This document shows, piece after piece, positions 1 through 64,000 of a stretch of DNA of 64,000 bases. A program made the translations under genes and the position numbers. How positions within the stretch are numbered: the stretch's first letter is position 1; every line of letters begins with the position of its first letter. Below the pieces are notes generated by a model. That model had not been told where the DNA came from and did no database searches. It worked only from the letters and a program-made list of their open reading frames with translations. The stretch is from Basidiobolus meristosporus CBS 931.73 (taxonomy: Eukaryota > Fungi > Basidiobolomycota): positions 70,046 through 134,045 of the forward strand of contig MCFE01000200.1 of NCBI GenBank assembly GCA_002104905.1. The letters run 5' to 3'.

Positions 1-429
1 GTGGGGTTGGGCTTAATGTTAGTGTAGGGTATAGAGACTTGTATAGTTCAATATGACTGGCAATTGAGGCACAACTGAAGTTTCAATGGCAATAAATTAA
101 CTTGTACGCATGAAAAGTAAGAGAAATAGTCAAGTCAGGAAGTAAGGAGTGTGAAAAAAAGGCAATAGCCAATCAATTCTCACAAACATAGGAGACAATA
201 GAGTGTCTGGGATCAGAAAGTAAGCAAATTGGCAGGGAACCAATCAAAAGCCACTTGTACATTGTTATGATGAAAAATTTTGACTAAGTTTATGTGAAAT
301 CTGGGGTGCAGTTATTTTTCAATGATCTCTGGACAGTGTCCCAGCAGGATCAGTATCTCTTAGTCATGGGACTTTTACTTTGTGATGGCCTTTTGACGGG
401 ATCATCTCAATAATTTTTCACACAGTGTA

Positions 430-444
430 CAATGGAACAAGTCT
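430..444. repeat. Right terminal inverted repeat of a further PIF/Harbinger-family element extending left out of the window
   Basis: CAATGGAACAAGTCT is the exact reverse complement of the TIR at 1017-1031 and is followed by ATT. Confidence 0.6.
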
Positions 445-1319
445 ATTATTTGCTAAACATGTTTCTGGACTATTTCTTGATTTCTCTGGGCCATTGCATC
501 TATCCTATCAGCCACTGCACCTATTTGCCTCATTTATGTGTTGGTATGAGCTGACAGCGTACTTGCTAATATAGGTGGTGGTGATGTTATGATGGCTACT
601 GGCTGGTCTTCAACTGAGGGTACTGTGTTTGCAACATTCTCATCTTCCTAAGCATAACAGTCAGCTTGTGGCTCTGCAGAGACTCTCAATTGCCTACTTG
701 ACTGAGAGCCTGGGGAGTCTGCATTATTACCTTCAGTGGGTATAATGTCAATATGGCATTTTTTGGATGTAGCCCCACTTGTTACACTGATTGTCAAAGC
801 AAGCTGTTGTCCAACTCTTCTTTTGCTGCTGTCAGTGGTGGGGTTTGGTTGGGAACCAGATGACTTTGCTTTATTTTTTGTTGGCATATACATAAAAATG
901 AGTCAAATCAAAGGGGAAATAGTGTTACATATATATGTGTATGAGGTGCCACCATTGTATTTATAATGCTTACTATGACAGGTCATCATTAAATCTTACA
1001 TTCAAGTAGGTGCAATAGACTTGTTCCATTGGATAGTGCCACATAGTGCCAGCCTGTTTATAGTGGCGGATTGATCTGGCACTCTACAATACCATCTGGC
1101 ACTAAAATTTATACCTTTATGCCAGTGGTATGATACAGTTACTGGTAATTTTACTCAATCTTACCTATGTTGCTCAGAATAGTGCTTTCCTTGCTTTATT
1201 TACTCTTCATAATGCTCCAGACACATTTCTCTCAGTGGATGTCTTCTTGTATGAGCATACTGTGCATTAATAAGTATCTTAACTATTTTACCTATTCTGC
1301 TGTTTTCACCTATATATGA

Positions 1320-2126
1320 CTTTCCTCTGTATTTGCCTGCCAATATGCTGAATCACTTCAGATATCCAAATGTGTGCCCAACCCTCACTCTGAAATGATC
1401 AAATACCTCATTGTAGAGCTTCTGCTTCCTGCTAAGCACACCATTCCTTGGCTTCCTATAAGCTGTAATACATCCTGATCTGTGACAATCCTCTCCTATT
1501 TAGGCTAAATCTGCCATACATTTCTCCCCTCTACTGAATTCAGGATGATTCTCTATCCAGAGTGCTTTGTCATGCCCACTTCCAGCAAATGGCCCACTAA
1601 ACCAGATGATGTTACCCTCAGTGTCAGACAGTGCTTGAAACTTCACACAGTGTCCCTTGTACTTGCCAGAATAAAAGTGCCTCTGCCCTCTAGAAGGTCT
1701 GTTAATCCTCACTGGGAAGGTATCCAAAATACTCATAGTATGGAGCCTGTTGCTGAACACTCTGGCATATGGAAGTCTATTGGAGCTTCTGAACCTAGTA
1801 TTCCAAGCTTGCTCTAAGTCATTCATACACTCAGCAAGGTGGTTCTCCATTGCTGTCAGCTGGGAATGATAGCTTTTAGGACTTTTGCTGCCATGGATGG
1901 TGGGATGAAATCTTTTAGGGCAATAGTTCTTGTAATAGCAGAGAAGCTTAACAAGGGATCTCCTTGAGTAGATTGGGGTAGATGGTCCACAGTACTTGGA
2001 ATAGATCTCCTCTAGTGTGTCAAAAGGAAATCCAGTGGTAGTGATGGGATTGATGAGAAAAGACCACTCAGATGAGTAAGTCATATTAAAATTGGTGGAT
2101 GATTTTATGGAGGTGGTGTGAATCAA
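1320..2126 (-). pseudogene. DDE_Tnp_4-type (Harbinger/ISL2EU-like) transposase with in-frame stops
   Basis: Motifs LDTFPV, QRHFYSGKYKGHCVKFQALSDTEGNIIWFSGPFAGSGHD and MADLA*. Reading past the stop at 1500 gives RKPRNGVLSRKQKLYNEVFDHFRVRVGHTFGYLK*F. Left boundary approximate. Confidence 0.8.
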
Positions 2127-2443
2127 TTTGGCGCAATCTGCATTATTTATCTGAATTTTAATGCATTATGATTAAATCTCCATCAATTGCCATGTACCCC
2201 ATCATTATGTTGCAAAAATCATCCGCAAACAATGCCTTGGTACTTTTATTGATGCTTTACTCATAGGTCTATAATCAAATAGGAAATCTGCAATTGATAT
2301 GATCTGATCCATGTCAACGCAATCCAAGATGCATCATGCATAATATTTGGAAAATTCAACAATCACATTAGTTTTCATATATATTTCATATAAGACCAGG
2401 TTGATGCCAATATACTGCTGTATAAGTATCAAAATCTGTTGCT

Positions 2444-3061
2444 ATGGTCCCCATACCAAGTCTCAACTCCTCTTTAGTACAACCCAGACATAACCCATCC
2501 CCCAGCTCACAGGCATGGTCTGGGCCGGAAAAGTCAATGTTGGATCCATTCAAGCTCTTGCCAAATGATTTTAGTATGGCCCAAGTGTCTATGATTAGCC
2601 TTCATACAGATGTTTGGGCACTATTGATTAATCTAGCAGAACTTGATACCTCAAGGAGTCAACAAAGATGGAAGAATTTGAGTAGAAAGCTGTGGCATGA
2701 GTTCTACATCAAGATGCCAGCTGATGTATGTAAGAAGATATATAACAAGAGAAGTATTGAAATCAAGAATGAGCTGACAGTGAGGGGATTTGATGAAGAA
2801 GCCATGCAGGAGCAATTTTGCATGCAATCTGCACAGTACAGGCCAGACACATCCGTTTGTGCCTCAACTTTGGGAACCAAAGAGATTTTGAATGAGTTTT
2901 TGCCTCAAATGACTAATGTACTACATGATATATTAGTAGAGTTAAGTGGCTTCCAAGAGCAATATACACAAGACTCAACCAGGCAACAGCTCCAAAGTAT
3001 TAGACAGAGGGTAAGTGATTACCTTGAGGAATCAGATGGTGAGCTTCAGGAGGAAGAATAG
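2444..3061 (+). CDS. Putative second ORF of the Harbinger element (possible Myb/SANT-like partner)
   Basis: 205-aa ORF inside the TIRs, divergent from the transposase. The W...RWKNL..KLW pattern resembles Myb/SANT/MADF helices; the domain call is inference. Confidence 0.4.
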   Translation: MVPIPSLNSSLVQPRHNPSPSSQAWSGPEKSMLDPFKLLPNDFSMAQVSMISLHTDVWALLINLAELDTSRSQQRWKNLSRKLWHEFYIKMPADVCKKIYNKRSIEIKNELTVRGFDEEAMQEQFCMQSAQYRPDTSVCASTLGTKEILNEFLPQMTNVLHDILVELSGFQEQYTQDSTRQQLQSIRQRVSDYLEESDGELQEEE

Positions 3062-5049
3062 AGACCGTGAGCAACATTGTCCAGATTGCACCAGCACACC
3101 TTGTGGATTTCTTACCATCTCTTGCAACCACCGTATGCCAGCACACATCAGTCCAGACTACGCCAACACCCTTTACCAGAATGCCCCACATTGAGTCAAC
3201 ATGTGTTGGGTCAATGCATGCACTTCAGAGCAAAACTACCAGAACTAGCTAAACTGCTCATTTAGACACAAGTCCATTGGAGTGGACCAAGTTGCGTCAA
3301 CTTGCAGCATCACATCAAACTCAGCCAAAGGCCATCTCAATGCGTCAAGCTGTGCCTGCGCATGCCTTTTTGCCTGACTATCAGCAAGTTACTTCTGGTG
3401 AACGGACTGATGATGACCAACATGAAGTGCCTCAACCACCAGAGCCCTTGGCAAGTAAAAGAACATGTCAGCGCGTGGCACTCCAGGCCTGTTCAGTTGG
3501 TTCAGTTGGAGTAATTGAGCGCGGCCAAGCTGCAGAATTGCACTCATCAACTAGGAGGCAAAATACTGACTATAAATACACAAGTAGCCAAGATGATAGT
3601 CAGCCAGGAAGTAGTATAGGTGTGCAAAGTGAGTCACTACCAAATGCTTCAGTAGTAATTCCTGTGAGAAAAAACCCAGGAGAAGACAATGCAATTGGTT
3701 TGAGTTGCTATTATTTGTAAAGATCCCAACAACCCATTTTTTTTGCGATCTGATTCAAGCCATTGCAAATCAGTGATCATCAAATTTTTGATAAAAGTAA
3801 TATCAAGGTTGTCTCACATTTGAGACAAAATCTCTATAAATAAATACCCTGCATATATATACATCATCTGTTATACCAGTACCGCTATTGGATCTGTTTT
3901 GCACCTACCCAATTGCTTGCGTGCTAGCTATGACACCTTGTCCAATCATTAGGATCAGGGATTTACTTGCTCAATGGGCAAAATGGGATATTTGATGGCA
4001 AATCAGGTAGCTTGTTTAGTAGTCAATGAGCCAACTGGGGGCTGCCAGTTTCAGGATACTTTTGGACCAATTAACCACTGAGATACTGTCCAATTGGAGT
4101 GATGGTAACCAAAATGGTAAGTATCAGTGTAGTGTATATTGTGATACACATTTATTTCCATTTACATTGATGAAACATATCCAAATACTGGATTTTACCT
4201 GCCATAATAGTGGTATCTGATTGCGCATGTGATGCAGACATTATGAGTTGGCACAATCATATGTGCCAGCCTCATTGTGTCAGATTGTGCCATAGTGTGT
4301 GAGATCATCCCACATAGTGCAAAATTGTCCAAGAACAATCCTGCCTTCTGGTAGCTATAATATTACGCCCAATTGTTCTTTACACCCGTGGATTGCACTG
4401 CACACCCTTGCATGGTACAATGGAACAAGTTTAATGTCTCAAATACAAGACTGTCTTAAGTTCAAATGAGTATTGACCAAAAAGTGATATAATAGAGCTA
4501 TTTTGTTGTAGGCAAACTGTTTACCCCATGGACAAGACTACTCTGATTCAATGCTTTAAGAGAAGAGAAAAAGACCATGTGGCTATTGTAGCAAGACTCT
4601 CTGCCAGGAAGCTGGCAGACAGCTTTGGAATTATTACAGTGATCATGGCCAGTGTTTTGCCACACAAGTCATGTTTGACCAATCACTGGTCTCTACTGTA
4701 CCAACATTTTCTTGCCAGCCAGCAAATACTTCAATATTGGCACCTGGCTGCCTTTGTCATCTTGCACAAACTGAGTTGGGTGAGTTTGTGACACCTTTAG
4801 GCTCACATCAGCCTTCTGTATATGGCATGCAAAGTGATTGCTCTGATAAAAAAGGTTCACTGATGGATTGTGAGCCTATCTCCCCTAACAACAGTATGAT
4901 GTATGAACCAGGTCAAATACCAATATGCAATGAGACAACACCCACTGAAATAAATGCCAAGGATACTTTATGGAGCCAAGTGAGCCCAGTAATCCATCTA
5001 TTGGTGAATGGTGTAATGTTGTGACTTGAGAAGTAGTAGGTTTCCACTA

Positions 5050-7400
5050 ATATCAGTTATGGGGGCTTAGAGGATTTATTACTACTTCTTGCCAAAGTCA
5101 TGCCAGGATGCAACTTACCATGGACATGGTACAAGTGGACAACCATCATGTGGTTGGCAACATATGACTCAGAGACTGTCCTGACTCCAGCATGTGTTAA
5201 AAGTTGCATGGCATTTACATCCAAATATGCTACCATTGCAATGTGACCAAATTGTCAGGAATCCACCACCATTGAGGGAAAACATTGCTCACACTCTGGA
5301 TATATTTCAGTAATACCCCATCTAAAGCAGCTAATGCAGTCCAACAAATATTGCAAAGCCTTACAGTACTGCTGTGGTAAGGTAAACATACCTCCCACAG
5401 ACAAGTTTATTCATATAGCCATTATGATATGCTTAACCATATTTTATCTTATCAGTATTATCCCATTTTTCTTTTGCCCATATTATCAGTATTATCCCCA
5501 TATGATGTTTACCCTGATTAGTTGTTAGCATTAGTTATCCCAGATGTTATTCAGCTTTGTGATCAATATATGTATCTTCATAAGGCAAGTACAGGCGTCA
5601 GTGCCTGTGACACATGAACTAGGGTTGTGTTACCATCCCTACCATTTCAATACTACATATGGTATTTTTATGTTGCACTGGCTTCAGACTACTGATCCCT
5701 GATTGGTTGGATGAGCTGTGCCTTTTAGAACCTTCCAGGACATTCTTGGCATATTTTTAGCTCATAGTGATGTCATCAAGAATTCCACTGATGACTAGAA
5801 TTGTCTAGAACCATTTCATTAGTAATCACTTGACAATCAGGAAAAGTATTTAAGGGAAAGCAATCCCTCATCAGTAAACCATCCCTTCTAGCAGTAACAT
5901 TTCTCCCTTATTAATTAGCAGTAGATCACTGCACCTACCTTTAACAGTTACACCTCAGACTTGCCATCAGGGAGCTTTTCAGGATAGTGCACAAGACACA
6001 CAGAGGCCTCTGAAGACACTTGGAGCAACTAGGAAGCTAGAGAAGCAGGAGCTTTTACCTTAGTGACGTATTGACAAAGACACTAGCAGTTTAGACACAG
6101 AAGTTATTGCACCCATCAGACACCTCACACACCTTGAGTTGTGTAGCTTCTCCCAGGAGTACCTCTGCACCACCACACTGCACTCAGTATCAATCAAGTG
6201 CAAACATATCCAACATATTTGATGGAAATCATTACAAACAGCTGAGAAGCAAGGGCTACTTTGAAGGTATCTATGACCATGCCTTTGCCTTGGCACTTGA
6301 TGGATTCTCATTAAGCAAGTACTCTACCAGCAAATCCTGCTGTCTACTGATTCACATCAATCTGAATCTGCCGCCCATCCTACAGTATCCAAGCAATAAT
6401 CTGATTGTAGTCTCACTGGTATCTGGGCCTGAACCACCATCCAACCTGGATAGCTACCAGTATCCATTGCAAGATGAATTTTGTATGCCTTCCAGCAGGA
6501 TAGCAGTAAATGGCTGTCATGTAAATGTGTATATTATTATCTGCATTGATGATACCCCAGCCATCAGCTAGGTAGCAGGTTTTTCTGGGCACAATGGATG
6601 GTATTGCTGTCAAATTTGTGAGATCTAGGGGATTTGCTCTATAAGTCACACACTTTATTATAACCCAAACACCAGCACTAAGAATGTCATCTTCCCACAG
6701 AGAGAGTATACAAATGTCAGAATGCAGTTACAGCAAAGGTGGCAATCTATCAGCCATTGGCCAGAATATGGAATCAATTGAAAACCAGAGATACTTAAGA
6801 TAGATGGTATCTGTTGAATCAAAAGCTTTTCACTGTGAGCAATGCATTTGCTTTTCAATAATATCCCTATACTGATGACCAAGTTGTACATGGGGCATTT
6901 CAAGCTAAATGAGCCCTTTGAAATACCAGAGAAATTTGAAAGAACTGGCAAGATATTACAGAATATTTGTTACCATTAGTGCTTCTCACAGGCTCCAATC
7001 AATATTCATATGCATATGGCACAATACTAATGCAAAGACTGGATGAACTAGATATGTATTTATTCAGGTGGCACTCTGAAACCATTCCCACCAAGAGTAC
7101 AGGAAGCATTGGGAGTCATATGCGGACATTGTAGGAATATTTATCCCAAAGCAGATCATCAATGCCAACTTGACACATCTACAGCTGTTGTGCCTGGAGT
7201 TTGTAACAGGATTTGAGTGGCTATACCACAATTCAAGGTCAAGTAGAATGCGCTTGACTTGTTCCATGAGCATTATCCTGGATCTAAATGAGTAAACAGA
7301 TTTTGGACTAGCAATGGTATGCTAGAAAGTATCTCCAGAAAAGCAGAAACTATCAAAGGCAGAAGAATAAGAGTGCAATTGCTGAAAACTAGTGGCTTCC
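5050..7400 (+). pseudogene. Decayed CACTA/EnSpm-type (Transposase_21-like) transposase
   Basis: Fragments ACVKSCMAFTSKY, ALDGFSL..CCLLIHINLNLPP..SGPEPPSNLDSYQYPLQDE, DDTPAIS*VAGFSGHNGWYCCQICEI*G and LCLEFVTGFEWLYH; many stops and frameshifts. Boundaries approximate. Confidence 0.65.
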
Positions 7401-8569
7401 TTAAGCACCTGTTACATGAAGAGCCAAAAGCTCCAAGCAAGCATCTAAGTGACATCAAGTAGCTGGAAGAGTGCTGATAAGGGAAAAGCAGGCAGATATA
7501 GATGCACTGGCACAGCCATTATCCAGGAAAAAGGATAGTTCCACTCTAGAAGCACTTGGTCAAAGTAGCAGTGAAGGACCTGGCAGTGATAAAAATCAGT
7601 GGCTACCTCAGGAGCCCATTACGGCATGGGCTGAGAGCTCAAAACAAGCAGGAAAAAAGTGTCATGTTGCCCACAGAGTGCCAGCAAGTGACAAGCAGGC
7701 CAAAACAGATGCATCTGAGAAGGATTCATCAAGGAGAAAGCAAGGTTCAATACAAGAAGTGTGGTAATGGAAAGTATTCCATTACAACACATCTCAAAAC
7801 CAATATTGCACTCATTTTTTTATTTTACTTTTTGCTATTGTAACACACAAGTGAAGGATCAGGAATTTCCAACTTTGAAGGACAAATGCTCCAGACCCTG
7901 ACAAGAAATACACCCAGAAATAATATGTCATGCAGAACACTCAGTAGCCAACACATGCTGCCACTTACAGCTCATTTGATTCAGTGCTTAAGGAGCTTCA
8001 ATCCAACAAGTCAAATTATCATATATACTAGGCCTCTATTGGTAGGATTACTATGGTGACTTCAATTGCTTGTAACTTTTAAACCAGCCAATCAATTTAT
8101 GTGGAATTTTCACAGGTACTGCGCCTATGTCTGATCTGTGCCACTGCAAGATTTAGCTTTGCATCACATGTATTGCTTCTGCAATTGCTCAAAAACTCTG
8201 ATCCTCAGAATTTTCATATATATTACTTCCCCAGCTGAAAAATAAAGGAGAGCCTTTATTTCCAGAATCTCTACACTACAATTACAAGCTCAATGGCTAT
8301 AGGACTTCCCCTGCATCACTTGCAATGTTGAGTATTCTGACTTTGATTGGTACTACATTGGTAAAGAGACTGCAAAGCTCACAAGAATTCAATATAAGTT
8401 GTACAAGAAAACTACCCCTTTTATGTTGAAAAAGTCCCCTCTGAGAAACCCCTTTACTGAGGGTCATTGCTTACAAGCTGCTGATATCATAACAGTCTCC
8501 TGAAAGCATCCTGAAGGCTGATATGGGTTAGATCCACCTGCAGGACCAAGTTAATTTTCACAGGGTTCT

Positions 8570-11279
8570 TGAATTAGATGAAATTGCTCCTTGGCAGTAA
8601 AGCAAGGTGTTTCTTATGGTGGATCTTCTGGACATATTCCAAGCATGATATACATAAGACTGCCATACATATATTGATAAGGAAAGTCAGAGCTTTCAGG
8701 TAGCACCTAGCTCCCTTGGTTTGGTTGAGTTTTGACAAAGTTAAAGTTTTTCTCCATAGGGGTAGCAGCCAGTTTACAGTCTTCTATCTTGTACTTCTTT
8801 AGTATATCTTGAATATATTCACAGCCCCAATGGTGGTTATCTTGGTCTGCAAACCCATCAGGCTGGCTCATATGCACATGCTCAGCATGTTCTTCATACA
8901 AAAATGCAGGCTTTATATCCATATAATGTAAAAAAACGTATATTTGGCTGCAATAGCCATTATTAATCTGATGGGATTAAACTTGGCTACCAGTGCAAAG
9001 GTCTTAGTATAGTCAAGTCTTTTTGTTTGAGAGTATCCTTTGGCACAAGTCTGGCTTTGTGTGTTTCAATTTTATCATCAGTCATGTATTGTGTCTTGAG
9101 GAACCATCTGCATCCAATTGAATTTTGGTTCACTGGTAACTTGACTAAGCTCCAAGTTTGATTTTCCATCAGGGCCTGATACTCCTTAATCATTGCAGAT
9201 CCTGAAAACTCTGTCTGAGGACTATTTAAGGCCTCTTTTACAGTCTTGGGCTTGTCAATATGGACTGAATAGGCGTAGGCTAAGTTTTTGTCCTCAATGA
9301 TTCAGTAGTTGCTCTATTTCTGGTCAGGTTGACTCTCCTGGCTTGTGAAGCTGGAGGCACTACTTCTGAGATATTACTGGGCCCTGACTCAGGCTAAACC
9401 ACGGCTGTAGAGTCCTCTGCAACAGGTCACTATGGCCTTCAGAGTGCCCTGTGTATCTCCTCTACTGACTATCACTGCTTATTAAAGCATCTTCTTCTTT
9501 CTTCCTGTTGGTGCTTGATTTTCTTGATTCTTCATCCAGGAGCCTTCCATATGTGTAATTTAAGGCCAAATCTTCAGTTCTGGACTCTAGAACTGACACA
9601 AGGCCCTGAAACCTGTTTGTCAGGCTATTCAGGATGGTATTTATCAGATCCTCATCAGTAGTTGGCACACCCATACATTTCATCTCATCCACCAGCAGGG
9701 TAAGCATGGATGAAAAAATGTTTAATATCATTTATAATTTCATTGACCTACCCTTGGTTAATGCACGTAAATACAACCACAAAACTACTAAAACACCCTC
9801 TGAAAATTTTTTGGAACATATTCCAGGCTGCTTCATCTGCGGAATCTAATACACCCCCTTTTGCAACAAAAATAACATAATGAAATAAAAGTTTGATTTT
9901 ACATACTTGATCAATGAAATCTTTAATATGCTAAATTGCTCCTTCTCTACTTGCTTTGGCAGATCTATTAGATGGGCCCATAGTATCAACCATATACCAT
10001 CTGCACCCAAATCCAATGGTGGCCTTTTCTGTTACTTGACCTCCTCCTGCACCAATTGGGAAACAATTTTCTTCATCAGATACAATCAATTGTTCAACTA
10101 AAGCACTGGCAATACTATATTTTGTCTTCCTAAAGGTTTTGCATTTCTTCTACTGGCAGCATCTTTGTAGTAAAGAGTTTTAGCCTCAGAAACATTTTCT
10201 TAGCAGCTGAACATGACTGGTAGGTGTCTCCCAATAGGCTTGTTCTGTTGGATAGTGCCACATTGAGCCATGAGTGCCAAATGATGCCATAGTGTGCTAG
10301 AGAGGTAAAGTGAGCCTATACTTGGCCACAGAGTGTGAAACATAGCTCTGCATCTTTATTTAAAGCAGCCCCTGTGTTTCACCCATAGCACGGGAGAAAA
10401 TCCATTTTTTGACCTTTTTTTGTGGATCAATGTAGCTCAGGATGTGTAAGAGCCCAATCAGATGGAAGATATGCATCTGGTACTCAATACCCATGGCACT
10501 CTGAATCTAACTCCTGTAGCTTGTATCATGTCACAAAAATGAATGGCACTATCTTGGTCCACTGGTACTATCTGGCACTATATTTAAATATTAGCCCTAA
10601 AGTAAGATCTATACAAAGCACTTATAGTGCCAGATAGTGCCAGTGGACCAAGATAGTGCCATTCATTTTTGTGACATGATACAAGCTACAGGAGCTAGAA
10701 TCAGAATGCCATGGGTATTGAGTATCAGATGCATATCTTCCATCTGCTTGTGCTCTAACACATCCTGCGCAACATTGATCCAAAAAAAAAGGTCAAGAAA
10801 TAGAATTTCTCCAACACAAATGGTGAAACACAGGGGCTGCTTTGCATGAAGATGCAAAGCTATGTTTCATACTCTGTGGCCAGGTAGAGGCTCACTTGGC
10901 CTCTCTGGCACACTATGGCATCATTTGGCACTCATGGCTCAATGTGGCACTATCCTACAGAACAAGTCTAATGCCTTCCAGGAATTCTTTGCTGCTTTTG
11001 CTTTTGATCATTGATTTGGCATTTTGTCTTTGACATTAAGGCATATGCAACTAAAGGCACTATTTTCTTTCTTCTGGTACCATAAGGATTCCTCTCCCAC
11101 ATTCTTATGAGGGCATTCTTCTCCCATGACAATATCCAAAAGGCACTTTCTTGTAGTAGCATCTTCATCTTCACCTTCCATACTTGGTGGTTAGATTCAT
11201 CCAACTTTTCAGCTGAGGGATAATTCTGGTAATTGCAGTGGTGGAAGTTGCAGATAGTGACAACCTGGAGCTCATAACC
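8570..11279 (-). mobile_element. Heavily deleted internal part of a Ty1/copia element (gag, RT and RNaseH fragments)
   Basis: Nucleotide and peptide similarity to the 17597-22262 element; PBS-like GGAGCTCATAACC abutting the LTR at 11280; interrupted by a MITE. Confidence 0.75.
10236..10969. mobile_element. 734-bp fold-back MITE (Harbinger family) inserted in copia gag
   Basis: Arms 10236-10582 and 10623-10969 (347 bp each) are imperfect reverse complements around a 40-bp spacer; AAT TSD; termini resemble the TIR at 1017; removing it restores the gag sequence seen near 21600-21630. Confidence 0.9.
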
Positions 11280-11627
11280 TGCTGTAAGAGTTTTGGAGAT
11301 ATGTGAAGTGATAGGGAGACATTTAGATTATGTGGTTTTCACTGAATGATTTATTGAATATAAAAGTGGTGTATGTACTTTAACATAATCTTAGCATGAT
11401 AATCATGTAGAATAGGGATAGAAAGGTCCTCAGAACATGTGTGCAAGGTTTGGAGCTGTTTGAACAACTTGTCTGATTTTCATGTTCTGGGTACCTGATA
11501 TTTTGGTGAAAATATTATAAGTGAGTCCCAACAGGGAATTTGGTCAGTATTCTCCAGGATCTGAAGGTAATGATCTAAGTGACTAAGTTAGGTGAGTATA
11601 TAGGTGGAATTACAAATCTTTATAATA
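11280..11627 (-). repeat. Copia LTR shared by two tandem elements
   Basis: Family LTR with a PBS on its left side and a PPT (CTCCCACTCAGCT) on its right side. Confidence 0.8.
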
Positions 11628-12333
11628 CTCCCACTCAGCTAAATGCTCATGATAGCTAGTCCTAATTTTGACCTAAGTTATTCAAAGTTGTCTCTGCTTA
11701 ATATATATATGCAGAGCTCTAACATGAAAAGTTGGATTTTTACCTAATTGAACACATCCTTGATTATCTTGAAATAAAGTGACAGGTGTTTTTTGACATA
11801 GGCCTACATCTGTAAAAAGCTTTCTTACCACATTGCTTCTTTTGTAGCTTCACAAGCTGCCATATACTCTGCCTCTGTGGTGAAAAGTGCTACTGTTGGT
11901 TGCTTTCTTGAATTCCATGAAATTACTCCTTGACAGTAATGAAAGGTGTATCCTGTGGTGGATCTTCTGTCTTCTAGATTCTGTCCCCAATTGGCATCAG
12001 AGTGTTCAATATGATCCTGTTCTGAATCCTCATTGGTGTATCTTAAGCAGGTCTCAGCAGTTCCTTTTAGGTATTTGAAAATCTGCTTAACTGCTGCAAT
12101 ATGATCAGATCCATAGTTCTAATTATGCTGGCTGACAACTCCCACTGAGTATGAGATATCTGGGCATGCTCCAAGCATAACATAGATCAGAATGCCAACC
12201 GTCAACTGATAAGAAAAGTCAGGGCATTCAGATGGCACCAAGCTCTCTTGATCTGGTTGAGCTTTGACCAATTTAAGGTTTGTCTCCATTAGGGTAGCTG
12301 CTATTTTACAGTCTTCCATAAGGTACTTCTTTA

Positions 12334-12682
12334 TGTTGTAAGAGTCTTGGAGATATTGGAAGTGATTTGGGAGGACAAGTAGATTACGTGGTTTTCACTT
12401 AATGATTTATTGAATGTTAAAGTAGTATTTATACTTTTACCTGGTCTTGGCTTACTAACACTTAGAATAGGTTAAGGAAGATCCCAAGAACATGTGTGCA
12501 AAGTTTGGGGCTGTTTGGACAACTTTGAGAATTTTCATGTTCGGGGTACCTGGTATTTTGGTGAAAATATTCTAAATAAATCCCAACAAGGAATTTGGTC
12601 AGTATTCTCTAGGATTTGAGGGTAATGATCTAAGTGACTAAGTTAGGTGAATATCTAAGTGGAATTACAAATTTTTACAATG
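12334..12682 (-). repeat. Solo LTR nested in the RT region of a same-family copia
   Basis: Family LTR flanked by a 5-bp TSD, CTTTA (12329-12333 and 12683-12687); the uninterrupted site is visible in the 17597-22262 copy. Confidence 0.9.
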
Positions 12683-15600
12683 CTTTAGTATATCATGAAT
12701 ATACTTGGATTGGCTTAGGATGATAGTTAAGGTACTTATGTCTATGTATAACTTCAACCCTAAGTGGTTACTGAGTCCTCCTACATCAGACATCTTGAAC
12801 TCTTTAGATAGATTAGATTTAGTCTCTTCCAATGTTGCTAGGTTATTGGCAACTATAATAAGATTATCCACATATAGAGCTAATAGAACTGGATTTCCTC
12901 TATCTGGTGGACAGTGTATACTGTAGTCAGTATTACTCCTTCTGAAACTCAAAGATTCCAAATAAGAATCTGCTTTGCTATTCCAGGCTCTTGGGGATTG
13001 TTTGAGTCCATATAGAGACTTTTAAGCTTGCAGACCAATTGGGGGTTATCTTGGTCCACAAACTCATCAGGCTGGTCCATATACATGCCCTCTTCAAGCT
13101 CTCCATTGAAATGAAGCTTTGATATCCACTTGATGAATAAAAAACTTATATTTGGCTGCAATAGCCACTGTCAGTCTGATGGAATTAAACTTGGCTACCA
13201 GTGCAAAGGTCTCAGTATAGTCAAGTCCTTTTGTTTGAGAGTATCCTTTGGCCACAAGTCTAGCTTTGTATCTTTCAATTGTACCATTGGACTTGTATTT
13301 TGTCTGAAAGACCCATCTGCATCCAATTGATTTTTGGTTGATTGGTAATTTGACCAAGTCCCAAGTTTGATTTTCCATTAGGGCCTGATATTCCTCAGTC
13401 ATTGCAGATCTCCAAAACTCTGACTGTGGGCAATTGAGGGCCGCTTTTACAGTCTGGGGCTCATCAATATGGACTGAATAGGCATAGGCTAATTTGAACC
13501 CTCATTGATATATAACTGGACTATTTCTTTTAGGGTTGGCTATCCAGGCATTTGATACTGGAATGATCACTTCTAGGAAATTCCTGGGAACTGATTCAGG
13601 CTGAATTATGGTGGTAGAGTCCTCTGGAGTGAAAATATTTTTAATGTTTTGCTCTGACTCAATCCTGATAATTGGTGGACTTGAAATTAGATTTTTATCA
13701 TCATCTGACGTCATTTTTTGTGAAAATTTTGAATTTTCATCAAACAACACATCCCTGGACTGAATCAGCTTCTTTGCTTTGGTATTGTAGAGTCTGTGTG
13801 CTTTACTTTCATTGTAGTAGCTCAAAAATAAGCATTTTACACTCTGTGGCCTCAATTCTGACTGATTTCCAGGCAGTTTCTTGGCATATGCTATACAACC
13901 AAATATTCTCAGATGTTCTGCCCTTGGTCTGTGTCCATACCATGCTTCAAAAGAAGTAGTATGGTAAAGTACTTGGTTACAGCTCCAATTTTTAAGGTAT
14001 ACAACTTTGGCAACTGATTCTGCCCAAAATTTGTAGGATAATTTTTGATCAATGGATCATAGATCTTGCCATATTAATTTTTTGATCTGGTTGCATGTTC
14101 TGCTACTCCATTTTGTTGTGGGGAGTATGGTACAGTGGCTTCTTACTTTATCCCATGAATTCTGCTGAAGTGGATGAAGAGTCTAGAGGCATATTCTCCA
14201 CCATTGTCAGAGCTTATTTTCTTGATTTTTTCATCAGTGTCACTCTTCACCATGGCTTAAAGCACCCTGAACTTGGACAGAGCTTCTTTCTTTCTCTCCA
14301 TGAAGTCAACCCATGTGTATCTTGTGTAATCATCAATAAAAGTGATTAAATAATTCATCCTGCCTAAGGATATATTTGCATAGGTCCACACAGATCTGAA
14401 TGAATTAGATCTAATTTTTTTAGTTTAATTAACCCAGGGCTCTTGAACAGATATCTGGCTTGTTTCCCATATATTCAGGCTTCACAGTGTTCCATATTAG
14501 CTGGGGGATCAATTTTTACTCCAAAAGTTAGCTGATCTTTGATTGTTTTGCGCAAATAATCAAAATTGATGTGTCCAAATCTCCTGTTCCAAAGCACTGG
14601 TGGTTCTTCATTTAGGTTACTTGTATTGGCATCCAGATAAGATGGAATACAAGGCAACTTATACAGATTCTGATCTCTGATACCCAAAGCAATATAAGCA
14701 TCATTTTAGTCAGTGATCCTCATCAGAATTGTCAAAGTTGAAACTGAGTCCTTCTGCTGTGGCCTTTTTTACAGATTGTAGATTCTTAGCTATTTCTGGT
14801 GCATAGAATGCTTCATCAAAGGTCAGTGTATGGGTTCCTTCACTGCTTCTAAGGCTTACTTGGATAGTTCCTTCTCCCACTGCATTGAGTGTTCTATTGT
14901 TGCCCATCAAAACCTTCCTAATTGGAATTTCTTGAGATTAGGTAAGAGGTTGTTTTTGTTGTGCAAAGTGCAGAGATGCTCCATAGTCAATATACCACAT
15001 CTGAGAATTCTTGGATGTGGCCATATTTATTGCAGATATGAATAGTCTTACTGCAGTTGTTCCAGCATTTCCATATTCAGGCTTTTTCTGCTCACTATCA
15101 ATCTTTTTGAAGCACCAGTCTAGTTGTGTGTCCTCTCCTTTTGCAGTGGTTGCAAAACAGGTTGCTATTGCCTTTAAAAGGTCTTGGGTATCTTTGCTAC
15201 TGGCAATCATTGCTTATAAAAGCATTTTCTTTTTTCTTCTTATTGGCACTTGGTTTTCTTAATTCTTCATCCAGGAGCCTTCTATATATGTAATTTAAGA
15301 TCAAATCTTCAGTTCAGAACTCTAGGGCTGATACAAGGCCCTGAAGCTTTTCTGTCAGGCTATTCAGGATGGTTACTATCACACCCTCATCAGTAGTTGA
15401 TATGCCCACAGATACCACCTCATCCACCAATAGGGTAATTCTGTTAATTAGATTTTTCATTTCTTCTCCTGGCAGCATCTTTGTAGTAAAGAATTTTTGC
15501 CTAAAGTACATATCTTGGCCGCTAAGCATGACTGGTAGATGTCTTCTAATGCCTTCAAGGCATTCTTTGCCAGTTTTGCTCTTGAGCTTTGGATTGGCAA

Positions 15601-17101
15601 TTTGTCTTTGACATCAAGGCAAATGCAGTTAAAGGCACTTTGTTCTTTCTTCTGGTACTTTAAGAACTCCTCTGCCATGTTTTTAGGAGGGTATTCTTCT
15701 CCCATGACAATTTCCCAAAGGCCTCTTTTTTGTAGCAGCATCTTTATCTTCACCTTCCACACTTGGTAGTTGCATCCATTCAACTTCTCAGGAGAGGGAG
15801 AATTTCCAGTAATATCAGTAGTAGCAATTACAGAGAGTGACAGCTCTGGGCACATAATCTGTTGCAAGAGTCTTGCTGATATTAGAAGTGATTAGGAGAA
15901 CAATCAGCTTATGTGGTTTTCACTTAATGATTTATTGAATGTAAGAATAGTATTTATACTTTTACATGGTCTTGGCATAACAAGCATGTAGAATAGGTTC
16001 AGGAAGGTCCCAAGAGCATGTGTGTAAAGTTTAGGGCTGCTTGGACAACTTTGAGAATTTTCATGTTCTGGGTACCTGGTATTTTGGTGAAAATATTCTA
16101 AATAAATCCTGACAAGGATTTTGGTCAGTATTCTCTAGGATTTGAAGGTAATGATCAAAGTCACTCAGATAGAAGAATACTTAGGTGGATTTACAAACTT
16201 TTGCAATAGGATCAGCCAAATGGCATTTTGGATTCTGAAGACACTGAGAAGATCAGTTAGCCTTGCAACCCAAGCTCAAGGCTGAAAATAACTATCAGGA
16301 GAATAAGGATAGTCAAAGCCCTTGTTAAGGAGAATCTTGCTTCTGCCAGTATATTCTGACAAGACAAAAGCAGCTGTATCAATTCAAATCAATAGAAGTA
16401 CTCTAAGCACAGCTACCAAATAACCTGTGGTATTGTCTGATACCAAACTAGGAAAACCAATTACTAGATGGGCATCAAATCTATTATAAATTAAGTAATC
16501 AATCCAAAGAAAGTCAGTGATATCTAAGGAAGACAAAGATGGCCATTCTGGATCATTTTTTGTGGATCTGAATCACTAAACAGACATAGCCCAAGGTAGG
16601 TCATTACTTCTTACCTTGTATAACATATATACTATGGAACTAACTGTCCCCCAGCCTAATATGGACACATAGAGCTGTTATCTAAATGAAATTGACTCTT
16701 GCCTGGAAACAAGAAAGCTCCAGATCTGCTGTAAATGAAAAAACCTTAGCTTGAGCAAAGGTGGGCCAGTTTTGCTGTTATAAGAAGCATTGAATAGCCC
16801 AGAGGCTTTATATCATTATTATGCTCTGACATTCAGACCCAGCTCATTATATGAGCCTGTGCAAGTGATCAAAGATGATTATTAGTATTTTGATTGGATT
16901 GTTCTGATCTTTATGAGTGCTATCAAGTAAATATGCACATTGAGTTGCAAGTCACCTGTTGAATTAACTTGAACACAAATGCATATACTGTTGGATAATA
17001 TATCAGTCCAGTATGCAATATGGTTAAATTTTTGGGCTGCATTACAGATTGCCCACTCTAAATATTTATTTGTTACTTATGAAAATTTTGTTGAGTGGAA
17101 G

Positions 17102-17450
17102 TGTTGTAATTATTAGGTTGTCACTTGAGTATTCATGCTAACTTAGCCACATAGATCTTTTTCTGAGATTAGCTTTCTGTCCTGACCAAATTTCTTGTTG
17201 GGATTTGCCTACAATATTTTCACCATAGTATCAGGTACCCAGATTATGATTGTTTGCAAAGTTGTCCAATAGCCCCCACACTTTGCACACAAACTCTTAT
17301 GAACTTCCTTAGCGAGCTTAACACACTTGTTTGCTCTACTTTATCAAAAGTACAAATACCATACTTTTGATCAATAATTCTACAAGTGAATAACATGTAA
17401 ATCCACTAGCTCCCCATATCACTTCAAATACTCCTCCAAATATTGTGGCA
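17102..17450 (+). repeat. Diverged LTR of a related copia subfamily in the opposite orientation
   Basis: 349 bp, begins TGTTGTAA after a PPT-like GAGTGGAAG; its core aligns with the reverse complement of the family LTR (GGGGCT.TTGGACAACTTTG...CTGGGTACCTG...GGTGAAAATATT). Confidence 0.6.
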
Positions 17451-17955
17451 AGAATGTCATCAAAATCCTGTCAAAGGACTGTTCAAACACTGCTAAGTTT
17501 ATTTAAGTATTTAGCAGTAAAATCAGTAAAATTAATGTTGTGATCCCATCATAAGATTGTAAGGAGGGTTGATAATTGCAAGCTGCTGGCATTATATGTT
17601 GTAAGAGTCTTGGAGATATTGGAAGTGATTGGGAGAACAAGTAGATTATGTGGTTTTCACTTAATGATTTATTGAATGTAAAAGTAGTATTTATACTTTT
17701 ACCTGGTCTTGGCATTACAAACACATAGAATAGGTTAAGGAAGGTCCCAAGAACATGTGTGCAAAGTTTGGGGCTGTTTGGACAACTTTGAGAATTTTCA
17801 TGTTCTGGGTACCTGGTATTTTGGTGAAAATATTCTAAGTAAATCCCGACAAGGAATTTGGTCAGTATTCTCTAGGATTTGAAGGTAATGATCTAAGTGA
17901 CTAAGTTAGGTGAATATTTAGGTGGAATTACAAATTTTTACAACACTCCACTCAG

Positions 17956-20900
17956 CTAAATGTTCATATTGACTAGTCCTAATTTTGACCTAAGATATTC
18001 AAACTTGTCTCTAGCTAATGGTTTGGTAAATATGTCTGCAATCATTTCATCTGTAGGACAGTAAACTAAGCTAACTAAGTGATTCTCTATAGCTTCACGT
18101 ATGAAATGATGTCTAATATCTATGTGCTTGGTTCTAGCATGAAAAGTTGGATTTTTACCTAATTGTATACATCCTTGATTATCTTGAAATAAAGTAATAG
18201 GCATTTTTTGACATAGGCCTAAATCGGTAAACAGCTTTCTTAACCACATTGCTTCTTTTGTAGCTTCACAGGCTGCCATATACTCTGCCTCTGTGGTGGA
18301 AAGTGCTACGGTTGGTTGCTTTCTTGAATTCCATGATATTGCTCCTTTACAGTAAAGAAAGGTGTATCCTGTGGTGGATCTTCTGTCTTCTAAGTTACAT
18401 CCCCAATCAGCATCAGAGTATCCCACAAGATCCTGTTCTGAATCCTTATAAGTATATCTTAAGCAGATATCAGCAGTTCCTTTTAGGTATCTAAAAATCC
18501 GCTTAACTGCTGCAATATGATCAGATCCATAATTCTGATTATGTTGGCTGACAACTCCCACTGGATATGAGATATATGGACGTGTTCCAAGCATGATATA
18601 CATCAGACTGCCGACCATAGATTGATAAGGAAAGTCAGGGCTTTCAGATGGCACCAAGCTCTCTTGATTTGGTTGAGTTTTGACCAAGTTAAGGTTTGTC
18701 TCCATTGGGGTAGCTGCCGGTTTACAGTCTTCCATTTTGTACTTCTTTAGTATATCTTGAATATACTTGCATTGGCTTAGGGTAATAGTCTGGGTACTTC
18801 TGTCTATGGAGAACTTAATCCCTAAGTAGTAACTAAGTTCTCCTAGATCGGACATCTTGAACTCCTTAGATAGGCTGGATTTAGTCTCTTCCAATGTTTC
18901 TAGGTTATTGGCGGCTATAATAAGATCATCCACATATAGAGCTAATAGAACTGGTTTTGCTCTATCTGGCTTATAGTATATACTATAGTCAGCATTACTC
19001 CTTTTGAAACTCAAAGATTCCAAATAAGAATCTATCTTGCAATTCCAGGCTCTTGGTGATTGTTTGAGACCATATAGTGACTTTTTAAGCTTGCAGACCA
19101 AATGGGGGTTATTTTGGTCAACAAACCCATCAGGCTGGTCCATATACACGTCCTCATCAACTTCTCCATTCAAAAATGCAGTTTTTACATTCATTTGATG
19201 AATAAAAAACTTATATTTGGCTGCAATAGCCAATAATAATCTGATGGAATTAAACTTGGCTACCGGTGCAAAGGTCTCAGTATAGTCAAGTCCTTTTGTT
19301 TGAGAGTATCCTTTGGCTACAAGTCTTGCTTTGTATCTTTCAATTGTACCATCAGCCTTGTATTTTGTCTTGAAGACCCATCTGCATCCAATTGATTTTT
19401 GGTTGATTGTAAATTGACTAAGTCCCAAGTTTGATTTTCCATTAGGGCCTGATATTCCTCAGTCATTGCAGATCTCCAAAACTTTGTCTGAGGGCTATTT
19501 AGGGCCTCTTTTACAGTCTGGGGCTCATCAATATGGACTGAATAGGCATAGGCTAAGTTTGTACCCTCATTAATATAGTAATTTGGGCTATTTCTTGTCC
19601 AATTTGATCTCCAGGCATTTGATACTGGAATGATCACTTCTGGGATATTCCTGGGCACTGATTCTGGCTGAACCACGGTTGTAGAGTCCTCTGGAGTGAA
19701 AAAATTATCATTGTTTTGCTCTGATTCAATCCTGACAATTGGTGGACTTGAGATCAAATTTTCGTCATCATCTGATGTCATTTTTTGTGAAAATCTTGAA
19801 TTTTCATCAAACAACACATCCCTGGACTTGATAAGCTTCTTTGCTTTGGTATTGTAGAGTCTGTATGCCTTACTCTCATTGCAGTAGCCCAAAAATATGC
19901 ATTTTACACTTTTTGGCTCAAATTTTGACTGATTTCCGGCCAGTTTTTTGGCATATGCTGTGCACCCAAATATTCTTAGATGTTCTGCACCTGGTCTGTA
20001 TCCATACCATGCTTCAAATGGAGTAGAATCACAAAGTATTCTGTTATAACTCCTATTTTTAAGGTATACAGCAGTGGCAACTGATTCTGCCCAAAAATCA
20101 TAGGATAATTTTTGATCATGGATCATAGATCTTGCCATATCAATTATTGATCTGTTAGCTTGTTCTGCTACTCCATTTTGCTGTGGGGAGTATGGTACAG
20201 TAGTCTCTTGCTTTATCCCATGAATTTTGCAGAAGTGGATCAAGAGTTTTGAGGTATATTCTCCACCATTGTCAGAGCGTATTTTCTTGATTTTTTCACC
20301 AGTTTCTCTCTCCACCATGGCTTTAAACTCCCTGAACTTAGACAGAGCTTCTTCCTTTCTCTCCATGAAGTAGACCCATGTGTATCTTGTATAATCATCA
20401 ATAAAAGTGATTAAATACTTCATCCCACCTAAGGATAAATTTTGCATAGGTCCACACAGATCTGAGTGAATTAGATCTAATTTTTTCTTAGTTTTGATTA
20501 ACCCAGAGCTCTTGAACGGTTGTCTGGCTTGTTTCCCATATATGCAGGCTTCACAGTGCTCCAAATTAGCTGGGGGATCAATTTTTACTCCAGAAATTAG
20601 CTGATCTTTGATCATTTTGCGCAAATAATCAAAATTGATGTGCCCAAATCTCCTGTGCCAAAGCATTGGTGTTTCTTCATTTAAGTTACTTATATTGGCT
20701 TCCAGATATGATGGAATATAAGTCAACTTGTATAGATTCTGATCTCTGATGCCCAAAGCAATATGAGCACCATTTTGATCAGTGATCCTGCATCCAGAAT
20801 TGTCAAAACTGAAACTGAGTCCTTCTGCTGTGGCCTTGCTAACAGAGAGTAGGTTCTTGGCTATTTCTGGTACATAGAGTACTTCTTTAAAGGTCAGTGT

Positions 20901-21925
20901 ATGGCTTCCTTTACTGCTTCTTAGGTTTACTTGGATAGTTCCTTCTCCCACAGCATCAAGTGTTCTATTGTCACCCATGAAAACCTTCTTAATTGGTATT
21001 TCTTGATATTGGGTAAAAAGTTCTTTTTGGTGTGCAAAGTGTTGAGAAGCTCCAGAGTCAATATACCATGTCTGAGAATCCTTGTTTGTGGTCATATTTA
21101 GTGCAGATATGAATAGTCTATCTTCAGTTGTTGCAGCATTTCCATATTCAGGCTTCTTTTGCTGATTATCTTTCTTTTTGAGACACCGGTCTGATGTGTG
21201 TCCTTTCCTTTTGCAGTAGTTGCAAAATAGGTTGCTGTTGCCTTTCTAGGGTCTTGGGTACCTACTTTGCTGGCTATCATTGCTTATTAAAGCATTTTCT
21301 TCTTCCTTCTTATTAGCACTTGATTTTCTTAATTCTTCATCCATGAGCCTTCCATATACATAATTTAAGGTCAAATCTTCAGTTCTGGACTCTAGGGCTG
21401 ATACAAGGCCCTGAAACTCATCTGTCAGGCTATTCCAGATGGTAACTATCACATCCTCATCAGTAGTTGGTATGCCCACAGATTCCATCTCATCTACCAG
21501 CAGGGTAATTCTGTTAATTAGATTTTTCATTTCTTCTCCTGGCAGCATCTTTGCAGTAAAAATTTTTGTCTCAGATACATTTTCTTGGCAGCTGAACATG
21601 ACTGGTAGGTGTCTTCCAATGCTTTCCAGGCATTCTTTGCCGTTTTTGCTCTTGAGCATTGAATTAGCAATTTGTCCTTGACATTAAGACAAATGCAGTT
21701 AAAGGCACTTTGTTCTTTCTTCTGGTACTTTAGGGCTTCCTCTCCCACGTTTTTAGGAGGGCATTCTTCTCCCATGACAATATCCCAAAGGCCTCTTTCT
21801 TGTAGCAGCATCTTCATCTTCACCTTCCACACTTGGTAGTTAGATCCATCCAACTTTTCAGCAGAGGGAAAAATTCCAGTAATAGCAGTAGTAGACATTG
21901 CAGAGAGTGACAGCTTGGGGCTCAT
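17956..21925 (-). pseudogene. Copia gag-pol polyprotein broken by frameshifts
   Basis: Gag (KLDGSNYQVW..KMKMLL), protease (WYIDSGASQH), integrase (WHRRFGH..CEAC; DLCGP, DDYTR, SDNGGEY), RT (YVDD) and RNaseH (GYSDADWG..DRRSTTGY), split across several frames. Confidence 0.92.
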
Positions 21926-21929
21926 AACC
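21917..21929 (-). other. Primer-binding site complementary to the anticodon arm of tRNA-iMet (half-tRNA priming)
   Basis: GGTTATGAGCCCC directly follows the 5' LTR and is the exact complement of nt 27-39 of the tRNA-iMet at 56856-56927. Confidence 0.85.
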
Positions 21930-22980
21930 TATTGTAAGAGTTTTGGAGATATTGGAAGTGATTGGGAGAACAAGTAGATTATGTGGGTTTTCACTCAATG
22001 ATTTATTGAATGTAAAAATAGTATTTATACTTTTACCTGGTCTTGGCATTACAAACATGTAGAATAGGTTAAGGAAGGTCCCAAGAACATGTGTGCAAAG
22101 CTTGGGGCTGTTTGGACAACTTATCTAATTTTCATGTTCTGGGTAAATATTCTAAGTAAATCCCAACAAGGAATTTGGTCAGTATTCTCTAGGATTTGAG
22201 GGTAATGATCTAAGTGACTAAGTTAGGTGAATATTTAGGTGGAAATACAAATTTTTACAACATATACAAGTGTGATTACTCAATCTATAGTACAACAGAT
22301 GCCTGTAGAGGAGCAGCTGGACAACAGCTTGCTTTGGCATTCAGCTCAAAAAACACCACTAGATCTGAGAATGGTGAGGCTAAAAGTGCACACACTGATG
22401 ATAACCATCTACTCTCCACTGACTCTGAAACAGGTAAGCAATTGAGGAGATATGTGGTGCAGCACACCACCCATAAAGTTCAAGTAGCTGAGACCGCAGC
22501 AACACACCACTTCAGGTAAAAGACCAGCAGATGGCCATCATAAAAGCACCACCGCTACTTGCAAGCATGATGACACCCTGTACCAAACCATCAGCAAGGC
22601 TATTGGGGGCAGCAGCCAATAGGATGGATGCAGTGGCCCAGAAAAATCAGGAATTGGTGCAGGGACCGGATGATGGGTGTAGAGCAAGTTGATATCCCAG
22701 GTGGAGAACACGGTCACTTTGCCGTAAAAATGAAGCTCGGCCAGCCATATGGTACAGACCCAGATTGGCCAGTTTCCCAGTATGATAACAGAGGTGTATA
22801 TTGTACAGTCTTTAAGGCACAACTACTCAAGGGAGGGCTGGCCATTTGACAGACAAGGGATTGAGCAGGTCAGTGAGGTTTCCCAAATAAGCTGAGATTT
22901 GATGAGGTGAGGTGGGGGATGGTGAGTAGGAGAGGTGGAGGCAGAGGGATGTGGGATGAAAGAGTGGAGTGAAGGTGGGT

Positions 22981-24628
22981 TCAGTAACCATGCTCCCGGA
23001 GGATATCTTGAAGAGTGGCCCCAGTGCCGATGATCATGGCCAGGAAGCCAAACACAACCAGTACCACGACAGCGACCTGGTCAGACCATCGGGGCTGGGT
23101 GAAGGAGCGGGTAGAGTGGGAGGAGGGGGCGACCAGGGGGGAATGCTCGGCAGGACTCCCGAGGCCGGGGGACCTCCAGTAGAGGGAGATGTAGATGGCC
23201 GCGGGCATCAGGTAGGCCAGCCCGGAGGAGCAAACGGCCCCGATCAACTCGTACGTCTTCCCGAGGTCCCGGACGAGCACTGAGGTGACCACGCACAAGG
23301 AGAACAGGCCAAGAGTGGTGAAGAGGTGCTCCCTCCTGGTGGGCAGTTTCGTCTCAGTCTCGAAACCGAGCACGACGTTCCAGGTGGATCGGGCGGGGTA
23401 GAACTGAGGGGGAGGGGTTAGTCGGGAGGGGGATGGGGAGGGGGTGTAAGGAAGGGAATGGTCACTTACCATCATGGGGAATGTCAGTACCATGGTGATC
23501 ACCATGCAGAGTCGGGCGAAGTTGATGTACGGGTCGGTGGGTGGGAAACTCTTGAAAATGTTGTCTTGAACCTGATCACCGAACGAGACGTACCCAACGA
23601 TGGCGAACAGGAGGTAGCAGAAGAGGGATCCGGAGACCGCGTACCCGGTGACCCGAGACCACCTGGTGGAATTTGGCCTCGCCAGGCTAAGGTAGTTCAT
23701 GAAAGCGACCGGGGTGGTGACATACGAGAATCCCATGATGCCTAGAACGAATCGGACGGTTAGCGAACTTGCAGATATTCAGTCCTAGCCCTAGCCCTAG
23801 CCCTATCCCCAGCTCCAGCTCCACACCCTTACCTATAGCCGGGAATACGTTCTCGCCGAACCAATCGTACCGCGGGTGATGCTCCTTGGAATAGAGGGGA
23901 GCCCGCAGGGCGACGATCACCACCATGATCGGCAGGCAGATCACCGAGATGATCGATAGCTTGGCCAACGAGCTCGGGGTGCGCCAGAAGCATATCGGAA
24001 GAACAAACAGCAAGGAGACGATCACGATCGTCCAGGCGCGACTCTGGAAGAGCCCCACGTGGGGGAAGTACACCTGGGCAAGCACGGGCAGGGTGTCTCC
24101 GATAACTAGGTCAAGGCAAAGGTGAGTGCGTGAAACGGAGGGGAGTCTCGAACCTGGACTACCAACTCATAAGATAGGTGATGGCGCTGCCGAAGCAATC
24201 CACCCAGTTGATGAAGTTCAGGAAGTGGAACCCGGCCTTGCCAAGGGAGTGCTCCGCGAGCAGGCCGTACTCGTATATGCCGGCCTTTCTGCCCGACCGG
24301 ACCAGGAGGTTCAAGGAGAGGTGGGTGAGGTATGCCACGAAGGCCAGGAACAGGATCCCCACGAAGAATCCCGCTTCCTTCAAGGCGAACGGAAGTCCGA
24401 AAATGCCGGAGCCGATGATGCAGTTCAGCAGGTTGAACGACACTACAGGGTCCAGTTAGTATTTCGCGCGATCCGACGACCATTGACTAGGCGGGGCTTA
24501 CCTTCCGGGATGGTGGACGTTCCCGCTTCTTCTCGGCTCGTCTCGGGGACGCCCTCTTCGGCGAGGGCTCGCGAGGACTTTTGGGGCTCGTCGGTTGGGT
24601 CTATGGTGTGGTCGACATTTTCGGCCAT
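22981..24628 (-). CDS. Amino acid transporter, Aa_trans/AAAP family (AVT2/SLC38A11-like), multi-exon
   Basis: ATG at 24628; intron 24501-24443 (GTAAGC...CTAAC...TAG); motifs SFNLLNCIIGSGIFGLPFALKEAG and NFARLCMVITMVLTFP; multiple hydrophobic helices; stop at 22981. Confidence 0.85.
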
Positions 24629-25309
24629 TAGTAACTGCGAGGTGTCTTCGAAGTGGGCCCACAAGCGGTACTAGATTAGGACGAGGTCGGTTCGGGGACC
24701 TACTCGTGAGGATGGGAGAATTTTTCGGTGGCCATGATGACTGGTTGGGCGATAGGTGCCCACCAAACCTTATGGCCAATATCAGTGGGGGCATGTGATA
24801 CGGCTGAGTAGCTGAAAATGGAAATTGGCTGTGAGTACCGCCATGCTCTCGTCCAGTGCTCGCAACAAGTGCACAATGTCTCTGGATGAGGGGCGATGCT
24901 GAAACATAGGTCAGAAAATGCCATGAGAGTATCGTACGAATTGGGCCCGTTCTTGATGGGGAATATTGAACGGAATGGACATGCTCTCCGTGGCGCGTGT
25001 TTCTCTACTTTCGAGGAAAGGGCGACCGGGAGGGGTCTGCTGCCATCGGGGGATCGTATTGCCCAGGAACCCAGGTAAAACGAACAGCCATCAAATCTTA
25101 ATTACCTTGGATTGCTACAAATGGCCCAGTCTAGATGAGATGGCCACATGCTGGCATCCATCCACGATCTGGCCGCACTGGGACGGCGTTGCTTATGGAC
25201 ATCCCGAGGCCAAATAGGGCTCGTGCGGAGAAGGTCCCTCCGATCCAATATAAAAAGCCGACATCGCAAACCGAGCCCCGCCGTAACTCACGCCACCGGC
25301 CCACCCACC

Positions 25310-26320
25310 ATGACGAAAACGCTCTTCCAGATCCAAACCGCGCAGGAGATCTTCTACCACGACCTGCACAACTGGCAGAGGGACCCGGTGATCCGGGGGA
25401 ACCTGCTACTCTTCCCCAGCAGACCACTCTCCATCCGGCAGATACGGCTGCGCTTCGTCGGCCGGGTGCACATCAAGTACACCTACCAGAGATTTGAGAA
25501 GGTGCTGGTGGAGAAGATGTGGAACTTCCTTCCGGAGGACGGCCCGACCTACACGTTCGCCCCACAGGCCCACTCGATCGGGTTCCACTTCGAATTCCCC
25601 GGGGAGCTTCCCGAGTCGCTACAGGCCGCCCACGGTAGGATCGAGTACGCCCTCCACGCCACAGCGATAACCTCGCTGTTCAAGGTGAACCTACACACCA
25701 AGAAGATCATCCCGGTGCGCAGGATCTTGGGGCCGATCCTGGGCGCCGATTACTCCACCCGCTGCCAAGGAAGCCGCCAGGGCCTGGTCGAATACGCAGT
25801 CAGCATCCCCACCCTTGAATACAGCCACGGGGATCACATCCAGGTGGATTTCAAGATCCATCTGCCCCAGATGAAGGTCAAGCCCAAGTTCGTTGCGTGC
25901 GGTCTCCGCGAGCACACGGTCTACCGCATTCCAATGGACCAATGCAACACCCAGAAGTACTTCAAGGAGTCCTGGGTCATGGCCACCGTGGAGTCGTACC
26001 GGTCGGACGAGGCCGAGGTGTCACTCCACATGAGAGTCCCCCAGTCCCCGGAGGAGATCCACTGCAGCTACCGCTCCGAATACGTGGAGATCTCCCACTT
26101 CGTGTACGGGCAGATCCAGTTTCCCGGGGTCAATGTTCAGGTTGGCTTTCCAGTGTTGATCACGAATAAGATGGTCGCCACACCCGCATTGCCCCCCGCC
26201 TACTCAGACTCCCACCTCCAGCAGCCCCCCTCCTACCCCAGCATCCCGCTCATTGCACATACCACCAAGCCCACTCGCCGCATGTCCATACACAACCCCA
26301 TTGCCATCCTGTCCCATTGA
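25310..26320 (+). CDS. Alpha-arrestin (ART family), intronless, about 336 aa
   Basis: Arrestin N/C-like sequence (IRLRFVGRVHI, FHFEFPGELPESLQAAHGRIEYALHA); C-terminal PPAY and PPSY motifs; TATAAAA at 25249 and CACCATG start context. Confidence 0.85.
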   Translation: MTKTLFQIQTAQEIFYHDLHNWQRDPVIRGNLLLFPSRPLSIRQIRLRFVGRVHIKYTYQRFEKVLVEKMWNFLPEDGPTYTFAPQAHSIGFHFEFPGELPESLQAAHGRIEYALHATAITSLFKVNLHTKKIIPVRRILGPILGADYSTRCQGSRQGLVEYAVSIPTLEYSHGDHIQVDFKIHLPQMKVKPKFVACGLREHTVYRIPMDQCNTQKYFKESWVMATVESYRSDEAEVSLHMRVPQSPEEIHCSYRSEYVEISHFVYGQIQFPGVNVQVGFPVLITNKMVATPALPPAYSDSHLQQPPSYPSIPLIAHTTKPTRRMSIHNPIAILSH

Positions 26321-26561
26321 ACAGCCACTGTATATTCGTAGTTCGTTGTAATTAGTGTAAATTTGGTCGGGTGAATAAGCATCAATCAAAGCGTCCATGT
26401 CTAGAGTTCTTCCATTTATTTCGGCCATCCTGTGCCCAACATTAGACTGCGTCAACCCGCGTGGTGTATTGTGGAGGAGGGAGAGGGGAGGGGAGGGTTC
26501 GGTCTCCCCGGTGTAAAAGCGACCCACCGATTGGAGGGCGAGGCACGACTGGACAAGAAGT

Positions 26562-28502
26562 CTAGACGTCGTCGTTGTGCTCGGCCCTTTGTTGCTTCAT
26601 GAATTCGGTGACCGCGCCCTGGTAGAGCTCGTCGTTCAGGTTGCGCACCCGTTGGTAGTGGTCGTGGATACGAACCAGCTCGCCCTGAAGGTCGGTGATT
26701 TGGTCGCGCAGATGGTCCTGTGTTCCTTGGCGCTACAAAAATGGTCAACTCGTGGGCAACGAGAGCCGTCCAGATGTACCACCTACCTGTTGTGATTGCA
26801 ATGTGGCGCGGGCGTGCTGCAGGTCCCGTTGATACGGAAGGTTCCACTCCTCGTAGCTAACACTCTTGTCAAGCGCCGCCATGTCCTGTGCAAAGGAAGA
26901 GGTGTTGGTCAATGGGGATGGGTGGCGAAGGTGGGCTCTTCGGAGACGACTTACCTCCTTCGCTCCAGGCAGGTACCGCAGAACCCCTTCGTCCAGTCTC
27001 GCTTCCTGGCTGGATTTCTGGATTCTCTTGAATGGTTGAATCGGGGTTGGAAGCACGGTCGTGCCAGCCATAGTGTTCATAAGATCAGCCGGCTTAAGAA
27101 TAACGGCCACGTTGGTAATCGGGCCTAGTGACGAATCGAAATAAAATCATCCGGTTACTATTGGTTCGATACGAGGAATGCAGTAATTTGCACCTTTGTG
27201 CTGGGTAAAGGATCGGAGCATCTGACGGCTGGTTACGTCCCAGACCATGGCAGACCCATCCTCCGAGCCCGAGATGAGCAGAGTACCGTCAAATGATAAA
27301 GCGAGTGAGTGGGCAGGTTCTCTACGATGAACTGGGGTTAGAGAAGAGTCGACTGCTGCCCAGTAATCCCTCTACTTACGTGTGACCTTTGAAAAGGAGG
27401 CTTGACTCCCCATTGATTCCGGCACTGACCACTGTACCCATGCCTCCGACCGATTCGAATGAGCTGTGGCCTCGGTCGGCCTGGCTTTTGTACATGTTGA
27501 CTTGGTAGATATTCGAATCACCCGTAGCAGCGAACACTCGGGTCTCAGTGATATCCATGGCAACCGCGGAGACAAAAGAGGGGAATAGCAGGGTAGTCAG
27601 CAGGCTTCCACTGGCCAAGTCCCACACCTGCAGCAGAGAAGGGTCAGTCGTTGTTGAGCAAGCCAGTTCGTGTCTCCGTCAGCAACTCACCTTGCATGTG
27701 TGGTCGAGGGAGGAGGTGACAACCCGAGCAAACTTGAGCCCACCGCTTCCGCAATGGATGTCGGTGATTGGGAGGGAATGGTCCGACCAGGAGTAGAGAG
27801 GGGATCTGTTCTGAGCATTGCTCTCATCTATGATGCTTTCGAACGCCGGACGGTTATCACGTGCACAAACCCAGGGGAAAGCCCAACGACACATACCTGT
27901 TCAACAACCAAACATTCACCGCAGAGTCCTCACTGCCGGTGAACAACACGGTATCGTCTTGGGAGAATCGCAGAACGGTGATCTTTTTGTAGTGGGCATC
28001 GAAGGTGCTCAGCAGATTTCCGGTGGATACCTAACCGAAGAAAACCCGGTCAACCACGTGAGGGAGGGGGACCAACCCAACCTAAACGCCGCCACATACC
28101 TCCCATACGTAAATCTTTCCGCTTTCTGTCCCACCCACACAGAAGGTCCCCTTGTTTGTGGTGGCCAGGGTGGTGATTTTTTCGGGGAAGGGGAATTTCA
28201 GGTGGATTTGATCCTAGCATGCGGGAAAGGACAACAACGGTGAATCGCTGGTGAAGCAAAAAACAGGACAGGGTGGAGTCTCTTACTTTGGTCCAGCTGT
28301 ACGCATGCATCAAGGCTTTGTCGTTCTGTGCCGAGAGGACCAACCCCGGACGCCCGTTGCCCAAGGGAGTGTTGGCCAGGGCCAAGGCGTGTGCATTGCA
28401 GGTGCTCTGCTTGAACGAACCCAATACCGTTCCGGACCGGATGTCCCACACGTAGATGTGGGAATCGGTATTGGATGTGGTGATGGCCACTTCGGAGAAC
28501 AT
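26562..28502 (-). CDS. IPI3: WD40 protein IPI3/WDR18-like (Rix1 complex, 60S biogenesis), multi-exon
   Basis: IYVWDIRSG, WSDHSLPITDIHCG, VVTSSLDHTCK.WDLASG and LLFKGHT repeats plus a C-terminal coiled-coil ending ...HNDDV* at 26562. Confidence 0.72.
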
Positions 28503-28686
28503 AACTATCTAACTTTCGAAATTACCTTTGCCGTGGTAACTCCAACAGCGCATGTAGGAGCCCCGTTTTCATGACTGAATTTTTTTCTTTTTTTTGGATT
28601 CTCGATCAATCACCACACCATCCACCGCTGCCAATGCTACTCCCGATCCGACATAATATGGAAATTTATTGAGAAATATCGACCAT

Positions 28687-30375
28687 TTAATTCAGTACTT
28701 CCTTGGCTGATTTGATCAGCGTGTCCAGTGCGATCGCGCTCTCCTCCTTGGTGATGTTCAGCGCAGGAATCAATCGAATGGTGTCGTACACCGATGTCGT
28801 CAAAACCAACATGTCGTTCTGATAGCATTGGCCCGCCACCGCATCGCTGACCTTAGAGTTCAGCTTCTTCTGCAGGCCAGCCAGTCCGTTGCCATAAAAC
28901 TCCACGCCAATCATGAGCCCTAAGCCGCGCACGTCAACCTTGATGTCATGCTGTTGCAATAATGGAACAAGCTCGTTGTTCAGCCGAGAGAAGATCTCTT
29001 TCGAGCGCTCCTGCACGTTTTTCAGGAGATTCTCCTCCTCCATCACCTCCAAGGTGGCGATTGCTGCAGCACAGGAGACGGCGTTTCCTGAGTAGGTGCC
29101 TCCCTACGCAAAAGGTCAGTCACATCGATATTTGGTCCGCTCTACCAACAACGCCTTACCATGGAGCCCGGCGGCTGCTTGTCCATCAACTCCTTGCGAC
29201 TGACGATCCCGGAGATGGGGAATCCAGAGGCAATTCCCTTCGCCATCACCATGATATCCGGCACGACATCCGCGTGCTGGATGGCGAAGTACTTGCCGGT
29301 TCGCCCAAAGCCGCTCTGAACTTCATCAGCGATCAAGAGGATCCCGTGCTTGTCACAGATCTCCCGAACCCTTTGGACATATTCTGGGGAATGCTAGAGA
29401 TCAGCAGCCATCGCGTGCCCCACTTCCATGCAGGAGCTTACCTTTGGGTGGGACTACATAGCCTCCCTCCCCGAGCACCGACTCCATAATCAATGCTGCA
29501 GTGTCTGATGGGGCAGTTTGTTGCTTCAGCAGCAATTCAAGCTGCTCTATGGCGTATTCAATGCACAAGTCGTGACGAAGGGTGTCTTGAGGTACGGCCT
29601 TTTGGGTGGGTGAGTGAAGCGTGTAAGGGAATGGAGTGACGTAAACCCCGGGCTGTGCAGATGGTTAGTATCCGGCCAAGCGAGGGTTAGGATTTCTGGT
29701 AGAATACCATCAATGGGCCGAAGCCTGCGCTGTAGATCGTTTTCGAGGTTGTCAGCGACATGGTCCCAACAGTGCGTCCATGGTAAGAGCCTGTCAGATG
29801 AACTGTCAGTCGGATGGCGGGCATTGTTTCGGAGGGGATAAGGAGTCAACAAACCTTGCATTACGATGATATTGTGCTTCCCGGTCGCGTGTCTAGCGAG
29901 TTTGATAGCCGCTTCCACGGCTTCGGCACCTGAGTTCCAGAAGAAGAAGGTATCCAATTGTTTAGAAGGCATGATGGGCTTCAGTTTCTCAATGAGCTTA
30001 ACCATGGGCTCGTGGAAGAAGAGGTTCACCTACTCTTTCAAGTCAATAAAAGTCTTTCTATGCTACCTGTTATGCTGGTCTTACCTGGCCGTGAACCAGT
30101 TTTCCCACCTGTTCTTGGGCAGCCTTGACAACCTTGGGATGGCAATGACCTTGAGAGAAGACTCAGTACTGCAACAATACCCAGTGAAGACGAATAGAGC
30201 ATAATGTACCGGTGCTTGTTACTCCAATACCAGTGGTCAAATCCAGATACTTTTTCCCTTCGACGGTATAAACATACGAGCCGGAAGCCTTGGAAATGAC
30301 GAGATTGGTGGATCTTCCCACCCCTCTGGCAATATGTTGGAGACCTAGGGTACGTAACGCGTTTGAACTAGCCAT
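28687..30375 (-). CDS. Class-III PLP aminotransferase (4-aminobutyrate aminotransferase GabT/PuuE-like), multi-exon
   Basis: YLDLTTGIGVTSTG, FFWNSGAEAVEAAIKLAR, IADEVQSGFGRTG and DIMVMAKGIASGFP (PLP lysine). Substrate assignment is inference. Confidence 0.85.
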
Positions 30376-31357
30376 GGCTAAAGACGTATTCAGGATTAAG
30401 AGGTGACTTGACTACCTTATAAAGGGCAATACCATCATCGCCTGTAAACTATTTACTAGGACTGCATCACGTCAAATTACGTCGAAGGTGGGACTTTGAA
30501 TGGATGGACCAATGAGTTCTCTTTCTGTGGGTAGAGAATGAATCCCAGACTCCCAGGCAATCTTCACATTCCGATAATTAACGCTCGAAAATGATGCGAT
30601 TCGTCGATCATTGTGACGGCGCAACTAATTTCCTGAACGGAAGCCACTGCCACCGTGTGAGTCATCGACACTTCTCGTCGAGCCAAAGAGGAAAAGGTGA
30701 CAAGTGCATCTAGCCTAAAGAGTAAAGGGGATTGCGCGAGTGAAAAGGCATGTATCGATGAGCCAACAAGACAGAGAGAGTAACGCCTGAATAATGAAGA
30801 GTATATTGATGCTTCCACCCCATTGATTAATGCGACTACTGAAAGGATACGGTACCCATGCTGGTGCCCGACCATTTTCGAACTACACTAAACCCAATCT
30901 ATGAATTGGTGTTAAATTTGTCAATTTTGTCATAATAGTTGTGCTTGATGAGCCAAGTTGGTTAAAGTGATTGGGAACTTGGCGTGTAACATTAGCGGGA
31001 CTCTACTTCACATGCGAAGTCCAAGTGGTTTCATATTCTCGCTGTCCCGGAGTTGTTCGTTGGAATGTACGTCATGCTCCGAGAGGTGACATCTCAATAT
31101 CAACGTAGCAAAAATTAAGTTTGTGCCTTGAATGGGTTGATTGATGGGGTGGTAGCATAAGAGAAAATCAAGATCATAAACAACCATCTGAACTCGGCCG
31201 TTTACGGATTGAGTGAGACTGAAACTTGCCCCCAAAATAGGTCAAGGGATGTCAAGTCCGACAGGCCTTTCGAAACTATTCCACAAACCTTTAAATAGCC
31301 AAAGCTTCGGATGTGACCAACAAGACATTTTCTTCTGTCATTCAATTCGCTGCTAAC

Positions 31358-32947
31358 ATGACTTTCTCCTTGAATTCCACTGCTGGCATCGATGTCAACA
31401 AGCCCATCCTTCGCAACCTCCCCGTTTCCAAGTTGTATGAGCACGCTTTGCAGTACGAAAAGGGCACATATCTCAGCTCTGCTGGTGCCATCATCACTTC
31501 CTCTGGCAAGAAGACCGGAAGAAGCCCAAGCGATAAGCGCATTGTCGAGGAGAAGTCCACCAGCGGTGATATCTGGTGGGGCCCTGTAAACATTCCTTTG
31601 GAGGACCGTGTCTTCAGCATCAACCACGAAAGAGCTGTCGACTACCTCAACACCCGTGAGCGTCTCTATGTTCTCGATGGATTCGCTGGTTGGGATCCCA
31701 AGTACCGCATCAAGGTCAGAGTGATCTGCGCCCGTGCCTACCACGCTCTCTTCATGCGCAACATGCTCATCCGTCCCACTGCGGAGGAGCTCGAGAACTT
31801 TGGTGAGCCTGACTTCACCATCTTCAACGCTGGCCAGTTCCCTGCCAACCGTTACACCTCTGGCATGTCCAGCACCACCTCCGTTGCCATCAGCTTCGAG
31901 CGCAAGGAGTTCGTCATTCTCGGCACCGAGTACGCTGGCGAGATGAAGAAGGGAGTGTTCACCATCATGCACTACCTCATGCCCAAGGCTGGAGTTCTCT
32001 CCCTTCACTCCAGCGCCAACGAAGGACCTGATGGCGATGTGTCCTTGTTCTTCGGATTGTCTGGAACCGGCAAGACCACCTTGTCTGCTGATCCCAGCCG
32101 CTTCTTGATTGGTGATGATGAGCACTGCTGGACCGACAACGGGGTGTTCAACATCGAGGGTGGTTGCTATGCCAAGTGCATTGATCTCTCGGCTGAGAAG
32201 GAGCCCGAGATCTTCAATGCTATCCGCTTCGGCTCAGTGTTGGAGAACGTTGTGTTCGATGAGCACACCAGAGTTGTCGACTACACCGACTCATCTTTGA
32301 CCGAGAACACCCGTTGTGCCTATCCCATTGAGTACATTCCCAACGCCAAGATCCCATGCGTCGGTGGTCACCCCAAGAACATTGTCCTGTTGACCTGTGA
32401 TGCATTCGGAGTGTTGCCCCCAGTGGCCAAGCTCACCTCTGCCCAAGCCATGTACCACTTCATCTCTGGATACACTGCCAAGATTGCCGGTACCGAGGAG
32501 GGAGTCACCGAGCCCCAAGCCACCTTCTCCGCCTGCTTCGGCCAGCCGTTCCTTGTCTGGCATCCAGTCAAGTATGCCTCCATGCTTGCCGAGAAGATGA
32601 AGGAGCACAACACCAACGTGTGGTTGGTGAACACCGGATGGAACGGTGGTGCGTATGGTGTTGGCTCACGCATCTCCCTCAAGTACTCACGTGCCATCAT
32701 TGATGCCATCCACAATGGGGAGCTTGCCCAAGCCGAGTTCGAGAACTACCCCATCTTCAACATTGAGATTCCCAAGAGCGTCAGCAATGTTCCCAGTGAG
32801 GTGCTGAACCCCTCTGCTGCCTGGAAGGGCACCAAGGAGTCCTACGTTGCCACAGTCGAGAAGTTGGCTGGTCTGTTCAACGACAACTTCAAGTTGTACG
32901 CCGATCAAGCTACCCCAGAAATCCTCGCTGCTGGACCACAATTGTAA
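31358..32947 (+). CDS. PCK1: Phosphoenolpyruvate carboxykinase (ATP), copy 1, 529 aa
   Basis: [14 protein letters not shown], kinase-1a [23 protein letters not shown] and ENTR signatures; intronless. Confidence 0.98.
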
Positions 32948-33537
32948 AGAGTCTCTGGAAAATTCTTTTCAAATTACCGACTTATTTCAAAGTCCAATCA
33001 CCCAAATTTTGTACACACTCCACACCTGTTCACTAATCCACGGTATTCACCCAAATTGCATTAAAATTGAATCGCCATTAATCCAAAGCAATAAATTTCA
33101 CCATTCTGAAGAATAAGGTAATAAGATAAAATTGCAATTGATCTAGCAAAACGCAGAAGCCGGTTAATGAGGAATCACCGCTACATATAGAGTAACCAAA
33201 TTCCACACCGTAACATTCACGCCAAACCATGAGCGCGGCTGATGAACCGGATTTCTTGATTGATCAAATGAGTGATTGCCATCAGAATGGTGCGGAGAAT
33301 ATTGTGACAAATCTAGGTCTAAAAAAAATTGTGAGACTTGTATAAATAATCAAGATCTGAAATAAACATCTATATTCGGTCAGTTGCGGGTGGTTCCTAA
33401 GTGAAACCGCTCCCCAAAGCTGGAATCCATCTGTCAGGTTTGAGGAAAGTATACTCATTTGTGTGAAACACACTAGCAGATAAATAGAACGGGCATAGCT
33501 TACACCACACTACACATTCGGTGTTTCTGCTCCAAAT

Positions 33538-35127
33538 ATGGTTTTCTCTTTAAATCCCGCTTCTGGCATTGATGTCAACAAGCCCATCCTACGCAACCTC
33601 CCCGTTTCCAAGTTGTATGAGCACGCTTTGCAATACGAAAAGGGCACATATCTCAGCTCTGCTGGTGCCATCATCACTTCCTCTGGAAAGAAGACCGGAA
33701 GAAGCCCAAGCGATAAGCGCATTGTCGAGGAGAAGTCCACCAGCGGTGATATCTGGTGGGGCCCTGTGAACATTCCTTTGGAGGACCGTGTCTTCAGCAT
33801 CAACCACGAAAGAGCGGTCGACTACCTCAACACCCGTGAGCGTCTCTATGTTCTCGATGGATTCGCAGGTTGGGATCCCAAGTACCGCATCAAGGTCAGA
33901 GTGATCTGCGCCCGTGCCTACCACGCTCTCTTCATGCGCAACATGCTCATCCGTCCCACTGCGGAGGAGCTCGAGAACTTTGGTGAGCCTGACTTCACCA
34001 TCTTCAACGCTGGCCAGTTCCCTGCCAACCGTTACACCTCTGGCATGTCCAGCACCACCTCCGTTGCCATCAGCTTCGAGCGCAAGGAGTTCGTCATTCT
34101 CGGCACCGAGTACGCTGGCGAGATGAAGAAGGGAGTGTTCACCATCATGCACTACCTCATGCCCAAGGCTGGAGTTCTCTCCCTTCACTCCAGCGCCAAC
34201 GAAGGGCCTGATGGCGATGTGTCCTTGTTCTTCGGATTGTCTGGAACCGGCAAGACCACCCTGTCTGCTGATCCCAGCCGCTTCTTGATTGGTGATGATG
34301 AGCACTGCTGGACCGACAACGGGGTGTTCAACATCGAGGGTGGTTGCTATGCCAAGTGCATTGATCTCTCGGCTGAGAAGGAGCCCGAGATCTTCAATGC
34401 TATCCGCTTCGGCTCAGTGTTGGAGAACGTTGTGTTCGATGAGCACACCAGAGTTGTCGACTACACCGACTCATCTTTGACCGAGAACACCCGTTGTGCC
34501 TATCCCATTGAGTACATTCCCAACGCCAAGATCCCATGCGTCGGCGGTCACCCCAAGAACATTGTCCTGTTGACCTGTGACGCATTCGGAGTGTTGCCCC
34601 CAGTGGCCAAGCTCACCTCTGCCCAAGCCATGTACCACTTCATCTCTGGATACACTGCCAAGATTGCCGGTACCGAGGAGGGAGTCACCGAGCCCCAAGC
34701 CACCTTCTCTGCCTGCTTCGGCCAGCCGTTCCTTGTCTGGCATCCAGTCAAGTATGCCTCCATGCTTGCCGAGAAGATGAAGGAGCACAACACCAACGTG
34801 TGGTTGGTGAACACCGGATGGAACGGTGGTGCGTATGGTGTTGGCTCACGCATCTCCCTCAAGTACTCACGTGCCATCATTGATGCCATCCACAATGGAG
34901 AGCTTGCCCAAGCCGAGTTCGAGAACTACCCCATCTTCAACATTGAGATTCCCAAGAGTGTCAGCAGTGTTCCCAGTGAGGTGCTGAACCCCTCCGCCTC
35001 CTGGAAGGGTACCAAGGAGTCCTATGTTGCCACAGTCGAGAAGTTGGCTGGTCTGTTCAACGACAACTTCAAGTTGTACGCCGATCAAGCTACTCCTGAA
35101 ATTATCGCCGCCGGACCACAGTTATAA
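33538..35127 (+). CDS. PCK1: PEP carboxykinase (ATP), copy 2
   Basis: Same signatures; 1590 nt; intact. Confidence 0.98.
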
Positions 35128-35724
35128 CTACTAATAGCATAAAAGTACACATCGATATGTACCCACAATCTGCATTCATCATTAACATCACAGCTGCGCC
35201 TTGTACAAACTGTCATAATAATGCGATATTTCTAACGTCTTACGCAATAAAATCATGCTGAAAATCAACCTATCTGCGATGTGCCTTTAACGGACCGTTT
35301 ATAAGCTTAACAACTTCGTTGATATCCAGCTTCGAAAGATAATCGCGAAAAATGCCTTTCTTCATATTAGCTCCATTTGTCGAAATTCCTGTTTGCGTAA
35401 GTGTGTGCTCTACGGCTACACGTTGCAAACAATGATCACTTCGGTGAATGGCGGTGGATCTGACGTATTCCAATCGCCAGCCAATATTGTACTACAGGAT
35501 ATTTTGTGGGAATATCCCAGGCATGATCAAGATCGCTTATTTCTACATTTAGGGTCGGCCGTTTACGGAATGCCTGGAGTGAAACACCACCCCAAAGTTG
35601 GATGCACTCTGTCAAGTCCGACTGGAATGTAGGACATACGTGAGGAACGTCGAGGGATAAATAGCCAACGCTTCGGATGTTACCAGCAAGACATTCACTC
35701 CTGTCATTCATTCCCCCTCTCAAG

Positions 35725-37314
35725 ATGGCTTTCTCTTTGAATCCCGCTTCTGGCATTGATGTCAACAAGCCTGTCCTCCGCAACCTTCCCGTTTCCAAGT
35801 TGTATGAGCACGCTTTGCAATACGAAAAGGGCACATATCTCAGCTCTGCTGGTGCCATCATCACTTCCTCTGGCAAGAAGACCGGAAGAAGCCCAAGCGA
35901 TAAGCGCATTGTCGAGGAGAAGTCCACAAGCGGTGATATCTGGTGGGGCCCTGTGAACATTCCTTTGGAGGACCGCGTCTTCAGCATCAACCACGAAAGA
36001 GCTGTCGACTACCTCAATACCCGTGAGCGTCTCTATGTTCTCGATGGATTCGCTGGTTGGGATCCAAAGTACCGCATCAAGGTCAGAGTGATCTGCGCCC
36101 GTGCCTACCACGCTCTCTTCATGCGCAACATGCTCATCCGTCCCACTGCGGAGGAGCTCGAGAACTTTGGTGAGCCCGACTTCACCATCTACAACGCTGG
36201 CCAGTTCCCTGCCAACCGTTACACCTCTGGCATGTCCAGCACCACCTCCGTTGCCATCAGCTTCGAGCGCAAGGAGTTCGTCATTCTCGGCACCGAGTAC
36301 GCTGGTGAAATGAAGAAGGGAGTGTTCACCATCATGCACTACCTCATGCCCAAGGCTGGAGTTCTCTCCCTTCACTCCAGCGCCAACGAAGGGCCTGCTG
36401 GTGATGTGTCCTTGTTCTTCGGGTTGTCTGGAACCGGCAAGACCACCCTGTCTGCTGATCCCAGCCGCTTCTTGATTGGTGATGATGAGCACTGCTGGAC
36501 CGACAACGGAGTGTTCAACATCGAGGGTGGTTGCTATGCCAAGTGCATTGATCTCTCGGCTGAGAAGGAGCCCGAGATCTTCAATGCCATCCGCTTCGGC
36601 TCAGTGTTGGAGAACGTGGTGTTCGATGAGCACACCAGAGTTGTCGACTACACCGACTCATCTTTGACCGAGAACACCCGTTGTGCCTATCCCATTGAGT
36701 ACATTCCCAACGCCAAGATCCCATGCGTCGGTGGTCACCCCAAGAACATTGTCCTGTTGACCTGTGATGCATTCGGAGTGTTGCCCCCAGTGGCCAAGCT
36801 CACCTCTGCCCAAGCCATGTACCACTTCATCTCTGGATACACTGCCAAGATTGCCGGTACCGAGGAGGGAGTCACCGAGCCCCAAGCCACCTTCTCCGCC
36901 TGCTTCGGCCAGCCGTTCCTTGTCTGGCATCCAGTCAAGTATGCCTCCATGCTTGCCGAGAAGATGAAGGAGCACAACACCAACGTGTGGTTGGTGAACA
37001 CCGGATGGAACGGTGGTGCCTATGGTGTTGGCTCACGCATCTCCCTCAAGTACTCACGTGCCATCATTGATGCCATCCACAATGGAGAGCTTGCCCAAGC
37101 CGAGTTCGAGAACTACCCCATCTTCAACATTGAGATTCCCAAGAGCGTCAGCAATGTTCCCAGTGAGGTGTTGAACCCCTCTGCCTCCTGGAAGGGCACC
37201 AAGGAGTCCTATGTTGCCACAGTCGAGAAGCTGGCTGGTCTGTTCAACGACAACTTCAAGTTGTATGCCGATCAAGCGACTCCTGAAATCATCGCTGCTG
37301 GCCCACAATTGTAA
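35725..37314 (+). CDS. PCK1: PEP carboxykinase (ATP), copy 3
   Basis: Same signatures; ATG at 35725 gives 1590 nt. Confidence 0.98.
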
Positions 37315-38425
37315 ATTTCCACCATCACTGTAGCATCTCTTAACCCTTGCATCCCTACCTCACGTGAGCAATTTTGAATAAAACCATCCAATGCATTAAA
37401 CCTCAATTCACTTCTGTTCCTTATGTTTGGCTTCATTGAGAGCTTTGTTTGTCTACTCGGTTTGGAAGTGTTGACGAAATCCCAGGTTGTTGCAATCCTG
37501 GTCTGACCAATGATTAAAATGATTTCCTCTGCGTTGCAGTTTACCGAATTAATACTCGATCGGAGTTTCAGAAGTTTGCTGATTAGCGGATCCGTCAGTT
37601 GACCGACTTGGCGGATTGTGGTTTGCATGATTCGTACATTACGGCCGGCAAGGTGATAGCGGCGGGGTGATAGTAAACGGAACCGGTGTGCCTGATCGGG
37701 AGCTTGAAAGAACCCGTCACGCAATGCATGTGAACGCATGAATGGGAGATGCTTGATAGGTATGGGTAGCCAGCGGGATTCCCCGACTGTAGCTCATCTG
37801 GTACCTTTTCACGATCCCGGAGAACAACAACCACTTGTCACTTCGGTGGTGATCCATCCATTTGACAGCATTACTCGTACGACATCATGGAGCCACTTCC
37901 CAATGCGTAAGTCGCTTTGATTTGCGAGGTGGGATGGTAGTCATGAATATCACTGCATCCGCACTGAATGATCCAATTACTGTGCTGTTGGGTGCAGGCC
38001 GGAAATGGAACCACCAGTGATAGTGAGCCCGATCCTCACGCTGTACAGTACATCGCCATGGCTAATGGAATTTATTAGCCTAGGAGCTGAGACACGGAGC
38101 ATTACGGAGATGAGGGCCCATTCCAAATACGGGATTCCCGATGGTTAGTTCAATTCGCAGTTACACCATTGGCCCACCTAGTGAATGTGTTTCACAGAAT
38201 ATGGAGAATGGGAGCCTGCTCCCTCCTGAATCTAATGAAACGACCGTAAACCCGTAATGACGCAGAACGATGTTAACCGTGGTGTAATACAGCCTACAAT
38301 CTGAACGAATTGGTCACTAATCTGAGACAACCACCCAAACGATGGAGGACCTCTGGTGCGATGATATAAGGGTTGAATTGCGTTACCGCTTTCCACATCC
38401 GCTGCCAATTCTCTTTCCTCCAAAA

Positions 38426-40015
38426 ATGGCGTTCACTTTAAACCCTGCCTCTGGTATCGATATTTCTAAGCCAGTCTTGCGAAACCTTCCAGTCTCCAAG
38501 CTGTACGAGCATGCTTTACAATACGAGAAGGGAACCTCTCTCAGTTCAGCTGGCGCCATCATCACTTCCTCTGGCAAGAAGACCGGAAGAAGCCCAAGCG
38601 ACAAGCGCATTGTCGAGGAGAAGTCCACAAGCGGTGATATCTGGTGGGGCCCTGTGAACATTCCTATGGAGGACCGCGTCTTCAGCATCAACCACGAAAG
38701 AGCTGTTGACTACCTCAACACCCGTGAGCGTCTCTATGTTCTCGATGGATTCGCTGGTTGGGATCCCAAGTACCGCATCAAGGTCAGAGTGATCTGCGCC
38801 CGTGCCTACCACGCTCTCTTCATGCGCAACATGCTCATCCGTCCCACTGCGGAGGAGCTCGAGAACTTTGGTGAGCCCGACTTCACCATCTACAACGCTG
38901 GCCAGTTCCCTGCCAACCGTTACACCTCTGGCATGTCCAGTGCCACCTCCGTTGCCATCAGCTTCGAGCGCAAGGAGTTCGTCATTCTCGGCACCGAGTA
39001 CGCTGGCGAGATGAAGAAGGGAGTGTTCACCATCATGCACTACCTCATGCCCAAGGCCGGAGTTCTCTCTCTTCACTCCAGCGCCAACGAAGGGCCTGAT
39101 GGCGATGTGTCCTTGTTCTTCGGGTTGTCTGGAACCGGCAAGACCACCCTGTCTGCTGATCCCAGCCGCTTCTTGATTGGTGATGATGAGCACTGCTGGA
39201 CCGACAACGGGGTGTTCAACATCGAGGGTGGTTGCTATGCCAAGTGCATTGATCTCTCGGCTGAGAAGGAGCCCGAGATCTTCAATGCCATCCGCTTCGG
39301 CTCAGTGTTGGAGAACGTTGTGTTCGATGAGCACACCAGAGTTGTCGACTACACCGACTCATCTTTGACCGAGAACACCCGTTGTGCCTATCCCATTGAG
39401 TACATTCCCAACGCCAAGATCCCATGCGTCGGTGGTCACCCCAAGAACATTGTCCTGTTGACCTGTGACGCATTCGGAGTGTTGCCCCCAGTGGCCAAGC
39501 TCACCTCTGCTCAAGCCATGTACCACTTCATCTCTGGATACACTGCCAAGATTGCCGGTACCGAGGAGGGAGTCACCGAGCCCCAAGCCACCTTCTCCGC
39601 CTGCTTCGGCCAGCCGTTCCTTGTCTGGCATCCAGTCAAGTATGCCTCCATGCTTGCCGAGAAGATGAAGGAGCACAACACCAACGTGTGGTTGGTGAAC
39701 ACCGGATGGAACGGTGGTGCGTATGGTGTTGGCTCACGCATCTCCCTCAAGTACTCACGTGCCATCATTGATGCCATCCACAGTGGAGAGCTTGCCCAAG
39801 CCGAGTTCGAGAACTACCCCATCTTCAACATCGAGATTCCCAAGAGTGTCAGCAATGTTCCCAGTGAGGTGCTGAACCCCTCCGCTGCCTGGAAGGGCAC
39901 TAAGGAGTCCTACGACGCTACCGTCGAGAAGTTGGCTGGTCTGTTCAACGAGAACTTCGAATTGTACGCCGATCAAGCTACTGCAGAAATCGCAGCTGCT
40001 GGACCCAAAATCTAA
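38426..40015 (+). CDS. PCK1: PEP carboxykinase (ATP), copy 4
   Basis: Same signatures; ATG at 38426 gives 1590 nt; variant C-terminus (ENFEL...GPKI). Confidence 0.98.
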
Positions 40016-40714
40016 ATTCAAAACCGAATTACTATTTATGAGCATTCTTTTAAATCTCCTACTCCACCCATTTGTATAGTACAATAACAATTCAAGTGTA
40101 ATAAATCGAATCAATCCACAAACCAATCCAACCGCGACCAATTTAAATCGGCGAGTACGTATGCATATTTCGGGATTCACCAGCTAATTTTAGCCAACCT
40201 CTGCCCTTCGCGCGATTGGCCGAGTATATAGCAGAGATTCAAAGCTCATCTATGTAGAGGTTGGAGCATTTCCTAGATAATCAATGAGCAAACATTTGGA
40301 TCCAATGATTCCCTTCAGACGACTTCAAATGGCCTGACAACTCTCCACAATGAATTTCCGTACTTGTAGGTGGTGCAAATTCCCATTTTCGATAGCCACC
40401 GACAACTCAATTATGATGTACGAGGTCCAAATCCATCGAATGTGTCAGATTTGATCCTCAGAGTGAAACACGGGAGATATCGTATTGAATACGGGTGATT
40501 CAAAAAAAGATTGGATTGCTCAATAATATGTGGGGATTTGTCCAGTTCGGCATAGTGCAAACCCAACGGATTCATCAATTTTCCAACTAAGGCAAGTGTT
40601 ACAAGTCCAGTTTAGACCCAAGCATCAACGTAACGGACATCCACTTCACTTGCACTCCACTATAAAATAGAACAGGAAATGAACATATCCTTCAGCCCTC
40701 TATACTCTTTAGCC

Positions 40715-42304
40715 ATGGTTTTCACCCTCAATAGTACCTCCGGAATTGATATCAACAAGCCGGTACTCAGGAATCTTCCTGTTTCCAAGTTGTATGAACA
40801 CGCTTTACAATATGAGAAAGGAACCTCTCTCAGTTCAGCTGGCGCCATCATCACTTCCTCTGGCAAGAAGACCGGAAGAAGCCCCAAAGACAAGCGTATT
40901 GTCGAGGAGAAGTCCACCAGTGGTGATATCTGGTGGGGCCCTGTAAACATTCCTTTGGAGGACCGCGTCTTCAGCATCAACCACGAAAGAGCTGTTGACT
41001 ACCTCAACACCCGCGAGCGTCTCTATGTTCTCGATGGATTCGCAGGTTGGGATCCCAAGTACCGCATCAAGGTCAGAGTGATCTGCGCCCGTGCCTACCA
41101 CGCTCTCTTCATGCGCAACATGCTCATCCGTCCCACTGCGGAGGAGCTCGAGAACTTTGGTGAGCCCGACTTCACCATCTTCAACGCTGGCCAGTTCCCT
41201 GCCAACCGTTACACCTCTGGCATGTCCAGCACCACCTCCGTTGCCATCAGCTTCGAGCGCAAGGAGTTCGTCATTCTCGGCACCGAGTACGCTGGTGAGA
41301 TGAAGAAGGGAGTGTTCACCATCATGCACTACCTCATGCCCAAGGCTGGAGTTCTCTCCCTTCACTCCAGCGCCAACGAAGGGCCTGATGGCGATGTGTC
41401 CTTGTTCTTCGGATTGTCTGGAACCGGCAAGACCACCTTGTCTGCTGATCCCAGCCGCTTCTTGATTGGTGATGATGAGCACTGCTGGACCGACAACGGG
41501 GTGTTCAACATCGAGGGTGGTTGCTATGCCAAGTGCATTGATCTCTCGGCTGAGAAGGAGCCCGAGATCTTCAATGCCATCCGCTTCGGCTCAGTGTTGG
41601 AGAACGTGGTGTTCGATGAGCACACCAGAGTTGTCGACTACACCGACTCATCTTTGACCGAGAACACCCGTTGTGCCTATCCCATTGAGTACATTCCCAA
41701 CGCCAAGATCCCATGCGTCGGTGGTCACCCCAAGAACATTGTCCTGCTGACCTGTGATGCATTCGGAGTGTTGCCCCCAGTGGCCAAGCTCACCTCTGCC
41801 CAAGCCATGTACCACTTCATCTCTGGATACACTGCCAAGATTGCCGGTACCGAGGAGGGAGTCACCGAGCCCCAAGCCACCTTCTCCGCCTGCTTCGGCC
41901 AGCCCTTCCTTGTCTGGCATCCAGTCAAGTATGCCTCCATGCTTGCCGAGAAGATGAAGGAGCACAACACCAACGTGTGGTTGGTGAACACCGGATGGAA
42001 CGGTGGTGCCTATGGTGTTGGCTCACGCATCTCCCTCAAGTACTCACGTGCCATCATTGATGCCATCCACAATGGAGAGCTTGCCCAAGCCGAGTTCGAG
42101 AACTACCCCATCTTCAACATTGAGATTCCCAAGAGCGTCAGCAATGTTCCTAGTGAGGTCCTGAACCCCTCTGCTGCCTGGAAGGGCACTAAGGAGTCCT
42201 ACGATGCTACTGTTGAGAAGTTGGCTAGCCTGTTCAATGAGAACTTCGAGTTGTATGCTGATCAAGCTACCGCCGAGATCGCCGCTGCTGGACCTAAAAT
42301 TTGA
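40715..42304 (+). CDS. PCK1: PEP carboxykinase (ATP), copy 5
   Basis: Same signatures; ATG at 40715 gives 1590 nt; C-terminus ...GPKI. Confidence 0.98.
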
Positions 42305-42581
42305 ATCATTAGCAACATCTAATTTGTAAATTACTGCATCATATACATCAACAATAAACCCGATTTACTCGAATCTACTCGAATCCTGAGAAATCTATCA
42401 TTGCCGATTCAAACGAATCTTCGAATTGCTTAAGTAAATCTGATTCAATGTTGTCTCCTGTGATATGGTAAATGCGATTTAACTTGGTTCCGGGTGTAGT
42501 GCGTGGATAAGACCAAGGATAACATGGGACCATGAATGTTCGTTGAAGGTTGCAAATAAGAAAATCGCTTTATTAAGGAAT

Positions 42582-43349
42582 TTATTTGTCGGCAATCTTC
42601 TTGGTACCGCGGAGAAGACCGGTACGACGGGCAGCAATAAGACCGACCTTTTGACCAGCAGAGGAGTCGCGGGCAACGGTAGAAGCATGACCGATGTGTT
42701 GGTGATTACCACCACCGTGAGGATGGTCGACGGGGTTCATGGCAACACCACGAGTCTTAGGCCAGCAGTTACGCTTAACTCTGTATTTGTGGTAAGCACG
42801 ACCAGCCTTAAGCAAGGGCTTGTCAATACGACCACCACCAGCAACGATACCAATGGTGGCACGGCAGGTAGATTGGATGACCTTCTTGGAGCCGGAAGGA
42901 AGCTTGACTCTGGTCTTACCATCATCGTGGTTGTGGGAAATGATGGTGGCGTAGTTACCGGAAGCACGGGCAATGGCACCACGGTCACCAACACTCTCTT
43001 CAATGTTACAGATGATGGTACCCTCAGGCATAGCAGAGAGGGGCAAGACGTTACCAATGGTCAAAGCAGCCTTCTTACCGCAGTAGACGAATTGTCCAGT
43101 GTACATACCCTCAGTGGCGATGAAGGTTTGGGTGTGGGTCTTGTATCTGTAGGGATCACGGAATTGGACCTTGGCGAGGGGAGCACCACGTCCAGGATCG
43201 TGAATGATCTCCTTGACGATACCACGAATGTAACCATTACGTTCAGCAAAATCAAGAGGGCGAAGTTGAGCGGCACCCTTTCTAAGGCGGGTGTGGGACT
43301 TGAAGATACCACCGGGACCCTTTCTCTGAGCACGAATGACGCGACCCAT
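42582..43349 (-). CDS. RPL2: 60S ribosomal protein uL2 (yeast L2, mammalian L8), 255 aa
   Basis: [11 protein letters not shown] start; [19 protein letters not shown] signature. Confidence 0.98.
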
Positions 43350-43826
43350 TTTATCTATGAACAAGGAGGGGTTCTGGTTAGTGTTTGGCTCTTGGAACAA
43401 TCCCCATGGAATGGATGCATGGCATTGTAGAAAGATGGATGAATTACCTTACAGAGGTCAAATGCGTTAGGTTGGAAGGAAAGAAAGATTGATTCTCTTT
43501 GCGTGGCTACTTATTTGATTCCTGGAAAATTTTACTATGAATTTTCTTGGATCTCCTCACTTATCCCGGGCAAATTTGTGGAATTTCTTTTTTGTCCTGC
43601 TGTTGTCGCTTGGATCTTAATCAAATTTTGTGCATATCGGAAAACACTGTGATTTTACATGATCTCTCGTTATTTACGATAGCGATAATTTTATTTTTGT
43701 GCACGGTTATATTTTATATTTATATTGAGTGGAGATTCGAATTTGATTGAATTATTTCGAACAAAATTTATTGATTGAAAGTGTAGATGCAGATGATGAA
43801 TATGAATTAGCTACTTCGTTATTAAT

Positions 43827-45415
43827 TTACAATTGAGGTCCAGCAGCAATAATCTCTGGTGTAGCTTGATCAGCGTACAACTTGAAGTTGTCGTTGAACA
43901 GACCAGCCAACTTCTCGACTGTGGCAACGTAGGACTCCTTGGTACCCTTCCAGGCAGCAGAGGGGTTCAGCACCTCACTGGGAACATTGCTGACACTCTT
44001 GGGAATCTCAATGTTGAAGATGGGGTAGTTCTCGAACTCGGCTTGGGCAAGCTCTCCATTGTGGATGGCATCAATGATGGCACGTGAGTACTTGAGGGAG
44101 ATGCGTGAGCCAACACCATACGCACCACCGTTCCATCCGGTGTTCACCAACCACACGTTGGTGTTGTGCTCCTTCATCTTCTCGGCAAGCATGGAGGCAT
44201 ACTTGACTGGATGCCAGACAAGGAACGGCTGGCCGAAGCAGGCGGAGAAGGTGGCTTGGGGCTCGGTGACTCCCTCCTCGGTACCGGCAATCTTGGCAGT
44301 GTATCCAGAGATGAAGTGGTACATGGCTTGGGCAGAGGTGAGCTTGGCCACTGGGGGCAACACTCCGAATGCGTCACAGGTCAACAGGACAATGTTCTTG
44401 GGGTGACCACCGACGCATGGGATCTTGGCGTTGGGAATGTACTCAATGGGATAGGCACAACGGGTGTTCTCGGTCAAAGATGAGTCGGTGTAGTCGACAA
44501 CTCTGGTGTGCTCATCGAACACCACGTTCTCCAACACTGAGCCGAAGCGGATGGCATTGAAGATCTCGGGCTCCTTCTCAGCCGAGAGATCAATGCACTT
44601 GGCATAGCAACCACCCTCGATGTTGAACACTCCGTTGTCGGTCCAGCAGTGCTCATCATCACCAATCAAGAAGCGGCTGGGATCAGCAGACAAGGTGGTC
44701 TTGCCGGTTCCAGACAATCCGAAGAACAAGGACACATCGCCATCAGGCCCTTCGTTGGCGCTGGAGTGAAGGGAGAGAACTCCAGCCTTGGGCATGAGGT
44801 AGTGCATGATGGTGAACACTCCCTTCTTCATTTCACCAGCGTACTCGGTGCCGAGAATGACGAACTCCTTGCGCTCGAAGCTGATGGCAACGGAGGTGGT
44901 GCTGGACATGCCAGAGGTGTAACGGTTGGCAGGGAACTGACCAGCATTGAAGATGGTGAAGTCGGGCTCACCAAAGTTCTCGAGCTCCTCCGCAGTGGGA
45001 CGGATGAGCATGTTGCGCATGAAGAGAGCGTGGTAGGCACGGGCGCAGATCACTCTGACCTTGATGCGGTACTTGGGATCCCAACCAGCGAATCCATCGA
45101 GAACATAGAGACGCTCGCGGGTGTTGAGGTAGTCGACCGCTCTTTCGTGGTTGATGCTGAAGACGCGGTCCTCCATAGGAATGTTCACAGGGCCCCACCA
45201 GATATCACCACTGGTGGACTTCTCCTCGACAATACGCTTGTCTTTGGGCTTCTTCCGGTCTTCTTGCCAGAGGAAGTGATGATGGCACCAGCTGAACTGA
45301 GGTAGGTACCCTTTTCGTACTGCAAAGCATGCTCATATAACTTTGCTACAGACAGATTGCGAAGAACAGGCTTATTGGTATCAATACCAGATTCGGAGTT
45401 GAGAGTGAAGGCCAT
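43827..45415 (-). pseudogene. PCK1: PEP carboxykinase (ATP), copy 6, with a 1-bp deletion (true pseudogene or sequencing error)
   Basis: 1589 nt instead of 1590; a C4 run (AGCCCCAAAGAC in copy 5) is C3 at 45246-45248; otherwise intact. Confidence 0.9.
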
Positions 45416-46516
45416 ATTGGTACTAATATGGATGTTTGAAACTGATTGTTGCTCGTTCCATGTACCAGTGCTGTCTTTTATATTGTTTGCTCAAGATGCT
45501 GTTCCTGTTAATGAATCCATTGCTTCACGGCGTGCTTCTAAACATCTTCCTATTATGATAGACCAATAGAACTCCCTTACAGCTGTGTACTGAAACCAAT
45601 ATGCCGACATATCCCGTTGTACAAATAAATCGACGAATTTGTTTATTTCGAGAATCACTCCGAAACTACCCGTGGGTTGTGAACAACCAATTTGAAGAGT
45701 CATCGAATCATCGCCTTATTGAGCAGCTTTTGAATCTTAATGCCCATTGTTTCATGGGCTTAAATTAAATGGGGTACCTGTCATCATCGTAGAACACAAA
45801 CACATCTACTCGGTTGAAATCAACTTGTGGGATCTGATTTCTAATTATAGCAGCATGATTCACATAACTTGTTTTAAGTAAGAATCCGTAACCTTTTCAT
45901 TTTGGGTCAGGGATTACCAAGGTAGAAAGAAGGTTTCAATTCGGAGATACAATTTCTATCCCATTTTGAAGTTCCTACTTATTAATCTATTATTTGGCAG
46001 ATGTCGGAATTTCAATTCACAAGCTATCGAAGCTGAGGATCTCAAAGCTGACATTAGTGCTAAGGTAGTTTCTTATGCGTTTGGTAGATCACCCATACGA
46101 TTTGACACATGCCAATTGTGGGTGCTTATCATTAAGACCGCTAGCAAGCATAATGGGCTTGGGTATGAGATTGGATGAGAAACATTTATTTGAGAGCCAT
46201 AAATGGCATTTGTTTCAAAATCTGCTTAGTAATACCTAGTAAACAACTTTTCGGTTTCTCCGGTTGGCATTGTCCGTAATAGTGGACTTTACGCACAATA
46301 GGGCTGGCGTGCAGCTATAGCTAATTTTGAAAAAGTTTTAATGTGCTTGGTGACCGTATTTATATCTCAATATTGTTTATTTTTAACAGGGTAGTGATAC
46401 AACAAATACTAATCCGAAGACAACGGAATCAAGAACCGAATAAAATGAAATATTCATGCGACCTACTGTTAGATAGTATTTGTAAGAGGGGAGTTTTCAT
46501 GCTTAGCTATGACTTT

Positions 46517-48106
46517 CTATACACGAGGGCCAGCTGCTACGATTTCAGGAGTGGCTTTGTCGGCATAGAGTTTGAAGTTATCGTTGAACAGACCAGCCAA
46601 CTTCTCGACTGTGGCAACGTAGGACTCCTTGGTACCCTTCCAGGCAGCAGAGGGGTTCAGCACCTCACTGGGAACATTGCTGACGCTCTTGGGAATCTCA
46701 ATGTTGAAGATGGGGTAGTTCTCGAACTCGGCTTGGGCAAGCTCTCCATTGTGGATGGCATCAATGATGGCACGTGAGTACTTGAGGGAGATGCGTGAGC
46801 CAACACCATAGGCACCACCGTTCCATCCGGTGTTCACCAACCACACGTTGGTGTTGTGCTCCTTCATCTTCTCGGCAAGCATGGAGGCATACTTGACTGG
46901 ATGCCAGACAAGGAACGGCTGGCCGAAGCAGGCGGAGAAGGTGGCTTGGGGCTCGGTGACTCCCTCCTCGGTACCGGCAATCTTGGCAGTGTATCCAGAG
47001 ATGAAGTGGTACATGGCTTGGGCAGAGGTGAGCTTGGCCACTGGGGGCAACACTCCGAATGCGTCACAGGTCAACAGGACAATGTTCTTGGGGTGACCAC
47101 CGACGCATGGGATCTTGGCGTTGGGAATGTACTCAATGGGATAGGCACAACGGGTGTTCTCGGTCAAAGATGAGTCGGTGTAGTCGACAACTCTGGTGTG
47201 CTCATCGAACACCACGTTCTCCAACACTGAGCCGAAGCGGATGGCATTGAAGATCTCGGGCTCCTTCTCAGCCGAGAGATCAATGCACTTGGCATAGCAA
47301 CCACCCTCGATGTTGAACACTCCGTTGTCGGTCCAGCAGTGCTCATCATCACCAATCAAGAAGCGGCTGGGATCAGCAGACAGGGTGGTCTTGCCGGTTC
47401 CAGACAACCCGAAGAACAAGGACACATCGCCATCAGGCCCTTCGTTGGCACTGGAGTGAAGAGAGAGAACTCCAGCCTTGGGCATGAGGTAGTGCATGAT
47501 GGTGAACACTCCCTTCTTCATCTCACCAGCGTACTCGGTGCCGAGAATGACGAACTCCTTGCGCTCGAAGCTGATGGCAACGGAGGTGGTGCTGGACATG
47601 CCTGAGGTGTAACGGTTGGCAGGGAACTGGCCAGCGTTGAAGATGGTGAAGTCGGGCTCACCAAAGTTCTCGAGCTCCTCCGCAGTGGGACGGATGAGCA
47701 TGTTGCGCATGAAGAGCGCGTGGTAGGCACGGGCGCAGATCACTCTGACCTTGATGCGGTACTTGGGATCCCAACCAGCGAATCCATCGAGAACATAGAG
47801 ACGCTCACGGGTGTTGAGGTAGTCAACAGCTCTTTCGTGGTTGATGCTGAAGACGCGGTCCTCCAAAGGAATGTTCACAGGGCCCCACCAGATATCACCA
47901 CTGGTGGACTTCTCCTCGACAATGCGCTTATCGCTTGGGCTTCTTCCGGTCTTCTTGCCAGAGGAAGTGATGATGGCGCCAGCTGAGCTGAGATAGGTTC
48001 CTTTTTCGTAGTTCAAAGCATTCTCGTACAGTTTTGCCACTGAAAGATTGCGAAGAACAGGCTTATTGGTATCGATGCCGTATGATTCGTTTAGTTTGAA
48101 AGCCAT
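46517..48106 (-). CDS. PCK1: PEP carboxykinase (ATP), copy 7
   Basis: Same signatures; 1590 nt; termini [10 protein letters not shown] and ...GPRV. Confidence 0.98.
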
Positions 48107-49497
48107 TGTAATAAAGCTGTAGCTGATGCTTAACAGTCATCATGGAGCAGTTCTTTTATAGCTTGTACGGACATTTACTCAGGGTACCCGGTATACTCCG
48201 ACACTTGATATATTCATCTACCATTTATAATGGTGTAACTCTGGCCAAGCAGCAATGCCTATTGCAGTATAGTCGAAATGTTCTTGCACTTCGTGGTAAG
48301 AAACCAAATATAAATGCACCCACATCATGCTAATAGCCCTCTATAGTTATGTTTTGATATTCCGCACATGGGAGTGAATTGGTACCGTTTCAGAATCCAT
48401 CCCAATGTAGAATCAGGCTAGATACGAATCACTCTTTTTAAATTCCCGGTTTCAGGGTGGAGTTGACAGAAGGCATTGGAAGGGAAGAATTCACACACAG
48501 AAGTCTAAGTGCGAGAAGATATCCGGATTGTTGATCAATGATCATCTACATCAATGGATAGCGCCGGTGGGACCAATTAGGTCACCCTACATCGGGGTGG
48601 GCACCTCAAGCACCTCTACTAGTGCCACTTGAAACCTACGCTTGAGTAGGAATGGATGAAACCACCTTCCTTTTCGGTAGAAGACACCGGTTTCTATTTA
48701 TTATAGTTTACAGTGAGTAAGCCGGTGGGGATTGAGGAGAATATGTAGCGTCTGGCGATTCCTTCGCAGTTAGGGTTGAAACGGAGCCCATAAATGGAAA
48801 TCAGGAATAGAGTTACCTTGGCCATTTCACTATTAAACCTAAGCTTCTGGACGCAGCTCACTAGCCTGAAACCTATGGATTCTATTTTAAGCTACCTCGT
48901 GAGTAATTATTCGTCTGGCGAGGTATCCCCAAGAAAAATCGCTAGATTGGGGTCAGTAAAAGCAGTACCATGTGTGATGTGATTTAAGCATCATAGCATT
49001 CTCGTCTGGTTGCGTCTGGCTAAATCATTTCGTCTTAGTATTTCATATTGCCCTGTTGAGACGCCGAATACTGATTTTCAAGTAGAGTTGTGGTGTGTCA
49101 ATGATAATGTTGCCACCGATTTATAGTGAAATCCTCGAGATTGTATTTAGAAACAAATATCAGAATTAGACTAGCAATATCTAATGTCACTTCGAGTGTT
49201 ATCAACTCATTCCTTAGCAATAATCTAAGTAGAATCTTTGATTGTATGAATGGGTTGTGTGTAAACTGAATAGTTACAGCAGCTATAAGCATATCGCAGC
49301 CATTACCTGGTCCTCAAAGGTAAAGCCTTTGTCTCCACATTAATATCCCCTGAATAATGTCCATGTAATGATGGTTGATATAATCATCCTGGTTATGGTA
49401 GTATAAGCTAGGCAGTCTTTCTTTAGACTAACAGTAACATTTACCAGAGCAAAATAGACTGTTAGAGACAGCAATTTTGAAGTTCGTAGCTTGTTAC

Positions 49498-52400
49498 TGT
49501 TGTAAGAGTCTTGGAGATATTGCAAGTGATTTGGGAGGACAAGTAGATTATGTGGTTTTCACTTAATGATTTATTGAATGTAAAAGTAGTATTTATACTT
49601 TTACATGGTCTTGGCGCAAAAACCACATAGAATAGATTTAGGAAGGTCCCAAGAACATGTGTGTCAAGTTTGGGGCTGTTTGAACAACTTTGAGATTTTT
49701 CATGTTCTGGGTACCTGATATCTTGATGAAAATATTCCAAGTAAGTCCCAATAAGGATTTTGGTCTGTATTCTCTAAGACTTGGAGGTAGTGATCTAAAT
49801 GACTAAGTTAGGTCAATATTTAGGTGGAATTCCAAATTTTTACAGCAATCAGTGTATCTTAAGCAGATATCAGCAGTTCCTTTTAGGTATCTAAAAATCT
49901 GCTTTACTGCTGCAATATGATCAGATCCATAGTTCTGATTAGGCTGGCTGACAACTACACTGAATATGAGATATCTGGACAAGTTACAAGCATGATATAC
50001 ATCAGACTGCCAACCATAGATTGATAAGGAAACTTGGGGCTTTTAGATGGCACCAAGCTGTCTTGATCTGGTTGAGTTTTGACCAAGTCAAGGTCTGTCT
50101 CCATTAGGCTAGCTGCCAGTTTATAGTCTTCCATTTGGTACTTCTTTAGTGTATCTGGAGTATACCTGCAATAGTCTGGGTACTTCTGTCTATGAAGAAC
50201 TTTACCCTTAAGTAGTAACTGAATTCTCCTAGATTGGACATCTTGAACACTTTAGAAAGGCTGGAATTAGTCTCTTCCAATGTTGCTAGGTTATTGGCAG
50301 CTATAATAAGATCATCCACATATAGAATTAATAGAATTGGATTTGCTCTATCTGGCTTATAGTGTATACTTTAGTCAGCATTATTTCTTTTAAAACTCAA
50401 AGATTCCAAATAAGAATTCATTTTGCAATTTCAGGCTCTTGGTCACTGTTAGAGTCCATATAGAGATTTTTTAAGCTTGCAGACCAAATGGGGATTATCT
50501 TGGTTAATAGACCCATCAGACTGGTCCATATATATATCCTCATCAAGTTCACTCAAAATGCAGCTTTTACATCCAATTGGTGTATAGAAAACTTATATTT
50601 GGCTGCAATAGCTAATATCAATCTGATGGAATTAAACTTGGCTACTGGTGCAAAGGTCTCAGTATAGTCAAGCCCTTTTGTTTGAAAGTATTCTTTGGCC
50701 ACAAGTCTTGCTGTGTATCCTTCAATTGCACCATCAGCCTTATACTTTGTCTTAAAGACCCATCAGCATCCAATTGATTTTTGGTTGGTTGGTAACCTTG
50801 CTTAGTCCAAAATTTGATTTTCCATTAGGGCCTGATATTTGTCAGTTATTGCAGATCTCCAAAACTTTGTCTGAGGGCTATTGAGGGCCTCTTTTACAGT
50901 CTGGGGCTCATCAATATGGACTCAATAGGCATAGGCTAGGTTTGTACCCTCATTGATATAGTAATTTGGGCTATTTCTGGTCTGGTTGGATCTTCTGGCA
51001 TTTGACACTGGAATGATCACCTCTGGTATATTCCTGGGCACTGATTCAGGCTGAGCTACGGTTGCAGAGTCTATTGGAGTGAAAAAATATCATTGTTTTG
51101 CTCTGATTCAATCCCAACAATTGGTGGACTTGAGATCAGATTTTTGTCATCATCTGATGTCATTTTTTGTGAAAATTTTGAGTTTTCATCACACAACAAA
51201 TTGCTGGACTTGATCAGCTTCTTTGCTTTGCTATTGTAGAGTTTATACGCTTTACTCTCATTGCAGTAGCCCAAAAATATGCATTTTACACTTTTTGACT
51301 AAATTTTGACCAATTTCCATACAGTTTCTTGGCATATGTTGTACACCCAAATATTGTTAGATGTTCTGCACTTGGTCTGCATCCATAACATGCTTCAAAT
51401 GGAGTAGAATCACATAGTATTCTGTTATAACTCCTATTTTTAAGGTATACAGTGGTAGCAACTGATTCCACCCAAAAATCATAGGATATTTTTTGATCAT
51501 GGATCATAGATCTTGCCATGTCAATTATTGATCTGTTTGCACATTCTGCTACTCCATTTTGCTGTGGGGAGTATGGTACAGTAGTCTCTTGCTTGATCCC
51601 ATAAATTTGCAAAAGTGGCTGAAGAGTTTTGAGGTATAGTCTCCACCATTGACAGATCATATTTTCTTGATTTTTCTCCAGTTTCCCTCTCCACCATGAC
51701 TTTAAGCTCCCTGGATTTAGACAGAGCTTGTTCCTTTCTCTTCATGAAGCAGACCAACATAACATCATCCTGCCTAAGGATAAATTTTGTATATGTCCAC
51801 ACAGATATGAGTGAAATAGATCTAATTTTTTCTTAGTCTTGATTGACCCAGAGCTCATGAATAGCTGTTAGGCTTGTTTATCATATATGCAGGCTTCACA
51901 GTGCTCCATATTAGCTGGGGGAGCAACTTCTACTCCAGAAATCAGCTGATCTTTGATCAATTTGCTCAAATAATCCAAATTGATGTGTCCAAATCTCCTG
52001 TGCCAAAGCATTGATGTTTTTTCATTCAAGTTACTTATATTGGCTTCCAGATATGATGGAATATGAGTTAACTTGTACAGATTCTTATCTCTGATACCCA
52101 AAGCAATAGGAGCACCATTTTTTTCAGTGATGCTGCATCCAGAATTGTCAAAGCTGAAACTGAGTCCTTCTGCTGTGGCCTTGCTTAAAGATAGTAGGTT
52201 CTGAGCTATTTCTGATACATAGAGTACTTCTTCAAAGGTCAGTGTATGGCTTCCTTCACTGCTTCTAAGGCTTACTTCGATAATTCCTTCCCCCACTGCA
52301 TCAAGTGTTCTATTGTCACCCATGAAAACCTTCTTAATTGGAGTTTCTTGATATTGAGTAAGAAGTTCTTTTTGGTGTGTAAAGTGTTGAGATGCTCCAG

Positions 52401-53622
52401 AGTCAATATACTACATCTGAGAGTCCTTGTTTGTGGTCATATTTAGTGCAGTTATGAATAGTTGATTTTCAGTTGTTGCAGCATTTCCATATTCAGCCTT
52501 TTTCTGCTGACCATCTCTCTTATTAAGACACCAGTCTGATGTGTGTCCTTTCCTTTGGCAGTAGTGGCAAAGCAGGTTTCTATTGCCTTTGAAAGGTCTT
52601 GGGTATCTCCTTTGTTGGTTATCATTGCTTATTAAAGTATTTTTTACTTTCTTCTTATTGGCACTTGATTTTCTTAATTCTTCATCCAGGAACCTTCCAT
52701 ATACATAATTTAAGGTCAAATCTTCAGTTCTGGACTCTAGGGCTGATACAAGGCCCTGAGACTTGTCTGTCAGGCTATTCAGGATGGTTACTATCACATC
52801 CTCATCAGTAGTTGGTGTGCACACAGATTCCATCTCATCCACCTGCAGGGTAATTCTGTTAATTAGATTTTCATTTCTTCTCCAGGCAGCATCTTTGTAG
52901 TAAAGAATTTCTGTCTAAGATACTTTTTCTTGGCCACTGAACATGACAGGTAGGTGTCTTCTAATGTCTTCCAGGCATTCTTTGCCATTTTTGCTCTTGA
53001 GCTTTGAATTGGCAATTTGTCCTTAACATTAAGGCAAATGCAGTTAAAGGCACTTTGTTCTTTCTTCTGGTACTTTAAGGATTCCCCTGCCACACTTTTA
53101 GGAGGACATTCTTCTCCCATGATAGTATCCCAAAGGCCTCTTTCTTGTAGCAGCATCTTCATCTTCACCTTCCATAGTTGGTAGTTAGATCCATTGAACT
53201 TTTCAGCAGAGGGAAAAAATTCAGGTAATAGCAGTAATAGACATTGCAGAGAGTGACAACTTGGGGCTCATCACCTGCTGTAAGAGCCTTGGGGATATTG
53301 GAAGTGATTGGGAGAACAAGTGAACTATGTGGTTTTCACTTAATGATTTATTGAATGCAAAGTAGTATTTATACTTTTGCATGGTCTTGGCATAAGAAAC
53401 ACATAGAGTAGGTTTAGGAAGGTCCCAAGAACATGTGTACAAAGTGTGGGGCTATTTGGACAACTTACCAAATTTTCATGCTTTGGGTACCTGATATCTT
53501 GGTTAAATATTCAAGGTAAATCCCATGAAGGAATTTGGTCAGTATCCTCTAGGATTTGAAGGTAACGATCTAGATGACTAAATTAGGCAAATATTTAGGT
53601 TGAATTTTAAACTTTTACAACA
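49498..53622 (-). mobile_element. Degenerate Ty1/copia retrotransposon, same family
   Basis: LTRs 49498-49847 and 53276-53622; 5-bp TSD GTTAC on both sides; fragmented gag-pol; RNaseH end deleted. Confidence 0.92.
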
Positions 53623-54182
53623 GTTACAAGATTCTAGGGTGTATTAGAAGTGACCTTGAGAAGTAGAATTGAATGACATTCACTTTTGGTTTTATTGAGT
53701 AGCTAACCAGTATTTGTACTTGTAGGGGGAGTTTGTAAGACTGGTGATCAGAGAGCTTTAAGAAGATCCCAGTAATCTGTGTATAAAGTCTGAGGGCTTC
53801 AGTGCATGTCTCTCTCACTCTAAAATCTATGAATATGGATCCTGTTTGATTTGATAGCATAAAACAACAAGTGCTAACATGTGCATGAAAAATGCACACA
53901 CAAGGTACATTTGCTATCTACTGATTTTCATGATGAGTAGAATGGATTGATTGATGGAGAGCAGCTTGATGTACGTCATCAGCCAAGATTAGCTGCTGCC
54001 AATACTTATAGGTTTTCTAAGAGACTTGGAGCGGTGGGCCTTCATCCTATATCACATTGCTCAGGATGCGGCATTTGTTCTCTCTCCCTACTAGCCCATT
54101 CTTGCACAAATCTGATTAGACACTTATTGGTGATTTCGAGCAAGATGGAAACTTCAAATTATTACCTTATTTATAAACAATC

Positions 54183-54264
54183 GACACTTTGGCGGAGTGG
54201 TTAACGCGGTGCCCTGCTAAGGCATTTCCCTATGGGAGCGCAGGTTCGAATCCTGCAGGTGTCG
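54183..54264 (+). tRNA. tRNA-Ser(GCT), unit 1
   Basis: Cloverleaf; GTGCC-CT-GCT-AA-GGCAT arm; long variable arm; GTTCGAATC. Confidence 0.95.
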
Positions 54265-54441
54265 GTATTTAAATTTTGATTAAAAGTTTTGAAAGCGCGG
54301 AGTGACCAAGTCACTTCCTGACATTAAAAGTCTTGAATAGGGGAACCAACAGTCCGAGTGTCTTGGGTGTCAATTGTTGCTGACAAACATGGTAAAGTCA
54401 AGAGTTGAACACCCAAAAGAACGACCGATTCATTAAGCAAA

Positions 54442-54512
54442 GCATACTTGGTTTAGTGGTATAATTACCGCCTGCCACGCGGTAGACCGGGGTTCGATTC
54501 CCCGAGTATGCA
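54442..54512 (+). tRNA. tRNA-Gly(GCC), unit 1
   Basis: ACCGC-CT-GCC-AC-GCGGT arm; GGTTCGATTCC. Confidence 0.95.
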
Positions 54513-55252
54513 ATTTTGTTTGCTGAAGATAGTTTCTTGTCTTTTTGGGTGGTGAATGGAGGGCTAGGGTCAGGGTTAGGGTTAAATAGTCCCCCCTGAG
54601 GAATCACTAATATCAGTAGTCGCCGCAAATGAGGTGAAATCAACCGAACGCTTCGAAAAGATCTTGTTCCAATTTGAAAACTAGGCGTAGGATAACTGTT
54701 CAAGCATGTTTCTTGTATCTGTAGCCGAGTTGCCAACCACGTCAACCACGCCTATATAAACAGATTCCCTTTCGAGGAGATTGCCCTGACCCAGCTATTA
54801 CTATTACAGACCGGTGGTTGTAAAAGTAATTACCTTGGTGTAATAACAGTACAGTGTACAAATTCGCTGTAAGGTCATTTTTAGCATTTACTAGGCCATG
54901 TCATACTCTACATACAAACCAGGTGAAGAACTGCTGGTAGGGGAGGATCCTCTCACTCTAAAATCAATGAATAAGGATTCTGTTCGGTTCTATAGTATGA
55001 TACAACCAGTGCTAACACGTACTGGAAAGATGCATATGCAAGGTAGATTAGCTATCTACTGATTTCCATGATGAGTAGAATGGATTGATTTGATCGGTGA
55101 AATAATTATTGATCACGTTGAACAGAATTCGAAAATTTCGGTCGGATGATCTACGGATTGGCCAGTCAATTCATCAGTGAAAGAAAAAAATATAAAGACC
55201 GGAGTAAAAGATATGGAAGAATGCAGCACGCATCTGTAAAAAGAGTATATTA

Positions 55253-55325
55253 CACCCAACGTGGGGGTCGAACCCACAACCTTGAGATTAAGAGTCTCAC
55301 GCTCTACCGATTGAGCTAGCCGGGC
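55253..55325 (-). tRNA. tRNA-Lys(CTT), unit 1
   Basis: GCCCGGCTAGCTCAATCGG...TGAGA-CT-CTT-AA-TCTCA. Confidence 0.95.
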
Positions 55326-55631
55326 ACTTGATATCCTGAGTATGGACAGCAAAGTAATGTTGTTTTCCCCACTGCTTTGTACACCATGTTGATGGTAACA
55401 GTGTTAAGAAGATTTAGTATTTGGCACTCAATATAAAGCGGTGGAAAGAAAAATGGCGTAATATATACATGTAAATGTATATATAAGCATATACAGCGGC
55501 ACGAGTTCAACACACATCCACAATGGTGTCCGGGGATTACTCCACCCAGGGTAATGTACTAGTTTGAGTAAATTATGGCCCAATAATGCCCCGATATTAT
55601 CCTCCGCCATGGTAGCTGAAAGAAGTAAAAA

Positions 55632-55704
55632 TGCTCCCTGCCAGGATCGAACTGGCGACCTTCAGATTATGAGACTAACGCGCTGCCAACTGCGCTAAGG
55701 AAGC
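55632..55704 (-). tRNA. tRNA-Met(CAT) elongator, unit 1
   Basis: GCTTCC...TTAGT-CT-CAT-AA-TCTGA with U31:U39; GTTCGA T-loop. Confidence 0.95.
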
Positions 55705-56029
55705 ATTTACAAACACAAGCGTGATAGCAATGTAATTGGAAGTATGTTGAGATATCACGGAGATTAGTATACATGCACGCACACAACAAGTGTACTCATT
55801 CCAAGTAAATCCCATCATGGCATTGCTTTTCATAGTATGCTGCTCTGATCCACACAAAGGCAGACAGAGAGGTATTTGTGAGACCCTTAGGCCTCCAAAT
55901 AAGAAGGCTTGATATGCAAATACCTTGAATGTCCACCTCCTTTCTCAAAATATCGGTGAGGATTTTGCTACAACATCTCATCTACATAAACCAGGTGAAT
56001 AGGCTTAAGTAGGCATGCTAAAAGTAATG

Positions 56030-56101
56030 TTCCCCATCGGGGAATCGAACCCCGGCCGTCTCGGTGAGAGCGAGAAATCCTAACCACTGGACCAATGAGG
56101 A
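56030..56101 (-). tRNA. tRNA-Glu(CTC), unit 1
   Basis: TCCTCATTGGTCCAGTGG...TCTCG-CT-CTC-AC-CGAGA. Confidence 0.95.
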
Positions 56102-56855
56102 GAATATATGAATTTTGTATTGATATTTGTATTGAACATATTAAACTCTTTCATATGCAATATCTCAAAATGCAAGGCATAAACCTGAATCTAACTCTGG
56201 AATATAAGAACATCCCTCAAGGGAATGATAAACACTATCATATTGAAGTATTTGGTGTGCAAGCAGGTTACGTAGAATATCCTATCCAACCAACAAAGCT
56301 AAGGTAAACTGATTCGTACACAGAAAAGTACTAACTAGTGATTTGTACGACTGCAGGGCTAGCGTAGTGGGATCTCTCGAGTTTGGTTGCAATTGGGGAT
56401 CGATGTTCGATCCTTAGGGAGCCATTCCCCAGCTTATGTTGTATTGAATATGCACAATGGAGTGATGCTGAACTTTTGCATCTTTTATCTGGCCACTTTC
56501 GGTCGTTGTGAAATTAAAATAGCATCTGCATTTTCCAGCAACCCTAAACCTAAAGCATATGCCAACACACCTCCCCGTCAGGATGTCCTCATTTCTTTGG
56601 CAAGTGCAGATCAACTAAGGAAATTAATCCGAGCTTACTTGAGATTCAAGGGGACCATTGCTTAGACCAGAGGAAATGCTGCGTAAATTCGCAATGACGA
56701 GCACTAAAGTGAGAGCAAGCAAGCTACACCGAAGATACAATGAGAAGGCTAGCTGAAGCCATACAAATACATATCAAAAGGGATTCTAGAACTGTAGGGA
56801 AAGAACGCAGAGAGCACGGTCCATATGAATTTTGCAATGCAAAATAAACAAAAGA

Positions 56856-56927
56856 TAGCAGCGAGAGGTTTCGATCCTCCGACCTCGGGGTTATGAGCCC
56901 CGCGCGCTTCCTCTGCGCTACGCTGCT
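56856..56927 (-). tRNA. tRNA-iMet(CAT) initiator, unit 1
   Basis: A1-U72 pair; consecutive G-C pairs in the anticodon stem; GGATCGAAAC T-loop (A54). Confidence 0.95.
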
Positions 56928-57144
56928 TTTCTATTTGTACGACATAGTAACATAATTTATACTAATTATAACAAGCAACAAACGATCAATGGGTTAAGAC
57001 CGTATCAAAGCGGTGGCGATTCGAAGAGGTCTTGTGTGTGAAAACGAAGAACCAACCGATTAGAAAATCGGTTTCTAACAAGAAGTGCAAGTCTCTTTGG
57101 AAAAGCCAGATTTGTTGCTGGAAGCAGGGCCACTTCACGTATTA

Positions 57145-57226
57145 GACGATATGGCCGAGTGGTTAAGGCGTATGACTAGAAATCATATGGGCTCTGCCCG
57201 CGCAGGTTCAAATCCTGCTGTCGTCG
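57145..57226 (+). tRNA. tRNA-Ser(AGA), unit 1
   Basis: TATGA-CT-AGA-AA-TCATA arm; long variable arm. Confidence 0.95.
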
Positions 57227-57231
57227 AGTTT

Positions 57232-57305
57232 GCTCGCATAGCTCAGTTGGTTAGAGCGTGGTGCTAATAACGCCAAGGTCGCAGGTTCGACCCCTGCTGT
57301 GAGCA
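57232..57305 (+). tRNA. tRNA-Ile(AAT), unit 1
   Basis: TGGTG-CT-AAT-AA-CGCCA arm; followed by a T6 terminator. Confidence 0.95.
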
Positions 57306-57643
57306 AGTTTTTTCTTTTATCACCTCCATCAATTTAATGAACAAAACCCCATCCGAAATAACTTAGGATCCACCTACATGCTAGTAGAGCTTAGAGCATC
57401 CCGGTGCCATGGAGAACAAATATTCATGGAAATATAGATGTATGAAAATCTGGATAAAATCTGTTGTTGACTACTTTGCATTAGAATATATGATAGATGG
57501 ACTGCTTTGTCTTTATATTGCGAATACGAAATAATCCAACCCAATCTAGACTGGTATTGGCCAGAAGAGAGATATTGCGGTAGAAATCCTTTTGATGACG
57601 GGTCACCCTAGATTCCCTATAAGCCCGTAGAAAAAGAGAGTAA

Positions 57644-57716
57644 CGCCCAAAGGGGGGCTCGAACCCCCGACCCTAAGATTAAAAGTCTCATGCTCTACCG
57701 ACTGAGCTATTCGGGC
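57644..57716 (-). tRNA. tRNA-Lys(TTT), unit 1
   Basis: GCCCGAATAGCTCAGTCGG...TGAGA-CT-TTT-AA-TCTTA. Confidence 0.95.
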
Positions 57717-58189
57717 TAGTCGGCTAGCATCACTAATGATTTGAACTTAACCCCAACAATCTCAGTCTCTACTTTCACTTTCCTTAGTAATGCGTAGCGA
57801 GGAAAATTGGATAGCATAAACGAAAAGTTCTACCTAAGCTCTTCTAGAGTTGGAGTTATGAGTAGGGTTAGGGTAGGTTCGGCAATAAGCATACCGGCAA
57901 CATCTACCAAAGTTAGGTTTAGCCTAGTATATATCATATTTTGTTCTGAAAAGCACTCCGATGGAGAGCAGCTTGATGTACGTCATCAGCCAAGATTAGC
58001 TGCTGCCAATACTTATAGGTTTTCTAAGAGACTTGGAGCGGTGGGCCTTCATCCTATATCACATTGCTCAGGATGCGGCATTTGTTCTCTCTCCCTACTA
58101 GCCCATTCTTGCACAAATCTGATTAGACACTTATTGGTGATTTCGAGCAAGATGGAAACTTCAAATTATTACCTTATTTATAAACAATC

Positions 58190-58271
58190 GACACTTTGGC
58201 GGAGTGGTTAACGCGGTGCCCTGCTAAGGCATTTCCCTATGGGAGCGCAGGTTCGAATCCTGCAGGTGTCG
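58190..58271 (+). tRNA. tRNA-Ser(GCT), unit 2
   Basis: Copy at +4007. Confidence 0.95.
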
Positions 58272-58448
58272 GTATTTAAATTTTGATTAAAAGTTTTGAA
58301 AGCGCGGAGTGACCAAGTCACTTCCTGACATTAAAAGTCTTGAATAGGGGAACCAACAGTCCGAGTGTCTTGGGTGTCAATTGTTGCTGACAAACATGGT
58401 AAAGTCAAGAGTTGAACACCCAAAAGAACGACCGATTCATTAAGCAAA

Positions 58449-58519
58449 GCATACTTGGTTTAGTGGTATAATTACCGCCTGCCACGCGGTAGACCGGGGT
58501 TCGATTCCCCGAGTATGCA
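58449..58519 (+). tRNA. tRNA-Gly(GCC), unit 2
   Basis: Copy at +4007. Confidence 0.95.
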
Positions 58520-59259
58520 ATTTTGTTTGCTGAAGATAGTTTCTTGTCTTTTTGGGTGGTGAATGGAGGGCTAGGGTCAGGGTTAGGGTTAAATAGTCCC
58601 CCCTGAGGAATCACTAATATCAGTAGTCGCCGCAAATGAGGTGAAATCAACCGAACGCTTCGAAAAGATCTTGTTCCAATTTGAAAACTAGGCGTAGGAT
58701 AACTGTTCAAGCATGTTTCTTGTATCTGTAGCCGAGTTGCCAACCACGTCAACCACGCCTATATAAACAGATTCCCTTTCGAGGAGATTGCCCTGACCCA
58801 GCTATTACTATTACAGACCGGTGGTTGTAAAAGTAATTACCTTGGTGTAATAACAGTACAGTGTACAAATTCGCTGTAAGGTCATTTTTAGCATTTACTA
58901 GGCCATGTCATACTCTACATACAAACCAGGTGAAGAACTGCTGGTAGGGGAGGATCCTCTCACTCTAAAATCAATGAATAAGGATTCTGTTCGGTTCTAT
59001 AGTATGATACAACCAGTGCTAACACGTACTGGAAAGATGCATATGCAAGGTAGATTAGCTATCTACTGATTTCCATGATGAGTAGAATGGATTGATTTGA
59101 TCGGTGAAATAATTATTGATCACGTTGAACAGAATTCGAAAATTTCGGTCGGATGATCTACGGATTGGCCAGTCAATTCATCAGTGAAAGAAAAAAATAT
59201 AAAGACCGGAGTAAAAGATATGGAAGAATGCAGCACGCATCTGTAAAAAGAGTATATTA

Positions 59260-59332
59260 CACCCAACGTGGGGGTCGAACCCACAACCTTGAGATTAAGA
59301 GTCTCACGCTCTACCGATTGAGCTAGCCGGGC
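59260..59332 (-). tRNA. tRNA-Lys(CTT), unit 2
   Basis: Copy at +4007. Confidence 0.95.
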
Positions 59333-59638
59333 ACTTGATATCCTGAGTATGGACAGCAAAGTAATGTTGTTTTCCCCACTGCTTTGTACACCATGTTGAT
59401 GGTAACAGTGTTAAGAAGATTTAGTATTTGGCACTCAATATAAAGCGGTGGAAAGAAAAATGGCGTAATATATACATGTAAATGTATATATAAGCATATA
59501 CAGCGGCACGAGTTCAACACACATCCACAATGGTGTCCGGGGATTACTCCACCCAGGGTAATGTACTAGTTTGAGTAAATTATGGCCCAATAATGCCCCG
59601 ATATTATCCTCCGCCATGGTAGCTGAAAGAAGTAAAAA

Positions 59639-59711
59639 TGCTCCCTGCCAGGATCGAACTGGCGACCTTCAGATTATGAGACTAACGCGCTGCCAACTGC
59701 GCTAAGGAAGC
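59639..59711 (-). tRNA. tRNA-Met(CAT) elongator, unit 2
   Basis: Copy at +4007. Confidence 0.95.
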
Positions 59712-60036
59712 ATTTACAAACACAAGCGTGATAGCAATGTAATTGGAAGTATGTTGAGATATCACGGAGATTAGTATACATGCACGCACACAACAAGTGT
59801 ACTCATTCCAAGTAAATCCCATCATGGCATTGCTTTTCATAGTATGCTGCTCTGATCCACACAAAGGCAGACAGAGAGGTATTTGTGAGACCCTTAGGCC
59901 TCCAAATAAGAAGGCTTGATATGCAAATACCTTGAATGTCCACCTCCTTTCTCAAAATATCGGTGAGGATTTTGCTACAACATCTCATCTACATAAACCA
60001 GGTGAATAGGCTTAAGTAGGCATGCTAAAAGTAATG

Positions 60037-60108
60037 TTCCCCATCGGGGAATCGAACCCCGGCCGTCTCGGTGAGAGCGAGAAATCCTAACCACTGGACC
60101 AATGAGGA
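60037..60108 (-). tRNA. tRNA-Glu(CTC), unit 2
   Basis: Copy at +4007. Confidence 0.95.
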
Positions 60109-60862
60109 GAATATATGAATTTTGTATTGATATTTGTATTGAACATATTAAACTCTTTCATATGCAATATCTCAAAATGCAAGGCATAAACCTGAATCTA
60201 ACTCTGGAATATAAGAACATCCCTCAAGGGAATGATAAACACTATCATATTGAAGTATTTGGTGTGCAAGCAGGTTACGTAGAATATCCTATCCAACCAA
60301 CAAAGCTAAGGTAAACTGATTCGTACACAGAAAAGTACTAACTAGTGATTTGTACGACTGCAGGGCTAGCGTAGTGGGATCTCTCGAGTTTGGTTGCAAT
60401 TGGGGATCGATGTTCGATCCTTAGGGAGCCATTCCCCAGCTTATGTTGTATTGAATATGCACAATGGAGTGATGCTGAACTTTTGCATCTTTTATCTGGC
60501 CACTTTCGGTCGTTGTGAAATTAAAATAGCATCTGCATTTTCCAGCAACCCTAAACCTAAAGCATATGCCAACACACCTCCCCGTCAGGATGTCCTCATT
60601 TCTTTGGCAAGTGCAGATCAACTAAGGAAATTAATCCGAGCTTACTTGAGATTCAAGGGGACCATTGCTTAGACCAGAGGAAATGCTGCGTAAATTCGCA
60701 ATGACGAGCACTAAAGTGAGAGCAAGCAAGCTACACCGAAGATACAATGAGAAGGCTAGCTGAAGCCATACAAATACATATCAAAAGGGATTCTAGAACT
60801 GTAGGGAAAGAACGCAGAGAGCACGGTCCATATGAATTTTGCAATGCAAAATAAACAAAAGA

Positions 60863-60934
60863 TAGCAGCGAGAGGTTTCGATCCTCCGACCTCGGGGTTA
60901 TGAGCCCCGCGCGCTTCCTCTGCGCTACGCTGCT
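60863..60934 (-). tRNA. tRNA-iMet(CAT), unit 2
   Basis: Copy at +4007. Confidence 0.95.
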
Positions 60935-61151
60935 TTTCTATTTGTACGACATAGTAACATAATTTATACTAATTATAACAAGCAACAAACGATCAATGGG
61001 TTAAGACCGTATCAAAGCGGTGGCGATTCGAAGAGGTCTTGTGTGTGAAAACGAAGAACCAACCGATTAGAAAATCGGTTTCTAACAAGAAGTGCAAGTC
61101 TCTTTGGAAAAGCCAGATTTGTTGCTGGAAGCAGGGCCACTTCACGTATTA

Positions 61152-61233
61152 GACGATATGGCCGAGTGGTTAAGGCGTATGACTAGAAATCATATGGGCT
61201 CTGCCCGCGCAGGTTCAAATCCTGCTGTCGTCG
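61152..61233 (+). tRNA. tRNA-Ser(AGA), unit 2
   Basis: Copy at +4007. Confidence 0.95.
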
Positions 61234-61238
61234 AGTTT

Positions 61239-61312
61239 GCTCGCATAGCTCAGTTGGTTAGAGCGTGGTGCTAATAACGCCAAGGTCGCAGGTTCGACCC
61301 CTGCTGTGAGCA
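61239..61312 (+). tRNA. tRNA-Ile(AAT), unit 2
   Basis: Copy at +4007. Confidence 0.95.
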
Positions 61313-61650
61313 AGTTTTTTCTTTTATCACCTCCATCAATTTAATGAACAAAACCCCATCCGAAATAACTTAGGATCCACCTACATGCTAGTAGAGCTTA
61401 GAGCATCCCGGTGCCATGGAGAACAAATATTCATGGAAATATAGATGTATGAAAATCTGGATAAAATCTGTTGTTGACTACTTTGCATTAGAATATATGA
61501 TAGATGGACTGCTTTGTCTTTATATTGCGAATACGAAATAATCCAACCCAATCTAGACTGGTATTGGCCAGAAGAGAGATATTGCGGTAGAAATCCTTTT
61601 GATGACGGGTCACCCTAGATTCCCTATAAGCCCGTAGAAAAAGAGAGTAA

Positions 61651-61723
61651 CGCCCAAAGGGGGGCTCGAACCCCCGACCCTAAGATTAAAAGTCTCATGC
61701 TCTACCGACTGAGCTATTCGGGC
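61651..61723 (-). tRNA. tRNA-Lys(TTT), unit 2
   Basis: Copy at +4007. Confidence 0.95.
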
Positions 61724-62196
61724 TAGTCGGCTAGCATCACTAATGATTTGAACTTAACCCCAACAATCTCAGTCTCTACTTTCACTTTCCTTAGTAATGC
61801 GTAGCGAGGAAAATTGGATAGCATAAACGAAAAGTTCTACCTAAGCTCTTCTAGAGTTGGAGTTATGAGTAGGGTTAGGGTAGGTTCGGCAATAAGCATA
61901 CCGGCAACATCTACCAAAGTTAGGTTTAGCCTAGTATATATCATATTTTGTTCTGAAAAGCACTCCGATGGAGAGCAGCTTGATGTACGTCATCAGCCAA
62001 GATTAGCTGCTGCCAATACTTATAGGTTTTCTAAGAGACTTGGAGCGGTGGGCCTTCATCCTATATCACATTGCTCAGGATGCGGCATTTGTTCTCTCTC
62101 CCTACTAGCCCATTCTTGCACAAATCTGATTAGACACTTATTGGTGATTTCGAGCAAGATGGAAACTTCAAATTATTACCTTATTTATAAACAATC

Positions 62197-62278
62197 GACA
62201 CTTTGGCGGAGTGGTTAACGCGGTGCCCTGCTAAGGCATTTCCCTATGGGAGCGCAGGTTCGAATCCTGCAGGTGTCG
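62197..62278 (+). tRNA. tRNA-Ser(GCT), unit 3
   Basis: Copy at +8014. Confidence 0.95.
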
Positions 62279-62455
62279 GTATTTAAATTTTGATTAAAAG
62301 TTTTGAAAGCGCGGAGTGACCAAGTCACTTCCTGACATTAAAAGTCTTGAATAGGGGAACCAACAGTCCGAGTGTCTTGGGTGTCAATTGTTGCTGACAA
62401 ACATGGTAAAGTCAAGAGTTGAACACCCAAAAGAACGACCGATTCATTAAGCAAA

Positions 62456-62526
62456 GCATACTTGGTTTAGTGGTATAATTACCGCCTGCCACGCGGTAGA
62501 CCGGGGTTCGATTCCCCGAGTATGCA
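62456..62526 (+). tRNA. tRNA-Gly(GCC), unit 3
   Basis: Copy at +8014. Confidence 0.95.
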
Positions 62527-63266
62527 ATTTTGTTTGCTGAAGATAGTTTCTTGTCTTTTTGGGTGGTGAATGGAGGGCTAGGGTCAGGGTTAGGGTTAAA
62601 TAGTCCCCCCTGAGGAATCACTAATATCAGTAGTCGCCGCAAATGAGGTGAAATCAACCGAACGCTTCGAAAAGATCTTGTTCCAATTTGAAAACTAGGC
62701 GTAGGATAACTGTTCAAGCATGTTTCTTGTATCTGTAGCCGAGTTGCCAACCACGTCAACCACGCCTATATAAACAGATTCCCTTTCGAGGAGATTGCCC
62801 TGACCCAGCTATTACTATTACAGACCGGTGGTTGTAAAAGTAATTACCTTGGTGTAATAACAGTACAGTGTACAAATTCGCTGTAAGGTCATTTTTAGCA
62901 TTTACTAGGCCATGTCATACTCTACATACAAACCAGGTGAAGAACTGCTGGTAGGGGAGGATCCTCTCACTCTAAAATCAATGAATAAGGATTCTGTTCG
63001 GTTCTATAGTATGATACAACCAGTGCTAACACGTACTGGAAAGATGCATATGCAAGGTAGATTAGCTATCTACTGATTTCCATGATGAGTAGAATGGATT
63101 GATTTGATCGGTGAAATAATTATTGATCACGTTGAACAGAATTCGAAAATTTCGGTCGGATGATCTACGGATTGGCCAGTCAATTCATCAGTGAAAGAAA
63201 AAAATATAAAGACCGGAGTAAAAGATATGGAAGAATGCAGCACGCATCTGTAAAAAGAGTATATTA

Positions 63267-63339
63267 CACCCAACGTGGGGGTCGAACCCACAACCTTGAG
63301 ATTAAGAGTCTCACGCTCTACCGATTGAGCTAGCCGGGC
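63267..63339 (-). tRNA. tRNA-Lys(CTT), unit 3
   Basis: Copy at +8014. Confidence 0.95.
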
Positions 63340-63645
63340 ACTTGATATCCTGAGTATGGACAGCAAAGTAATGTTGTTTTCCCCACTGCTTTGTACACCA
63401 TGTTGATGGTAACAGTGTTAAGAAGATTTAGTATTTGGCACTCAATATAAAGCGGTGGAAAGAAAAATGGCGTAATATATACATGTAAATGTATATATAA
63501 GCATATACAGCGGCACGAGTTCAACACACATCCACAATGGTGTCCGGGGATTACTCCACCCAGGGTAATGTACTAGTTTGAGTAAATTATGGCCCAATAA
63601 TGCCCCGATATTATCCTCCGCCATGGTAGCTGAAAGAAGTAAAAA

Positions 63646-63718
63646 TGCTCCCTGCCAGGATCGAACTGGCGACCTTCAGATTATGAGACTAACGCGCTGC
63701 CAACTGCGCTAAGGAAGC
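63646..63718 (-). tRNA. tRNA-Met(CAT) elongator, unit 3
   Basis: Copy at +8014. Confidence 0.95.
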
Positions 63719-64000
63719 ATTTACAAACACAAGCGTGATAGCAATGTAATTGGAAGTATGTTGAGATATCACGGAGATTAGTATACATGCACGCACACAA
63801 CAAGTGTACTCATTCCAAGTAAATCCCATCATGGCATTGCTTTTCATAGTATGCTGCTCTGATCCACACAAAGGCAGACAGAGAGGTATTTGTGAGACCC
63901 TTAGGCCTCCAAATAAGAAGGCTTGATATGCAAATACCTTGAATGTCCACCTCCTTTCTCAAAATATCGGTGAGGATTTTGCTACAACATCTCATCTACA

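Follow-up and report, generated by a model that had tools for sequence, protein, structure and literature searches.

A genuine tandem array of seven PEP carboxykinase genes in Basidiobolus meristosporus with near-identical coding cores and several promoter classes

PEP carboxykinase (PEPCK) is a cytosolic enzyme of central metabolism at the committed step of gluconeogenesis, and model fungi encode it in a single copy. It is of interest to ask why seven PEPCK genes should stand side by side in Basidiobolus meristosporus CBS 931.73, whether all of them are real, and what may have kept them. The genes were identified by tblastn and an open reading frame listing at positions 31358–48106 of a 64,000-nucleotide window (contig MCFE01000200.1, positions 70,046 to 134,045), with five on the forward strand and two on the reverse strand. 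An initial annotation of the window had claimed seven intronless genes of 529 codons. The count, the strands and the absence of introns from all seven copies stand; the uniform length does not, since the copy c6 spans 1589 nt rather than 1590. Six of the seven open reading frames are intact at 529 aa, and c6 is frameshifted in this assembly. The spacing, given earlier as 2.2–2.7 kb, was measured at 2180–2701 nt from start to start. The array, termed array A, changes orientation between c5 and c6 at an embedded gene for ribosomal protein uL2. The coordinates are collected in Table 1.

Table 1. Features of array A and its surroundings, in window positions.
Feature	Position	Strand	Remarks
Aa_trans amino-acid transporter gene exon	22981..23736	-	array B and the B. 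ranarum locus likewise have an Aa_trans neighbor
Arrestin-domain gene	25148..26320	+	syntenic neighbor
Class-III aminotransferase gene exons	28687..30375	-	syntenic neighbor, also in B. ranarum
CGG-N7-CGG of c1	31195..31207	+	at -163; inside conserved class-I module
PEPCK(ATP) c1	31358..32947	+	intact, 529 aa; exact match to GenBank B. meristosporus protein
CGG-N7-CGG of c2	33377..33389	+	at -161
PEPCK c2	33538..35127	+	intact, 529 aa; PF01293 E 5.6e-230
CGG-N7-CGG of c3, two sites	35442-35454, 35556-35568	+	
PEPCK c3	35725..37314	+	intact, 529 aa; in-frame upstream ATG at 35677
CGG-N7-CGG of c4	38095..38107	+	at -331
PEPCK c4	38426..40015	+	intact, 529 aa; 3'UTR to about 40339 in RNA-like run
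PEPCK c5	40715..42304	+	intact, 529 aa; sole array A copy without upstream CGG-N7-CGG
Ribosomal protein uL2 (RPL2/RPL8) gene	42582..43349	-	intronless, 255 aa
PEPCK c6	43827..45415	-	1589 nt; frameshifted in assembly
c6 1-nt deletion site, C3 run (C4 in c5)	45246..45248	-	comparison with c5
CGG-N7-CGG of c6, two sites	45604-45616, 45660-45672	-	
PEPCK c7	46517..48106	-	intact, 529 aa; ends most divergent among copies
CGG-N7-CGG of c7	48188..48200	-	at -94

GenBank gene models already exist for all seven genes. The model of c5 (ORX94628.1) includes an extra upstream exon at 40350–40415. In c6, one C is missing from a C-run (CCC compared to CCCC in c5), so that the gene reads as two frames, and the public model (ORX94630.1, 519 aa) spans the break with an artificial intron. 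No indel was listed at this C-run from the contigs of a short-read DNA run, whose cover of the exact base is unconfirmed.

In array A, no two copies have the same 5' end, 3' end or spacer. The intergenic DNA, which had been described as different for every copy, is indeed mostly unalignable between copies, except that the promoters of c1, c2 and c3 are homologous over their proximal ~200 bp. Contigs assembled from the short-read DNA run, which comes from the same study, bridge four junctions (c4 to c5, c5 to uL2, uL2 to c6 and c6 to its spacer) and demonstrate no rearrangement in the 40–46 kb interval. Since every copy has its own ends and spacer and the DNA-run contigs bridge the junctions, array A is genuine and arises neither from assembly collapse nor from assembly duplication, as the initial annotation had maintained. 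Word depth in run X1 was higher in the cores (566–1058) than in the spacers (110–233), and is not usable as a copy number.

The PF01293 profile aligns end to end with the encoded proteins (positions 3–465 of 465), scoring 764–766 bits against a curated cut-off of 26.5 (E 1e-230). The best match among solved structures is the Trypanosoma cruzi PEPCK (PDB: 1ii2, 1e-174), and the closest solved relatives are ATP-PEPCKs. The nucleotide- and substrate-binding motifs of the PEPCK_ATP family (P-loop GxxGxGKT, kinase-2 LIGDDEH, GRSP and NTGW) were read in every intact copy and in the two frames of c6. The array A genes are identified from sequence as encoding an ATP-dependent PEP carboxykinase (EC 4.1.1.49) of the PCK1/acuF type, which would convert oxaloacetate and ATP to PEP, CO2 and ADP. 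The copies differ in their C-terminal tripeptides (PQL, PKI, PRV and PKL). These were considered as differential peroxisomal targeting signals and discarded as an array-specific trait, as GP[QKR][LIV] is the usual terminus in PEPCKs of early-diverging fungi.

A paralogous four-copy array (array B) is present on MCFE01000004.1 in the order EBP, Aa_trans, four PEPCK genes and RhoGEF, giving B. meristosporus 11 PEPCK loci, seven in array A and four in array B. Two of the four array B copies contain frame breaks in the 280-kb contig, and part of the array is duplicated on a 12-kb contig that is ~99% identical. At the syntenic locus of B. ranarum, the genes for Aa_trans, arrestin and aminotransferase are accompanied by a PEPCK gene, r1, with a second, r2, beginning 2.5 kb downstream. 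Since two more B. ranarum contigs each run from the 3' end of one PEPCK gene across a spacer into the 5' end of another, this species has at least four tandem copies. The two PEPCK arrays predate the split of the two Basidiobolus species. Outside of the genus, PEPCK genes were solitary at all five sampled loci; fungi normally have a single gene or, in early-diverging groups, two to three dispersed paralogues. Among the sampled fungi, the amplification is found only in Basidiobolus, and the array is exceptional relative to these relatives. A literature search found no paper on PEPCK tandem arrays in fungi and none linking Basidiobolus or Entomophthoromycotina/Zoopagomycota with PEPCK.

The nearest proteins belong to Zoopagomycota, chytrids and Blastocladiomycota, at 75–80% identity, and the best 120 matches are from early-diverging fungi at 74–80% identity. 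In an ML tree, the Basidiobolus PEPCK copies form a single clade (99/95) placed among Zoopagomycota sequences, within which array A and B. ranarum r1 group together with array B as their sister (100/99). Judged from the matches and the tree, the origin of these genes is vertical within fungi and does not involve bacterial transfer. The latter had been prompted by a GC step at 22–48 kb and by Trypanosoma and Thermus as the top PDB matches, and was rejected given the fungal nearest proteins and the vertical tree. The GC step corresponds to a gene island flanked by AT-rich copia elements. A 751-aa metagenomic PEPCK match (P0009) adjoins an ECF sigma factor; it is bacterial and irrelevant here.

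The age of the copies may be considered in terms of a coding core and two variable ends. Within array A, core dS is 0.03–0.06, compared to 0.8–1.1 between array A and array B and 1.4–1.5 between array A and B. ranarum (r1). Variable sites concentrate at both ends of the gene, where the first ~130 nt and the last ~150 nt are near synonymous saturation (pS 0.54, pN 0.080, pN/pS 0.15). Of the 91 pairs of informative sites in the core, 46 show incompatibility in the four-gamete test. GC3 reaches 0.73 in the core; the 5' ends have 0.45–0.67, and B. ranarum has 0.50. As in concerted evolution, paralogues within the genome are closer than orthologues between species, the duplication is older than this closeness would imply and the variants are mosaic. 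From the low core dS, the near-saturated ends with their low pN/pS and the four-gamete failures, it follows that the duplicates are old, selected and homogenized by gene conversion. The duplications would date from about the time of the split from B. ranarum. Through repeated conversion among copies of either orientation, a coding core of ~1.27 kb would stay near-identical; the gene ends (the first ~130 and last ~150 nt), along with UTRs and promoters, probably escape conversion and have diverged under purifying selection. Copies that appear old and under purifying selection fit retention by selection, with the caveat that gene conversion alone can preserve cores without selection on individual copies.

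A sense-strand CGG-N7-CGG direct repeat occurs at eight sites in six of the seven array A promoters. Other spacings or orientations of the CGG pair give zero to two sites each, and eight sites were reached in none of 20,000 random placements. In c1, c2, c3, r1 and L010, the repeat lies at -161 to -172 within a conserved module, the class-I promoter module that c1–c3 have in common with B. ranarum. No CGG-N7-CGG was identified upstream of c5 or of the array B copies. AcuK and AcuM are Zn2Cys6 factors of the Rds2/Ert1 type that act as gluconeogenic activators in Aspergillus. The sequence CCGN7CCG is the AcuK/AcuM recognition site, and the PEPCK gene acuF is a conserved target (PMC12719309). The array A motif is thus a putative gluconeogenic element of the AcuK/AcuM type.

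Other candidate elements were rejected. The yeast CSRE (Cat8/Sip4) is absent from the array A promoters, and control by CreA/Mig1 was discarded since SYGGRG sites in the promoters are scattered and patternless. Sequences of seven or eight nucleotides common to all seven promoters are not above shuffles; the gapped CGG-N7-CGG and the class-I module alone rise above the background. The initial annotation had raised copy-specific promoters as an option, and their sequences lend it direct support with at least three classes. Class I (c1–c3) is conserved across both species and carries the putative AcuK/AcuM-type CGG-N7-CGG, class II (c4, c6 and c7) has promoters of its own with the motif at other positions, and the promoters of c5 and array B form a motif-free group.

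Data on transcription come from an RNA-like run (X3), in which uL2 has a depth of about 1e5 and the spacers a depth of 0. From array A, X3 yields only the 3'UTR of c4 and a contig that extends into the 3' end specific to c7. Ends unique to c5 or c6 did not appear in this single run, whose contigs cannot show absence. Some array A copies may be silent. Expression of individual copies is directly measurable through their unique 5' and 3' ends.

The yeast CUP1 locus is an example of a dosage array. Another comparison is offered by the tandemly arrayed housekeeping genes of Trypanosoma brucei (PMC1855330). Like these arrays, array A consists of adjacent paralogues with an identity within the array far above that between orthologues, mosaic variants, and a homogenization limited to the coding core with divergent flanks. 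Unlike them, its units are not copies of a whole repeat, every gene keeps a separate monocistronic promoter and separate UTRs, two of the copies are inverted, the array encloses an unrelated gene, and the duplications are old, not a recent amplification. Compared to fungal PCK1/acuF under AcuK/AcuM, the enzyme family, the fungal clade, the catalytic motifs and the CGG-N7-CGG direct repeat in most array A promoters are alike; the 11 loci, the two tandem arrays and the several promoter classes, some of them motif-free, are not. Array A is apparently an unreported example of a known process, namely a tandem array under gene conversion.

Taken jointly, the data are probably best explained by a true amplification, confined to Basidiobolus among the sampled fungi, in which old copies, homogenized by conversion, encode one enzyme under several promoter classes. 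That fewer true copies were inflated by long-read misassembly or haplotigs is exceedingly unlikely. There is redundancy elsewhere in the assembly, as with the 12-kb counterpart of part of array B, and frame breaks of a homopolymer type are present; however, all seven copies differ at both ends and in their spacers and promoters, the unrelated uL2 gene lies within the array, the separate short-read DNA run bridges four spacer-to-gene junctions without rearrangement, and the tandem layout recurs in B. ranarum. This explanation is largely refuted already. A more serious alternative, although still unlikely, is that a genome which duplicates locally and converts freely produced the array incidentally, with no advantage specific to PEPCK and with conversion from intact neighbors keeping the reading frames open. 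The frameshift in one of seven array A copies (c6) and the frame breaks in two of four array B copies would fit such a process. It is less easily reconciled with the unconverted ends: because these are near-saturated and yet have a pN/pS of 0.15, long purifying selection appears to have acted on each copy's own sequence. The conservation of the array and its promoter module in B. ranarum, and the retention of a specific CGG-N7-CGG in six of seven promoters, also argue against a by-product.

ATP-PEPCK is reversible, and the carboxylating direction is used in kinetoplastids and parasitic worms. The amplified enzyme might then form oxaloacetate by carboxylating PEP, serving anaplerosis or a succinate-type fermentation with ATP gain in the hypoxic gut, with c5 and array B freed from gluconeogenic control. 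The T. cruzi structural match and the lack of CGG-N7-CGG at c5 and array B could be read in this way, and the organism is gut-associated (PMC3281927). On the other hand, the T. cruzi match reflects which structures have been solved, as the closest proteins are in fact fungal; the copies share identical catalytic cores, which leaves no visible kinetic specialization; and most copies carry the gluconeogenic-type motif. A general reversal is for these reasons very unlikely. A mixed arrangement of the 11-gene family, doubtful as well but a shade less so, would have conversion fix the enzyme and its expression divided among at least three promoter classes, leaving c5 and array B outside AcuK/AcuM-type control and either constitutive or carboxylating during a hypoxic gut phase. 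If true, the behavior of c5 and array B would be a metabolic switch of which no fungal case has been described.

Returning to the amplification of one enzyme under several promoter classes, a reading in terms of dosage and regulation is plausible. The PEPCK family would supply more enzyme, differently timed, when amino acids and lipids are the growth substrates, and such a supply would fit a protein-rich, sugar-poor diet such as insect remains or amphibian and reptile gut contents and dung. With 11 loci in two arrays, and with conservation across two Basidiobolus species, this is the largest fungal PEPCK amplification traced. The array A locus presents a clean natural case of conversion restricted to the coding core, with promoters free to diverge. 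The conserved module with its CGG-N7-CGG suggests that AcuK/AcuM-type control of PEPCK dates back to early-diverging fungi.

The PEP carboxykinase (ATP) (PEPCK) genes of the window, c1–c7 (array A), were located by an ORF listing and by tblastn with copy 2 as the query. The PF01293 profile spans their proteins end to end (764–766 bits, Pfam), the top solved-structure matches are ATP-dependent PEPCKs, and the P-loop, GRSPx and NTGW motifs are present in all seven translations. The initial annotation described seven 529-codon genes, five on the plus strand and two on the minus strand; seven full-length genes on those strands are indeed present, but c6 is broken, which leaves six intact 529-aa ORFs. 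A C-run that reads CCCC in c5 reads CCC in c6 (45246–45248, minus strand), and the missing nucleotide splits c6 over two frames. This frameshift may be an assembly error, since the site is a homopolymer and since frame breaks in array B, a paralogous four-copy array elsewhere in the genome, are absent from a ~99% identical redundant contig. Gene orientation switches at the uL2 gene, at the boundary of c5 and c6.

Positions of the array A genes and of neighboring features in the window
Feature	Position	Strand	Description
c1	31358-32947	+	PEPCK(ATP), full length, intact 529 aa
c2	33538-35127	+	PEPCK(ATP), full length, intact 529 aa
c3	35725-37314	+	PEPCK(ATP), full length, intact 529 aa
c4	38426-40015	+	PEPCK(ATP), full length, intact 529 aa
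c5	40715-42304	+	PEPCK(ATP), full length, intact 529 aa
uL2 ribosomal protein gene	42582-43349	-	intronless, between c5 and c6
c6	43827-45415	-	PEPCK(ATP), one base short, two reading frames
c7	46517-48106	-	PEPCK(ATP), full length, intact 529 aa
copia LTR retrotransposon, left	17956-21095	-	RVT_2 and integrase/gag-pre-integrase ORFs
copia LTR retrotransposon, right	about 51286-53442	-	fragmented into short gag and integrase pieces

An assembly artefact as the source of the array is essentially excluded. The 5′ end, 3′ end and spacer differ from copy to copy, and the spacers (590–1522 nt) are for the most part not alignable with one another, in line with the distinct intergenic DNA first noted for each copy. 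Contigs from four sequencing runs were compared with 40001–46000 of the window (6,000 nt). One of these, a DNA run belonging to the same study, has contigs that cross four junctions colinearly: from the 3′ end of c4 across the spacer into the 5′ end of c5, c5–uL2, uL2–c6, and c6 with the spacer upstream of it. The copy-specific sequence and these junctions uphold the initial annotation in its view that the assembly is neither collapsed nor duplicated. No indel is listed for the DNA-run contigs at the c6 break, where contig coverage of the exact base is unconfirmed.

The array A genes are already annotated in GenBank (GCA_002104905.1, on a contig of 134 kb): c1–c4 and c7 match B. meristosporus CBS 931.73 proteins exactly, and c5 and c6 are present as altered models. 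Both models look wrong. In ORX94628.1 (c5) an upstream exon (40350–40415) stands in for the first ~20 codons, and in ORX94630.1 (c6) an intron across the frameshift (45246–45330) deletes the GRSPxDK region. In a literature search, no paper was found to mention PEPCK for Basidiobolus or related fungi, or an array of PEPCK genes in any fungus, in agreement with the earlier impression that none of this size had been described.

The closest proteins outside the genus are all fungal (Dimargaris, Coemansia, Neoconidiobolus, chytrids and Allomyces; 74–80% identity). Maximum-likelihood analysis groups all Basidiobolus copies in a single clade (support 99/95) in which array A and B. ranarum copy r1 are sister to array B (100/99). 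These sequence comparisons indicate that Basidiobolus PEPCK is a vertically inherited PCK1/acuF gene. Acquisition from bacteria was ruled out by the fungal affinity of the nearest proteins and the vertical tree. A bacterial PEPCK of 751 aa, adjoining an ECF sigma factor gene, was observed in ENA ERZ27320628 (NODE_2970, 2213–4468); its overlapping tblastn segments suggest an internal duplication or insertion. Every Basidiobolus copy lacks introns, as do the Dimargaris and Tieghemiomyces genes; in the Neoconidiobolus thromboides gene, a short intron follows codon ~73 (10237–10285 of its contig), and the Basidiobolus neighbor genes Aa_trans and aminotransferase are multi-exon.

The amplification of this canonical PEPCK is real, old and common to two Basidiobolus species. 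Array B, on the 280-kb contig MCFE01000004.1, has the gene order EBP, Aa_trans, four PEPCK (+,+,-,+) and RhoGEF, and its 532-aa proteins are 83% identical to those of array A; together the arrays bring the B. meristosporus genome to 11 PEPCK loci. A 12.2-kb contig repeats part of array B at ~99% identity and has intact counterparts of two copies that show frame changes in the larger contig (at 7755–9338 and 12612–14148 of the MCFE01000004.1 sequence), a difference due to indel errors of the assembly or else to a second haplotype. In B. ranarum, a locus with Aa_trans, arrestin, a class-III aminotransferase and r1 is syntenic with 22–33 kb of the window, where the aminotransferase exons were checked by a separate search. 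Copy r2 begins 2.5 kb downstream of r1, at the contig end. In each of two further 1.4-kb contigs, a ~720-bp spacer separates the 3′ end of one copy from the 5′ end of the following one, so that B. ranarum carries four or more copies in tandem. The contigs of its short-read assembly stop where the homogenized core starts. Outside the genus, all five loci sampled hold a single gene (N. thromboides, Dimargaris cristalligena, Tieghemiomyces parasiticus, Coemansia sp. RSA 2611 and Allomyces macrogynus).

Gene conversion homogenizes the ~1.27-kb coding core of array A, and purifying selection acts on the parts that escape it. The 157 variable CDS sites are concentrated in the first 100 nt (51) and last 190 nt (50), with 0–9 per 100 nt in the middle. 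Core dS is 0.03–0.06 among c1–c7, 0.8–1.1 against array B and 1.4–1.5 against r1, while dS over the first 45 codons is saturated for most pairs. All four combinations occur in 46 of 91 pairs of informative core sites, and therefore exchange among the copies, inverted ones included, has been repeated. For the unconverted ends combined, mean pS is 0.54 (about 0.25 among c1–c3 and up to 0.69 for other pairs), and pS is 0.76 between array A and B. ranarum. The older duplications are thus about as old as the split of the two species. A pN of 0.080 (pN/pS 0.15) at these ends shows that each copy's own sequence is under purifying selection. Core GC3, at 0.73, exceeds that of the 5′ ends (0.45–0.67) and of the B. 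ranarum gene (0.50), which is compatible with GC-biased conversion or stronger codon selection. Array A thus falls into a known kind, the tandem metabolic-gene array under concerted evolution.

The raised GC at 22–48 kb corresponds to a gene island, flanked on both sides by AT-rich copia retroelements that coincide with a fall in GC from ~0.52 to ~0.39. A degenerate copia gag region (53298–53452) matches DNA immediately 5′ of r1 (8519–8672 of its contig) over 156 bp at 74% identity and is probably a related retroelement fragment. At 53953–64000 lies a tandem array with at least 2.5 units of ~4007 bp inside the window, each with nine tRNA genes (Ser-GCT, Gly-GCC, Lys-CTT, Met-CAT, Glu-CTC, Met-CAT, Ser-AGA, Ile-AAT, Lys-TTT).

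When the array A promoters were scanned for known fungal carbon-control sites, no CSRE turned up. Sense-strand CGG-N7-CGG is present in six of the seven (8 sites); it is missing upstream of c5 and from every array B promoter. The whole window has 19 occurrences against 5.8 expected, of which 8 are the promoter sites and 7 a single coding site recurring in each copy. Across spacings of 0–14 in four orientations, only the direct, sense, N7 arrangement was enriched (8 hits against 0–2), and 8 was never reached when those CGG triplets were placed at random 20,000 times. The site is also found in r2, in one of the short B. ranarum contigs (L010), and at -171 in r1 as CGGCCATTTACGG, one base off c1 and c3. 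An alignment of six promoters from two species (c1, c2, c3, r1 and the short contigs L009 and L010) revealed a module with fixed spacing: CGG-N7-CGG (-161 to -172), TGAAAC, CCCCAAAG, CTGTCAAGTCCGAC and TAAATAG. The promoters of c4, c6, c7 and r2 are different, with CGG-N7-CGG at other positions and a TATAAAA box near -54 to -67. The family contains several promoter classes, which lends substance to the promoter half of the initial proposal of high dosage or condition- or stage-specific promoters. In Aspergillus nidulans, one of the best-conserved targets of AcuK and AcuM, which recognize CCGN7CCG, is PEPCK (acuF) (PMC12719309); such a pair may act on the Basidiobolus promoters.

Run X3, a 2013 dataset of the same study with contigs totalling 27 Mb, is RNA-like, with a uL2 depth of 7e4–1.3e5, spacers at 0 and Illumina adapter tails. 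Its contigs, which can show presence only, cover the c4 stop and 3′UTR (40001–40339), and one runs into the c7-specific 3′ end, reading ...ADKATPEI. No X3 contig covers the unique ends of c5 or c6. Transcription is therefore proven for c4 and c7 at least.

The PEPCK family would supply more, and differently timed, gluconeogenic capacity for living on amino acids and lipids, a reading that fits the syntenic amino-acid transporter and aminotransferase. That the array is a non-adaptive by-product is a serious rival, if a rather unlikely one. That PEPCK works as a carboxylating enzyme during hypoxia in the gut is an unsupported and quite improbable alternative. Array A offers a directly testable case of a single enzyme behind many promoters, and CGG-N7-CGG in Basidiobolus PEPCK promoters hints at an ancient gluconeogenic control in fungi.

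Follow-up and report, generated by a model that had tools for sequence, protein, structure and literature searches.

Tandem arrays whose repeat unit holds several different tRNA genes have been described in fission yeast, amoebae and frogs. In the telomere-to-telomere assembly of Schizosaccharomyces japonicus, tandem multi-tRNA units of 3 kb and 5.6 kb were located at the centromeres, and a 575-kb tRNA array was found at one chromosome end (Etherington et al. 2024, PMC7619369). Each unit of these arrays, ~3 to 5.6 kb long, holds 6 to 18 different tRNA genes, and the head-to-tail copies are numerous. The arrays adjoin LTR retrotransposons, earlier assemblies had collapsed or broken them, and some of the units include simple repeats as well as three 5S rDNA genes (PMC7619369).

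In Entamoeba, near-identical tandem units carry several, at most five, different tRNA genes with microsatellite-like short tandem repeats between them and sometimes also 5S RNA; together, the arrays account for over 10% of the genome and for almost all tRNA genes (Tawari et al. 2008, PMC2652664). Their homogenisation was attributed to concerted evolution, and a role at the chromosome ends, that is a telomeric one, was proposed (PMC2652664). Xenopus laevis has a tandem repeat of 3.18 kb that carries 8 tRNA genes (Muller, Clarkson and Galas 1987, as cited in PMC1635290). In humans, the tRNA variable-number tandem repeat at 1q23.3 consists, according to PMC4041453, of a GC-rich, CTCF-bound unit of 7.3 kb that varies in copy number and was proposed to act as a boundary element.

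Here we describe a further example of this layout in the fungus Basidiobolus meristosporus CBS 931.73. The analysed stretch of 64,000 nt (from here: the window) ends with the final base of contig MCFE01000200.1 at window position 64000. A self-comparison at fixed period yielded an exact period of 4007 bp with 100% identity from 53953 up to the window end; the final mismatch at this period is at 53952, and adjacent periods gave only ~26% identity. The units therefore appear in the assembly as initially annotated, with regard to their length and starting point as well as to their identity including the spacers (0 mismatches and 0 indels over 6041 compared positions, a consensus in which polishing can erase small or low-level differences). 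Because the assembly was built from PacBio data (PMC7466969) and long-read consensus sequences are polished, this perfect identity may be partly artefactual. The assembled sequence runs without a break from the unique left flank through two complete junctions between units, 57959/57960 and 61966/61967. The initial annotation had the array continuing beyond the window; it does reach the window end, but no further assembled sequence follows. Because the contig terminates inside the array, the assembly contains just 2.5 units (Table 1).

Table 1. Features of the tandem array and its left flank in window coordinates. Copies are given as offsets in bp.
Feature	Coordinates	Strand	Remarks
Decayed Ty1/copia retrotransposon, left neighbour	49497..53622	-	351-bp LTRs 84% alike; CpG observed/expected 0.03
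Element E1, flank copy of E2	53812..53952	+	ends on last base before array
Tandem array, 2.51 units of 4007 bp, head to tail	53953..64000		period 4007, no mismatch; ends at contig end
Array unit 1	53953-57959		
Array unit 2	57960-61966		
Array unit 3, partial	61967-64000		
tRNA-Ser(GCT), 82 nt	54183..54264	+	copies +4007, +8014; TTTT run 10 nt downstream
tRNA-Gly(GCC)	54442..54512	+	copies +4007, +8014; TTTT directly downstream
Element E2, 141 nt, inside unit (offset 998-1138)	54950..55090	+	84% identity to E1, sharp ends
tRNA-Lys(CTT)	55253..55325	-	copies +4007, +8014; TTTTT downstream
Elongator tRNA-Met(CAT)	55632..55704	-	copies +4007, +8014; ordinary TTCGA T-loop, TTTTT directly downstream
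tRNA-Glu(CTC)	56030..56101	-	copy +4007
Initiator tRNA-Met(CAT)	56856..56927	-	copy +4007; A1:U72, GGG/CCC anticodon stem, GATCGAAA T-loop
Putative dimeric gene tRNA-Ser(AGA) / 5-nt spacer / tRNA-Ile(AAT)	57145..57305	+	copy +4007
tRNA-Lys(TTT)	57644..57716	-	copy +4007

ARAGORN called 22 tRNA genes in the window, all of them between 54182 and 63719 and none in the rest of the 64 kb. The nine-gene set recurs at +4007 and +8014, and both its composition and its strands agree with what had been read from the sequence at the outset, as does the claim that the genes are intronless, since no intron was called. Every gene matched the Rfam tRNA model over its full length with 59.5-69.8 bits, compared with a gathering score of 29, and one of the two Met genes bears the marks of a eukaryotic initiator (Table 1). 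As in other multi-tRNA arrays, the genes are intact and equipped with Pol III signals: upon reading of the sequence, canonical A and B boxes were found in all nine, and each transcription unit is followed within 20 nt by four or more consecutive T. The pair of Ser-AGA and Ile-AAT lacks a run of four T behind the Ser tRNA, TTTTTT being located solely behind Ile, which suggests a single two-tRNA gene whose parts would be co-transcribed. Dimeric tRNA genes are known from yeasts (Ser-Met in S. pombe, Arg-Asp in S. cerevisiae), where a few nucleotides lie between the two tRNAs and a single terminator follows the second. The Basidiobolus pair resembles them in its short spacer and its single terminator but combines other partners. 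With this pair counted as one, the unit comprises eight transcription units for nine tRNAs, the other seven being single genes.

The unit has a GC content of 42%. Rfam searches at the gathering score and with E-values up to 1 found no 5S RNA gene, and tRNA was the only RNA above threshold; additional tRNA-like B boxes were not found in the unit either. Tandem Repeats Finder returned no microsatellites or short tandem repeats for 45000-64000. Three short TTAGGG-like tracts are present per unit, outside the tRNA genes, compared with four in the remaining 54 kb of the window; they are 12-20 nt long and degenerate.

In its head-to-tail repetition of a unit with different tRNA genes, the array resembles those of another fungus, S. 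japonicus, with which it also shares the range of unit length and the neighbourhood of a retrotransposon. The suggestion in the initial annotation that such an array was potentially undescribed in fungi is refuted by these S. japonicus arrays (PMC7619369), while we found no published report of a multi-tRNA tandem array for Basidiobolus or the Zoopagomycota. S. japonicus belongs to the Ascomycota, a lineage distant from the Zoopagomycota, and its tRNA gene sets are not those of the Basidiobolus unit. Its arrays were mapped to centromeres and a chromosome end, whereas the Basidiobolus array is known from one flank only. The Basidiobolus unit also differs from the 5S-linked arrays, namely those of S. 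japonicus chromosome 2 and some Entamoeba units, in lacking 5S genes, and it has neither the simple repeats of the former nor the microsatellite-like spacers of the latter. With nine tRNA genes, it exceeds the units of Entamoeba and comes close to the repeat of the vertebrate X. laevis: both units are about 3-4 kb long and carry 8-9 different tRNA genes on both strands. The Xenopus repeat reportedly includes an initiator Met gene and is said to be present in hundreds of copies, a number set by hybridisation, in contrast to the 2.5 assembled units seen here. The human repeat is similar as a tandem multi-kb unit with tRNA genes but differs in unit length, GC content and CTCF binding; CTCF is not known from fungi.

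Several of the anticodons had been noted to read codons favoured in the neighbouring PEPCK and RPL2 genes, and counting supported this. Across these highly used genes, five PEPCK ORFs plus RPL2, AAG accounted for 93%, GAG for 88%, ATC plus ATT for 99%, TCC plus TCT for 56% and GGT plus GGC for 69% of the respective codons, while the codon read by Lys-TTT made up just 7%. This match does not single out the array, because it is expected of any major isoacceptor.

In the left flank, an ordinary gene cluster lies 5.8 kb from the array, which borders on transposon-rich DNA. A 141-nt element of the unit, E2, has an older copy, E1, immediately before the array; E1 has lost both CpGs that are retained in E2. 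No further copy of element E turned up in the rest of the window or in 83 kb from other loci of the genome. Two further candidates in this flank were rejected: a repeat pair spaced by 3776 bp is not a tRNA unit but the LTR pair of the dead copia element, and, instead of decayed older units, only element E matches, with unrelated sequence on both of its sides. The observed/expected ratio of CpG was 0.98 in the tRNA genes, 0.64 in the array spacers and 0.74 in genic DNA, compared with 0.03 in the adjoining copia element and 0.00 in the 330 bp between copia and array. This shift coincides exactly with the array edge. As the spacers and tRNA genes keep their CpGs next to CpG-dead sequence, the array has escaped the CpG decay of its neighbour.

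Searches for the unit elsewhere drew on sources none of which is known to cover this locus in other Basidiobolus DNA. Within them, a 134-aa ORF across the unit junction had no match in a word-index protein search, look-ups of two other spacer ORFs gave no exact match, and two metagenome scans, one for the Ser-Ile dimer junction and one for the unit-to-unit junction, gave 0 hits each. The flanking PEPCK is the sole member of its 90% cluster; the RPL2 cluster includes a member from B. ranarum, located on a contig of only 3.6 kb. Four other B. meristosporus loci with an identical RPL2 differ in their neighbours, contain no tRNA genes and bear no resemblance to the unit, a sample too small to judge the extent of dispersed tRNA genes.

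Taken together, the locus is likely a genuine chromosomal tandem array of Pol III genes that was recently amplified or homogenised and that multiplies the dose of major tRNAs. The 4007-bp unit would have been amplified and then kept uniform, similar to rDNA, by unequal crossing-over or gene conversion between units. If expressed, the array would raise the gene dose of Lys-CTT, Glu-CTC, Ile-AAT, Ser-AGA, Ser-GCT, Gly-GCC and both Met species; the minor Lys-TTT would come along with these. An array at a contig end is the usual sign of a repeat exceeding what the reads could resolve; the assembler was presumably unable to get across it, so that the contig stops inside, and more units than the 2.5 assembled are probably present in the genome. 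The homogeneous array is sensibly read as a dosage array that recombination keeps uniform, given the functional-looking genes and the match to the codons preferred by the neighbours, and to this extent the original interpretation holds, apart from its assumption of novelty among fungi. Against it counts that only 2.5 units from one assembly are available, with an identity to which polishing possibly contributed.

A neutral origin appears unlikely. Since replication forks stall at tRNA genes and unequal exchange is favoured there, the block could have expanded recently by segmental amplification without selection for dose, and would then decay. Zero divergence indeed indicates a very recent event, but the nine genes are all intact, as are their terminators, and the CpGs are retained; 2.5 identical copies fit neutrality and selection alike.

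The initial annotation had considered a structural role possible. We regard it as unlikely that the array is primarily structural, marking or building a centromere-flanking, subtelomeric or chromatin-boundary domain and supplying tRNAs only in second place. Such a function would accord with the S. japonicus arrays that fill centromeres and one chromosome end (PMC7619369), with the telomeric role proposed for Entamoeba (PMC2652664), with the exact end of the CpG-dead zone at the array edge, with the frequency of TTAGGG-like tracts and with the transposon-rich border. However, those tracts are short and degenerate, recent amplification or homogenisation explains the sharp CpG boundary equally well, and ordinary genes are close by. 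Moreover, the far side of the array lies outside the assembled contig, so that it has no chromosomal placement.

It is improbable that a long-read assembler wrote one unit or a short duplication several times at a ragged contig end, even though the units are identical down to their spacers and the array sits at the very end of the contig. Two full junctions run on from the unique flank, overlap assemblers depend on reads spanning such junctions and are prone to collapsing repeats rather than inventing them, and a contig stopping within a repeat argues for more copies, not fewer. That the unit is or was a tRNA-carrying transposon with element E as its end is very improbable, since, although E1 directly precedes the first base of the array, no terminal inverted repeats of the unit and no transposase or any other Pfam domain in the three unit ORFs tested were found, the units abut directly with no target duplication, and E is internal to the unit and absent from the other loci compared.

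A wider reading is conceivable, which we put forward tentatively: most nuclear tRNA genes of Basidiobolus may reside in a few homogenised tandem arrays of multi-tRNA units, the present nine-gene unit being one of them. Such a genome-wide, Entamoeba-like layout would have arisen independently in an early-diverging fungus. As islands with preserved CpGs that are presumably unmethylated, these arrays would terminate methylated domains rich in transposons, maybe beside centromeres or chromosome ends.

The array adds, after S. japonicus, a second and very distant fungal lineage with an rDNA-like organisation of tRNA genes, which suggests a repeated origin of this layout in eukaryotes. It also suggests that tRNA arrays are under-reported because assemblies break or collapse there; for the Basidiobolus reference assembly, tRNA gene counts and contig ends are unreliable at such arrays. 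Finally, the CpG contrast at the array edge provides a concrete site for asking whether DNA methylation is kept from spreading into tRNA arrays.

The array repeats with a period of 4007 bp. In a self-comparison, identity was 100% from position 53953 through the last base of the window and ~26% at neighbouring periods, with the last mismatch at 53952; over the 2.51 units that are assembled there were 0 substitutions and 0 indels. All 22 tRNA genes that ARAGORN called in the 64 kb of the window fall between 54182 and 63719, where a single set of nine recurs in the same register. Every gene is a full-length match to the Rfam tRNA model, scoring 59.5-69.8 bits where the gathering score is 29. The exact repeat, the set of nine and the Rfam matches thus confirm what the initial annotation had described, namely a tandem array of 4007-bp units, identical including their spacers, with nine tRNA genes on the strands listed below. 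The genes were also described there as intronless, and ARAGORN called 0 introns in the nine.

Features of the array and its left flank, with CpG observed/expected ratios (CpG o/e)
Feature	Position	Strand	CpG o/e	Remark
AT-rich part of the window	1-22000		0.08	
PEPCK cluster region	31300-48106		0.74	
RPL2/L8e gene	42582-43349	-		intronless
Last gene of PEPCK cluster	46517-48106	-		1.4-kb upstream region between gene and copia element
Decayed Ty1/copia retrotransposon	49497-53622		0.03	gag, integrase and reverse-transcriptase remnants; 351-bp LTRs 84% alike
Further sequence, 330 bp	between copia element and array		0.00	adjoins array
E1	53812-53952			141 bases before array
Array spacers			0.64	
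tRNA genes			0.98	
tRNA 1, Ser-GCT		+		ARAGORN
tRNA 2, Gly-GCC		+		ARAGORN
tRNA 3, Lys-CTT		-		ARAGORN
tRNA 4, Met, ordinary elongator	55632-55704	-		ARAGORN; sequence reading
tRNA 5, Glu-CTC		-		ARAGORN
tRNA 6, Met, initiator marks	56856-56927	-		ARAGORN; sequence reading
tRNA 7, Ser-AGA		+		ARAGORN
tRNA 8, Ile-AAT		+		ARAGORN
tRNA 9, Lys-TTT		-		ARAGORN
Ser-AGA/Ile-AAT pair	57145-57305; 61152-61312	+		
E2	54950-55090			inside unit
TTAGGG-like tract	54564-54581			and repeats
Near-palindrome	55461-55484			between Lys-CTT and elongator Met
TTAGGG-like tract	56542-56553	-		and repeats
TTAGGG-like tract	57862-57873			and repeats

The flanking PEPCK protein is encoded on contig MCFE01000200.1 of assembly GCA_002104905.1, whose sequence at this locus agrees at every base with the reverse complement of window positions 36517-58106. 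Given the record length of 134045, position 64000 of the window is the final base of the contig, so the array runs into the contig end and the 2.51 units are its assembled part. The initial annotation had the array continuing beyond the window; it does reach the window end, but this is also where the contig stops. The assembly was built from PacBio reads (PMC7466969), and a contig that stops within a perfect repeat usually indicates a repeat beyond what the reads could resolve. Consensus polishing may account for part of the perfect identity of the units.

The tRNA genes occupy 16.8% of the unit. On reading the sequences, canonical A and B boxes were found in all nine, CCA is encoded in none, and a run of at least 4 T lies no more than 20 nt downstream of each transcription unit. 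One of the two Met genes (tRNA 6) bears the marks of a eukaryotic initiator, namely the pair A1:U72, an anticodon stem with three G-C pairs and a T-loop containing GATCGAAA. The exception among the tRNA genes is Ser-AGA, which is separated from Ile-AAT by 5 nt (AGTTT), the sole T-run terminator of the pair (TTTTTT) following Ile. Judged from this arrangement, the two tRNAs are probably co-transcribed from one dimeric gene. Dimeric tRNA genes are known from yeasts, as Ser-Met and Arg-Asp pairs.

Apart from the gap within the dimer, the spacers measure 177-754 bp. Even with the E-value limit relaxed to 1, they contained no further Rfam family; short tandem repeats and additional B-box-like sites were likewise absent, and no Pfam domain was found in the three spacer ORFs tested; the unit has no terminal inverted repeats. 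An AT-rich near-palindrome of 24 nt (22/24 bases) surfaced as an opposite-strand self-match of the unit.

The array is best read as a set of Pol III genes that raises the gene dosage of the major tRNAs, with unequal exchange or gene conversion keeping its units alike; we infer both its expression and the homogenising mechanism. To this extent the earlier proposal of a concertedly evolving dosage array is partly supported. The accompanying remark that several anticodons read codons favoured in neighbouring genes is correct, since six of the nine tRNAs read preferred codons of the five PEPCK ORFs plus RPL2 (AAG 93%, GAG 88%, ATC+ATT 99%, TCC+TCT 56%, AGC+AGT 30%, GGT+GGC 69%), and Lys-TTT reads a 7% codon there. 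Such a match would equally be expected of the major isoacceptors in most eukaryotes.

The RPL2 gene itself is nested among the clustered PEPCK genes, and five contigs of the assembly encode its 255-aa protein in identical form. Two of these loci (L004 and L006) have LSM, ATP synthase subunit h, TPR protein and PI4-kinase genes as common neighbours, a pattern that suggests either large segmental duplications or haplotypes left uncollapsed. None of the other four RPL2 loci, a sample too small to matter, showed tRNA genes or anything resembling the unit.

A structural role of the array is a less likely alternative, and the first of the only three hints of it is the CpG boundary at the array edge, where the CpG-dead zone of the left flank stops exactly at the array start. 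Either the array is shielded from the CpG-destroying process acting in the repeats of this genome, or its amplification or homogenisation is so recent that the loss does not yet show. The flank element E1 and its copy inside the unit, E2, are 84% identical, with sharp ends and unrelated surroundings; both CpGs present in E2 are gone from E1, and the 20 remaining differences are a mixture of types. The final base of E1 immediately precedes the array, a coincidence that no model of array origin explains: the simple ones, whether unequal exchange involving the two E copies, insertion of a circular unit by way of E, or decay of an older unit, do not fit the segment order. A second hint comes from short, degenerate TTAGGG-like tracts in three spacers per unit. 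With matches in tRNA genes left out of the count, a 4-kb unit has three such sites vs four in the remaining 54 kb, and the whole window holds 16 matches vs 4.1 in shuffles. These tracts may be relics of telomere-repeat-tailed retroelements.

The third hint is a precedent in Schizosaccharomyces japonicus, whose telomere-to-telomere assembly contains a 5.6-kb unit in 34 copies, holding 18 tRNA genes plus three 5S genes, as well as repeated units of 3 kb with six tRNAs, and a tRNA array of 575 kb at a chromosome end, in regions that were collapsed in prior assemblies (PMC7619369). Homogeneous multi-tRNA arrays are therefore already documented in a fungus, and the suggestion that they were potentially undescribed in fungi does not stand. 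Elsewhere, the array units of Entamoeba hold at most five genes, along with short tandem repeats and in some cases 5S RNA; the arrays make up >10% of the genome, concerted evolution is invoked to explain them, and a telomeric role has been proposed (PMC2652664). The classic example is the 3.18-kb Xenopus unit, which holds eight tRNA genes (as cited in PMC1635290), and a tRNA repeat at human 1q23.3 has been described (PMC4041453).

For Basidiobolus and other Zoopagomycota we found no paper mentioning arrays of this kind, and the word tRNA is absent from a 2025 preprint that presents 19 new genomes of Basidiobolus. An independent copy of the unit was sought with a junction ORF, with exact look-ups of two ORFs, in two scans of metagenomes and through the clusters of two neighbouring genes (PEPCK and RPL2); all of these were blank or unusable. 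With Basidiobolus, tRNA arrays of the rDNA-like kind have a clean second example among fungal lineages, and its array adds two new details that are worth testing, the probable Ser-Ile dimeric gene and the sharp CpG boundary.
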